Shown piece by piece: positions 1 to 64,000 of a stretch of 64,000 nt of DNA. The DNA is taken from contig KZ538067.1 of NCBI GenBank assembly GCA_000934665.2, positions 62,001-126,000 of the forward strand, in the 5' to 3' direction. The notes below the pieces were generated by a model. The model searched no databases. It saw nothing but the letters and a program-made list of their open reading frames with translations, and was not told the origin of the DNA. A program made the position numbers and the translations under genes. The DNA is from Catajapyx aquilonaris. Its lineage: Eukaryota. Numbering within the stretch: position 1 is the stretch's first letter; each line of letters opens with the position of its first letter.

Positions 1-347
1 AGTTACAGAAATGTTTACACATTGGCATTTTTAATAACATGGAAAGATATCAAAATAGCGTTTTTGCAGGAGTGACGGGAAATCCTTTGTGTGAGTTGCC
101 GTAGATACAATTGTTGAAACAATTTTTTATGTGCAGATTGGCATGATAAGAATGAGCTGCTACTTTGGAATAAATTTTTGCAACCTACAAACTGTGTGTT
201 GAATGTTGATCCAATCATGATGATCGATTTGGTGAATATACAGTGGAATACAGTTTTGATAAGTAACTTGAGATTGCGAAATTTAAAATCACTGAATGTT
301 GGAAGTTCTTGATACAGCTTTTGTGCGAAAATGCGTTGTACAGTATA

Positions 348-729
348 CAGGGTGATTCCGGTAACTTGGGAAAAAATCACAGGGTGGGTAGAGGCCCCAT
401 AGGCAAGTATTTTGAGCTGCGCCTGGTGGGTAGGCAACCCATCGTACTCGAAGCTTGCGTTCATCAGGCGTTCATCAGGCTTTGCACTTGACACCACTTG
501 ACACACGCAATTGTTTTCACCTTCGTCTCCTCCACACGCGACACACCTGATGAACGCAAGCTTCGAGTACGATGGGTGGCCTACCCACCAGGTGCAACAG
601 ACCAAAGGTGGAAACGGCCGCAGCCCCGTACGGGGACATTTCCGGACATGGGTACCTAAGCTCAAAATACTTGCCTATGGGGCCTCTACCCACCCTGTGA
701 TTTTTGCCAGAGTTACCTGAATCACCCTG
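348..729. mobile_element. Tc1/mariner-type fold-back MITE (CAGGGTG termini)
   Basis: TA|CAGGGTGATTC...GAATCACCCTG|TA; ~70-bp terminal inverted arms plus a further internal inverted segment; no transposase ORF. Confidence 0.85.
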
Positions 730-2024
730 TATATACAGTTTAATTATCTACAATGCAATGGGGTGAATGGAAACATGGTTTACAAAAATCAAGTTTTTCG
801 AGGTTTTAATACCATTTTATTAAAAATTATTGAACTTAGATAAGCATTGCTAGTAAGATTATTAATTGAAATTTATTAAGTGAAATATCTTGGAAGATGG
901 TGTAACCTTCTACGAACAACTTTTTGCATCAGATGATGTAGAAGAGGATATGGTTGAGATAGAGTAGGTTACTAACATATCCCTTCGGCATTATCTGATG
1001 AAAAAAGTAGAAGGTGACAATCATGACTGTGCTCATGTTATCAAGAAATAACTGATGAATAAATGTATTTAGAATTATTGTAATCATATTCAGGCATAAT
1101 AAAGGAACTAAAATTAATTTAGGAGACATTATTTCCTCGCAGTTCCTCATTTTAGTGTTTTAAAAATTAACATAAAATTTCTGCAAGCCAGAAGTTGCTA
1201 AGTCCAAGACGGAAATAAATTTTTTCTCCTGCAGTGTAGGCACTGGATATTCCATATTTACATTACATTAACTTACAATCGTAGTGATATCACATAAAAA
1301 TTACCGAGACTGTAATGTCAAAGAAAGGTCCATGTCAAACATTATGTGAAACTTTCAAACTGCTCTCCTGAAAAATGGCAAAAATGGACTTAACAACTTC
1401 TGGTTCTCACTGCTTCAATTTGAAGTGGGAAACCTATTTGCTTTGTTTCTATACCCATTCTAGGCTAGACCAATATCTACAAGAGTGGGTAGGACATTAT
1501 GAAAATGTAATTTTGAATAACACTATACCAAACGTAATAATTTGCAACTATTTTTGGCCACCAAACATTTCTTGAGCTAGAAGACACTAATTAGTTCCTC
1601 AGAAGAGGAATGCGATTGTTTCTAGTCCTCCTTTTTTAGGGGCATATTGACAGTAGATAATAAAGTGGGTGTTCATCTTTCTGTGACCTTCGCTGGACAT
1701 GATACACCAATAAGTTATGATTATATGATGGATGTAGGGCTATTCGTAAGATGGAAGTTGAAGGTGCCGTGTCAAAACTGAAACTGGATAAATCCCTTCA
1801 TATTGCTGGTATTTCTTTAGAATAATGGTGATTTGTGATGGCGATGCTGTGTTAAATATTTTGGCAAATGTGCATGATTTCTTGTGATAATGGTGTAGTG
1901 GTAGTACCAAGAGCTAGGTAGTACTTAGTGATTTGAGATAAATTATGTTGTAGGCCTAATTTATTGTGCCAGTGAAAGGAGATGTCTGTGATTTTAGGAA
2001 TCCATGTAGAAATCTGTCTATTAT

Positions 2025-2234
2025 ATGTAGTCATAGCTACCCTAAACAAGTGAACTCTGCTGGTTGCCCCAGATTCACAGTGTTTACTTGATTGTTGTAG
2101 GGGAGATTTTTTATAGGAAGGGTGCTACCGTTTTACTCTCCAGAATATCGCCAAACCTAATGGCAGGTAAGTCGTAATCATATTGTGGGTAACGTTTCTG
2201 GTACTCTCCTGTGATGCTGGAGGACACTTGCACG
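2025..2234. repeat. Dispersed ~200-bp direct repeat, copy 1 (copy 2 at ~4463-4676)
   Basis: Shared colinear blocks GAACTCT.CTGGT..CCCAGATTCA, GGGTGCT, CAGAA.ATCGCCAAAC.TAATGGCAGGTAAGT. Confidence 0.7.
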
Positions 2235-2329
2235 TTGTTTTTTTTAAATATGAGGGAGAGAAAATCTGGCAATGGTTGGTGGTATGGGTGTGACTAATTT
2301 ATTGCATGTACTATATTTATTTTAATTTA

Positions 2330-2560
2330 ATTTTATATACTTTATACTTATATACTTTATATACTTTATACTTTATACTATATACTTTATATACTTTATA
2401 CTTATATACTTTATATACTTTATACTTATATACTATATACTTTATATACTTTATACTTATATACTTTATATACTTTATACTTATATACTATATACTTTAT
2501 ATACTTTATATTTTATATACTTTATATACTTTATATACTTTTTATTTTATATACTTTATT
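2330..2560. repeat. AT-rich simple tandem repeat (TATACTT/TATACTTTA)n
   Basis: Directly visible 7-9 bp unit repeats. Confidence 0.95.
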
Positions 2561-3523
2561 GCATAATTAATGTATTGGCAGTTTCATGTTTAAAGAGAGA
2601 TCCCACTCACTGCCTTATCTTAATGCCACGATGCCACTCACTCTATAGATGGACAATCCAACATGGTAATTGCCTAGTATAGGTTGGACTAGGATGAGAC
2701 TATGGCTGCTCAGAGACCTAGTCCTACTGTGTAAACAAGATACCGACATTGTTAAGAGGCTCTATAATGAGATATGTCATAGCCCGAAATGAAGGGGCAT
2801 TCAGTGGGTGGTTTTGGTGGGTTTACTGGTTTTCAGTCTGGTTTAAATGAGGGGGAATGAGAGGTCTTGTGCTGGATTAGGTATAGTTATTACACCAAAT
2901 CTGGTGCATTGTGTGATATACACATAAGTAATTGTATTGTATTGCTGGTTGCCTGGTTGCCATTAATAACTGTCAACCAACAATGCAGTACAACTACCTA
3001 TGTGTCCATACTTAATTAGGTCTTAGGGTCACCCTGTAGTTTCAACATATAAGCTGATATAAGTAAGAGGGTTTTGTGTGTCCATATAATAAATTATGAA
3101 GGTGATGGTTATGAATAGGTTTGTGATAGCTGTGTGTGCACCTGTTGACTCATACTTGGGTTAGGATAAGGGAAAGTTCTGGGATAGTAAGAGTTCTGTG
3201 TTGTGTGGATATTTCCATGGTGATTATACAGTAAATTCTTGCAAATTATTTTAACTCGTGCGTTGATTTGTCTTGCCCTGGGTATGAGAGGGTCCTGGTA
3301 ATGCTAGGGTGATTGGAAATGGTGTTAGTTTGTTGGAGTTGTGCATGGAGAAGGGTCTTTTTTGCATCTAATGGTTATATTTTTCTCATTAGACTGTTTA
3401 GAGGAGTCATCAGTATATACTGCAGAATAGAATATTGACTTTGTAGTGGTCGGATAGTAGGATAGGGTAAAAGTAGTAGTCACCAGGGTGGTTTTAGAGG
3501 TGTAGATGATGGTTCAAACAATT

Positions 3524-3772
3524 GAAGACGTCACTTGCCAAAGGCCTCAAGTCCCAAAATTTCGAAAAGCCGTTTTATTGCGGATTCCTACTCTTGGAGT
3601 CGGGCCTCACTGCCCTGGTGAAGATGAAGGGCCCAAGTTAACCAGAACTGCCTTAAAATTGAATCATAAACTGCAAAACTCCATCTGGAGCAATGAAGCA
3701 TACATGCAGTTTTTTCTCTCTCCTGAAAACTTTCACCTTGTGGAGTTGGGCCCTTTGGCAAGTGACGTCTTC
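3524..3772. mobile_element. MITE with GAAG...CTTC termini and AATT TSD (Sola-like)
   Basis: AATT|GAAGACGTCACTTGCCAAAGG...CCTTTGGCAAGTGACGTCTTC|AATT; 249 bp. Confidence 0.8.
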
Positions 3773-4462
3773 AATTACTTGGTTGTCTCGCTGTTTTGTA
3801 TATGGGTGTTGGGTGGTGCATGCGCTTAACAAAAGCTAGATGGAGCTGAAAAGATTTGGACAGAGAACTTTCTTGTTTTAACATAGAATATCAACAACCA
3901 ATGATACTATTAGAGCATGGTGTAATACGTAGGGATTGGGTGGGATTTCATTTTGGTGATGAGGTTGTTATGTCATCTGCTGCATGCAGATGATTCTGCC
4001 ATTTGGCAGAGTATGAGGTTGATTTACACTCCATCTGGCCCAGGTTAGGTAATATTTGTGAGAAGATGGGCATAAGAATTTAATTTGAAAAAGCAAAGAT
4101 TGTGTTCTTTGAGAGAAAGAGCAGGTTTCTCCTCGTACATTGCAGGCGCGAGAAAAATGGGGTGAGCAAGTAAACAAGTTAGTGTAATTTGGTATTATTC
4201 TTGAAAGAATATATTGGTAGAATAGATGGAGAAAGAAATAGGTGTGAGCCTTAGTTTTAGTTTGAAAGTAATTGGTACCACCATCAGGTATTAATAATAA
4301 CTTACATTGACTCCTGATCCCAGTAATAGGTTTTCTAAGAACAATGAGTTATTTACTGCCTGTAGATTAAGCATATGTACCAGGAGCAGTAGAAATATGC
4401 CATATTACTCTTGCCTGTACAGTGTCACATGGCTTACTGTAGTTGTTAGGGCCTACTGCATC

Positions 4463-4676
4463 TATGTAGGCAGCTAGAGCTATAAACAAAGGAACTCTAC
4501 TGGTCACCCCAGATTCATGTTGTTTAGCCTACTTGTATTGTTGGGAATCTTCTAAACAGGGAGGGTGCTGACATTTTTACTCGTCAGAACATCGCCAAAC
4601 ATAATGGCAGGTAAGTTGTATTCATATTAGGGGTCACGTTTTGGTGCTCTACTATGATGCTGTAGATGCTGGCACG
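4463..4676. repeat. Dispersed ~200-bp direct repeat, copy 2
   Basis: Colinear similarity to 2025-2234. Confidence 0.7.
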
Positions 4677-4917
4677 GTGGATAAGGTGTGGAGGTCTACA
4701 CTCTACTAAGGTAGTTTGTTCATGTAGAGAGAATGAAGGAGGAGGAGATTGTGAAGAAGGTTTACACTGGTGCAGTTATTGATAAGAAAGTTAGGGTAGG
4801 CCCATGATGATAGTGGATGGACCTGGTGAGTGACTATCTTCATTGTAAAGGTGTACCGGTATAACATTAAAAAAAAAACACATTCAAGATGTGACATGTC
4901 AGATGCCTTCCCATTAA

Positions 4918-5100
4918 AGGCCCATTCACACAGGCCGTCGACGGTTTTGGTTTTTGGTCGCGTTGACGCCGCGGACCAATCATAACCCATGTAAACAAGC
5001 TCTAAACAATGGGTTGTGCTTGTTTACATGAGTCATGATTGGTCCGCGGCGTCAACGCGACCAAAAACCAAAACCGTCGACGGCCTGTGTGAATGGGCCT
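4918..5100. mobile_element. Palindromic PIF/Harbinger-like MITE
   Basis: Near-perfect ~80-bp inverted arms AGGCCCATTCACACAGG...CCTGTGTGAATGGGCCT flanked by TAA/TTA. Confidence 0.8.
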
Positions 5101-6327
5101 TTATGGTCATGCATGCTATAGTAACATGACATCTGGTGATAGGTTATTGTTATTACATGTCATTTTGGTTTACCCAGGGTTTACCCAGTTGTTTGTTTTA
5201 ATGTTCTCTGAATGGTTTGATTGCAATGCATGAGTGTCATTTTTAGTTAATTGGGATTAACTTGCATTTCCTTCTTCAATGCTGCTATGACTCCTTATTA
5301 GAGGGAAGTGTAATTGTTGCAACATAACCTAATCTACTTTAATTACCTTGTACCGTACTGGCTAACTGGCAATAAGTTATGTATCCTACTATGGGGCTCA
5401 AATTGTTATGGCCACTTTATCCTGATCTTGAAGTAACCCTTCGCACAGGCCCCACGTTGAGCAGGTGTGTGAGTGTGAAGGGTTGCTTCAAGACCAGGAT
5501 AAAGTGGCCAAAACAATTTGAGCTCCATAGTACTTGTAGAATATACAATACAGTCATGAAATAATAGTATCGCTCGGTAAAGCCCCTCTCGCCTTCGTTG
5601 GCCTACCAGCTATCTACTACATTATAAGTTACCTAAAGTGACACTTACAAAGTTAGGCCTACAGTATACTGTACATGATTTTTAGCCTGAAATGTCTTAT
5701 GATTCACTCGTCAGCATCAGAAATAGGTCCGAATAGGTCCCTGATTCCTTTGATTCTTAGTAAATTCACGAAAGATGCGGAAATTGCTCCATCTTCAACT
5801 AGGCAATTACCCCCATGGCAATAACTGAGGGCGATAAGAAGTTTGGCAAGACGCGACGTTGTCATAATTATAACTTAGTAAATGTCCTGCATTTGACAGC
5901 AGGTAGGCCTACCTCAGAATTTATTATAAGAAAGGCATGACGAACAACTAGTCTGCCTCATATCGTCCGCTTTTATCGCCTTGGGTGGTCTGAAGTGAGT
6001 GTAATTCAGAAAATGAGGTGGCTGGAATCTGCTTTTAAAGTTTAAACTGAAGGCGGAAAAAATCGGTAAGTACCTGCTGGGAACTTGAGTATGCAGCGGC
6101 ATAAGAAGTAATAATTGAGGCACTTCGGACCAGAATATCTGTGGAGCATGAAATATCCCTACTTCGTTTTCTGTTAAAAGACAGATCTCAACCTCCTCCT
6201 TATCTAATAAACGCCACCCCCCCCATATTACATCTTTGAGAGTGTTAAAATACACATATACTTCACAGGCTCAAATAAAAGAGGTAAAATTGGTACAAGC
6301 AAGCATCCAGCCGGTGACTTCGTGAAA

Positions 6328-8529
6328 ATGGAGGTGATAAAAGGATTACAGAGTAATCTGGGCAAATCATTCAATACGGATGTAAAAAACAAGCTGAGGA
6401 ACACAACAGTTCAGCCTCATGTGAAAGATATGAAGATTGTGAATCACAAGGTAGAGTTTCATATGAAGAACACAGAGACGACTGTGCTGACTAATGGCGT
6501 AAATAAAAGTCCAGTCAATGTACCGATTAATGGTGTGAGGAAGCTGGTGGCACAGCACGTAAATAAGGCTTTGAAAAGGAACACCCCAAAGGTAGAGAGT
6601 CAAGAGAAAACTGAAGAAGAAGTACTGACGGAGAAAAGAGAGAAGGCCTTGAGAGATTACCTTATAGGGCTAAGTTTAAGTGAGCCACAGGAAGAGATGC
6701 GCAAAGGCGCAGGGAAAAAACCGCCACTGCATGAGATGCGCAAAGACGCACGGAAAAAACCATCACGTAAGGATGTCTCGACAAAGGTGAAAGGCGAACG
6801 TCAGGAAACCTTCACGTTTAAGGTTAGAAAGAGTGACAGAGCATACGTGAAGTGTGAAATGCAAGGCGAGACATTCTGGAAGCAAAAATCACTCTTGATT
6901 CAAGGGAAGAAATTGGATCCGCCAAGCTGGAATCACCGGAGAGTATTGCAACTGTCAGGATATCAACCGTACGGGTGTCATTATTCAAGCTGGATGCGAG
7001 AGCGCAAAAAAGCAATGATGGAAAGTCAGAACCCCTCTAACCAACCGAGTGGATCAATCACTAGTCAACCGAGCCAATTTCAGGCATCGACCTCCAAAAA
7101 ACCAAGCGGATATAAACGATCAATCTCGAACCAACCGAGCGATTGGCGGAGTCTAATCTCGAATAAACCGAGCACGCAAGAATCAACCTCAAAAAAATCG
7201 AGCACACAGGGATCAACCTCAAAAAAACCGAGCACACAGGGATCAACCTCAAAAAAACCGAGCACGCAGGGATCAACCTCAAAAAAACCGAGCACGCAGG
7301 GATCAACATCAAAGAAACCTGGAGGATTGCAGGGATCAACCTCAAAGAAACCTGGAGGATTGCAGGGATCAACCTCAAAGAAACCTGGAGGATTGCAGGG
7401 ATCAACCTCAAAGAAACCTGGAGGATTGCAGGGATCAACCTCAAAGAAACCTGGAGGATTGCAGGGATCAACCTCAAAGAAACTTGGAGGATTGAAGGGA
7501 TTAACCTCAAAGAAACTTGGAGGATTGCAGGGATCAACCTCAAAGAAACTTGGAGGACTGCAGGGACCCCAAAGAACCCCAACCCCAGCCCCAAAGAAAC
7601 TTGGAGGACTTCAGGGACCCCAAAGAACCCCAGCCCCAGCCCCAAAGAAACTTGGAGGACTGCAGGGACCACAAAAAACCGCAGCCCCATCCCCAAAGAA
7701 ACTTGGAGGACTGCAGGGACCCCAAAGAACCCCAACCCCAGCCCCAAAGAAATCTAGCGAACTGCAGGGATCACACTCGAATAAACAGAGCGGATACCTG
7801 AGAGTCATCTCGCATCAACCTACAGGATTGTTGGTAACAGTCCCGACTAAACCGAGAGAACTGCCGGGATCATCCTCGAAGAAATCCAGAGGAATGCTAC
7901 GAGTCATCTCGAGTAAACATAGCAGATTGATGGCATCATCATCTAAGAAACCGATGGGAGCGCAGGGATCATCCTTTAAGAAACCGAGGGGATTGCTGAA
8001 AGTCACCCCGAATAAACACAGCGGATTGCTGGCATCTTCCGCGAAAAAACCGAGCGGATTGCTGAGAATCATCTCAAGTAAACATAGCGGATTGCTGGCA
8101 TCATCCTCGAAGAAACAGAGCGGATTCCAGGGATCAAACTCCAAGAAACCAAGCGGTTTGCTGGAATCACGAATGAAGTCAAGGGGAGTGTTTGGCAATA
8201 TGAGTACGCGTAGCACTGGATTTGATGTCTCAAAAAGCGTGCACAAAGACAAGAGTGTGCAGACCGAGAACAGAATGAAGTTTGGTATGGGAGCCCAGTG
8301 CCAAATACCCCCAAAGACTGAAAAGATAATCGAGAAAGATGGCCACAAGTATCTAGTTAAAGGAGTGATTGGGGTTACAGACGGAAAGAATGTGCTTAAA
8401 CTGGTTAGGATCAAGGAACAACAGTGCAAGTTTCCATCGAAACTGAAGCGTAATGCTAAGACCAACTATTTGGATATGTGTCTATATTACCTCAAGAGGG
8501 AAGGGGAGGTTGCTAGGGCTAAGCGACAG
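6328..8529 (+). CDS. Basic repeat-rich HMG-box protein, coding exon 1 (Lys/Ser/Pro-rich tandem repeats)
   Basis: 2202-nt open frame from aaaATGg; upstream acceptor ttcacag|6269 and donor 6065|gtaagt suggest a 5'UTR exon; phase-0 donor CAG|gtacag at 8529 joins in frame to 8611. Confidence 0.75.
7030..8165 (+). repeat. Coding minisatellite: 30-bp (PSTQGSTSKK), 33-bp (PGGLQGSTSKK), 51-bp (LGGLQGPQRTPTPAPKK) and degenerate 33-bp units
   Basis: All unit lengths are multiples of 3; visible in DNA and protein. Confidence 0.9.
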
Positions 8530-8610
8530 GTACAGTGTCCAACTTTTCTCTAGTTTCTGTGATCACCTCGTAATATCGTACCCCTGTATCATTTTCAAAT
8601 ATGCTTACAG

Positions 8611-8826
8611 GCGGCGAATAGGCCTCCTTCTGAGGAGGTTTGCCGCGCAGCTTGGCGCAGTACGCCCCAGAAGCCTGTAGGGTTTACCCCCATTATGCCT
8701 CAGGAGGATTATCCTTGGTTGCGCCAGCCGACACCCAACCACGAGATTCCAGCGGAACAAATGAAGCCCGTTGACTTAAAGGGTCCAGTAACGGCTTTCC
8801 ATGTGTTCTGTTACAATCTTCGTAAG
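8611..8826 (+). CDS. HMG-box protein coding exon 2 (ends with HMG helix 1: DLKGPVTAFHVFCYNLRK)
   Basis: cttacag|GCG...AAG|gtaag; 216 nt, phase 0/0, no stops. Confidence 0.8.
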
Positions 8827-9847
8827 GTAAGCGTCCATTTTACTATTTTTTTTGCATTATTATTATTATTAATTGAAACCTGCCACAACGCTTTAATAAA
8901 ATAGTCACTTTGGTTGTAAGTCCAGAGGTGCACCTCGCTCGAACCCCCTGGAGGTGCGGGCACCCCAGGTTAAGAACCGCTGACCTAAAGGATCCTACTT
9001 AATTCAGTTAAAATCACGCAGGTGAAATCTGCATACTTCTGCCATAAATGACCGAAAAAAACTGAATTAATTTCACATGTATGACCTTCAAAGCCCTTTT
9101 TCTGAAAACTGTTCTCATGTGGGTTGACGCATTATTGCATAACACCGGCCAATGGGGAAGTAGCCTTCATTTTGGAAACTACATAATAAATTCGCCCATA
9201 TTTCTTGGATTTTTTTGGCATATTCCGTTTTAAGATATCAGTTTCAGTTCCGGAGTAATTGGGGTTTTTATGTAGGGAAATGGTGACGTCACTGTTTCCC
9301 TAGAAAATGTTGACGTCACGCGAAGTGAAATGAACGCAAAAATGGTGTTATAGAACGCGCCCCGTCATTGTCGTAAAATGCTTCGCTGTTGTTAGCAACC
9401 GTCCCATTCCGTGAGCAAGATAGCGGCCGGGGCGCGTATTTATTCCAGGCCGCTCAAGTCGCTTTGTACGTGGCAGTGATGCCACCAGCTCGGAAATATA
9501 TGTCTCCCGAATTAGGCACATAAAGGCCCCCCTTCTCCACCTCGATGGCCTACAGCCGCCTTGCGAATGCTTTCCGTCGTGTCCGCGGTTAATTCAAAGT
9601 CAAATTCCTCATATCTCGCAGTCAACCAGGCATTTCAGAGTACCCTTTCGATTGGCACCACTCTGTTGCGCCTTTTTTCCCGCCAATTTTGAAGGCACTT
9701 TTAAATGTGCCGTAATTTATCCAGTAATGTCATTTTGATGCAACAGAGTGATGGAATGTATGTTTACAGGCATGGGCTAGCTAGTTATGAACAAAAACCC
9801 CAAATCCCAGACCAAGGCTACTTCCCCATTATAAAATGCAGTAGGTA

Positions 9848-10450
9848 CCCGTTTTACACCGCTCCATTTTACGCTGTTTTACGTTAACGCCGCGCCGGTT
9901 TGAAATGACATTTATAAAAATTTTAACTTGGAAAATTGTGAAAAAATGACGATAACAACACAATCTGAACATAAGCACAACACTTCAACACTTTTAAGTC
10001 CAAATGCACGACCATACAATAACGCTATTTTTTGTCTTTCGTGGTGCCTTGTGGCGGGTTCTATCGATAAATACAGTATACCGTATTGTCCCCCAAAAAG
10101 GGCTCTGCCCTCGCAAGGGGTAACGTAAATAAAAACAGTATACCGTTTTGTTGGTCTCATCGGAACCCTCCGAAGTCTGTTAAATACCCTACGTCTACTG
10201 CTGTTCTTTCCAAAAGAAGGGAAAAGAGGCCTCAGAACCAGATGACCCTTAACCTGGAACATCCCATTAAACGTGCATTATACATGTTTAAAATAGTCGG
10301 CATTAAAAACTGCAATTTAAGCACTGTATCCTGGAAATTTTTGGAAATCTTGGAACCTATCTCATTTACTTCCATTATAATTTTGTCTCGTTTTACGCCT
10401 TTTCATTTTATGCCACATTTTGCTGGAACCAATTACCGGCGTAAAACGGG
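9848..10450. mobile_element. Non-autonomous DNA transposon, CCCG...CGGG termini, TA TSD (EnSpm-like or Tc1-like)
   Basis: TA|CCCGTTTTACACCG...CGGCGTAAAACGGG|TA, inside intron 2 of the HMG gene. Confidence 0.65.
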
Positions 10451-10570
10451 TACTACCTGTATCCTTATCCTCCTCGCAACCAAAGCAACTCTTCTTACCC
10501 TTATATCATTATATCCTAATATTATATATTATAATATTTTGTAATTATATCATTTCTTGCTTCTCAATAG

Positions 10571-10720
10571 ACATTCAGGGAGAAAAACCCTGAGACATTT
10601 TCTGAGCAGGGGGTCGCCAAAACCGTTGCAAATCTCTGGTACGGGATGACAAATCACTCCAGGAATTTCTACAGACCGAACAAACAACAAAGTATAGAGG
10701 AGTACCAAGGTAAAATCTAA
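10571..10720 (+). CDS. HMG-box protein coding exon 3 (HMG helices 2-3)
   Basis: ttcttgcttctcaatag|ACA; translates TFREKNPETFSEQGVAKTVANLWYGMTNHSRNFYRPNKQQSIEEYQ, completing an HMG box in phase with exon 2; ends at TAA 10718-10720 or splices at 10709|gtaaaa. Confidence 0.75.
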   Translation, partial: TFREKNPETFSEQGVAKTVANLWYGMTNHSRNFYRPNKQQSIEEYQGKI

Positions 10721-10729
10721 AAAGCCCTT

Positions 10730-13043
10730 AAGTCCTCCATGGATGACTCTAAAATTTTTGGTCCTGTTGGTTTCCAGAGGATAGCGTCGTAGAATAAAAG
10801 CCACAGAATGCTACGAGACAGCCACCTACAGAGGCGTGTTATCTTTCCGAAATTATTTCACCATTTTATCATATTCAGCAACAGAAGAAAATAACCATTA
10901 ACAAGAAGATTTACCTCCAACCATTGGCAGTCCATTATGGGATGTTGCTAAAATTTCCGTTCCTGGTGGTTTACATCGGATAACAGCACAGAATGCTACT
11001 AGATAGTCACCTCCAGAGGCGTGTTATCCTACCGAAATTATTACCAGTTTACCATATGCAGAAACAGAAGAAGAAGAAAAATTAACAAGAAGCATTACCT
11101 CTAACCATTGGCAGTTGTTCATGGGATGTCGCTAAAACTTCCGGTCCTGGTGGTTTCATTCGGATAACACCGCATAATAAACGCCACAGAATACTACTAG
11201 ATAGTCACCTCCAGAGGCGTGTTATCCTTCCGATATTATATCACAAGTTTACCATATTCAGCAACAGAAGAAGAAGAAGGAGAAGAAGAAAAATTAACAA
11301 GAATCATTACCCCTAACCATTGGCAGTCCTTCATGGGATGTCGTTAAAATTTCCGGTCCTGGTGGTTTCAATCGGATAACACAGCAGAATAAACACCACA
11401 GAATTCTAGTCACCTCCAGATGCGTGTTATCCTTCCGCTATGATATCACCAGTTTACCATATTCAGCAACAGAAGAAGAAGTAGAAGAAGAAGAAGAAGA
11501 AGAAGAAGAAGAAGAAGAAGAAGAAGAAGAAGAAGAAGAAGAAGAAGAAGAAGAAGAAATTAACAAGAAGCATTACCCCTAACCATTGGCAGTCCTTCAT
11601 GGGATGTCGCTAAAATTTCCGGTCCTGGTGGTTTCAATCGGATAACACAGCAGAATAAACGCCACAGAATTCTAGTCACCTCCAGATGCGTGTTATCCTT
11701 CCGCTATTATATCACCAGTTTACCATATTCAGCAACAGAAGAAGAAGAAGAAGAAGAAGAAGAAGAAGAAGAAGAAGAAGAAGAAGAAGAAGAAGAAGAA
11801 GAAGAAAAATTAACAAGAAGCATTACCCCTAACCATTGGCAGTCGTTCATGGGATGTCGCTAAAATTTCCGGTACTGATGGTTTCCATCGGATAACACCA
11901 TGGAATAAACGCCACATAATGCTACTAGACAGTCACCTCCAGAGGAGTGTTATCCTTCCGCTATTATATCACCAGTTTAACATATTAAGCGACTGAAGAA
12001 GAAAAAACCAGTAACAAGAAGATCTACATCTAACCATTGTGTCCATCATGGGATGTCGCTAAAATTTCCGGTCCTGGTGGTTTCAATCGGATAACACGGC
12101 AGAATAAACGCCACAGAATGCTACTCGATAGTCACCCCCAAAGGCGTGTTATCCTTCCGAAATTATATTACTAGTTTACCACGGATATTCAGCAACAGAA
12201 GAAGAAGAAAAATTAAAAAGAAGCATGACCTCTAACCATTGGCAGTCCTTCATGGGATGACGCTAAAATTTCCGGTACTGATGGTTTCCATCGGATAACA
12301 CTGCAGAATAAACGCCACATAATGCTACTAGACAGTCACCTTCCGAGGCGTGTTATCCTTCAACTATTATATCAATTATATCACCAGTTTAGCATATTCA
12401 GCAAGTGAAGAAGAACAAATCCAGTAACAAGAAGATTTACATCTAACCACTGGGTCTTTCATGGGATGTCACTAAAAGTTCCGGTCCTGGTGGTTTCCAT
12501 CTGATAACACCGCGGAATAAACGCCACAGAATTCTAGTCACCTCCAGAGGCGTGTTTTCCTTCCGAAATTATATTACCAGTTTACCATATTCAGCAACAG
12601 AAGAAGAAGAAAAATTAACAAGAAGCATTACCTCTAACCATTGGCAGTACTTCATGGGATGTTGCTAAAATTTCCGGTCCTGGTGGTTTCAATCAGATAA
12701 CACCGCAGAATAAACGCCACAGAATTCTAGTCACCTCCACAGGTGTGTTATCCTTCCGATAATATATCACCAGCTTACCGTATTCAGCAACAAAAGAAAA
12801 CACCATTAGCAAGAAGATTTACATCTAGTCATTGGCAGTCGTTCATGGGATATCGCTAAAATTTCCGGTCCTGGTGGTTTCCATCAGATAACACCGCAGA
12901 ATAAACGCCACAGAATACTACTAGACAGTCACCCCCAAAGGCGTGTTATGGTATCCTTCCGAAATTATATCACCAGTGCATCATATTCAGCAACAGAAGA
13001 AAAAAAAGGATTAACAAGATTTACGTCTACATATTGGCAGTCC
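10730..13043. repeat. Tandem satellite, ~11 units of ~185-265 bp with embedded (GAA)n
   Basis: Anchor motif AAAATTTCCGGTCCTGGTGGTTTC recurs near 10751, 10950, 11134, 11346, 11612, 11862, 12061, 12265, 12474, 12667, 12858. Confidence 0.95.
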
Positions 13044-14460
13044 TATATAAATCACTAGCGTTTTATATATTCCTAAAACACAAAAACATCATTAAATTCC
13101 TGTTATAAAATAATCATAATTATGTGTTTGAATTTCTTGGGGTACCATCTATGAGGAAGGCAGAAGTAATTCCCATAACATGAAGTTATCAGTAAGCTGT
13201 TACATCTGGGACACGAGTCACTGCTGACTGATTCTCGCTTATAATCGATATCAAGAAGGAATGCTCATTCCTTCTGTTGGCTTTATTTGGCTGTGTGCTC
13301 AAGAAAATCAAAATTAGGCTTTTATAGAGTATAAGGCTTTAAGCTCTACATGGTAGGTACCTGTACTTCCATCTTAACCAAGGACAGTGCTGTATACGAG
13401 AGTTATGTAATAACAGTATACCCCAGCTCCCGGGAATAATTAATGAATTAAATTTAATATATTAATAGTAACCTGACAATAATTATTACAAGTTGAAGGT
13501 TTTCATGGAATACGTATACCGGTACAGTGTGAGTCTAAATCGCAGTCTAAATTGTATGGTAAGAAATGGCAAGAAACAAACCAGAATCGTAGATGACTAT
13601 GAACATTTTAATTGGATCCCCCTCAGACACATGAAGCCTTAACATCATCCTGGATCCTTTGCAAAGGTAAGCCCCAAATGTAGGCCTCGTCATGGTTTTC
13701 GGTTACTGTCATCTACTGTATATAGACACCAGTTGGCTCCTCAACATTTCTGACTTCTACGTTTTTGTATTTGTTTGGTGCTAATGTGGACACTCGTGGC
13801 TGGATTCTCTCACGCTGTATCATGTTTTGCGAACCAATACCATACATTTTAAAAATAAATAATATACATACTCGTATGATCATATTATCAAAAGAGTACA
13901 AACGTGATGATAATCCTGGGCCATCTCAAGAGATTTTCCCTTTTTATATCTGCTGAAAAGATGCTGCTGTAGCAGGAAAGGAAGGACACTTAGAATGATG
14001 ACAAAAAATGGTGACGCAAAAAAATAATGTGAACTACTGTACTCTAATAGTTATTTCGGGATTCACATAGGTGGTGGGTATCACTCATAATTATATACTG
14101 TATAAACTGCAAAGTGTAAATTGAAATTCGAACGTTATTTTATTTTAAGTCAATAATATCAGTGTACATCACTTTGTAATAAAAATAGCCTCAAACGAAT
14201 ACATCATTTTAGTAGAATGATTAACTTAACCTTGCCAAATAGTGTCACGCGTTAAATTTGTAATAAATGTTGCATACTGTTGCAGTTAATCGTGTAAGAA
14301 TTATAATCCATACTATATTTCTTTTTCTCATTCTCCGTCATTGTCATTCCCTCCACCTGGAAGAAAAAGAAAAGTTCCGCGTTTTATTATTGTGTTGTCT
14401 TTATCCATACACTATATTCTAACCCTATAAAAAAAATAGGTCCCTACAGGAACAGAAATA

Positions 14461-15222
14461 CAGTAGGGGAGAGGGCTGTACCTTGAGTACAATGTACCTT
14501 GGAACACTCAATGTACCACAGCTCGTGTTGACATGTACCGGCCACTTTCTGAATCAAAGGATGCATATGCCCCATAGTTGGAAGCAGACCCTAGCAGGTA
14601 GCCATTTTGGAGGTAGTGAGTGGCGGAGGTGTTTTTTCATACTCAAAAGTAAGTTTTTTGGCAGGCCTTTTGTCGATTATTGCTCCTGTCATATAACAGA
14701 TTTGTAGTAGATGAAGTTCTGCTCTGAAGTGTACACCAATAGTCTACAGTGCTGAATCATTATTACCTACCAATCATGTAATGCACGAAAGAGAGGCAAG
14801 TTCATTTCTAAAAGTAGCCCTGCATGTACTGTACCTTGGAACACATCAGCTAGGGTGTTGTGTCAGGGTGTCATCAAGAATAGTGTTCAAAATTGGCTTT
14901 GAAAAGAATGAAAACTACAACGTGAAATAAAATATTTGCATTGTTGAGCCTAATATCATGCTGGAAAATAAATTGTTCCAAGGATACATCAGATTGTTCC
15001 AGGGTACATCAGCATGTTGTACCATGGAACATTTGCAACACTATCACATATTAATTATTTTTAGTAAAGTTATTAGTGACATACAAAATGAGTAAGTTCC
15101 ATTGTGTGGGCAACAATATGCTTTATACATGGACAGTTTCACATGTTGAAAACATGAACAACTTTACTAAATAAAAATAAATGTTGAAAAAGTGTTCCAT
15201 GGTACAGCCCTCTCCCCTACTG
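14461..15222. mobile_element. pogo/Tigger-like non-autonomous element
   Basis: TIR CAGTAGGGGAGAGGGCTGTACC / GGTACAGCCCTCTCCCCTACTG, left TA; internal GGAACA/TGTTCC repeats. Confidence 0.8.
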
Positions 15223-15326
15223 TTGTGAGGAAAAGGATAGGTTCATATTGTCACAAAGCTAATAAACAAAAATGCAGTTTTCTTAATAGGATAAGTGGGT
15301 TCAGATTATTGTTTCTTTGCCTAAAT

Positions 15327-15631
15327 CCGGATCTCACAAACCTTCTACTTGTACGTATAATTATTCGGTTATTATGATCTCATGACTGTTGCTCACATTA
15401 CATCAGTACATGAGTTGATGAGCAGACAAATAATATTTTAAAACAGCATACCATTATAGACAATGCCAGATATTTACAATTTCTTTAACTCGGAGTGTAT
15501 ATGTATAGTCTATACTCGTTGAATGAGCCTCCATCTTCATAAATATTTAACCAATGTGTGTCTGGCACTTCGCCGGGAGATCATAATAACCGAATAATTA
15601 TACGTACAAGTAGAAGGTTTGTGAGATCCGG
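15327..15631. mobile_element. Fold-back MITE with ~55-bp perfect TIRs
   Basis: CCGGATCTCACAAACCTTCTACTTGTACG... and exact reverse complement ending at 15631. Confidence 0.8.
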
Positions 15632-15907
15632 TGATAGTTATTGGGAAATTTAATTTGAGAAAGAATGCATTAAAGCCAGAGTGTGAGCAGCCGAGCAGGG
15701 TGGACGCACAGTGGGTCGCTGTCGTCTCCCTGGTGAGTTGCAATGAGTGCTGTGTACTCCTACCTGGTTGGGCATTAAAGCAAAGCGTAACGAGGCAGTC
15801 TGTGTTCTGATTATGGAATCGGCATACAAGGTAACCTTTGACCTCTGAGGTCACACACTCTGGCTTTAATGCATTCTTTCTCAAATTAAATTTCCCAATA
15901 ACTATCA
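15632..15907. mobile_element. Fold-back MITE with ~55-bp perfect TIRs, abutting the previous element
   Basis: TGATAGTTATTGGGAAATTTAATTTGAGAAAG... / ...CTTTCTCAAATTAAATTTCCCAATAACTATCA. Confidence 0.8.
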
Positions 15908-16062
15908 TTAATTGGATATTAAATGCTCGAGTCCTTGCAAGAAGTGTTTCATCCTCAATATTCCAAAGTGCAGCAGAAAATCTTTCTAATCCTTCAACAG
16001 TCATATACTTTTCAGTATGGTATGTTCAAACAAAATTAAATTAAAAAGCATTTTGTGTAATT

Positions 16063-16314
16063 GAAGGGGTTGGTGCAATACTGCCCTAACCCTCCCAAAC
16101 CTGATTTTGAGAAAAATGCAGTTGGAAGTTTGAGAGGCCATATACATCCCATATACCGTGTGACTTATTTCATTTGATTTCTCAGTGACCAATGGCAGAA
16201 ATTGCACAATTATTTCAATAGATTTTATTAGATACATGAGTGTAATATATGGAAGTGTGCTTAACTCATTTTGTGTCATTTGGTGGGTTAGTGCGGTTTT
16301 GCACCGACCCCTTC
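16063..16314. mobile_element. MITE with GAAG...CTTC termini and AATT TSD (Sola-like)
   Basis: AATT|GAAGGGGTTGGTGCAA...TTGCACCGACCCCTTC|AATT; 252 bp. Confidence 0.75.
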
Positions 16315-16516
16315 AATTATTGCTTGTTTTTTCCCATAATGACTGGCCTTTTTTGTAATATTTATATGCTTATGCATTTTTTGTAGGCCTGCTACACAGA
16401 TTCACCTAAGTTAATTTGTATCTCAAAACTCAATTTCCTGTTCCTAACCTAACTCTGGAAACATGACTAGAAAAACCTGCAACATTTATCATACATTATC
16501 ACTGCATGGACTAGAC

Positions 16517-16709
16517 CACCTGGGTCTCTCAACTTTTGTTCCCTTGTAACCCTTAAAATAATACTGATGTCTCAGGGAACCCCTACATAAAAATTATTCT
16601 ACCTCAAGTAATGACTTTAAAAAAACATTTACATATGACTAGTCTATTCATCACTATTTCTCATGGATCCCCTGGTGATTGCTTGCAGAACCTTGGTTGA
16701 GAAACCCTG
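16517..16709. mobile_element. hAT (Charlie-like) MITE
   Basis: 8-bp TSD GACTAGAC on both sides; right end GGTTGAGAAACCCTG, degenerate left end. Confidence 0.75.
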
Positions 16710-16886
16710 GACTAGACCATTTATGGTGGGACAGTGCTCAAGTCCACATCCAAAAAGAAGATAAAGGAAAAAAAAAGTATTAGATTCTTTACTCAATAAA
16801 CTATAGTATAAAAAGAATAAAGAGAAGCAACAAAGCCACATCCATATTCGGTCATGATTGTTGTCTTTAACTGATTGCTGGGGAAA

Positions 16887-17251
16887 GGGGGAGGCACGGT
16901 GGCCGAGATGGTAACGTCTCGGCTTGCTAGGCGAAAGGTCCCGGGTTCAAATCCCCACCCGGGAACAAACCTTTCGCTTGCCTCAATGGGTCGTGACCCG
17001 CGCCTAAGGAGGCGTCTTAACAACCTGACCTCCTGGGGGACTGCACCTGGCCCACCGCTGGACAATGCACCTGCACGTGTCCCCTCCCCAAATCCCCAAC
17101 CCTTACCCTATTTCCTAGTAATCCTTGCACCGGTGTCTGAAGAAAAAAATAATAATTAGAAAACTGTATGGTGGTCCGCCACCCCCCTATAACGACCAAG
17201 TGTTGTATCACGGGATAAAATAAGTAAATAAATAAATAAATAAATAAATAA
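16887..17251 (+). mobile_element. tRNA-derived SINE, family A
   Basis: A-box TGGCCGAGATGG, B-box GGTTCAAATCC, (TAAA)n tail, 14-bp TSD GATTGCTGGGGAAA. Confidence 0.92.
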
Positions 17252-18356
17252 GATTGCTGGGGAAAAGAGCTTCTCCCCTGCCTCTATGGTTGGACTATGG
17301 CCTTGAACAATGCACTGCTCTGATGCACATTAATTATTATTTTTCGTTAACTAAGCAAGAAAATTATAGTCATAAGTGTGATTATGACAATCTTACCATT
17401 TTTGGATTTTTGGCGTTTGCCAAAGATAGGCCCACAGATGAACTTGTCACAGAGAACTGGTATGGGCAAAACAAAAACACAGAAGACATACCTGCATGCC
17501 AGCCCTGCAAAAGGAAAACCAGAGGGTTGCAATTATGTAGACTTAGTCAAATCCGCCTCATTTAGGGCCGCGTTTAGGACTATTGTATCAATACAAATGA
17601 AGTTAATAATCTCTGCACAGGTTTCACAGTACAAAATCAGAAATTTTAACTTAATTTGAACTGATTGAACTAGACAGATCCTCAAACTTACTTCCGGCAG
17701 TCTTCCCGGCTCCATCAGCAAATTTTGTCATTTCAGAACTCATCAGAAGTAAAACCATAAAGGCAGTCAGTAGTTTATTGGCCTTCATGTCGAATTCGGC
17801 CCCTGCTTACTCCAGTAGGTTAGGCAGAAAACTGACAATAGAAAGCCTATAGCCGATTGTGAAGGATTTGCGCATTGGTACACATAATACGAGCAAATTG
17901 CTTCCTTGCATCACTATCTATTGTGATGTGTGTGGCTCTTTTGTTTTACCACATTCCAGCTGACATAGATTATATGGAACACCTGACCTAATATGACAGT
18001 CACACAGATGCTATACCTACTGAATAGGCTAATAGCATTAAGAGAAAATGCTGGGGTATGCAGAATAACTGATTTTAACAGATGGTTGGCGAAAAAGCCC
18101 GATCATATCCAACTAATAACTAAGGCCTTCAGCATTTGCATGTACCACAAAAATGTTTGGGCACATACAGCTTTAGTTTAAATCTTCCCACTGCAGGATG
18201 TTATGTACTGTACACTGAGTCCAACCTATGATAAATTCCTGGTCACTAAAATACCATGTACCTTTATTCAGAGAGGGCCTATGTGGCACTGTCGGTGTCT
18301 CGGAGACTGCCTGTTACACCTAATTAATTCACAGTTTAAATGAAAACTCTGTGGCA

Positions 18357-18561
18357 AGGGTCGAAAGATTCGGATGCAAAGGTGTAATTTGCACTCCAAA
18401 ATTGTCATCTGCACTCCAAACTGAGCTTTGGAGTAAAAGTTCGCACTCCCAATTGGCTCTGCTTTTAAACATGTCTATACCCAGTAATTAAACATTAAAC
18501 CAGATTAAAGTCTGGGGTGCAAACTTTGCATCTGGACAAAAGTTTTTAAATTAGACCCCTG
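18357..18561. mobile_element. hAT-like MITE
   Basis: AGGGTC...GACCCCTG ends, 8-bp flanking duplication CTGTGGCA, internal TGCACTCC repeats. Confidence 0.6.
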
Positions 18562-18857
18562 CTGTGGCAACACCTTCACAGCTGAAATTAAAGAGGCACG
18601 TCACATGGAAGGGTGCACACTTGCCATGATATTTTGTACTCCTGTTTGGAGCCCATTATCTTGGTAACGAGGCTGCACAGTCCAAACGCAGAACCTCATT
18701 TACATAAGTGAACCTTTGGTGCTGCTCACGAACTCACCCCCAAGAAATCTGTTTGAACCATTATGAAACACCTGCATAAAGTATGAGTACGTACATTAAT
18801 GAATGCCACCTGCTACGTAATGATAGATATGATTTTATGGCAGTGCAATTTGTGTCT

Positions 18858-18861
<4 letters not shown>

Positions 18862-18940
<79 letters not shown>
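18862..18940. repeat. (TA)n microsatellite
   Basis: ~40 TA units. Confidence 0.98.
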
Positions 18941-18943
<3 letters not shown>

Positions 18944-19217
18944 GTATCTCAGCACTTCCCACCGCTACACTTTAGACTTGCTTTTGGCCAATGGTCTAGT
19001 CACTGGCAATCCTTCGCCTACATCAGTTCTGATGCACCCTGTGCTGTATAATGCTGTTGAGTGATATTTTTCAAGGGTTTTAAAATTGCATCATTTGATC
19101 ATTGTTGCTGTGTAGTATGTAGAATCAACCAACTGTCTATTTTGAGCAGTCAATGAAGGTACACCACATACAAAATGTCCAGTGAAAAACAGCTCAGTAT
19201 TTATGTGTTAAGTTATA

Positions 19218-20033
19218 CAGGGTGATTCTCTCGAATCCAAACCCAAACATTTCTCAATGACTTTTTAATTTTTGTATGGTTCTCAATGAAAATTTACATG
19301 TACTTTTTTATTTTATTTTTTACGTCACCCCGTGATAGGGCCATAAATTGACATGTACTTACTTTGTATGATGCCAAACAAGGTCTGCATAGACCCTAGA
19401 GAATATGCTGAAAGTGGTCCCCTCCAGCATCCAAAATCTTTTTAATGTGAGTCTGCATATTGGTATAGTATATGTGGGCATTTTTGAGGTAACGAACCAA
19501 GGTTCGGATGATTTTTTAAACTTTCATTGTGATTTGCCGTGCTTAGGGAAAACATTTGGGGATTCTGCTTTTTCTGTCGACCAGGTAGAGAGGACTGCAT
19601 TTTACCACAAATCTGACACAAATGGATCATTCGATAGCGCCAGAGGAGAGAGAACAAAACCGTTATTGTTCGAGGGTTATTTTTGTATACGCAGCCCTTC
19701 AACAAACTCCGCGAGAAAAAAAAACAACAACCCATCATACCCCAAAACGAATTGGACTGTTCCCGTGGCAATTGATGCTCTCAAAGACCCCTTACAGTGC
19801 GCGGCGGGCGGGAGATTGATGCCATCCCCGCTGCCACATCTGCAGAAGTCTTCGGCAATATGCAGACTCCCATTAAAAAATTCTTGGATGCTGGAGGGGA
19901 CCACTTTTGGTATATTCTTTAGTCAGACCTTGTTTGGAACAAGGTAAGTACATGTCAATTTTCATCGGGAACCATACCACAGTTAAAAAGTTATTGAGGA
20001 ATGTTTGGGTTTCCATTCGGGAGAATCACCCTG
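19218..20033. mobile_element. Tc1/mariner-type MITE with long TIRs; an extra right-end copy extends to 20435
   Basis: TA|CAGGGTGATTCTC...GAGAATCACCCTG|TA with ~200-bp imperfect arms; second GAGAATCACCCTG|TA at 20435 is interrupted by a Helitron. Confidence 0.8.
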
Positions 20034-20102
20034 TACAAGGTCAGTGTACTGTATATCAATTTTCATTGAGAACCATACAATAATTAAACAGTTATTAAGG
20101 AA

Positions 20103-20403
20103 CTAGCAGGTTACCCGGCGTTGCCCGGGTAAGTTATGGTGGTAGGCCTACAATGTAATGAGGGCATTACCATGGAAATCTATGAATATTGTTAAATAGG
20201 TAATTGCAATTGGTTAATTGGGAATATGCGTGTTATGGGTGTTAGGTACATTTTCGGAAGCTGAAACATGCGGCATTAAATTCCTTGAAAAATGTAACTC
20301 CCGATATGCTAATTTAAGGCGGTGTAGGGGCCTTCCCCCCGATTTCTATAAGGGACAAACAAACTGACAAATTGACAAACTTCCTTATTTATAGAGAGAG
20401 AGA
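20103..20403 (-). mobile_element. Non-autonomous Helitron (short copy)
   Basis: On -: A|TC start, 3' hairpin CCCGGGCAACGCCGGG followed by CTAG|T, no TSD; homologous to 42653-43520. Confidence 0.85.
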
Positions 20404-21743
20404 TATTTGGGTTAGGATTCGAGAGAATCACCCTGTATAACAAAAAAAACTTCAGCTTTTTAAGCAGTAATACTGTACACTGTACAGTATATGCAGTTAT
20501 TTCGCTTAACTGAAAAAAATCTATATGCCAAAAAGGCCCCAGATAGAGTACACAATAATATTATTCATCATCTAGGCATAAACCAGCAAGCTACAGATAA
20601 GATGGGGAAAAAAATGCAACGTCTCATTCATATCCCACCTTGCTCTGTGATTCATTACGTCAGGTTTTCACAATAAATTATTGTATGGTTATTTCCCCCG
20701 CACATTTGATATCTGCCTACCCACTTGTAAATTAGGTCACACCCCATGTTGACATAGTGGATCTAATATGAAAAATCAGAGCATGAGTGTATTTGCGTTC
20801 AGGTGCACTTAGGTAGCATTCCTACCACTAACACAGTATTTGGTGATTCTTCTTTGGCTGACCATGACATTTGAGTAGTCACAAAATGCAGAATTACAAT
20901 GATTAAAAGGAGGGCATTCATTTTGAATTAAATGCTCTGTTGTTGTTCCATTTGCTGTGCTTGATGTGATAATTATAAGGCCAATGTCTCTCTTTCTCTC
21001 TCTCTCCCTCCCTCTCAATGGGCACACTCGAGCACACTGTAGATGCCCTCTACTTATCAGACTATGCCACATAAATCATGGAATATGTAACAGTTGCACA
21101 TGTGGTTCAATACTATTGTTACTATCATATGCTCAACATGACTGCATGAAACACATTTATTCTTGCAGCATTATTAGGCATCTGCAGGCAGCCCAGTTTA
21201 TGGCATTCTTACACCATACATATGGCAGATCTTGATTGTGTTATGCTGTATAGCATAGTAACAATAGCCAATTTTGTGAAAACTCAAATAAAAATTACAA
21301 GCTTCTGATTATTTAGCGAGTGATGAGTGATTTTGTTAATTTTCAAAAATGATTAAAAGATTTTTTCCAGGATCATTGTTGGCTCATATTGTGATACTCT
21401 TCAGTGAGAATGTTGACAATAATACTGGATAAAACGTGATCCCCAACTGAGAAATCTGTATTTGAAAATCATCTTCCTTCAAACTTCAAATGGCCATGGA
21501 ATGCATTAGGAGAATTTTAAACTCATTACATTTTAAATAGAAATGACAAAAGCATTTTTTGGGGTTGCAAATTGTCCCCAAAATTTATGCTAATGAAGTT
21601 AAGGTATAATTGATTGATTGACTGACTAATTATACTTTTTATGGAGCATCAGCAGCAGTGGCTATACACTATCAAAATATTAATAAGGTATGTAAATTAT
21701 TATTGGTTTCCTTCCAACTGCACAATACCTTACAAATTAATTA

Positions 21744-22093
21744 CAGGAAGTCCCCAGTCTACGAACAGGAATACATTCCTGAGAATGTCTGTAAGTCGGA
21801 TTTGTATATTACTTGGAGCCCTTATGAACAGTGCATACATGGTGATGATAATAATAGCTGCTGCAACAAAGAACATAACATGTGAATTTCGTTATATGCA
21901 CAGAAGAAAGTAGTTTCCAAATTATTTAGTAATTATACAGTATTCATGTTGAGCTTGGTGTTGGTCAACATAAGCAGAAGTGTTTGAGAGTGGAGGTATA
22001 AAATTATAAGTTATGCTTAAGGGGAGCCTTGGGAGCCCATTCGTATGTACAGATCACGGTAAATCGGGCTGTTCGTAAACCAGGGACTTCCTG
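21744..22093. mobile_element. Tigger/pogo-like MITE
   Basis: TA|CAGGAAGTCCCC...GGGACTTCCTG|TA; homologous to 25712-26056. Confidence 0.85.
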
Positions 22094-22148
22094 TATTTTC
22101 CCATTGGGATAATTCCATGGGAACAGAGACATGATCCCCCAAAAAAAT

Positions 22149-22500
22149 GGGGAGGTGTGGTGGCCGTGATGGTAACGTCACGGCTTGCTGAGTGAAAGGC
22201 CCCAGGTTCGATCCCCGCCTGGGGAACTTTCCCTTCACCTGCGTCGGGAGGGTCTCTGACCTGCACCAAGGAGGTGTATGGCAACCTAACCTCCTGGGGG
22301 ACAGCACATGACCCATTTGTAGATATTGCACTTGCACCTATGTTCCCTCCCCCAAAAATCCCTACCCCTACCCGACATCCTTGACTCCTTGCACCGGTGA
22401 ATGAAGAAAAAGTGTAATACACAGAGAAAACTGATGGTGGTGTGCCACCCCCCAAAGAGGCCTTTGATGCCTAGCACGGGGTATTAAAAAAAAAAAAAAA
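22149..22500 (+). mobile_element. tRNA-derived SINE, family A
   Basis: A/B boxes, poly-A tail, TSD GACATGATCC..AAAAATG. Confidence 0.9.
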
Positions 22501-22573
22501 GACATGATCCAAAAATGAAGTCGCTCATTGTGAGTGGTAGATGGCTTATTGAAAGCAGGTCATTATGTCATTA

Positions 22574-22909
22574 CAGTAGAACCCCAATTATCCATAACCC
22601 ATGGGACCAGGGTATGGTCAGATAATCCGAAGAGCAAAGGAAACTTGAATTAAACACAACAACAAAAAAATCAAGAAAACCATAATATTGTACATTATTT
22701 AATAATGTACAATATTATGGTTTTCTAAGAAATAGTGAAGTAGGCTATTTATCTTCTACATAGACACTCTGCTGCTTAAAATTTAACTAAGGCAATGCAA
22801 AACAAATGCTTAGTAGGCCTGCATTACAGTATTTGATGAGAAAACATAGATTTATTGCTGGAGCAGGACGGTCGGATAAGCAAGGGGTCGGATAATTGCT
22901 GTTCTACTG
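22574..22909. mobile_element. Tigger-like MITE (CAGTAGAAC termini)
   Basis: TA|CAGTAGAAC...GTTCTACTG|TA; homologous to 28220-28537. Confidence 0.8.
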
Positions 22910-22930
22910 TACGTATGTCATATGCATTAA

Positions 22931-23263
22931 GGGAGACGGAGTGGCGCCGCGGTAACGTGTGCGCCCACGGATGTTAAGGTCCCGGGTTCGATCCCAGCCC
23001 GGAGACACCTCCTTCATCTCGTGCAGAGTTCTGGGGTCGTCTCTGGCTTCGTCTCAGGTGGTATATCCACAGACTATACCACCCGGGAGTTCACAAAACG
23101 ACCAAGCACCGTTACCGCACTGCACTTGCACATCCCCTCCTGTCATCCTGCCCGTGGGCCCAGGAGTGTTACATTACAATGTACTGTACAACTTATTAAC
23201 AAATAAAGGTCTGTGCTGATACCGATAAGGTGAGCACTATACCCAACAATTATTATTAATTAT
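22931..23263 (+). mobile_element. tRNA-derived SINE, family B
   Basis: A-box TGGCGCCGCGG, B-box GGTTCGATCCC, (ATT)n tail, 16-bp TSD TATGTCATATGCATTA. Confidence 0.9.
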
Positions 23264-24286
23264 TATGTCATATGCATTAGGTGTAGCAACTTTCTGTTAC
23301 CAGATAGTAGCAGAGCCATGAAATAGTCCAGATATTTTAATGAAAGTTGTGTCAGTTACGAGTGTTTGTTGCGTCAGTTACGTTAATTCTTTTCTATGAA
23401 GACATGATCATCAACAGTCTTGGTCTAAATTAATCACAAAATTGCTGCTAGAGTATAGATTAGATATCAGTTGTAACAATACTTTTAAACACATTCAGCT
23501 CACAGGGTTTCACATCACTACAGCTGTCCCCAAAGAGCTTGACTTTTTCTTGTTTCATCAGTTACATTATATTAATATTTTATGGCATTCATTCAAGTTA
23601 CGCAAAATTTTAAAAATATGACAATGAGCTACCAGGAGGCAGCTACGTGAGAATAATTTTAAATTCCCTTTCCATTATCATTTGCAGTGGCGGCCAAACC
23701 TATGTCAAGGTGCAGCGGTCGCTGCACCTCCCGAGGGGGTGGGGTCCCTGGCGGGGCGGGTGAGAAGGAGAGAGAAGAAGAAGAAGAGATAGAAGAAGAG
23801 AGAAGAGAGGAAAAGAGAGAAGAAGACTATTAATAGTGGAGAGTAGACTTCGTACTGTCAGTAGGCACCTGTGGCCGCTTGCCTATATCACCTTGTGAAT
23901 TCAGGAATAGAGGCCGGCCTCTATATTGTTCAGTGGGGAAGTTATGGAAAATATTTCTTCTGAAAGTGTTTGGTAGCACCAAGACTCTCACGGGCAAAGG
24001 TTCGACTGGCTGCAGAGGAAATGCTGTCCAGATATTCAGATGTTCGGAGTCTGGTGGCTCACAGAATGACCGCCTGACACTGTCCGTAATTTATTATGCA
24101 CCACGCTAGCGTTGGGGGTGCATAGGTCGCCTGGTTTTGGGGAAAAAGAGAAAAGAAACTGGGACGAAAAAATCAGTCCTCATCTTGGGCCCTATATTCT
24201 GCCAAGTTACTCTTTAGTCGTGCTGGTTACTCGTCAGTGTATCCACGCCGATTCCTGCATCACAGCAGTAATTTGTGCATCAGGTC

Positions 24287-24620
24287 CAGGGGCGGATCCA
24301 AGGTGGGTGTCACGGGGGTCATGACCCCCCCCCCCCCCCCNNNNNNNNNNNNNNNNNNNNNNNNNNNNNNNNNNNNNNNNNNNNNNNNNNNNNNNNNNNN
24401 NNNNNNNNNNNNNNNNNNNNNNNNNNNNNNNNNNNNNNNNNNNNNNNNNNNNNNNNNNNNNNNNNNNNNNNNNNNNNNNNNNNNNNNNNNNNNNNNNNNN
24501 NNNNNNNNNNNNNNNNNNNNNNNNNNNNNNNNNNNNNNNNNNNNNNNNNNNNNNNNNNNNNNNNNNNNNGGCATGACCCCCCCCCCCCTCCCCCAAATCG
24601 AAAGTCTGGATCCGCCCCTG
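24287..24620. mobile_element. hAT MITE nested in 23685-25271, spanning an assembly gap
   Basis: CAGGGGCGGATCCA...TGGATCCGCCCCTG, 8-bp TSD ATCAGGTC. Confidence 0.85.
24341..24569. other. Assembly gap (N run) between poly-C tracts
   Basis: Run of n characters. Confidence 1.
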
Positions 24621-25711
24621 ATCAGGTCACGCAAACATGAAGAAGCAAGTGAGTCTTTGTGAAAGTGAGTAGTAACTTGGCGTCTGTTACGGATTTTTAA
24701 ATATGCATATCTTGGATTTTAGGATTCCACTGTACTTTGTCAGTTACATTCACTGAAGCTCGTGTAACCTTGAACCCAAAAATTTTTCGCCTGCGGCGGG
24801 CTTGTTCACGGCCCACACTGAAGTTCACGCAGGCTCATGTGGCTTTCTATCAAGTCCAGTTTGAGACCCCTGCTCTAGAATGAAATATCGACATAGTCTA
24901 CAGCTTGGAAATACCGATAGGTAAAAACAGCCGAAAAATGCACATTACGTGCCTTTGGCATATCGATGATGTTGGTGCTCCGTCACGAATTTATCCTGAA
25001 AAGTGCTCCGCGACTCAAAAAGTTTGGGAACCTCTGCACTAGAGGGGGGTGTGTGTGGGGGGGGGGNCCCCCCCCCCCCCGGATTCTTTTTCTGTATACG
25101 CACCTGGAAATTAATTTTATGTTCATTAATCCCCCCCACACCCCTCCAAGAATTTTCAACACCACCCAACATCAAAATCCTGGATAAACGCCTGGGGGGG
25201 GGGTCCATAGGGGGTGGGGTCCTTTTCTGCGGCGCTTGCTGCACCTCTGAAATCCACTTTGTCCGCCACTGATCATTTGCCATTGCAACAAATATAAGTA
25301 CAGCATGAATCCCTTTCCAAATGTTGCGTCAGTTAAGGTGGAATTACCCGTTGAGTTAATTCTTGGGTGAGAAATTTTCAGACAGTTTGGAGGAAGCCAT
25401 ACACAGAAATATGTAGGTCAAAGTCAACGCTATTTTTTTGCAGCATTTTATCATGTTGGAGCAAAATGCTTACATCAATATTTGTAGGTCTAATTTTTTG
25501 CACTCTTTGCAGCTGGAAAATTGTAAAAAGAGATACCCAAACTGCACGTTTTTGTGGGAGAAAACCCTGGAATTACAAATGATTGCTGGCACAGCAAGTA
25601 TGCCACCTGTTACCCTGGTCAACTATCCAGAACATCTCTCTTTGTATCCAGAGTTGAAGGGTGGAATCCAGTAGTGCAGAACCCTACATAACATTTATTA
25701 TGTAACAAGTA

Positions 25712-26056
25712 CAGGTAGTCCCCAGCCTACGAACGGGTTAGGTTCCTGAAAATGTCCATAAGTTGGATTTGTACTCGGATCCCGGAGGAATAGCGCACAT
25801 GCTGCATACAGCGTAAAGATGCTGCTCCAACGAACCACTTGTGTCATGTGTGATTTGTTTACATGCCCAGAAGAATGTAGTTTCCCAATTATTTATTAAT
25901 TATACAGTATTAATGTTAAACATAGTGTCGGTCAACGTGTGCATAAGTGATTGAAAAAAGGGATAATAATAAATTATCCTTCTGGGGAGCCTTGGGAGCC
26001 CATTCATAAGTACGGATCACTGCAAGAGAGGTTGTTCGTAAACAGGGGACTACCTG
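25712..26056. mobile_element. Tigger/pogo-like MITE
   Basis: TA|CAGGTAGTCCCC...GGGGACTACCTG|TA. Confidence 0.85.
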
Positions 26057-26987
26057 TAGTTCATTTCTATGCCCGGCCATTACTAATATTACCATGTACA
26101 ATACTTCCTCACTTTTTAGTGATACCAACACCATGCCTCTCTGTTGGTTTCATGCTGCAGCTATACTTACACTTGGACTTTACAGTACATGGTACTATTA
26201 CACCTCACTACCTAGAATAGGGCTACTCAACTGGTGGACCACAGTCTGGATTGGACTCAGAGAAAATTTATTCCAGGCAGCATTTATGTCCACATAATAA
26301 AGGAAAAATCTACCAATTCATGAGTACATATGCATTATTTAAAAACAAATGCACAACTAACCTGATGCAAACCCACATGGAAGAATCTCTCCAAATTGCC
26401 ACAACTTCACATGCACTAAATTATTGCTATTGCTTGAGACAAGAAATGCAGTTTTTCCCACTACATTTCAAGACAACATAGCATCCTAAGTAATTTTTAC
26501 AAAAACTTTTGTAAATCTGTAAGGTGGAGAGGGGGAGGCTTCCTTCCCAGAGGCTCTGGATCTTCATTGAGAGGGAACGCGTCCATACTGGACCTAGTAC
26601 CAAAAGTTGAGTAACCCTGACCTAGGGCAATTGGTTACCTTTTTCTGCATGACAATTTTGCATTAATATCCCTTGTGCTAGCAAATGAGTCTTGTTTCTG
26701 TAAGGGTGACGCAGGGCCTTCGCAGGGTCGTTGTATCTCTGACACTGTTTCTGTAAGACAGTCAGCCATATCAGAAATGGCAGGTCTGATTCTGATCCAC
26801 TGTAAAATAATAATAATGTGACAGTGATACTGCTGTCATCAGTTCCCATTAGCAATGAGAAATCAAACATCACTTGATTCTTTTTAATCAGTTACATTTA
26901 TTGCTTCTTGCCTACCTGTCCATGGTAATTTGCGCCAAGTACAACCTTGAACAACTGACTATAGATGGAAAGGAAACATGCCTTGTC

Positions 26988-27197
26988 CTACTTCTTAAGT
27001 AGTTGGTGGCGCAGGACAAGAAAGGGTATAGACAATCCGCTTCCAAAGAAGACGACAAAGAGGGCTGCCAGACGGTATCTATTCTGAATCTGGAAGGGCA
27101 GGTTGCCTCCAGGGATCCCACCATCATGTCCACTCCTGCGATAGGCTGAGGTGAAGAGGTTGCGAGTAACTAAAGCTGCCCGGCCAACCATCGACAT
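26988..27197 (-). CDS. COX7C: Cytochrome c oxidase subunit 7C, mitochondrial
   Basis: 69 aa: Arg-rich presequence, GGIPGGNLPF, a single TM helix and C-terminal RHQLLKK, all characteristic of COX7C; acceptor at 27217, AATAAA on - near 26897-26902. Confidence 0.95.
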   Translation of the reverse strand: MSMVGRAALVTRNLFTSAYRRSGHDGGIPGGNLPFQIQNRYRLAALFVVFFGSGLSIPFLVLRHQLLKK

Positions 27198-27359
27198 GGT
27201 GATTCTGTGCAGGGACCTACACCAAAGAGTGACGCATTACCAACAGAATCATATGACATCCCTAGGGGGCCATGCTTATTTCTTTTATTTGTTGAAGCTG
27301 TTTTATATACTTTGCACATACTGTATTTGGCACCTTACATTTTTCCACTGTTAGTAGAT

Positions 27360-27930
27360 ATTTTATTATATCATTGGAAAGGGCTAATTAAGCTGATTAC
27401 AAGCCATACAAGAACTGCTAGATCGCAGTAATTTTTGAGAAAATCACTTTCCAAGATCCAAAATTCTTAGTTAACCTATTGCATGCAAGGACCTAACGTG
27501 GTTTTTGAAGCTGCAGAGAGTAACGAAATATATCTGCTGCAATCAACTACCAACAGCTCAATTAAATCTTGAGGAGTGAAACAAAGAATTGTTAACAGAA
27601 AAGAACACTGGATTTTACTTAAAACATTACATTATTCAACATAAGTTGTGCAATTGTTTCACGTCATCAGACAAGTCTATTTTTTACTCACAGATGAGAC
27701 ATGAACAAATTATGGAACCTGATTTGTGACACTCCATATAATATTTGCTAAGTTTTCTAACAGTATGAGCTACATTTGAGGGCAATGAGCACATAATTAG
27801 GGAGAAAATCAGTTTTTTCTCCAAAAAACTGTAGAAGCGATTTTCTCGAAAACGGCTGTGATCTAGCAGAATTTCTTGTACGTCTTGTTGTAATCAGCAT
27901 AATTAGCCCCTTCCAATGAGGCAATAAAAT
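27360..27930. mobile_element. Degenerate fold-back DNA transposon relic in COX7C intron
   Basis: CATTGGAAAGGGCTAATTA.GCTGATTACAA... inverted against ...TTGTAATCAGCATAATTAGCCCCTTCCAATG. Confidence 0.6.
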
Positions 27931-27994
27931 GTTTGCTTTTTGAGTGCGATCTCTGAAACTTTACTCATGAGGCAAACCTCATACATTGTATAAA

Positions 27995-28662
27995 TAAGGT
28001 GGCCAGATGTCCCGAATTTTCACCTTTGTCCTGGAGTTGGCCAAATTGTCATAATTAGGGTAGGATTAGTACAGCACAGAGTCTAATACTCAGTACAGCA
28101 GTATGACTGTAAGAGTAAATATGATTACACGCTGAAGTTAGACAGCTATTTGGATTATGTATCTGGGGAAGATCCAAACCAGCATTAACATCTCATTATG
28201 GTGGCACAAAAAATAAGTACAGTAGAATCCTGAGTATCCATCACCCACAGGACTAGGACATGGTTGGAACACAAAAAAGGTCAAATAATCCAAGGAGAAC
28301 AGAAAACTTTGATGAAACACAACAAAAAACATTAAAAAATGAAATAATGTGCAATAATATGGTTTTATAAGAAATAGTCGTAGCATTTATCTTTTACATT
28401 CATATTTTTCTGTACTGTATTTACAATTTAACTAAGGCAATACAAAACAAATGCATAGCACATGACCTATTTTACCAGAAAAGTTTGGAGCGGGATGGTT
28501 GGATATTCCGGGGTGTTGGGTAATCGGGGTTCTACTGTACTGTTATGTTCATGTCTAAATAAAAGAAAGAGTGCACTTGCAATGATCTTTTACCATCACC
28601 TCCTGCTCGCTCAATATTTTTGAGGTGTACAGAATTTGGGGCTGGGAAATCTGGTCACCTTA
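27995..28662. mobile_element. hAT-like MITE containing a Tigger MITE
   Basis: TAAGGTGGCCAGAT...ATCTGGTCACCTTA; partial 8-bp TSD ..TATAAA. Confidence 0.6.
28220..28537. mobile_element. Tigger-like MITE
   Basis: TA|CAGTAGAATCC...GGTTCTACTG|TA. Confidence 0.8.
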
Positions 28663-28878
28663 AATATAAATTTTGAGTGACTAATGGTCACTCACTGTTT
28701 CTCCACAGCCATGAGATTTTTGGCAGGTGAAATACTGGAAAGTGACCACTACACTAAGGAAACGGCTTGGTGGCAAGAGTTGTCAATAAAGGCTTACGAA
28801 CACTTGCAAAACATCATCCCCTAGTACAAAAAATGCTTCAATTGACATGTTGTTTGTGTTCAGTGGTAGCCAAAGGTA

Positions 28879-29614
28879 CAGGGTGGGGCAAAAGTCATGG
28901 GCGGGTTTAAACAACGCAGCATGGCGTAAGTAACGAACGATTAAATTTTTTTTAAATTACACTACACAGAGAAAGATATGCCATTTATGGATCAAGGTCC
29001 AAAAAAGTCACTTCTTTAAAACAACACCGGATAGATGTCCACCTTTGTGGGCAACACATATTCCTCCAAACACCGGACAAAACCCTTCATAACAACGCGC
29101 TCCAGCATGTCCAGCAGGGAAATGTTTCTCACGCCGTGTCTGATCTGATCCTTAAGATCAGCCAATGACTGAGGACATGTGCCGAACACCAAACTCTTCA
29201 GGTAACCCCACAAGCTGCCCACATGAAGAAGTCGGGGGTGGTCAAATCCGGCGACCGCGACGGCCAAGGAATGTCCCCAAATCTCGAAATGACCCTCCCA
29301 GAAAACACTTGACTTTTAATTTGTTCTCAGTCATTGGCTGATCTTAAGGATCAGAACAGACACGCCATGAAAAACATTCCCCTGGACATGCTGGAGCGCG
29401 TTATGAAGGGTTTCGTCCAGCTTTTGGAGGAATATGTGTTGCCCGCAAAGGTGGACATCTATCTGGTGTTGTTTTCAAGAAGTGACTTTTTTGGACCTTG
29501 ATCCATAAATGGCATATCTTTCTCTGTAGTGTAATTTTTTTTAAATATAATCGTTCGTTACTTACGCCATGCTGCGTTGTTTAAACCCCCCCCCATGACT
29601 TTTGCCCCACCCTG
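28879..29614. mobile_element. Fold-back Tc1/mariner derivative built from two copies of the transposase 3' end
   Basis: TA|CAGGGTGGGGCAAAAG...CTTTTGCCCCACCCTG|TA; ~290-bp arms; - strand reads GRVISRFGDIPWPSRSPDLTTPDFF / LWGYLKSLVF (frameshifted). Confidence 0.9.
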
Positions 29615-30207
29615 TATGTGCCAACATGTGGTAATGTTGACTTTTATATAAAATACTTAAAAGCTTTTTTTTATGTGGTCAAATGGTACTTCTCTAAGCC
29701 CATGCAACTTGGGAGCTGTAAATTATCTAACTCTTCCTATTACATTAGTACTCCAAACAACACAAGAATACATGCAATATGCAATACTATAGGAACTCTC
29801 CCAAGATATTACAGTTGAAGTTTGGCTGTTACCATGATAACATATTGCCATCCTCTTCACAATTGGTTAAGAACTGTAGAGCAGGTGCCCAATGCAAGCT
29901 GTGCTGCCAGTATGCATGGTGACCTACGCCTCCCTTTTGCTGTCCCACTCCCACCCACGACTTTGTATGAAGGTCTGGTGGAGCGCAAAGGGTGGTGTAC
30001 CCTGGCAACTTGCACGGGCACCCGTTTCACTGCCATAAGACATGGAAACCCCCAAACTTCCACTATAAATATTAGATCAGAGAGACCATAAAGGCACTTC
30101 TATTTAAGCCTGCATTAATCATACAAGGTCTGCCTCACAACTAAATCGCTGTGCTCACTATAAAGACGGTGTTATTCTTTCCGTTAAACCCTGTATTCGG
30201 CACTTAC

Positions 30208-30512
30208 CAGTACCGAAGGCCTCAGGTCAATTCAGTACGACTGCGTGACGACTGTACGATAGGCAATAGCAGAGAAAATATTACGAGATCGCGTGCTGTT
30301 ACTCGAAACTTTACATGTGCAAGTTGAAATTATACAATGAATAATTCGCATGCGCCACTCAGCAGCCTCACAGCTATTGGTTCAGACAACCACATGTTCA
30401 CCTCTAATTGGCCATTCTTTGCGGCAGCTATACCGTGGCTAGGTACTGTACCGTGGCTATACTAGATGTGCATATGCTTTAGATAAAGATGTTAATAGTC
30501 TGAAATCGATAT
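30208..30512 (-). promoter_or_regulatory. COX7C: Probable COX7C non-coding first exon and promoter
   Basis: Strong donor CTG|gtaagt at 30208; CpG-rich patch; NRF-1-like TCGCATGCGC (~30346), two CCAAT boxes on - (~30377, ~30407), DRE-like TATCGAT (~30505). Confidence 0.55.
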
Positions 30513-30665
30513 CATAAATTACAGGGCGATGGTAACCCCAGCATAATGCACATGTGAAACATTCGAAAATGTGTAGCTCACCAGAATAATGACATAATGA
30601 CAATTATTGAGCCCACTAACTGGTTTTCTTTTTAAAAAATTTACTACTGTGAATATAATGATAAT

Positions 30666-30797
30666 GGGTGGAATTTTCGTCCCTCATCTGCTATAGTTAC
30701 TGTTAACCAGCTGCTAACTTAGCAGTACCGGTACCAGTATTGGCAATGGTACTGCTAAGTTAGCAGTAACTGTAGCTGTGGGACGAAAATTCCACCC
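30666..30797. mobile_element. Small palindromic MITE (GGGTGGAATTTTCG termini)
   Basis: GGGTGGAATTTTCGTCC...GGACGAAAATTCCACCC; related copy at 40736-40844. Confidence 0.8.
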
Positions 30798-31268
30798 TAT
30801 GTTTGGTCAAAATTTTCAATGTTCCCATTTGGTTCCCATTGAGCCAGGGATATAATTTTTCACCAAAATTATCTAGACCAGCTGTAGTTTCATATTCAGC
30901 ATGGTTTTTGCTGTCCCCATCTAGTCTGACCTACTGTACTGTACATGGAGATTTAGCATGGGAACCATATTGTTACTCGAGAGGAGTTTGACCTGAATAT
31001 TTGCGCAATTGTCACACACTATTGACTAAGTAATCCAACTGTGTCTGATGGACTATTACTAAACACCTCTGTACATGCTATTGTCTGCCAAACTCAGCAA
31101 TAAAGATGTATAAAAAATGAGCTGAAAATATTTGTGTAACTGTGCGATTACTCTGGATTACTCGCTACACAGGTTTCCCTGAACAACATTGCCACACTAT
31201 GGCTACGAGGTAAAAGAAATTGAATACAGGCCTACATCATTTAATTGATGTAGTTGCAAACTAACTTT

Positions 31269-31618
31269 TTTTATTCTCTTATACTCCAATAGGTGGAACT
31301 GGGCCCTTTCAGGGGGTGGGGGTGGAACACCACCATATTTTCCATTTTTCAAGTGATTTTCTCTTCATACTCTGTGCAAGATAGATAGGACATAGAGTAA
31401 GGATGGGGATTTTTAGGGGAGGAGACACCGGTGCTGGTGCAATGTCGGAATACTGGGTCATGTGCAGTCTCCCTGGAGGTTAGGTAGCCAGACGCCTCTA
31501 AGGCAAGGGTCAGAGACTCTCCTGACGCAGGCGAAAAGAAACTCCCAGGCAGGGATCGAACCAAGGACCTTCCGCTCAGCAAGCTGAGTTTTTACCAACT
31601 CGACCATCACGCCTCCCC
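31269..31618 (-). mobile_element. tRNA-derived SINE, family A (diverged)
   Basis: Reverse complement of the family A head and body; imperfect TSD AG.TGCAA.CTAACTTT. Confidence 0.88.
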
Positions 31619-32545
31619 AGATGCAAGCTAACTTTCATCCAGGCTTTTATCATACATTGTCTACTCAACCAACACAAAAAACAAGTGTTAAACCAATCAC
31701 AGCCCTCAACAATATATACTACCAGGTAACGTTTCAAACAGCTTTATTTCATTCCAGATACCATACACAATCTTTTATGGTAAAAATCACAGTGTGTTCC
31801 ATATCTGGATCCTTTCAGTAATCACAAATTTTACTCAGGGTTGTTACTTTTGTGTAGTTTTTGTGCTCTGATCAAGTGCCCAATTATATAGCAGCTGTCA
31901 TATTCAATGGCAACTAGCAATATTGGGGACCTTGAAGGGGGTGCAAAAACCTCCACAAAAATAACTTCAGGCAAAATTTGTGATAAAAGGACCAGATGCT
32001 TGGAACACACTGTACACGATACCCTCCCATTTAATAACACAAGTCAACCATGTTAATATTCCCAACGACTTTAAACTATTACTTTCAAATCATCAATTCA
32101 GGTGCATATATGTGCCCTTTACATTGCGTACATGTACTGCATATTTATGAATTCAAAATACCAAAGTACCATAGAATTAAGAGTGAACATTGAATAAAAA
32201 CCAAAACCCCTTGGTAACGTTATGGAATGGTACTCATTCATAACATTTGTTGCAAACCCTTCATTTCCAAAATTGACTCACATGTGTTTTGGTGAATACT
32301 TTGTGAATACTTGCCCATATCAACTCACCTTCAAGTTTGGCATGAAATCATGCGTACCTTTGGAAAGACCATTCAGTGCCACACTTGAAGGTGAGGCAAC
32401 AGGAACAAGTAGAAATGAGGATCCACAAGATTTCTACTGGTCCACATGTGGCATACATTTTAAAATATTGTGTAAATGTAAAAGAAAACATAGGCACTAC
32501 AAAAAAAAATACTGACAGATATATAAAAACCATGGGCAAGCCATT

Positions 32546-33201
32546 TTACTGGCGATGTGTGGGATTCAGGGAATCCAGGACTTGTCCGATGTCACCCTCC
32601 TTGACTTGCAGCAGCCGGGTCAGCCAGCCACCCTCATCAGTAAAACCCATGGCCAGCATCTGATCCAAAGCCTGGTGCACCACAGGGCTGAGGTTTGGTG
32701 ATGGGTCACTGGCGCCTATCTCCACCTGGGGTTGTTGGCGAGTCTGCGGTGGCGTTTCAGGTGACGTTCCACAGTCTATCTCTACCTGGGTTTGTTGGCG
32801 AGTCTGAGGTGGCGTTTGAGGTGGCGTTCCACATTCCATCTCCACCTGTTGTTGCATCTGCCGAGTCTGAGGTGGAGTCTTGGGTCTGGCACCCCCCCTT
32901 CCATGGACGTTGTCAACGCCACTGTTACCTCCTGTTGACATTCGCTGCAGTTCCTGCAGAAGGCCGGAGAAGATGCTGCTGGCCGACGGTGCAGGTTGGG
33001 GCACATGAAAAACATGTGGAGCCGAGGATGGAGGGGCAGTAGGGCCAGGATTTGGAACCTGAGGCAAGACTGGGGCAGCAGGGGCAGCAGGGGCAGCAGC
33101 AGTGGAGGTCATCACAGGGGTAGCATTAGGAGCAGTAGTTGTGGAGTTGGGTGTTGAACCACCATGATGACGATTTCCAGAAGCATTATTGGAGGAGTCA
33201 T
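32546..33201 (-). CDS. SQSTM1: Sequestosome-1/p62, last exon (low-complexity linker and UBA)
   Basis: Acceptor ctttcag|AT in phase 1; C-terminal [33 protein letters not shown] is the p62-type UBA; AATAAA on - near 31743. Confidence 0.93.
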
Positions 33202-33286
33202 CTGAAAGATCAGCAAAATAGCATTTGCAGATTAGCAGCTTCTATCCAAGAATGTATAAATTCTATACACATCGTATGATTATGTA

Positions 33287-33570
33287 CATGTAGCCCCCAT
33301 TTCACAATGGGGTTAGGTTCCCTCAAAACAAGGTCGTAAAATGAAAAGTGTTGAAACAAGACCTATATTATATTGCACCAGGAAAAACAAAGGAAGCACC
33401 TATTGTGTGTTTGGACTCACAGGCATTGCAGTGATGTGTTACTCGTTAAACTTGTTATTATTTGCAATTTTTATTTATGAATTTCCAAACTTTTCACCTT
33501 CAGGTAATTTGGAAAAGGCCGTTAACTTGAAACATTGTGAAATGGACTGTTTTAAAATGGGGGCTACCTA
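33287..33570. mobile_element. Tigger-like MITE (degenerate)
   Basis: TA|CATGTAGCCCCCATTT...AAATGGGGGCTACCTA|TA; internal GGGTTAGGTTCC as in the 25712 copy. Confidence 0.6.
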
Positions 33571-35852
33571 TAGATTCTTAACCACATTGGGTGGAATGAA
33601 AATTCCACCCATTGTCTTTAAATTACTTTTAAAAGATTATTACAATGGGCATACTACAACTCCAGGATATCATACAGTTTATAACTGGTAGTAGTGTGGT
33701 TTGGGCAAATATTGTTTTCCAACCAAAGTGTCCATTTTGGTTTCTCATTTTGTTGCATGGACATTTTTTTTGAGCAGTTACTTTCCAAGTTACTTTAAGG
33801 GGCTACCAAAAACATTTGCTTCTAACATGAGGTTGAGTAAAAGCTTTCTTTCAGACCATTAATTCCATTTAATTTTTGACCTTAAGGCTCCACTGTGTAT
33901 GTTTCTTTCCAAATTTTGGTCAGTGAAGTAGAGTAAGGTGTCCAGACATGCCTTTCTTCAACAAATCCTGGATATGTTATTAGCCATCAGCTCAAGAAGT
34001 CTTTCTAATGGCATGGAGGAAGGTCCAGGGCTGTTTACTGATTAATGTAGAACTGGAGACTGTCCTAATAATGGATGTCACAGGGATATCGCCCGAGTCC
34101 TCCATTTATATGAGGATTCTGTACAATTTCAGATCCATTGTCATTTCTGACATTTTCAAGTCCTTTGGATATTTTTGAGTGTCCCTGCATAGAAAGAGCA
34201 AGAGCCCTGCCAACGTCACGTCCATTACAAGGACAGGTCTTGTTGTACTTCAGTAAAGTTACGGGTCTTTCACATCAGTTCATAACCACAAGTAGCCCTG
34301 GACCTTGCTCCATGCAATGCAAATGACTGCATGATTGGATGACTAAGTGCATGTCTGCCCAACTGAATATTGCTCGACACTGCCTAAAAAGTGGTGGGAA
34401 AAGGTATATGCCCCTCATACTCTCCGATTCGCATAAGCCTGAACCTTTTTGGATATCCATAAGCCCGAAAGTAGTGCCCACCATGCCGGACCATACCGCT
34501 CCTCATATGAAAATGCGCAGACTGTGTAGCGCTGCAGCTGCCGCATGGGCTGCCCATGATAATTAGCCATTCGAATTACATGTACCAGCACTGTTTCTTC
34601 GAGGAAGCCAGCGATACCGGGGACTAATTTTGCTGCGGCTCACCCCCTCGGAGTTTGTATACCCGAAAAGGTTCGGACTTGTGCGAATCAGAGAGTAACA
34701 TGTTGCAAGTGACATGGTAGCAACTGGGGTCAACGGTTAAACCAATTTTTTCAGGCTAATCCTCCAACTGCTGCAAAAAGACTCATTTATTATGTATAAT
34801 GTTAAAAGCAAATACTTTGGATAACGCTCTAACAGTTTGTTTAAGTGAGAATGAGACTAGGGTTATCCGGCTCTTAGAAGATACACAGTTAGAACGGATG
34901 AAGGCAGAAACGAAGAGAAAAAAGAAGACAGGGCTAGTATTCTTCTTTGTCTATCTCCTACTTCCAAAAAAGACCATTCTAGCTCAGATGATCCTGCCAA
35001 TATAATTCCTATGAATAACTACTCAATAATATGCAAGCTAGTGCTAGAAAACGGCTACCTGAAACTGACAGCTTCCCTGGAAGTTTATACTCAAGTTTGA
35101 GCCACCCTCAGCACCTCATGCACAAAGACAATTCTGCCGTACTTTCGAAAAACTACTCAACTACACATAGCACTAAGGTCGAGTTTATAGGCAACTCTCC
35201 TAGAAAGTTGACCTTAGCACTATGTGCAGATGCGTCGCTTTTTGAAAGTATGGCGGAATTGAAATACTTGAACCAACCCTGTTCAATGCATAATATTGAG
35301 AGAATCTCCCCTTGAAAGGCATTACAAGCCAAGTTAGACCAGGAATTTTTTTGGAACAAAAATAACACTCAGCCTACTAATTAATAATGTTCCTCATATT
35401 ACTAATGCAACCGGGAAATAGTAGTGATGTCACAATGGGCACCAGCAACTGTCAACAATGAAACTAACAATTGAAGGCTTGTGATATCATTATGATTCTC
35501 TGGTTGAATCAATGACATTAAGAAGCAGCTTGTCGCCATTTAAATGATTAAAGGCCACCAACCTCACAAGAAAATATTGCATTTTCTTATACAACCATTT
35601 ACTGCCTGCATGGGGCACATAAAATTTTTCCAAAGATTGATGAAATACAAATGACTTCCAAACCCCACCAATGGCATAATTTGAATTAAACTTGATGAGG
35701 GATAAAGATAGCTCTACTCAAATGAATATTTCCATATTGGCACAACTATCCCACCCCACCTATGAGTCAAGTTCCCAGTAAGTTTACCCTGGTCTAATCC
35801 ACTACATTAGTGGGATTCTCACCAGTTAAGTTGACAACTGGAATCTTGTTAC

Positions 35853-35949
35853 CATTCACAACAATCCATTCGCCATTGACGCTCTCATCTGCCTGGGCCT
35901 GTGAAGCGGCAGCTGTGTCAGGAACATGTTGTTGTTGTTGTGCAGCAGT

Positions 35950-35980
<31 letters not shown>

Positions 35981-36981
35981 GAAGTAGCAGTAGCAGCAGT
36001 TTCTGCAGCCTGCCTTGCAAAAGTTGCATTGGCAGCAGCCATGGCAGCTTCCCTGGCTGCAAGTCGCACACTCCTTTCAATAGGATCCTCTTCCATATTC
36101 GCACCACAGTGGGTAAATTTGCCTCCATTATGAACATCAACATCGACATTTATTCCAAAGGGATCCAGGGCAGCGGCAACTACTTCACCTATCTGTCGCA
36201 GGTATGAATCGGCATTATCATTGCCAACATGCTCAGGCTGACCAGACTCTGGGCGAGCAGATTCACTGCCCTCATTCTGGTCGCCAGACTGTGGATGAGA
36301 GGTATCCATCCCCTCATTCTGGCAGCCATGATGACGACGGTGATGCCTCCCTCCACAGTGGTGCCGACGTCCTCGGAAAGGATATCGGAATGCACCCTCA
36401 AGCCGGTCACCTGCGAATGCTCCGAGAGTTCCTCCAAGTAGATTTGATATGCGTCCCATGGCGCATCTGATACGATTACCATCGATGCTCCCTGTGAGAC
36501 GCACCATCATGTGTTGCGGGTGCTCGCCCTTTGACTCACATGCAGCACAGAGGTCGTAATCAGGGCACTGGATACACTTATATCGATAGCCCGTCACGCC
36601 ACCATTGCATCCATCACATGTAACATGGGGATGTATATTCCCAGCAGCTGATTTCGGCTGTGCTGCAGCTGCACTACCTCGGGGTTTGACGTACAATCGG
36701 GTCATTGTTGGCATCTCAGCAATGGCAACTCGAAGATCAGGAGCACCAGAAATAGTGATCTCATCGCCCTCAGAATCTAGCCAGGTTATAGTATATTCAT
36801 CAGTGAGGTTACGTCCAGTCAAAGTGCAGTAGCTTGATAATAGGGGAAATGTTGTGCAAATTTTCAGACGAAGCTGGCCAAAGTCCACAGACTCTTCTGG
36901 AGAGAGTGTGAATCGGCGAATTTCTTCAGCACCATCAGAGGTCACTAGGTGTACTTTGAATGGGTTGTTTGGAGCCGTCAT
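35853..36981 (-). CDS. SQSTM1: Sequestosome-1/p62, first coding exon (PB1, ZZ, LIR)
   Basis: PB1 (FKVHL; WLDSEGDEITI), ZZ (CDGC...YKCIQCPDYDLCAAC...H..H), LIR-like EWIVV. Acceptor ttgacag|36998 makes aaaATG at 36981 the likely start rather than 37014. Phase-1 donor G|gtaaca at 35853 matches the last exon; ~594 aa in total. Confidence 0.93.
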
Positions 36982-37086
36982 TTTAGCCGGAATCTTCCCT
37001 GTCAACCAAGACATAAAAATGAATAAAAGAGTCCAGGATGTTTATCATATTGTTACAGTCTAAGGAATTAGTCCTTCACTATAATA

Positions 37087-37445
37087 CAGTAAAACTTCTA
37101 TAAACTTCCCTAAGTTGAAGTTCTCTCTAAGTCGAAGAAAATTATGAGCTTCGTTGGTCACGATGGAAAATAATAGGAAATAAACTTCCCTAACTCGAAT
37201 TTCTATAACTCGAAGTTCTCCATAACTCGAAGTTCAGGCAGGGCCTTACAATGGGATATCAATGCATTTTCAGTCTCCCTAAGTCGAAGTTCATGTTGGC
37301 GAATACGGAAAATTTTCTCATTTCCCAGCCGAAGGGTCGAGAGTAGGTCACATGTACAGAAAGGCTCAATTTCCTGATCTCCGTTTATCAGACGTACCGA
37401 AAGAAGTGTTTGACTCGATTGTGAAAATTGAATCCTTGAATCTAA
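37087..37445. mobile_element. Tigger/pogo-like element fragment
   Basis: TA|CAGTAAAACTTC start, TAACTCGAA repeats; 37180-37445 is the reverse complement of ~63740-64000. Confidence 0.75.
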
Positions 37446-37731
37446 GAGGTACGCAAATGTCCAGAGATATAGAGATCAGGTGCCGCCCTCTCTCAAATTA
37501 ATCCTATAGGCCTAAGGAACATGTGTACCAAGTGGCACCTTCTTATCACAAAGTGCAAAGTTAAAATGCTTAGCGCCCGGACTATAAGGAGTGTGGCCAA
37601 TATATTTTCAAGTTTTAAAAAACAGGTAGAAAACTAACAACAACAACAATAATAATAATAATAATAACAATAACAACAACAATAACCATAATCTGTGTAA
37701 TTGTGCCTATCCCACGTCCCATTTGCTCCTC

Positions 37732-37841
37732 CCCAGGTAGAACAAAAAGTTGGGCCAATATTGGAGCCAATATTGGCCCAATATCTAAGATATTGGGCCA
37801 ACATTCATCCAATATTGGCCCAACTTTTTGTGCTACCTGGG
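37732..37841. mobile_element. Tiny EnSpm/CMC-like palindromic MITE
   Basis: TC|CCCAGGTAG...CTACCTGGG|TC; internal TTGG.CCAATAT repeats. Confidence 0.75.
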
Positions 37842-38779
37842 TCGTGTTGGCAATTTTTTCTGACTTTTGGTGATACCTGCTGTGATGCTGTCCATCAACA
37901 TTGTAATTGACAGAACCCATTGACAGAACATACGGGAAGTGTGGGGTAAAGTTATAAAGTGAACTATACTCTGACCTAACCTACCCTATTCTAACAATCT
38001 CTTGAATCGCCACTCAACCTGCACAGAAGTATGGCTGCCTGCATGACACAAATGTAAGGTTGAAGTTCATCTACATAAGTTTGCACTTCTAGGCCTACAT
38101 GGCTTTTCCCTCATAATTATTATTTTTTCCACGCTCCTCAGACTATAGGTCCCTTGGGCAGTTTGCTACCCTACTTCAAAATGTAGAATTTACATAGCCT
38201 ACGAAGCGGTTCCAGAAACTTAGAAGCGGTTCCAGAAACTTAGTAACCACTCCATTTTCTTGATAACATCCCACATTTTAAATGACAAAGTTTGTGTTTG
38301 TTCAGATTTGGTTACCATGGAAACAGGCTGTGTGAAGAATGGGTTCCGCTGCTAGTGTGTTCATAAATGCACACAGAAATTGCCCCATATTGCATCACAC
38401 TGAAACTGGCCTCCGTCTGCCACCTCCCAAATTCTAATGCCAATTCAACACTCAACTGCTTACACGTACGCCCTTCGGAATAAGTAATTTCATATAACCT
38501 ATTCTCATTCCAAATGTTGTTCCGATTTCATCATAACGCCCACAGAGTGCTACAAATAATAGCAACTAATGAACAATAATGGTGCAACTGGTATACCTAC
38601 TTGGAGCACTACACACTACCATACCAATGCAAATAAGCGTCGATGACTTCTGTTCTAACAAAATACTTCCGCAGCACTACAAGTCCAAGCAAACAGCTAC
38701 CGGTAGTGCTGATACTAGGCCAGCTGGCAACCTGCCTTTGTTGTGTTTTCCATACAGGCAACCCACCACACAAACTCAC

Positions 38780-38893
38780 CTTCGGGTATAGTGACACAGC
38801 AGAAACGTAACTTCGTAACTCTTGCAGATAACTCGACTGGAGAACAGACAAGGTTGAAGTGATGCCAATGCCGATGTCCTTATTGCTTTTATA
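38780..38893 (-). promoter_or_regulatory. SQSTM1: SQSTM1 core promoter (TATA 38893-38887, Inr-like ~38860) and non-coding exon 1
   Basis: On -: gggggTATAAAAgc, ~30 nt later GCATCACTT, then donor AAG|gtgagt at 38780. Confidence 0.7.
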
Positions 38894-38987
38894 CCCCCTT
38901 TCCCTTTTCGTGCTCAGGTGATCTCACCAACTCACGAGACAAAACAAAAAATTGCAAAAATGCACCCTCACCCCGCACGAGTCAGAA

Positions 38988-38995
38988 TCACATGA
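38988..38995. promoter_or_regulatory. M-box/CLEAR-like E-box TCATGTGA (MiT/TFE site)
   Basis: TCACATGA on +, ~130 bp upstream of the putative p62 TSS. Confidence 0.5.
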
Positions 38996-39064
38996 TTCTC
39001 ACATTGCCACATCCACTCTACACTATCGAACGTGGGAGAGTGGTAATGTGGCAACGTTGAAGAA

Positions 39065-39084
39065 GGAAGGTTCGTGAACGTTCT
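39065..39084. promoter_or_regulatory. Heat-shock element, four perfect alternating nGAAn units
   Basis: gGAAggTTCgtGAAcgTTCt about 205 bp upstream of the putative p62 TSS. Confidence 0.75.
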
Positions 39085-40735
39085 AGTTACGATATGCAAG
39101 GCACAACAAAACGTTATGGTATCGTCATAGGCGACGATGAAATGGCGGAATTTTGAATACAGTTTCATGGTTGCATGTACTTCTCGTAACGTAGAGAATC
39201 ATCTAGAATTTATTACGTTGTCATGCAGTTTTTTCGGGTGGATATTTTGCGTTGAATTGCGATGTATTGCTACGACCACATTATATGCTGGAACGAATTT
39301 TAATGGGGAAAAAAGGTATGTTTTTATATGTACGGTGGATCAAAACAAGATGGTCAATCGGCTAGTGTCCAGTTGCACTGCAATCAGAAAACATTTTTGG
39401 TAGGATTTTTTTTAAGCCGGCAGAAAAATTTATGGTGTTGACAGCATAGTCTATTTTTCAACTTTCCTAATTGCAATTTTCGAATGTTCTGGGTTAGGTG
39501 CCAACCATAATATAGTTGAGGTTTTCTGAGATTTCCTGGTTGCTATTGCTAACATGACACATATTTCATGATGCGGTTACCATTTCAGAATGGCCATGGC
39601 CACTTCCATCCCTATACCCTTGTGCTTTACATCAGCTATGTAGGTTTGGCAGTGAAGACATACTATTGGCATGGAAATGGTACGGACACTAGGGGCTAAG
39701 CTGACCATTAACAGGTGTCTTTACCATTTCCACACCAATAGTACTTATGGCAGCCAGAACACCTGATCCCCAATACACCCCAAGATTATACAACTTGCTT
39801 ATTACCGAATTTTTGGATGGACCTAGGATGAGATTTTCACTGTATTTCTGTAGCATATAAATGAAACCTGCCTAGTATAAAGTGTTCTCAGAACAGACGA
39901 CTCTACTGTGCACAGTCTCCCTGTAAAATTATTATTTGGGCATTTCCATGATGCATCCGTCCGTTCGTAACACAAGTTTTGCTTACGTGCACAACTGTAT
40001 TTTATTATAACAATGTCAGGATGCATGCACTGCATGCTTAATCCGTTTCATGCAATGTGTGTGTATTGTTACAATAAAATATGCTAGTACATGTCTGCAA
40101 AACCTGCATTAAGAACGGACAGTATGTCTATGTTTGCGTGGAAATGCCCATTTATGGATATATTTCTTAGCTCAGCCCTACACCTGCAAACAGTGACTCA
40201 TGCATATCTGTTTCTTCATGACATAGGCACAAGGAAAATAATTTGCAAGTCAGACATGGATACATGAGAGAAATAGGTGTAGATATGGATATTGTCACTA
40301 CCAGAAAATATTCTGGGTGAAAAAGCTGTCCAGTATAAGGAGCCTATCTTTTAATTCAGCAAATGGAGGTTATGGACAATAAAATGCAGCTAAGTTCTAT
40401 TATAAGAAGCAGTTCATAAATTACCAAGACAGCATTTCCAGTTTATGGAAGTTAAAACTCTATAACTTTGTGAGCAACCAATTTGGTAATATTTTCTTTG
40501 ACTCATAAAGAACCTTGATATAGGAAAGTTCATCTTGTAGAAGTTATTCCACAGTTATTGTCAAGAATGACTCAGTATAAACAGGGTAGAAGCAAGATCT
40601 TACATCTATGCTGGTATCACCATGCTCGTGCATTTGAAACTTGGTAAACTAGGAGTGCTTCTAACCGCCAGGCCATATGGTGAAAGAAAATATTATTCAA
40701 AATAGTTCGACCAAATTGTGAAATTTAACGACCTT

Positions 40736-40844
40736 GGGTGGAATTTTCGTCGTACAACTAGTTACTTTTAACTTAGTAGTACCAGTGTAATGCAATGGCA
40801 CTGCTAAGTTAGCAGTAACTAGTAGTACGACGAAAATACCACAT
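40736..40844. mobile_element. Small palindromic MITE (GGGTGGAATTTTCG family)
   Basis: Homologous to 30666-30797. Confidence 0.7.
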
Positions 40845-41719
40845 TACCACCCCTTCTTCTCAGCTAGTCAGTGACAAAGAGTGAAACCTGGCTATGGTTG
40901 AAACTTGTCCATTAAGACAATTTTTGTTTGGTTCCAGTGGGAAGTTTTCAAAGCATTTTTTTCTTATAACTTATAATGGAACCATGTTCAGAATGGAAAA
41001 CTTGTGCAGAAGAGTGAGACTCTAATGTCGACACATTTTTCTATTCTATAAAACAATTGGGATATTGGGAAATGCTGTAAAGCACTGGGGAAATTTAATT
41101 TTTGATCAATTTGTTGAAAAATATTTCAAACTGGCAAAGACATAAGTAATAACAATATACTGAAGAACATTTACAGTGTTATTTCAGTTTGCAAATTAAA
41201 ATGACCCCATTGCAATGCATGTCACTTACAGAATGATATGTGAGAAATAATATAATCATTACTACTAACGGATTTTAGGTCCTAAGAAACCCTCAAATAG
41301 GTAGGCATTTAGGTCCTGAAAACACTCAAAATAGGCTCTTAATAGGCAATAAAAATAAAGCAGATCCTAATTTATTTTCATTTCATTTTCACATATCTTT
41401 ATACAACGAAAATGACCTTTTGACGTCACACGAAGTAACTGGTTCATACTTGAAAAGTGAAATTTCTTCTATAGTAAGTTCATCAAACATGCCCACAGCT
41501 TCTTGTTGCAGGTAGAAGCAGGAGGAATGCCTTGAACGGAAAACCCGCAAAAATTCTCGAAAATCTTACAGAACAGCGTCAAAAAGGTGGAAATAGGTAG
41601 AAATATGCGCTAATAGGCCATTTAGTTCCCAATGTCCAAAATAGGCAATTTTAGGTTCTATAAAACTACAATATTTGAGGTCCTTGTGTTATAAAAGGGA
41701 TAGATATTTTGGTTCTGGT

Positions 41720-42485
41720 GTGCTGCCACATCTACGACAACTGGCTGCATGTCAACTGGCTGTCTTGTCAACTGGCTGCCTGGTAACTGGCCGCAGGTTG
41801 TTTGGAACACCGACAATGTTGCCAAACGGGATTGGCTGGTGTGCATCAAATCATTCGTAATAAAAAATTTATTGAACATGAGGGCACAATTACGTATATC
41901 AGCGTCAGGTTGAAGGTTGGCAAAGCTGCAATAATGTTCGTTGGCCTGCTGCGCCACAAGACGGACAGTATTGGTGCGGTCACCGCAAAGCCATACAGAT
42001 GACACCAACACAACGGGAACAGCCTTTTTCGTTAATAAACCTTAAGGTTGACAAAGCCACAATAGTGTTCATTGGCCTGCGACAGTACAAGATGGACAAT
42101 AAATGTTGCGGATTCACAACTCACAATTAGCGCCTAGCTCCGCTATTGCTCCGCATTAACTAAAATTATCACGCACGGGCGACGTACCGTGCCTGGCAGG
42201 GCCACAAGACAGTATTGGTGCAGTCACCCCAAAGCCATACAGATGACACCAACAGAACGGGCACAGCCTTTTTCGTTATTAGCCTAAAAAAGGCCAAGTT
42301 GCATTTATGTACTCCGCTTTACATTACTGCAAAAACCTTATGTCAACAGCCATTTGATCCAGTAATTCTGACCGCAGTCAATTTAATCAGCAACCAAAAG
42401 GCAGCAGCCATTTGTACATTTTTATTGCAGCCAAATGGCACAGCAGCCAGTTGCGACCTACAGCCAGTTGCCAGTTGTCGGGATA
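41720..42485. mobile_element. Non-autonomous DNA transposon with CAACTGGC subterminal repeats, nested in an older relic (~41265-42527)
   Basis: CGACAACTGGCTG repeats at the left end, inverted CAGCCAGTTG..CG at the right; internal ~100-bp direct repeats (~41960, ~42205). Confidence 0.55.
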
Positions 42486-42652
42486 CCGTAATAAAAAGTA
42501 GGCAAAAACCTAGAAATCCATTCTCTAATCATTACTTAACAGTCTTACAGTAATGAAGACATGAAAATCACTTTGTAAAGTAAATGAAATTTTATCAAAA
42601 ATGTTCTTTCATGACTGCGAGAATTCTATTCATGTAACCTGATACATGCAAA

Positions 42653-43520
42653 TCTATATCTATATTTTAGTTAGTTAGTTTGTGAGTTTCTTTGTCCCTT
42701 ATAGAAATCCAGGGGAATCGCCTTAAACTAGCTCATGGGGGTTACTTTTTTCGAGGAATTTAATGGGGCATGTTTCAGCTCCCGAAAATGAACCTAACTC
42801 CCACAACACGCATATTCCAGAATCTTCTCACTACTCGGGCCTCAACAATTAACTTACATCAACATCAATAACAATATACCAATATATTAGGGTTCCCATG
42901 GAAATGCCCTTATGCAACAATAATACCTAGCAGATTAAACCATCCCCGTAAATTCAACGCATCCACCAATTACGCTAATTGGCCACCTCACGTGCCTTCG
43001 TATCGTATAGTGATTCCGGGATTTTGTGGGATTTGAAAGAAGACTTCCAGACAAAAATAAATACAAAAAATAATACAGTATTTACAAATATTACTCCGTG
43101 TTGAAAACAACATTTCCCACCATGCATCTGTACATACATTTCTAAAGTTCTTCAGAGCAAACATATGGAGGGAGGTGGAGGTGTGAAGTGGGATTGGAGG
43201 GTAAAGGGGTCAAAAATGCAGAGAAAAAAACACATGGCTGTGCAGTCTTTTCCTGGGCCAACTCCATCAGCATTCCTCTTTTTACAGACCCAATCAGAAT
43301 ATCTGTGTTGACTATACGCTATAAGACAAGCAGGTAATCTATCACAGATAGTGCCAAACTTTGGCTTATTGTAACGTATAAGGCCTATTTTAAGACATCA
43401 AGTTTCAAGTGTATGGAAGGAAAATTTTTACAAACAAACACACTTCCTAAAATTCTGTACATGTACCCCTACCTTTACCAGCACCCCAACATACCTGGGC
43501 AACGCCGGGTAACCTGCTAG
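42653..43520 (+). mobile_element. Non-autonomous Helitron (long copy)
   Basis: A|TCTATATC start, hairpin GGGCAACGCCGGG followed by CTAG|T; first ~250 bp homologous to 20103-20403. Confidence 0.85.
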
Positions 43521-43663
43521 TAGCCACATAAACCAACAGAATAATATGAAAGGAACATTTTATTAAAATACAGTCATAGTGTGGAAATGCACATATTCTG
43601 ACCAAGTATAATAATACAAGTACAATGTAACTCTTCACTTGATCCAGTGGCTTTTCCATTGGT

Positions 43664-43795
43664 CTACTTTTTTGTTTTCCTTTTTTTAGACTGTGCCTTT
43701 CGCTTGACTCCTGATGCAACCTTCCTTTTCTTTGTTTCCTTTGACAGTTGCTTGCTGATTTTACGCTTTGTACCCTGGGTTGGATCAACCACAAA
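43664..43795 (-). CDS. UTP20: UTP20 last coding exon
   Basis: ttacag|FVVDPTQGTKRKISK...KTKK*; AATAAA on - at 43559-43564. Confidence 0.85.
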   Translation of the reverse strand, partial: FVVDPTQGTKRKISKQLSKETKKRKVASGVKRKAQSKKRKTKK

Positions 43796-43880
43796 CTGTA
43801 AGAAAAAAAAGAACAATAACGATTGTCCTATATCAATGTGAAATACAATTATCAGTTTTTATTTTATTTTCAAATATTAC

Positions 43881-43946
<66 letters not shown>

Positions 43947-46900
43947 TGTTATTTACTGCACCTGTGGCCTAGGCCGTATGGGCGGGTGGTTCGCACGGTA
44001 CAAAGTCTAATTGAATATCACAAAAAACGAGCAGATGACAAATCTCACAGAAAAATCTATACACCTGATACAGAACATATGATCTTTGAAAATTGAAAAC
44101 ATGTGCTGTGGAGGAACATTTGGTACATATTTTTCCAAATCAATTCTTTGTGTATTAAAAAAAAAGAGCAGACATACATTACATGGAAGAGATCGAAGTC
44201 TTGCAACATGTTACATAAAGTGCACATACTCTGAGATGCAAAAGCAAACCTATAGTTATTAACCCATATTGACTGAGTCTTGTTTCTTAGGTTTGCCAAA
44301 AATCTGGTAATTTTTACTGGAGATTATAATTAAAATAAATTTCTCTTACATAGCTCAAATCCTTAAGCACTGTGTAATTTGCATATCTTTTAGATCTCGT
44401 GAGTCTGTCGCGATCACTTTGTATTGTCTCGTCGTAAATACGCATCAAGTGAGGAACCAGCCATTGAACAACTTCTCGACTTCAAGTAACCAAGGGGATC
44501 TCTTGTCTTTCTCTAACGATCTTAGGTATTGGAAACAGAATATAGCGTAACTGCAGCTATTCGTAGTCTCCCTATTTAACCTGTTAACCCTTTGACGACT
44601 ACAGACATCATATGATGTCCAAGCATACTTTCCTGCAGGGCCTACGGACATCATGTGACGTCTTGAGATTTGCCCTGACAACTTGGGACATTTTCCAACT
44701 CGTAAAATTTCGACCTCACCGATTTTCTTGAAATTCGGTGCATTGGTAGCCCACCCCAAGGGATGAAAAACGCACCTATAGTTACCTTCTCAAAATGACC
44801 GTGACCCATATTGGAGGGGGGCATATGTCAATGCACCGAATTTCAAGAAATTGGCGAGGTCAGAATTTGACCTCTGCCCTCATCAGAATGGGGTCACAGG
44901 GTCATTTTGAGTAGGTAACTATATGTGCGTTTTTCATCTCTTGGAGTGGGCTACCAATGCACCGAATTTCAAGAGAATCGGTGAGGTTGGAATTTGACCT
45001 CTGCCCTCCTCAAAAATGGGTCACAGGGTCATTTTGATCAGGTACAAGTAACTATAGGTACCGGGTAATCTGGGGGTAATCCGGGCAGTCCGTGGATTAT
45101 TATTCATTAACATCCCTCTTCATCAAATTTCCAGAAAAGGGGACAAAGAACTCACGCCCTCGGGTAAGGCAATGGCTCAAAAACTCCGTCGTCAAAGGGT
45201 TAATCAAGTTAATCGTAATCTTAAGTATTTTTATGATCATTGGCCTTCTACCCGTTTCTAACCGGAGGAAATTTTCAAATATTACATTGTCTTGTATCCT
45301 TTTTACAAGGTTGACACAAATGAAAATGGACCATTTAAACATATTCAGCCTAGGTCATGATAAATGAGCACGCAGGTATCATGGCAATTTGCCAAAGTCT
45401 CCTTTGGAAGGCTCAAATTGTTCGATTGACATTGGAGCAAAATCAGTGTGACATGAGAGCTGAATATCAGATCCCACCCAAGTGGGCTTGCTGCGGAAGT
45501 GCTATGTAGAGCAGCAAGTTGTAATCCTATTCTTGGAGTCAGACAGAGTAACAGTGTAGTACACCCTGATGTTGGTTGAGCCCCAAAAAGTCTGGCAGGA
45601 ATCTCTTTCGGGATATCTTAGGATTCTATAATCATTCTGATGTCAATTTGGTCAATGAGTTGATAAGACCACATCATACATATGGCAATTTCTGGCTATC
45701 TCGACACACCTAAGTTTCAATTTTAATTGAAGCGTTGACAATTACCAACATAACAACTGCTGGTCCATGATCCTCTTTGTAAGCCTAGGTTACCAATGCA
45801 GCTTATACTTTATTCTTTAGTCAAATAACTCTCCACATTTTACTTACCTCTCTCTTTCTCTGTCCCTTCCGCTCCATCCTTTTCTTTGTGAGATGAGCTT
45901 GTGCCTGCTGCATCCCCCTGGCAAATTTCTCTGCCCCAACCCTTCCTCTGATCAAGTCAGCCACCTCACAAGCCAGTGATCTCAGATCTGCATCTGGACT
46001 GGTCTCAGAAGTCTCTCTGACCAGCAATGGCAGCATTGGGGGAAGTAGGTAGTGGAGTTGTGCTGGGGGCAACTCTAAGGAGACTGCTGCAAACCAATGG
46101 AATACCACCGTTCGCTAGATGGGAAAATATCATAGTGGATTAGCAGGCGTAGAGTGAAAAATCTGATTTGTAATAATTATTATAATTTGGGGCTTTTCAA
46201 CAATATTGTGATCATTACATTACGTTATGTTAATTTTTACTCTGATAAGCTCAAGGGAGTATTAACCTTGACTGTGTTCTTTGGTGTTTTTGTCAGTTCC
46301 ATGTTGGCTTCCTTCCTCATCCTCATGGTTAGCCACCTGAGGCTGAACCGTCTCTTCTCGTTGGGGTCACTCCCCTCATCCTCTTCCGGGTCCTCCACAA
46401 GTCCTGCATGAATCATGACCTTGGAAATAAAGACAAGATTCTTGGCTGCCTGTTCTCCTGTCTGTAGATCTGTCTCTCTGGGCTGTAGCTGGCAAGTCAG
46501 GTCGAAGGCCAGACCTCGAAGACGTTTCCGTACTGCAGTTGCATCCCCACAAAGAAGGTAGTCTTCTGGCTGATCTGAATGATCCAAGTTTGAGAGAGAT
46601 TTGGCCACTTCGCATGGGTCATAGGAAGAAAGCATCTGGCCTAGCAGCTGGGAGGCAGAAAGGCGCACCCAAGTATGCTCATGAAGGAGGTGGCTGCCTA
46701 TCATGCCTGAAATTAATTGGTTAAAAATTTTCAGTGTGAATCAGAAACAATTATCCAAAAATGACATCAAATATGCCATCATTCCACAGATGATATGTTT
46801 GTGGAGCTTCAGCACTTTGGGACTTTTTTGGCGGGTTTCCAGTGGAAACCTTGGGAATCGTTGTGAAATATGTGGTCATAGTAATTATTATCTTACAGCT

Positions 46901-48074
46901 ATATTTAAAAAAATAACTGACATGTGATATCCTCAGTCACTAGCTTCGAATATTATCAAATACACCACCCATAAAAGTACTCACTCCACACAGAGTTGAT
47001 CAGCTGATGCTCCTTCACCATTGCAGGGCATTTCCTGACCATTTTCATTATTGATCCCAGAGCCTGGAAAGCCAGGTGGTCTCTTCCCTCAACACTGTCA
47101 TTCCCTCCCTTTTTCTTCTTTTCACCACACTGCCCCTCATCCAGCATTGCTGTCAAGAGAGGCAATGCTTTTTCTGCCCTCTTCACCACATTTCCAACCT
47201 CCTCTGCCTCACAGAAGAGACCCAACACTTGTGTGCCAAGGCGTCGGAGGCTGTACTTCTTGGCCTTCAGCCAGGACACAACCACGCCAAACATGTGGTC
47301 TCGGTCTGAATTGTCTAGGCGTTCAATAAGGAGGCGGACACATGCTGCTGCCATTTCACGAAGGTCAGCCATCTCTTCATTGGCTAACCGGGAACACAGG
47401 GTCACAAATAGGAGGCCACAATACTCAGAAAGTGGGCGCTGGAAAATCAAGAAAACATTCAGTTGATAAACAGACTGTCCTTGGGATTCTCAGGCCTACA
47501 TAAATAAAAAGCATACCATTACTAAAACTAAACAAGATACTTCTGTAGTCTCATACCTTTGGAAATTTCTCCACCACACGATGGACCATTTCCAACACTG
47601 ACTCCCTACCAGTCGACTCTGGATAGGCCATCTGCTGTGTGAAGAACACTATATGCCTCTTGAGGCCCCTTCCAATTGGATATTCCAGAAGGAAGTGGAT
47701 GATCAGCTCTCTGGCCTGTGTCCTTACATGAGGAGCTGGGCTAGTCACGCACATCTGCATCACTTTGTCCATTACATCCCATATCTCAGTGCACATCAGT
47801 TGCCTTGCCACTACAGCTCTCAGCAAACCAAAAGCTGTTGACTGTCTTGTGGAATCCTCTAAATCTTGCTCGCACCTGTGGAAGGTTATTAATAATAATA
47901 AGCAGACAGTATCAATTACAATGCTTATTTTAGCTTGAAATGAGCAATGAAGATATTTCTGTAGGTAAAGATCCATTGTGATGGTACTGTCACAACTCCT
48001 GACCTAAGAATTTGCCAAAGGAATTACTTCTCCAAGTCTGAAGCTGATGTGTATGCCTAGATCCTGGTTCATGT

Positions 48075-48108
<34 letters not shown>

Positions 48109-51100
48109 CATGCAGTAGATTTTTTAAACTAATTAGTTGAGCGGATGTGTCCAGCAAGATCATCATCATCATCATCATCACATGCAGTAGATTTTTTAAA
48201 CTAATTAGTTGAGCGGATGTGTCCAGCAAGATATTTCGAAAGCCTCCTCTCATACCTTATCAACAGAACTCGCAGCTGATCTGAAGTAATCACATAGTAG
48301 GAAGCATCTCGTACAAGAACAGTCACAGTCTTGAAGGTAGCCATCAATAAGTCCAGGTTGTCACCATGTGAAGCTCCAGGTGCTGCATACTTGTGGAGTA
48401 TGACAAACAAGGTCTCAGTGATAGTTTTCACTGACTTCTTGACAGCAGGTGAAGGGTGTTTGAGAAAAAACCCTGTGCATCGGACAGACATGGCAACCAA
48501 CTTGATGTTGGGGGATTTGAGGCACTCAACCAGATGGCATACAAGAGGGTCCAGCATGCTACGGTGCAGTTGGGCCTCTTCGGTGTCCCCAGTAAGAGTC
48601 ACTTTGCCTCTTTTTAGAAGAAGATGTAAGAGAGCTAGGCCAAAATGGATCAACACATGAGCATTTGTCTTAGGAGACGTCTTTGTGGCTGGACCCGCTC
48701 GTCCAGGATTAGCTGGGATGATGAATGTATCTGTTGGCTGAAAATGGCAGAGTTAATTTTTTTCCCCTCAGGCATTATCATTAAACTTGCAATTTGACAG
48801 TACCCTGTACAATAATACTAACACATTTTAATGATTTACTCATTGCAGAAAACCAATATTGACATAGTGAATCTGTGAATTTGCCATTAAAAGTCATTTG
48901 CAATATAGTTATGACCTAAAGCCAGCTTTTGTTCATGTCTTTAGATACCTGCCAAATGCCAAGGCTGTTCTACTGCCACTAAGGTCTAGTTGCACAGAAA
49001 ATATTTTCAGAAAACATGATTTGCCTGGATAACAGTCGGAGGTCTGTTATTCATTTCTGTAAAGTGTAAACAAAGTTGTCAACAATGAATAAAACTTTTC
49101 TGGCCCTTTTCCAGCCAGAAAATGTTTTCAAGAGGTGCTGAAACTGGACCTAAATTCAAAATCAAATTACAGTAGCAGATATGCAGAGCCGAAACAAAGA
49201 AAATAATGCTGACCTGCAGCCTGATGTCATGTGGCTTGGCCTTTGCTTTATTGGCCTTAATTCCAGTGAGCTGAGGAATACTCTGTGACACCACACCATA
49301 GAGAAATTCAATTAGGGCCTGTGTGTCCACTCCTTGGTTGTCAGCCAGGCCAACTGCCATTTGCTGCAGGCACTCCTCCACCTTCTTGACCTCCTTGTGA
49401 GACCTGGTCTCATGAAGCACTTCCTTCAGGGGTAGAATCAGGTCCATCAGCACCTTGCTAGATGCATATTCAGCGAGAAGATGATAGGTATCAAATGCTG
49501 TGGTACGTCGAGCCTCTCGAACATTACGCAGGTTGCCCTTCTCTTCACCTTCCTTCTCTTTTTCCTCAGCTGTCTTGCCAAATATGTCTGTGTGGCATAA
49601 CTACAAGAAAAAAATTAATTAATTAATTACATACTTGTTTAAAAAACAATATAAAAGCAAGACAAAAAGTTGGGACAAAATTGAGCTCTTTAACAGTTTA
49701 ACACATATCCTGTGGTCTCTTAGAAAATCTGCATTTGACCTGATTTTGTTTTCCATAACCTCAGTTACAATGACTTTTGACAGGAAACCAGAGAAAACCC
49801 ATTGAAACCATTTAACACAAATGTGCAACATAGGAATAGCCTTCAGAAGCAAATAGCACTTCCATATCAGTCAAGTGGCTCGCAAATCATGCTGCACATG
49901 CCTTTGGTGTGTTTTGTCTGAAGTAGATATTACTGGGTCCAGACCCAATAATCTTATAGGCTAAGAACTCACAGCATTATTTATTCTCCCACAGCCTGAC
50001 TAGGAGGTCATGATTTTCCCCTGATCATTTGACCTTTCTAGTTTCTACAAGAATCTGACATATTGCATCTGTGGTGCTATTTACACACACAATTTTCACT
50101 TGAGGATAATTGTGTCTGCACCTTTGCCACATCAGTTTATTGAAATATTCTCAACATGTGCAGGCAGCAACTAGCAAGGCTAGTGTAGAGTTGCCCAGCC
50201 CTCTGAATGCTGTGTCAGGGTTGTGTGTTTCATGACTAAGCAATGTGATAGGGCTACAAAACATGTTTCTCTCATAAAGAATAATTTGCATAATTCTCTG
50301 GATAAAGCATAATTTTATCAACAATACCAATAAGAGCCCCTGTAAAGAGCATAATCTATCATACTTCAATTATTGTTGTAAAGCACTCGTCCAGGTCCCC
50401 AGCCTCCATCTTTGTCTTGAGGGCAATCAAGATAGAATGCAGTGTGAAGAGGAGGACATGAGCATGGAAACCACGGTTCAGCATGACTTTGATTTGGTCC
50501 AGGAAGGGGGAAAAGTAGGTTGGGCCCAGGCTCTCCATGGCTCTCTTCAGGGTGTCTCTGGCTGACTCACGGACATCTTCTGCACGGGACTTCAGGAAGG
50601 AGCACAGCTTCAGGAGAACACTGAGGAAACACACTAGCATATAGTTTCCAAGCCAATGAGAGATGTCAGGTGACACAGTATTGATAAGCAACACCTCCAT
50701 TTTATTTCTAATCCTAGAATTTAACTTGTCATATCAATAATTATCTAAAGGGTAATTCCACTGTAACTAACGCAAACACCTGGAAAGGGATTCGTGCTTA
50801 CTGATATTTATTGCAATGGCAAAATAGTGTTAATGGAAAAGTAATGGGGAGGTGTGGTGGCCGAGATGGTAACGTCTTGGCTTGCTGAGTGAAAGGTCCC
50901 AGGTTCGATCCCCGCCTGGGGAGTTTCCTTTCACCTGCGTCAGGAGGGTCTGACCTGCACCAAGGAGGTGTCTGGCAACCTAACCTCCTGGGGAACAGCA
51001 CATTGCCCAATGCTTGACATTGCACTTGCACCCATGTTCCCTCCCCAAAAATCCCTACCCTTTCCCAATGTCCCTGTTTCCTTGCACCGGAGAAAGAAGC

Positions 51101-51192
51101 TGGAAAATATAGAAAACTGATGGTGTGCCACCCCCCCCCCCCCCCCNCCCCCCATTGATCTCGTAAGGGACATCACGGGGTAATTTTGTTAA

Positions 51193-51256
<64 letters not shown>

Positions 51257-54200
51257 GAAAAGTAATTTAAAATTATTCCCATGTGGATGCCTCCTGGCAG
51301 CTTATTGCCATATTTTTAGAATTTCGCAACAGTAACTTGAATGGACTTTGTAAAATATTAATATAATGTAACTGATGCAACATGAAAAAGACAAGCTCTT
51401 TGGGGGGTGCTGTAGTGATGTGAAACCCTCTGCGCTGAATGTGTTTAGAAGTAATGTTACAACTGATATGTGCTCTACACTAGAGGAGCAATTTCGTGAT
51501 TATTTTAGACCACACCTATTCATGTTCATGTTTTCAAGAGAAATTAGGATTAACATAACTGATGCAACAAACAGTCGAAAGCTGCGTCAGTTATGACTGT
51601 TATATCTTGACTTTTCCATGGTTCTGCTGCTAACTGGTAGCAGAACGTTGCTACACCCTCTTCATCTGACTTAATGACATAATGATCTGCTTTCAATAGG
51701 TCATCTACCACCCCACAATACGCGACTTCATTTTTGGATCATGCCTCAGTTCCCGTGGAATTACCTTAAATGAAGACCTCGGGGGAAGAACTATCAAGGT
51801 CTACCTCAGGTGAAACTGAGATATTCCCATTTTAAATTTCGAAGGCCCATAAGGTTCTATTGTAAATCCCAATTTTGGGGCCTTCCACAGTGACCTATGA
51901 TCATTACTCCACATCCACGACCAACCCATCATATTCTACACTAGTGAAAGTATCTTCTGAGGTACGCAACTCATTTTTGACAAAAAGTGGACCTTGATCG
52001 TTCTTCCCCCGAGGTCTTCAAATAATCTTTTCATGCACAGGTGAAAGCTTACGGTTTACATAAACGTACGAGGGCAAATAAAAAAGTAATTGACAACTTT
52101 TTTATTTCCAAAGCTTCACTACTGAAACAGAAACTGACATATACAGGGTGTTCCAAATATTTGGGTCACTTCTTGATAACTGATATCGCCCAATAGCAGT
52201 TATCAAGAAGTGACCCAAATACTTGGAACACCCTGTACATATGAAAGGGCAAGTCTTCCTCTATTTTTAGACATAGTCACTCTACACTTTGGTGCAGCAG
52301 GACACTAGTTTTTTTTCCATGCCACTGCAGAAAAAAGCGTTGGGCTGGCTTGGAAGTAGTGGCAGATGGCCTGTTTCACTTCCTCGTTGTCGCTGAAGTG
52401 CTGACCCGCCAGGTGGTTCTTCAGTGGTACGAAATGATGGTCTTGACCTTGGTCTACCATCTCTTAGGACCAAGAAAGAAGCACTGGCTTGTTAAGACCT
52501 CAGCGACATAAAGGAAGTGAAAGAGTGGCTTCCCACCCAGCCTGATGTTTTTTTATGCAGTGGCACGGAAAAGCTAGTGTTTCGCTGGGACAAATGCACC
52601 AAAGTGTATGGTGACTATGTCTAAATATAGAGGAAGACTTGCCCTTTCATATGTATATTATGTTAGTTTCAGTTTCAGTAGTGAAGCTTCGGAAATAAAA
52701 AAGCTGTCAATTACTTTTCGATTCGCCCTCGTATTTAAAATGTGTCCAAATGTGATAAGCAACCTGCATGTCATGAAGCAATAAATTAATATTGTGTTGG
52801 ACGCCAGCCAAGGATGTCACCATCAAAAACACTATGCTCACTCTAAAATCAGTACCGGTACTGTAGTACACTCACCCAGGTATATGTGCATCTCCTAGCT
52901 TCTTTGGCAGGGTCTGGAGCAGCTTTATGAGAGCCAATGCCACTGGAACCCTCAGAATTTCCTTGTCAGAAGAAAACTCCTTCATATTGGTCTTATGCAG
53001 GGTTTCATTTGAGTTTCTCTGTGACAGGCATGCCTTCAGCTCTGGGAGGAGGGAGAGGCATATAGTTCTGTGGATTCTGGTAGCAGTGGCAGTTGGTAGC
53101 ACGGTTGACTTTTGAGTATCCCCCTGTTCTTGTTCCTCATCAGTTGAGGCAGTAATGGTTTCCAAAACCACATCCATGCCTTCACTCTCATCTGTAGATA
53201 CTTGTTTTTTCTCTGCTGGCTCAGGTTCAACTTCCATGCTCACTGATGAACCAACTATAATTTGTATAATGCAATAATTAAAATATGATATACAGTCTAT
53301 GGCATTCTGGTGGGAAGAGAGAAACTAAAACTCACAATAAAAATCACAGTCCCTCTACCAGTAACCCCTTGCCCTAACACTGATATATTTATCAAGGAAG
53401 TCCTAACAACAGGAGGCAGTACAGGTTTAAGCCTGTGTCACAAAAAAAAGTCGCAGCGTTCCTACGCTGCGGCATACGCGAGCAGTGAAACCCCAGGGCA
53501 ATGGGCAGTGGATCTCCACAGGGGAAAACGCCTATGCAATCCATGAAAATCTATTGTGCGAGTGCAGAGTCCTCTCAGAAAGAAAAGAAACTTCTCTTCG
53601 CACGCACAGCCATGGTCACAGCCAGACAAGACGGATAGGGTGTGCTAGGAAGAGCAAGGTAGGGCAGAGCAGGGGTGCGGGCAGGACAAGAGCAACAGAG
53701 AGTGGGGTTGAGAGCAGGACACTGGGCGGAAGACGAGGCAGACCCTGGGCAGAGCAGGGCAGGGGTGTGGGCAGGGAAAGAAGGGGGGACAAAGATGTCT
53801 ACCATGTCATGAAGCAGGGTTGAGGTTGGAAAGGGAGGGATGGCTGTCATGTGACTGCACAGGCCCTCTTCCCATTGGCAGTCACCAGCGACAAACTGCC
53901 TGAATATCAGGCCAGCAATATTCTGCATTGGGCCTGTTTGCCACAGTGACAGACACCATCGCGCAAGAAATTTTTTATGGGGATTGGCCTGTCGCGTACT
54001 GCACGCAGCCTCAGCGATGGAACGCCACGACTTTTTTTTGTTAAACAGGCTTTACCTTGCACTAACCCATTTGGACTCGTGTATAAATGGGTTAAATTAT
54101 TCTTTATTACAGGTTGTCAAGTAGTTAAACAGTGCAGCAGCTTACCTTGCTCTGCATTGCTGAGATCAAAGTGAAATGCATTCAGGATAGCCACAACAAT

Positions 54201-57200
54201 CCTGACAGCCTGCTTCTGGAACCGAAGCTGCCTCCGGAGGGCTTGTAGGTAGAAGCGAAGGATCATCTCATAACTAAACCAGGGCAGGCACCTACATATG
54301 GCTCCAGTGGCCTGCATGCCAAAAATGTCATTCAGTAAAACACAACTTGAAGCTGGTAAAATATTGAGAAAATTATCTACCTCAATGGCAGCATCAATGA
54401 GCTGTCCATGCTTTGAGTAGTTTTCATTAAAGAGGAAACCTGACACGAGAGGAAGCATCACTTGAGTCAAGGTAGTAGACTGCAAGTAGGATCTATCCTC
54501 TATAAGGTGACGAGACAACCTGGACAGAAGCAAATAAATCATTAACTTGCCTCTTGTTAAACAAAAGCATTATTATTCCCATTGAATTAGAACAAATAGA
54601 TGCAACAAAACAAATCTGAATAAAATGGACTCCCAATACAAACCTCCCAAGAGCTCTCCATCTCCGGTGCACTTGAACATGGCATATGTTTTCAAAAAAG
54701 TCAGCCTCCAGATCCCGAATGTTTGTCAACTTTTGCAGATCACGTGCAGTTGTGCTGCAGTTGGAACTATGACGGCACTAAAGATGACAAATACATTTAT
54801 TCAGCCTTGGTCTTACAAAAATCTGCAAGTGAGTAAATACATACCAAAACTCCAAGAGCAGAGATAAACTCGTGCCTGGCAGTTTCAGTTTTTTCCCTCA
54901 ATCCCCGTCGCAGAAGTGGCATCAAAGCCTCATTCAACACAGCTGAACAAACTTCAGGATGCTTTTTCCAAACATCATTCATGGATTTGCACAGATTTTG
55001 CAAGCAGTGTGTTGAGCTGTTTCTTAAGGACATGTCTTGTTCCTACAGAAAGAGAACATAAATTTGGGTACAGGAATTCAATGACACACACTGTATAGCA
55101 CATATGCTTACTTCAGTATTTTTTCAAATAGCTTCACACAATATTAAACCAAAATTGCAAAGACACTCACAGTTCGGATGAAGAAGCACAGGTTGTGGGA
55201 AGCAAGAATCATAGCATCCTTCTTGGCAATTCCAGTTTCCCAGAGTTGATTTAGTTTTGAAAATGCTTCCAGACGAAGGTTGTAATCAGGTTCATCAGCT
55301 TGATTGGGATTCCAAGCATTCAAGTTACAAAATATGGCACATATCTCCTCGTATTCAGAGCCACCTGTGGTGGCTTGCAGCACCTGTGAATAAAATCATA
55401 CGCTCAGCAGGTTTTACTGCAAACACTTGGCTTATCGCACGAGCAGGCACCAAACAATTTACAGCACAAAATTGTTTAACCCTTCCGTTACCACCATAAG
55501 AAATTTTTCATGGGTGGGGTTTAATTATATTTACAATCGCCACCTTGTCATCGGCCACATCTCCATGAACCAGCCATCTTTTTTCCTCATGGCCAGCTTC
55601 ACCAAAGCCAACCTTTTAACCAGTGCTAGCTGTTGACAAGTGGCCATGAGGCGACATTTACTGCATTTCTTCATTAATTTCGCCAATGAAACAGCCGTTA
55701 CATGCCAAATTCCAAGTCCAGAAATGTTACATCCGTGTTTCATAGTCGTTCACTATCGACCAAATGAGTGTCAAGAAATTTCTCACCATTCATTTCAATT
55801 TAGGAAGTAAATCCCAAATTTAGAAATTATGCCATAAAATTCATTGCTGGAACCTATATCAGAAATGGCTGCCATGTCACTGAGCTTTTGCTAATTACGT
55901 ACTTTGCTATGACTTGTTTTTCACCCTAGTGCAACGAAATGATGCCAATATTATTATTATCATTATTATAAATTATTATTTATTATACCCCGTGATAGAG
56001 CCTTGGCCTCTCTTAGGGGAGTGGAACACCACCATATTTTCTCATTCAATTTTCTGTGTATATCTTCAGACACAGTGCAGGGATATAAGGATGTAGGGTA
56101 AGAATGGGGATTTCTGGGGAGGAGACATGGGTGCAAGTGCAATGTAAATGGGTCATGTGTAGTCTCCCTGCAGATTAGGTTGCCAGACACCTCCACGGCG
56201 CGGGTCCGAGACCCTCCCGACGCAGGTGAAAGGAAACTCCCGGGCAGGGATGAACCCGGGACCTTTCACTCAGCAAGGCCGAGACGTTACCATCTCGGCC
56301 ACCACGCCTCCCCGATGATGCCAATAATTATTATTAGCTTCAACTCCAAAATGTTTTAATGGGTAAATTTAGCGTATAGGAAGGAAAAATAAGGCAACGC
56401 TGCATGGAATTGGACATGAGTGCAGGCAAGCGTAACCCAAACCTCAGCCTCTTTTTAACCATCTTATCGCTGGACGTAACAAATGTCAAACTTGTGCATC
56501 GAAGAGGACTTGAGTCACGCACACAAGTAGTTTTTCACTCCATATATAAGCATTATTGCACTAGGAGAACTACAGGGTGTTCCAGAGTTGACGACTCACT
56601 CTTTGAAACGCAATTACTTTCGAACGGAACAACATATTTATTTAAAGTATGTACCAAAACATCAAGGGAGGGTGCGAAAATCTTCCATGTATAGGTGGCA
56701 GTACTAAGCAATGCTCAGGTCTTGCAACAAAAATGGCCGAAGCAAGACTGTCGTTAGAGAAACGTGTCCAGTGTGTTCGACTGTATTCAGTGACAAAAAA
56801 TGTTACAGAAGTGTGCCGTCAAATGGCCAACCTTTTCGGTGGACCGGCTCCTACCCGAAAAACTGCTGCGAGGATAAACCAACGGTTCGATGAAACTGGA
56901 AGTGTCTTGGATCAAAAGAAACCCGGCAAAGGGAGAACAGTTGTGAATCCAGAAAACAAACAGCGCATCCGAGATGCACTGGAAAGTTCTCCAGCAAAAG
57001 CAAAATCAGTCCGATGCCTGTGGGGTTATCTGAAGGAAAAGGTTTACCAGTATTACCACCATCGAATCGGCTCCCTGGAGCATCTGCGTGACATAATCAC
57101 ACAGGAGTTCAACGCGATCCCTGTTGACTTCTGTCGGAAGATGTGCGACAACGTCGCCTTGCGATTGCAGGCCTGCATCGACATGGAAGGGGGGGTGGTT

Positions 57201-60200
57201 GACCATACCATGGAGAACATGTCTTAAGTTAGTATTTCCTTGATGTTTTGGTACGTACATTAAATAAATATGTTATTCCGTTCGAAAGTAATTGCGTTTC
57301 AAAGAGTGAGTCGTCAACTCTGGAACACCCTGTAGATAATGGTGTGAAATTCAAATTCTTTTTGCACTTTTCTGCATCAACATTTTATAACCAAAGAATT
57401 GACTTAAAAACATCAAATATTTGTCAGATGAATCTTATACTGTAACGATTCCGACGCCATCTCACTCATTAACATTGTGACCTTGACACTCAAGATACAG
57501 CGATTTTTTCGGTATCCCAATTTTTGGGATAGCGGTAGATAAAGGGTTAAAAAGGATTTCATTTCCCAAGTCATTTCCCTTACAAAACTGAAGTACTGAT
57601 GCCAACAGAATAACCACAATATGATACATAATATGTAAACACCAGTGATTCCTACCTCGCACAGAGCAGTCCTCAACTGCCTGCCCTCAAGATTGCTGAA
57701 TATGGGGGCCAATATCCTCACAAACTTTTGAGGATTGTCTACATTCTGAACTAACTGCTGTGCTGTTTTGAGCAAGCTAACAGCAGCTTCTCCTTGTGGC
57801 CCCTTCCTCTGGCCCAGTGGAGGGAGGATCATCTCCAGCACCTGTCCACTCCAGGTGCTTTCCTGGACAAATTCAGAGAGCCTGGACAATAAGCGCAGGT
57901 GCTGTGAGTTGGTGGGAAGGGCAGCCTTATTGCTGCTCTTTTTGGCCTGCTGGGAGGTCATCATCTTGTGCAAGTAGCTGAGGATTGCACCCAGGTGTGG
58001 CCAGAGAAGGAGGACCCCATAACTGGTTGTTCGTGTCACTGGGAAATAAATGCAACCAAGTAATGCGTGGACAAATCAGATATAACTGTTTAACAGCAGA
58101 GAGTTTAGAAGTAGGTTACCTACTTTACTACATGATTTCTTTCATTCCTAGTTAATGCTGCAACTATGCTACATTACATAACTTTGTCTCTTGCTAGGGT
58201 TTTTAAAAAGAGCATAACTCCTAGATGCTGGAGCAATTCAGTAACTCATATATGGAAACATTTTTAGAAATTACACCTGAACAATAAGGTGCATCAACCC
58301 AGATTTTAACGTGATATGGATGAGTTAACCAGATACTGTTTCAGATCCTTCAAGTGCACATACCTTTGATCCCCTTCACTTTGTAAGCAGTCACATCCAA
58401 ACAATGTTCACAGTGCACAGGGGGTCCCACATCTACCTCCATATTGTCCTCTCCATCCTCCTCCACTTCCAGCAGTCTCTCAACAATTCCAAGGACAGCT
58501 CCCTGCACTACCTTTGTTGTTCTCTCTCCATTCAACAGGTCCATTAAAATTGGTAGTGGTGTCACACTTGGACTGTCTGGCTTGAATTTGGCAAACAGCA
58601 CAAAGAACCTTTGCTCTTGGCTCCATTGCACCATCAGCTTTAACAAGGGAGTAGGGCTGTACACCCCCTCAGATGGCAGCCTTTCCAATAATGGCCACAC
58701 CGAAGCACAAAACACAGCCTCAACCGAATCTGCTTCCCATTCAAACATGCGAAACTGGTCAAAGAACTGAACCAGGCGCAACATGGCTGAAGTTCTGGCG
58801 GCTTTCAAGGGCTGCACATGCTTTTTGGAGATTTCAGACCTGCGTTTCAGCAGCTCTATTGACATGGTAATGATGGCCAGCACCACCTTCAGAAGAAAAG
58901 GTGCCATCTGAGGAGCCAGATTACCCATCTTAGACACCAATACACCTGACAAATGTAGCCAACTGTGCAGCTTTCCTGGTGATGGACAGTTGGATAGGTC
59001 TAAACTGGTGTGGATAGCTTCAACCGTTGCCAGAGCTTTGTCTGCAAAAAAATGTTTTTAAATCAAACAATCTTATTGGAATCAGCATTCTCTAACTCCA
59101 GGAACACTCACAATCAGTGCAAAACTATTAACTCACCCTGAAAAGCTGACTAGAATAAATGAATTGTCATTAAGCAATTAATGACTAATAATGTCAGTAG
59201 CAAAGTTCTGATGCTGCTACTATACAAAAGTGTCTATTGAAATATAAAGGTGCACACACATCAGATGCCAGCAGTCTACAAGTGTGATTATAATGGTCCT
59301 CTCAAGCACGTGCTTAAAAAAATATTAATATCGAAAAATGTGATACTGTCATGAATATTCACCTAAAGTATGTGTACGAGGGGCGGTCATAAAGTTCTTA
59401 CAATCACCACGAAAGACTGCGGACAGCGGCGAATTTTCGCTGCTGGGGCGTAAGCACGTTACTCTAATATGCGCAGGCGCAGAGAATCGCACTCTGTAGT
59501 TTTCTAGCCCACCGCCAGAGCAGGGAATTCAAGATGGCGCATGCCGCAGGAAAAGTCGAGCTGCGTGGTGTGATTATATTTTTATTTTTGAAGGGGAAGA
59601 ATGCCAAAGAAATCCATGCAGAGTTGGTGGATGTGTACAGGGACAATGCCCTATCCTATGAGACAGTCGCCAAGTGGCAGTGACGTTTCAATTGTGGCCA
59701 GACAAGCCTGGAAGATGACACCTGCAGTGGGCATCCCTCCGTCAGTGACGAGTCACAAATCGAGGCCCTGGTCATGGAAGACCGCCGCATCACAGTCGAA
59801 CAGATCATGCACAAAGTCAAGATAAGCCACGGCACCATTTGCGACATCCTTCATGAGGTCCTGCACATGTTAAAGGTCTCCGCAAAGTGGGTGCCACGAC
59901 TCCTCACGCAGGCTCATTTGACGTGGCTCATTTGACGCAGAAGACTGTGATGCTTTCGGGCAGTCTTGGGTATGAAATACTGACTCATCCACCCAACTCA
60001 GCCGACCTAGCGCCTAGTGACTTCTTCCTCTTCCCATGGCTGAAGAATCCGCTGCGTGGACGCCACTTCCAGAACGATGGGGAGGTCATCAATGCGGTGG
60101 AACAGTTCCTCAGCAGCCAAATGGAGGCTTCTTCAACGAAGGTCTCCGACGGGTCATCCATCAATGGGAGAAGTGTGTTACCTTGCATGGCGCATATGTG

Positions 60201-61845
60201 GAAAAGGACCTACCACACAATAGCTGCACTAGCCCGTGACTCTCTTCTTTCTAGGTGATTGGAAGAACTTTATGACCGCCCCTCGTAGTGTCACAAATGT
60301 TCATCCACTCTATGCTACATCGGGCCTTATAATGTGCAACCTGGATAACTACCAACTTTGCCTTTGATTACAATACCAAGGAATACATAACCAAAGGCAA
60401 CAATCTGGACAGGTAGTTATTGAGGTGGCTCATTCTAAAGTCAATAATATTGTAGAATGGTCATTTGTGACTTGTGATCAAGCCTCCTTTTTGTTAAAAA
60501 TAGGATCTGTACATCAGTGGCGAAGTATTAGTATTTTTCAGTTTGGTAATGGTACTGCCAGTAATACAGCTGCACTATCAAATTCTCACAATCAGTTCAG
60601 GTACTGCCCAAATGTATCAGTGGATCCATACTTATTTGGACCATGCCCAACATTGCCTGTTTAGGGATTGTTAAGTCACTGCAATTGTGTTGTACTTGTA
60701 ACTGAATTATTACAGCTGATTTGATAATGACCTGTATTTAAACTTTATTCTGCGAGTTATTTAACATCTGCATCCTATGTTCATTGCTCTCTTAGCTTGT
60801 GACACACCCTTAGCAGGTGTATACTGCTTGACTTAATGCAATGTTGTCATTGACTTGTGAGTGCAACATGTACAGTATGTCACAATCCAGCCAACTTTTC
60901 AGGGAGGGCAAACAGTTCCAAATCTGAGCTAGTCAATTTTGCATGCTGATATTTTCAAAATGAAGCCTGACCTTTGACAAGATTGGTGACAGCCCCAAAG
61001 GCTAACTCCATGAAAGTCTGCAGCTCTTCCTGTGTGCAGCCTGTAAGATATCTGACCACTAAGTTCCTTCTGGTATTTATATTTGCCTTCCCACTTGCCT
61101 TGGACCCTATCTTCTGCTGCATCTTGCCATACAGTATCCTGAAAAACAGAAGAAGAAATGTAAAATTACAATTTCCTTTTCATAGGTTAAAGAAAAAAAA
61201 GAGCCAATGGGAACAGCCCATCCTTTCCACAAATCCCAGAGCTTCATGGCTGAAGGTCCCGTAAGTTGATAAGTGATGGACAATTGATATTTCATTACTT
61301 ACAGCCAGGTAAAAAGAATCACTAAAATACTGAGAGAGAGAGATTAGCCACTCCTCATTGAAGTGGGCACTTGATTGCAACCCACATTTTATGACAGTTC
61401 ATTTTGATATTTCACATTAACAATGTTCTCAAAGTGACTTTAAAAATGAAAAGTGAAAAACTAGCAAGAAATTGAAAATAACAAATCAGTTGAAACAGTA
61501 ATATGGTACATCTCTGTCACAACGTATGTGAGTCCAAACACGCAAGAGATTATGCTTTTGCTTTTAGTAATGCAATGTGGCAGGGTCTATAGATATAAAC
61601 GGTACTGTATCATTGGTCTATGTGCTCCCCCAAGTACTCTAGCCATTGCTACAAAACACTACTTGTACGGCACTGCAGTTCTTCATCTTGACAGTGAAGG
61701 GAAAGAAACCCTCAGAACCTTATGACCCTCAACACGAAACCTCTCACTAAACATGTGCATTTAATGTTTCTAACACTTGGTATGAAAACAGTCATGGCAG
61801 TACAGTACATGGGATTTTTTTTTGGAACCTATCCCTTTCAATTAC

Positions 61846-61925
<80 letters not shown>

Positions 61926-62937
61926 CTGGTAGTGCTTTTGCCCTTCTTGGGTTCTATTGCACAGACCTTTATTAACCTATTACAATCAGTACAGTACATG
62001 CGGAACTTTTTTGCAAAACGCCCAGGTCCGCGGGCAGGGGGAGAGGAGGGGACGTGCAATGTCGGTACCTGGTCAGTTAATAATGGATATCCCATGATAG
62101 GCCTCCTTGGGCCTCTTAGGGGATCATATTTTGTTTGACCGTCTTTAATCATTGCCTGCGCTGTGATGGATTTTGATTGTGGGAGGAAACGGGAGAACCC
62201 CGAGAAAACCCACACGAATACGGAGACAACCCTAATCCTGTCATAAAATGGGAGTTAGCTGTACTCTTGAATGTGTAATCATTATCCATTGGCACCTTCT
62301 TGTGATTATGTGATGACAACATGACCAAATGCACACCTGATTACATATGTGGCTGTGATTCCTGAATTAATTTTATTAAACACACATGGTAAAAAAGAAA
62401 TCATGCACCAACCTGAGGAGGACAGGTATTAACTCAGCCCGGTGTTCAGGCTGTACTGTGCTGCTCTGGAGGTCAACTGGAAAGGCCACTACTTCTGTCC
62501 TGAATTTCTCATCATCAAGGAATCCATACAGGTGCTCCTGGTATGGGACTATGGCCTTATTCCCATATGTCATGAGGCAGTCAAGGGCCAACTTCTGCAC
62601 TTCTGCCACTCGGCTGCTCAAGAGTTGAAGGTACACCTTGCGGAGTTCCTCTTCTTTATACATTGCCCGTGGATTGTGGAACTTGGACACCAGGCTGAGG
62701 TGGGATTTTAGTGACTTCAGCATTGCCTTCTTGCTGCGAGAGGTGTGACAACGTTGGCCAAACACTTCACCCTGTTTCCTTCCTTCCTCCTCTTCATTCT
62801 CCTCCTCCTCTTCCTCATCCTCCTCCTCATTATCTGAGAAGTCCACCACATCATCAATGTCAGCATCTCTGCCCAAGTCTGGCTTCCTCAAGTCGACCAT
62901 AATGGCGAGAGCTGAGTCCACCGAGTTGTATTCTTTG
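43664..62937 (-). CDS. UTP20: Small subunit processome component 20 homolog (HEAT-repeat), 3' 18 coding exons; 5' part is beyond the window
   Basis: All 18 exons have GT-AG boundaries with mutually consistent phases. UTP20-like motifs: VQKLALDCL..Y, FFENICHVQVHRR.RAL, LKSRAEDVRESAR, LHEHTWVRLSASQLLG, basic C-terminus. Confidence 0.93.
43882..43945. repeat. (AAT)n microsatellite
   Basis: Directly visible. Confidence 0.95.
44588..45199. mobile_element. piggyBac-like non-autonomous element
   Basis: TTAA|CCCTTTGACGAC...GTCGTCAAAGGG|TTAA; internal direct and inverted repeats. Confidence 0.85.
45848..46114 (-). CDS. UTP20: UTP20 exon
   Basis: RTVVFHWF...KRE|gtaagt, phase 0/0. Confidence 0.9.
46267..46706 (-). 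CDS. UTP20: UTP20 exon
   Basis: LLHEHTWVRLSASQLLG...TVK|gttaat. Confidence 0.9.
46985..47438 (-). CDS. UTP20: UTP20 exon
   Basis: RPLSEYCGLLF...SVW|gtgagt. Confidence 0.9.
47557..47875 (-). CDS. UTP20: UTP20 exon
   Basis: CEQDLEDSTRQSTAFGLLRA...KFPK|gtatga. Confidence 0.9.
48078..48230. repeat. Intronic tandem duplication (~70-80 bp) seeded by (ATC)n
   Basis: (ATC)n-ACATGCAGTAGATTTTTTAAACTAATTAGTTGAGCGGATGTGTCCAGCAAGAT occurs twice. Confidence 0.9.
48256..48737 (-). CDS. UTP20: UTP20 exon
   Basis: PTDTFII...TNAHVLIHFGL...QLRVLLI|gtatga. Confidence 0.9.
49214..49600 (-). CDS. UTP20: UTP20 exon
   Basis: LCHTDIFGKTAEEKE...RLQ|gtcagc. Confidence 0.9.
50365..50620 (-). CDS. UTP20: UTP20 exon
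   Basis: VLLKLCSFLKSRAEDVRESAR...IIE|gtatga. Confidence 0.9.
50749..51766 (+). mobile_element. Non-autonomous DNA transposon (Harbinger-like, TAA TSD) containing a SINE
   Basis: TAA|AGGGTAATTCCAC...GTGGAATTACCT|TAA; homologous to 22106-25349. Confidence 0.7.
50846..51251 (+). mobile_element. tRNA-derived SINE, family A
   Basis: A/B boxes, (AAT)n tail, 15-bp TSD TAATGGAAAAGTAAT. Confidence 0.92.
51772..52019. mobile_element. MITE with GAAG...CTTC termini and AAAT TSD (Sola-like)
   Basis: AAAT|GAAGACCTCGGGGGAAGAAC...GTTCTTCCCCCGAGGTCTTC|AAAT; 248 bp. Confidence 0.8.
52069..52731. mobile_element. Fold-back mariner derivative built from two transposase 3' ends
   Basis: TA|CGAGGGC...GCCCTCG|TA; both arms carry a degenerate mariner C-terminus (KLVFRWDKCTKVYGDYV). 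Confidence 0.85.
52144..52235. mobile_element. 92-bp hairpin MITE nested in the mariner derivative
   Basis: TA|CAGGGTGTTCCAA...TTGGAACACCCTG|TA, ~40-bp arms. Confidence 0.85.
52876..53254 (-). CDS. UTP20: UTP20 exon
   Basis: Acidic linker, then ILRVPVALALIKLLQTLP...|gtgagt. Confidence 0.88.
53430..54051. mobile_element. PIF/Harbinger-like non-autonomous element with a G-rich core
   Basis: TTA|AGCCTGTG..AAAAAAAAGTCG...CGACTTTTTTTTG..ACAGGCT|TTA. Confidence 0.75.
54146..54311 (-). CDS. UTP20: UTP20 exon
   Basis: ATGAICRCLPW...ILNAFHFDLS..|gtaagc. Confidence 0.9.
54381..54519 (-). CDS. UTP20: UTP20 exon
   Basis: LSRHL...LIDAAIE|gtagat. Confidence 0.88.
54644..54777 (-). CDS. UTP20: UTP20 exon
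   Basis: DLEADFFENICHVQVHRRWRALG. Confidence 0.9.
54845..55042 (-). CDS. UTP20: UTP20 exon
   Basis: EQDMSLRNSS...LGVL|gtatgt. Confidence 0.9.
55171..55383 (-). CDS. UTP20: UTP20 exon
   Basis: LNAWNPNQADEPDYNLRLEAF...|gtgagt. Confidence 0.9.
55951..56313 (-). mobile_element. tRNA-derived SINE, family A
   Basis: Reverse-complement family A copy with (AAT)n tail, TSD ATGATGCCAATA. Confidence 0.92.
56573..57332 (+). mobile_element. Internally deleted Tc1/mariner-superfamily element with ~95-bp TIRs and an open 164-aa fusion ORF (56733-57227)
   Basis: TA TSD; TIRs differ at ~3 of 95 positions; ORF is the HTH N-terminus (RFDETGSVLDQKKPGKGR) fused in frame to the LWGYLKEKVY C-terminus; catalytic DDD/E core absent. 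Confidence 0.92.
57656..58038 (-). CDS. UTP20: UTP20 exon
   Basis: YGVLLLWPHLGAILSYL...LCE|gtagga. Confidence 0.9.
58364..59041 (-). CDS. UTP20: UTP20 exon
   Basis: VWPLLERLPSEGVYSPTPLLKL...|gtatgt. Confidence 0.9.
59377..60285 (+). mobile_element. Defective mariner (DD34D, irritans-like termini), internally deleted
   Basis: TA|CGAGGGGCGGTCATAAAGTTCTT...AAGAACTTTATGACCGCCCCTCG|TA; WVPRLL and HPPNSADLAPSDFFLF motifs; stop codon and frameshifts. Confidence 0.92.
60972..61138 (-). CDS. UTP20: UTP20 exon
   Basis: ILYGKMQQK...RRNLVVRYLTGC..|gtcagg. Confidence 0.9.
61847..62227 (-). mobile_element. 5'-truncated SINE, family C (V-domain-like core, family-B-type 3' end, (TTA)n tail)
   Basis: On -: GTGGGTTTTCTCGGGGTTCTCCCGTTTCCTCCCACA ... 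AATAAAGGTCTGTGC ... (ATT)n. Confidence 0.75.
62413..62937 (-). CDS. UTP20: UTP20 exon (most 5' in the window)
   Basis: KFHNPRAMYKE..L...QKLALDCLMTY...HRAELIPVLLR|gttggt. Confidence 0.9.
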
Positions 62938-63502
62938 CTGAAATAAATAATAATGATGAGAATTCAATTACTGTCACTAATGTGATCATTAGGGTCCGGA
63001 TTTTTAGGCAAATGCCTATTTAGTTCCTTTGCAGTTGGGATGGTCTTGTGTAGAGATCTATTAGTTTCATAAGTGCAGGATGTGGAAAATGTAGGTTTTA
63101 TAGTGCTTAAAATTGCCTATTTCATGGTTTTGGGAACTATTTTGTCTATTAGGGCTTTTTGCAACTTTTCATGGCTATTTCGGGATAATTTTTGAACTTT
63201 TTGATGCGATTTCGGGACTTTTGGGCCTATTCTGGACCTATTCCTTCAGAGGCATGTTTGTTTTTTGCTGAGTATTTTTTATGCTCTTGAAAGGACCAAA
63301 ATCGTTCAGAAGTAATCAGTTTCACTAAGGAAAATCCAGAAAAATATTTGGTAACATACTGTGCAAGTGGAAACGGGCTATAAGCGGTAACAGTCCACAG
63401 CAAGTGAATCTTGCTTGCACTTTGTCTTTTGCCAAAGTTTTGTGATTTTCTGTCGGTTTATCATTGGTTTATTCAGTTTTTGCTCTGGTTTGTCACCCTA
63501 TA

Positions 63503-64000
63503 CAGTAAAACTTCCATAAGTTGAATCTCCATGGGACCAGGAAAACACTTCGAGTTATAGAAGATTCGAGTTAGAGAAGTTTGGAATTATTTAAGCACCT
63601 AACTATATAAGGAAGCCTACCTTTATATCCAGCGATGAAAAGTGTTCAAAACTTTAAAATTATTGTCATTATCACACTTACAATGTTTCTCATTGTTTTG
63701 TTGTGAAAAAATCTCCGTTATGGACATTTGGCTACTCTTAAATTCAAGGATTCAATTTTCACAATCGATTCTGGCAAACACTTCTTTGGTTACGTCTGGT
63801 AGACGGAGATGAAGAAATTGAGCCTTTCTGGACATGTGGCCTACTCTCTACCCTTCAGCTGGGAAATGAGACAATTTTCTGTACTCGCCAACATGAACTT
63901 CGACTTAGGGAGACTGAAAATGCATCGATATCCCATCGTAAGGCCCCGCCAGCACTTTGAGTTATGGAGAACTTCTAGTTATGGAAGTCTATTTCCTATC
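63503..64000. mobile_element. Tigger/pogo-like element, truncated by the window end
   Basis: TA|CAGTAAAACTTCC; shares an inverted segment with 37180-37445. Confidence 0.75.

Follow-up and report, generated by a model that had tools for sequence, protein, structure and literature searches.

A single-copy three-exon gene of Catajapyx aquilonaris that appears to encode a long basic repeat protein ending in a divergent HMG box

In a 64,000-nucleotide stretch of Catajapyx aquilonaris contig KZ538067.1 (the window), a gene with three exons, present in a single copy, appears to code for a long repeat protein that is positively charged and has an HMG box at its C-terminus. The predicted product has 855 aa and a pI of 10.45. 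Its box is interrupted after position 17 by a phase-0 intron, and this shared split, which is new here, links the gene to two lineage-specific families of HMG-box genes in the same genome. Given an intron in common with protamine-like genes, the protein may help to pack sperm DNA.

Results

The features of the locus are listed in Table 1. A preliminary description of this DNA had proposed a hidden gene whose first open reading frame splices in phase to two further exons, and this structure was confirmed. The exons, of 2202, 216 and 150 nt, are each divisible by three, and are separated by GT-AG introns of phase 0, with CAG/GTACAG after 8529 and TACAG/ before 8611 at the first, and AAG/GTAAGC after 8826 and AATAG/ before 10571 at the second. 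All 855 codons are free of internal stops and frameshifts, and the stop codon lies at 10718-10720. The first open reading frame is 741 aa long from the ATG at 6328, slightly shorter than the 743 aa first given. Its frame is kept through 374 non-repeat codons, so that it is not an artefact of the repeats; stops interrupt the other five frames, 9-24 of them within the N-terminal part and 2-10 within the C-terminal one. Reading upstream, where a 5' UTR intron is probable, a stop is met before any in-frame ATG.

Table 1. Features of the gene and its flanks, in positions of the window
Feature	Position	Strand	Remarks
Probable 5' UTR intron	6066..6268	+	strong GTAAGT donor, TTCACAG acceptor; predicted from sequence
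Coding exon 1	6328..8529	+	734 codons from ATG; stops crowd the other frames
Unique basic N-terminal region, aa 1-255	6328..7092	+	no family match, no paralogue
Five 30-nt units	7168..7317	+	10 aa each, ending STSKK
Seven 33-nt units	7318..7548	+	11 aa each, ending TSKK
Four 51-nt units	7549..7752	+	17 aa each, Pro-rich; three APKK and the sole SPKK (7690-7701)
Older degenerate 33-nt array	7776..8169	+	about 10 degenerate 11-aa units; frame and terminal Lys kept
Possible decayed HMG box A, across intron 1	8446..8720	+	exon layout as in two-box paralogues
Intron 1	8530..8610	+	81 nt, GT-AG, phase 0
Coding exon 2	8611..8826	+	72 codons; last 17 (8776-8826) are HMG-box positions 1-17
Intron 2	8827..10570	+	1744 nt, GT-AG, phase 0, after HMG-box position 17
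Coding exon 3	10571..10720	+	rest of the HMG box (last part of helix I, then helices II and III) and the stop codon
Possible further splice donor	10710..10715	+	AAG/GTAAAA, phase 1, just 5' of the stop; read from sequence
Tandem array	10732..13040	+	11-12 units, about 190-260 bp long, with a (GAA)n tract; confined to this locus

Its profile score marks the spliced C-terminus as a genuine, though divergent, HMG box. Against an HMM built from 25 other boxes of the same genome, exons 2 and 3 joined score 27.1 bits over model positions 3-62, far above the best of the shuffled sequences (10.5 bits; 1731 of 2000 returned a score), as the preliminary description had led us to expect. Exon 3 alone scores 14.0 bits, exon 2 alone 4.8 and exon 2 read through 4.5. 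When 560 alternative acceptors within 20 kb were ranked by HMG score, the one at 10571 came first (28.4 bits), and the best outside exon 3 reached 16.0 bits. The aromatic core is kept in the order Phe, Phe, Trp, Tyr, Tyr, with both Phe in helix I, the Trp closing helix II and Tyr in helix III, and together with a score so far over the shuffles it suggests continued selection; the stop follows four residues past the last Tyr. AlphaFold2 applied to exon 3 only placed helices at 12-25 and 28-48, where they are expected (mean pLDDT 80). With this model Foldseek gave no significant match, and VIA-align listed 50 rows, 7 of them HMG boxes, whose Z of 3.0-3.5 was equalled by unrelated helical pairs. 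Among PDB sequences the sole match of exon 3 was the TOX HMG box (E 0.44), and ranks 2 and 3 in the Atlas were HMG clusters at 0.82, which we treat as a lead only. The positions that we take to be the DNA wedges carry His (helix I) and Glu/Gln (helix II). Loss of the helix II wedge depends on the alignment, since the phmmer alignment to TOX sets Phe there with a small insertion. The tree alignment puts a Pro early in helix III.

Pfam searches with single exons gave no HMG match, and the locus is absent from the 86 and 52 matches in the genome. Weak single-exon matches to SspB, PsaD and SNU71 lay below the cut-off and were set aside as noise. Exon 3 found no relative at E 0.001 among 1.84 billion representatives, a 49-aa query having little power; for residues 615-734, none of 91 candidates was scored, only proteins of 403-1285 aa being covered; and residues 640-734 had no usable match in the Atlas. 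No homologues were found for the paralogue exons either. A genome search with PF06382 came back blank, as did its controls, so that this blank is uninformative. The homologue and profile searches thus uphold the view of a lineage-specific, very divergent HMG gene without a detectable orthologue. No paralogue was found for any part of the gene searched in the genome, which makes it single copy; for the same reason, and since the exons lack a transposase domain, an origin from a transposon was rejected. The neighbouring genes, a PB1-ZZ-UBA gene and UTP20, are of housekeeping type.

A phase-0 intron after position 17 also divides 16 other boxes of the genome: in all five two-box genes, in 10 of the 14 small Arg-tailed genes (the intron site was not recovered in the other four) and in one longer Arg/Cys-tailed gene. 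By contrast, 49 other boxes are unbroken over positions 12-23, the canonical HMGB genes have no intron after position 17, and the Maelstrom-like gene has a different split of its own. On sequence grounds the two-box genes are HMGB-derived and the small Arg-tailed genes, an amplified family, are protamine-like, and both families are lineage-specific; their composition would fit a role in sperm. In the tree, box B of the two-box genes is united with the small genes in one clade (SH-aLRT 98.4, bootstrap 76), and box A of the two-box genes joins canonical HMGB box A (92.8/91); one row, an HMGB box A, falls two residues short and is missing its Trp. Our gene has a very long branch and does not fall within the shared-intron clade. 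With constrained trees built by fast search, the AU test rejects none of its six placements (shared-intron clade p 0.64, delta logL 3.1; Sox p 0.23). Mini-profiles score its box higher as HMGB (16.5), Sox (15.8) or Sox-like (15.7) than as two-box (10.6) or protamine-like (7.4). We tentatively infer common ancestry of the gene and the shared-intron families.

A second HMG box over exons 1 and 2, suggested earlier, was not confirmed: it scored 0.2 bits, 368 of 1000 shuffles did as well, and five profiles gave it no support. Anchored alignment was borderline (P 0.01-0.24 across five tests), and residues 645-734, folded without an alignment, reached a pLDDT of 46 with no usable structural match. 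The layout does agree with a decayed box A, intron 1 sitting where the paralogues have one, in matching phase, and the middle exon having 72 codons, phase 0-0, vs 62-73 in the two-box paralogues.

As first described, the arm is built of 10-, 11- and 17-aa units with SKK and APKK endings; it spans about 360 aa (residues 256-615) rather than about 380. The 855 residues contain 17 SKK, 11 SKKP, three APKK and one SPKK. An analogy with SPKK repeats had also been drawn, and this one found no support: there is only one SP(K/R)(K/R) motif (as defined in the excerpt of PMC9903204) and the dominant unit ends STSKK. The repeat region has a pI of 11.9 and 1% Asp+Glu, and the whole protein 19% Lys+Arg (5% Arg) and a net charge of 0.13 per residue. 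No dense basic stretch exists, net charge in 45-aa windows being at most 0.22 per residue, and most of the chain is predicted to be disordered by the charge-hydropathy index. In the degenerate array, the terminal Lys is retained beyond neutral expectation (9 of 9 units tested vs 5.0 expected, P 0.005). Loss of acidic residues there was not significant (P 0.14), and for both the 17-aa array and the degenerate one pN was about equal to pS.

Discussion

We tentatively prefer, with somewhat less than even confidence, to read the protein as a fast-evolving HMGB offshoot that would use its spaced lysine pairs to bridge DNA, probably in spermatids. The gene would be a lineage-specific branch of an HMGB (Dsp1-like) two-box gene, which retained the same three-exon frame as its paralogues; box A would have decayed, box B have been kept in divergent form, and tandem duplication inside exon 1 have created a 700-residue basic disordered N-terminal arm. 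The box would dock onto bent or distorted DNA. In the arm, lysine pairs recur every 10-17 residues and acidic residues are almost absent; it could make many backbone contacts and bridge adjacent duplexes until Ser/Thr phosphorylation turned bridging off. The likeliest setting would be spermatid chromatin remodelling, where the protein would work alongside the small protamine-like HMG proteins, either as a condenser of transition type or as an auxiliary one. The germline part of this reading gains indirect support from the intron position common to our gene and the protamine-like HMG genes; counting against it are the single SPKK, the 19% Lys+Arg, the 855 aa, the polar residues at the likely wedge sites and the want of an orthologue. 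Its length and composition make the protein a poor fit to the classical sperm nuclear basic proteins.

Comparison with known systems shows both likeness and distance. In Drosophila, sperm nuclear basic proteins derive from HMG-box genes, evolve fast, amplify and are mostly under 200 aa, according to the excerpt of PMC9917458. The MST-HMG-box set (ProtA/ProtB, Tpl94D, Mst33A, Prtl99C, tHMG), as far as that excerpt describes it, resembles our protein in a divergent box, a pI >10, fast evolution and a place among related small basic genes that have radiated, and differs from it in size, ours being four times the usual. Our protein also differs in its 360-aa tandem repeat arm, and orthology is unsupported. 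With HMGB, Dsp1 and HMG-D it has a box of structure-specific type in common, and its same-layout paralogues have an HMGB-like box A. HMGB proteins, however, have an acidic C-terminal tail and a mass under 30 kDa (PMC13251019), whereas our main model has no acidic tail, a putatively decayed box A and a very long basic N-terminus. In sea urchins and hydrozoans, the SPKK-tailed sperm histones H2B/H1 likewise carry tandem short Ser/Thr-Lys motifs, which phosphorylation could switch, in a disordered arm adjoining a folded DNA-binding domain, but the excerpt of PMC9903204 gives them five to seven SP(K/R)(K/R) motifs, and our protein is without a histone fold or winged helix. PL proteins such as Nasonia Nv-PL1/PL2 also combine a folded DNA-binding domain with a disordered basic region. 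Theirs, in the excerpt of PMC13148410, are a winged helix and an Arg/Lys-rich stretch of 30-50 aa; ours are an HMG box and dispersed Lys pairs, and Pfam found no winged helix in single exons. The same excerpt names one testis-specific gene of the wasp, LOC103316943, with a C-terminal HMG box.

Sperm nuclear basic proteins turn over rapidly and are poorly known in insects beyond Drosophila (PMC13148410, in excerpt). Testis expression, if true, would make this gene and its shared-intron relatives a direct test of repeated HMG-box recruitment to sperm chromatin and of a long, moderately charged repeat arm as a protamine substitute; otherwise the protein would be one more lineage-specific chromatin protein. 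A wider proposal, which we consider rather doubtful, is that an HMGB gene gave rise, independently of Drosophila, to a whole sperm-chromatin kit of two-box transition-type proteins, amplified 78-aa HMG-box proteins with a poly-arginine protamine tail and a giant lysine-pair repeat condenser, with one shared intron as its trace. If so, the route from HMG to protamine would have been taken a second time, and sperm nuclear proteins would include a new, large class. The intron connects an 855-aa orphan with a family of protamine-like genes, and can serve as a marker for tracing HMG-derived chromatin proteins once sequence similarity fades.

An unlikely alternative, of the same origin and polyvalent DNA binding, is a chromatin protein with a somatic or a general architectural role (H1-tail-like or HMG-D-like) and no tie to sperm. 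Its only moderately basic composition, its single copy, unlike the amplified small family, and its neighbours would suit such a role, but extreme divergence, with no relative among so many representatives, fits a fast-evolving reproductive gene better, and the intron is shared with Arg-tailed genes. Quite unlikely, in our view, is a box that no longer bends duplex DNA and binds structured RNA, junction DNA or protein like the Maelstrom box, the arm forming a nuclear condensate or shield. According to the excerpt of PMC4373776, boxes without intercalating residues bind pre-bent DNA only, and the Maelstrom HMG box does not bind duplex DNA. The wedge residues, the helix III Pro and the predicted disorder favour this alternative, whereas the Phe of the TOX alignment and the different split of the genome's Maelstrom-like gene speak against it. 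A structural or cytoskeletal protein with a vestigial box, binding spermatid microtubules through its lysine-pair repeats, for example, is improbable: Lys-pair, Gly/Pro/Ser-rich repeats are known from microtubule-binding proteins, and box A is apparently decayed, but box B keeps its core aromatics and scores far above its shuffles.

There is a similarly slim chance of an error at one end of the model, or of a dead gene, with exon 1 a separate ORF, donor 10710 leading to an acidic-tail exon in the downstream array, or the locus untranscribed. That donor is by eye as good as donor 1, and acceptors within the array units would yield Glu-rich, HMGB-like tails; however, a search of the array supported no downstream exon, several units leave the frame, and a coding role was rejected for lack of codon-position bias (mismatch 0.093, 0.067 and 0.089 vs 0.074 outside). 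Also against this alternative are the shortness of intron 1, its matching phase and its paralogue-like position, and the 855 codons open throughout. HMG-like scores within the array (11.1 and 7.9 bits) were discarded, (GAA)n having been read as poly-Arg. Most array units carry AATAAA, the first downstream of the gene being at 10793.

Results and discussion

The window is part of contig C148 in a genome of 286 Mb; the HMG set and receptor-like ORFs of this genome suggest that the animal is probably an arthropod. An ORF scan of its plus strand returned a stop-to-stop frame of 780 codons (6211-8553), whose first ATG, at 6328, opens an unspliced product of 741 aa. As the preliminary description claimed, this frame belongs to a spliced three-exon gene hidden from the ORF track: phase-0 GT-AG introns, which we infer from the sequence, join 734, 72 and 49 codons into a predicted protein of 855 aa (pI 10.45; Lys+Arg 162 vs Asp+Glu 55). 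An additional upstream intron is probably 5' UTR, because the upstream frame reaches a stop without an ATG. In exon 1, the 374 codons that lie outside the repeats were open in the coding frame only, and every part of the gene searched was single-copy in the genome among the best candidates scored. We are highly confident that this is a real HMG-box gene.

Features of the window and contigs of the related small genes
Feature	Position	Strand	Remarks
Coding exons, window gene	6328-8529, 8611-8826, 10571-10720	+	predicted
Intron 1	8530-8610	+	81 nt; GT-AG, phase 0; predicted
Intron 2	8827-10570	+	1744 nt; GT-AG, phase 0; predicted
Additional intron, 5' UTR	6066-6268	+	probable; predicted from sequence
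Tandem array	10732-13040	+	11-12 units of ~190-260 bp; begins 12 nt past stop
p62/NBR1-like gene	~32500-37050	minus	PB1, ZZ and UBA domains
UTP20 gene	~46200-63000	minus	many exons
DUF4817 helix-turn-helix	56646-57227	opposite to UTP20 gene	probable transposon remnant
Small Arg-tailed genes (loci L034-L044, L060-L062)			contigs C5534, C4962, C5630, C5104, C9410, C4726, C7634, C11159, C9145, C3169, C5727, C585, C735, C2240

The C-terminal HMG box (box B), which had been proposed from the spliced reading, was scored with an HMM of 25 boxes out of 30 HMG loci of the genome (5 were dropped as short or redundant, and the query was excluded). Exons 2 and 3 spliced reached 27.1 bits over model positions 3-62, with 14.0 bits for exon 3 and 4.8 for exon 2 alone, against a shuffle maximum of 10.5 (1731 scored of 2000 made). 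Donor 8826 has 560 candidate acceptors within 20 kb; of these, 10571 ranked first (28.4 bits), and the best one outside exon 3 reached 16.0. Judged by its sequence, the box is real. Pfam gave no HMG family match on the exons one by one, and the locus was absent from the genome-wide PF00505 (86 matches) and PF09011 (52 matches) profile searches. Against PDB sequences, the single match of exon 3 was the TOX HMG box (E 0.44); in Atlas, HMG clusters stood at ranks 2 and 3 (0.82, a lead only). AlphaFold2, given exon 3 with ten paralogue exons, predicted helices at 12-25 and 28-48 (pLDDT 80), and fold searches with the exon 3 fragment did not discriminate. The aromatic core is retained. The first Phe is followed by His, at the likely intercalating position of other HMG boxes, and helix II opens with Glu/Gln in profile alignments and with Phe in the TOX alignment. 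HMG boxes without intercalating residues bind only pre-bent DNA, according to an excerpt of PMC4373776.

Many exons among the weak HMG matches of the genome start near box position 18, and joining exons by script on 40 fetched stretches yielded two lineage-specific HMG groups. The first comprises five divergent, HMGB-derived two-box genes, with basic ends replacing the acidic tail: three on C4725 (L045), one on C6752 (L046) and one on C1885 (L047). They are candidates for transition-type proteins. Their layout is the first half of box A, an intron after position 28, a middle exon of 62-73 codons (second half of box A, linker and box B 1-17), and the rest of box B, with both introns in phase 0. 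The three genes on C4725 stand in tandem. The second group consists of at least 14 small genes of ~78 aa, with one HMG box followed by an Arg-rich tail of Lys/Ser/poly-Arg (pI ~11); 11 have at least 90% identity to the searched exon and sit on separate, mostly short contigs, and 3 have 50-57%. They look like amplified protamine-like genes, and the database search found no relative. A longer gene of this group, on the minus strand of C5534 (L044), has Asn-Gly (Asn-Gly-Asn) repeats ahead of its box and a tail rich in Arg and Cys; it lies ~1.3 kb from a small gene on the opposite strand.

The window-gene box is split in phase 0 after position 17, the identical site found in 10/14 small genes and the longer gene, and not recovered in 4. 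By comparison, 49 distinct boxes of the fetched loci, named by reading the sequences as Sox, TCF, CIC, TOX, SSRP1, BAF111, HMG20, HMGB, TFAM, polybromo and UBF, are uninterrupted across positions 12-23. In several UBF-like genes (L048/L049/L050; C3461, C5692, C3237), the first HMG box is tandemly repeated and interrupted after position 28. In a 39-box tree, box B of the two-box genes and the Arg-tailed boxes formed one clade (98.4/76) and two-box box A grouped with canonical HMGB box A (92.8/91), so that the intron acts as a derived mark common to the clade. The query fell on a very long branch outside this clade, with weak support; the AU test rejected 0/6 placements, and placing it inside costs 3.1 log units. 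Since the query scores better on Sox and HMGB mini-profiles (15.7-16.5 bits) than on two-box (10.6) and Arg-tailed (7.4) ones, kinship to the two groups is argued from the intron and not from sequence, and the position may possibly have been gained in parallel instead of inherited. Homologue searches with parts of the window gene found none, in keeping with the lineage-specific protein first proposed.

A second, degenerate box across exons 1-2 (box A) had also been suggested. Its exon layout agrees with the two-box genes: a middle exon of 72 codons in phase 0-0, intron 1 located 20 residues past a Tyr, and a C-x-x-x-W motif after it. Its sequence, by contrast, gave a box A profile score of 0.2 bits (368/1000 shuffles equally good); shuffles equally good numbered 475, 171 and 175 of 2000 in gapped anchored alignments and 176 and 20 of 2000 in ungapped ones. 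A putative decayed box A is plausible. Just before it, three beta strands are predicted with low confidence and no fold match (window 8300-8420, aa ~660-700).

The repeat arm covers residues 256-615 and is built from five 10-aa, seven 11-aa and four 17-aa units plus ~10 older 11-aa units, all multiples of three nucleotides. It is basic (pI 11.9; Lys+Arg 19%, Asp+Glu 1%) and predicted disordered by the charge-hydropathy index. Nine older units, which deviate from their consensus at 3-13 of 33 bases, all keep the terminal Lys (9/9; neutral expectation 5.0, P 0.005). None has a stop (P 0.045), Lys+Arg exceeds expectation (P 0.03), and acidic residues are not significantly depleted (P 0.14), the units not being independent in any of these tests. 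In the older and 17-aa arrays, pN and pS are otherwise similar, and only among the 10-aa units does pS exceed pN (0.136 vs 0.018). Selection seems to act on charge spacing, not on sequence. The analogy drawn earlier to SPKK-type repeats is loose, because SP(K/R)(K/R), as an excerpt of PMC9903204 defines the motif, occurs just once in the 855-aa product. A Tyr..Trp-Met-Arg-Glu-Arg stretch just before the repeats (window 6970-7030, aa ~215-237) faintly resembles HMG helix I, with a score below 0.

The window protein belongs to the HMG-box superfamily but falls outside HMGB proper, the SPKK histones and the PL proteins, and it is too large for the Drosophila-type SNBPs. Its proposed action is like that of HMG-box or H1-tail chromatin condensers. 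The HMG box would most likely anchor the protein to bent or distorted DNA, the spaced lysine pairs of the arm would neutralise and bridge DNA, and phosphorylation of many arm Ser/Thr would make this bridging reversible. It probably binds chromatin; the full spermatid reading we hold tentatively, at somewhat below even chances. The HMG-derived sperm proteins of Drosophila are basic, evolve fast, have often been amplified and mostly stay below 200 aa (PMC9917458, in part), and the histone-to-protamine change there requires a testis kinase (PMC10164148, in part). The Arg-tailed family fits this picture well, and the window gene fits it in kinship and charge, but not in size or charge density, a mismatch that suggests an auxiliary or transition role. 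The preliminary observation is confirmed and its interpretation partly supported. The closest published case, in the accessible part of PMC13148410, is one testis-specific Nasonia gene with a C-terminal HMG box. Searches of the mostly open-access literature, available in part, turned up neither a sperm protein that combines an HMG box with a long tandem-repeat arm nor, beyond Drosophila, a radiation of HMG protamines; supplementary gene lists could bear on both.

In a genome search, the tandem array downstream of the gene was present at this locus alone. Its units hold a (GAA)n tract, which is expanding, and most have AATAAA. A possible donor directly before the stop would allow a phase-1 splice to in-unit acceptors, giving a Glu-rich, HMGB-like tail, but the would-be coding part lacks codon bias and the frame is lost in several units. 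We treat the array as a duplicated 3' end.
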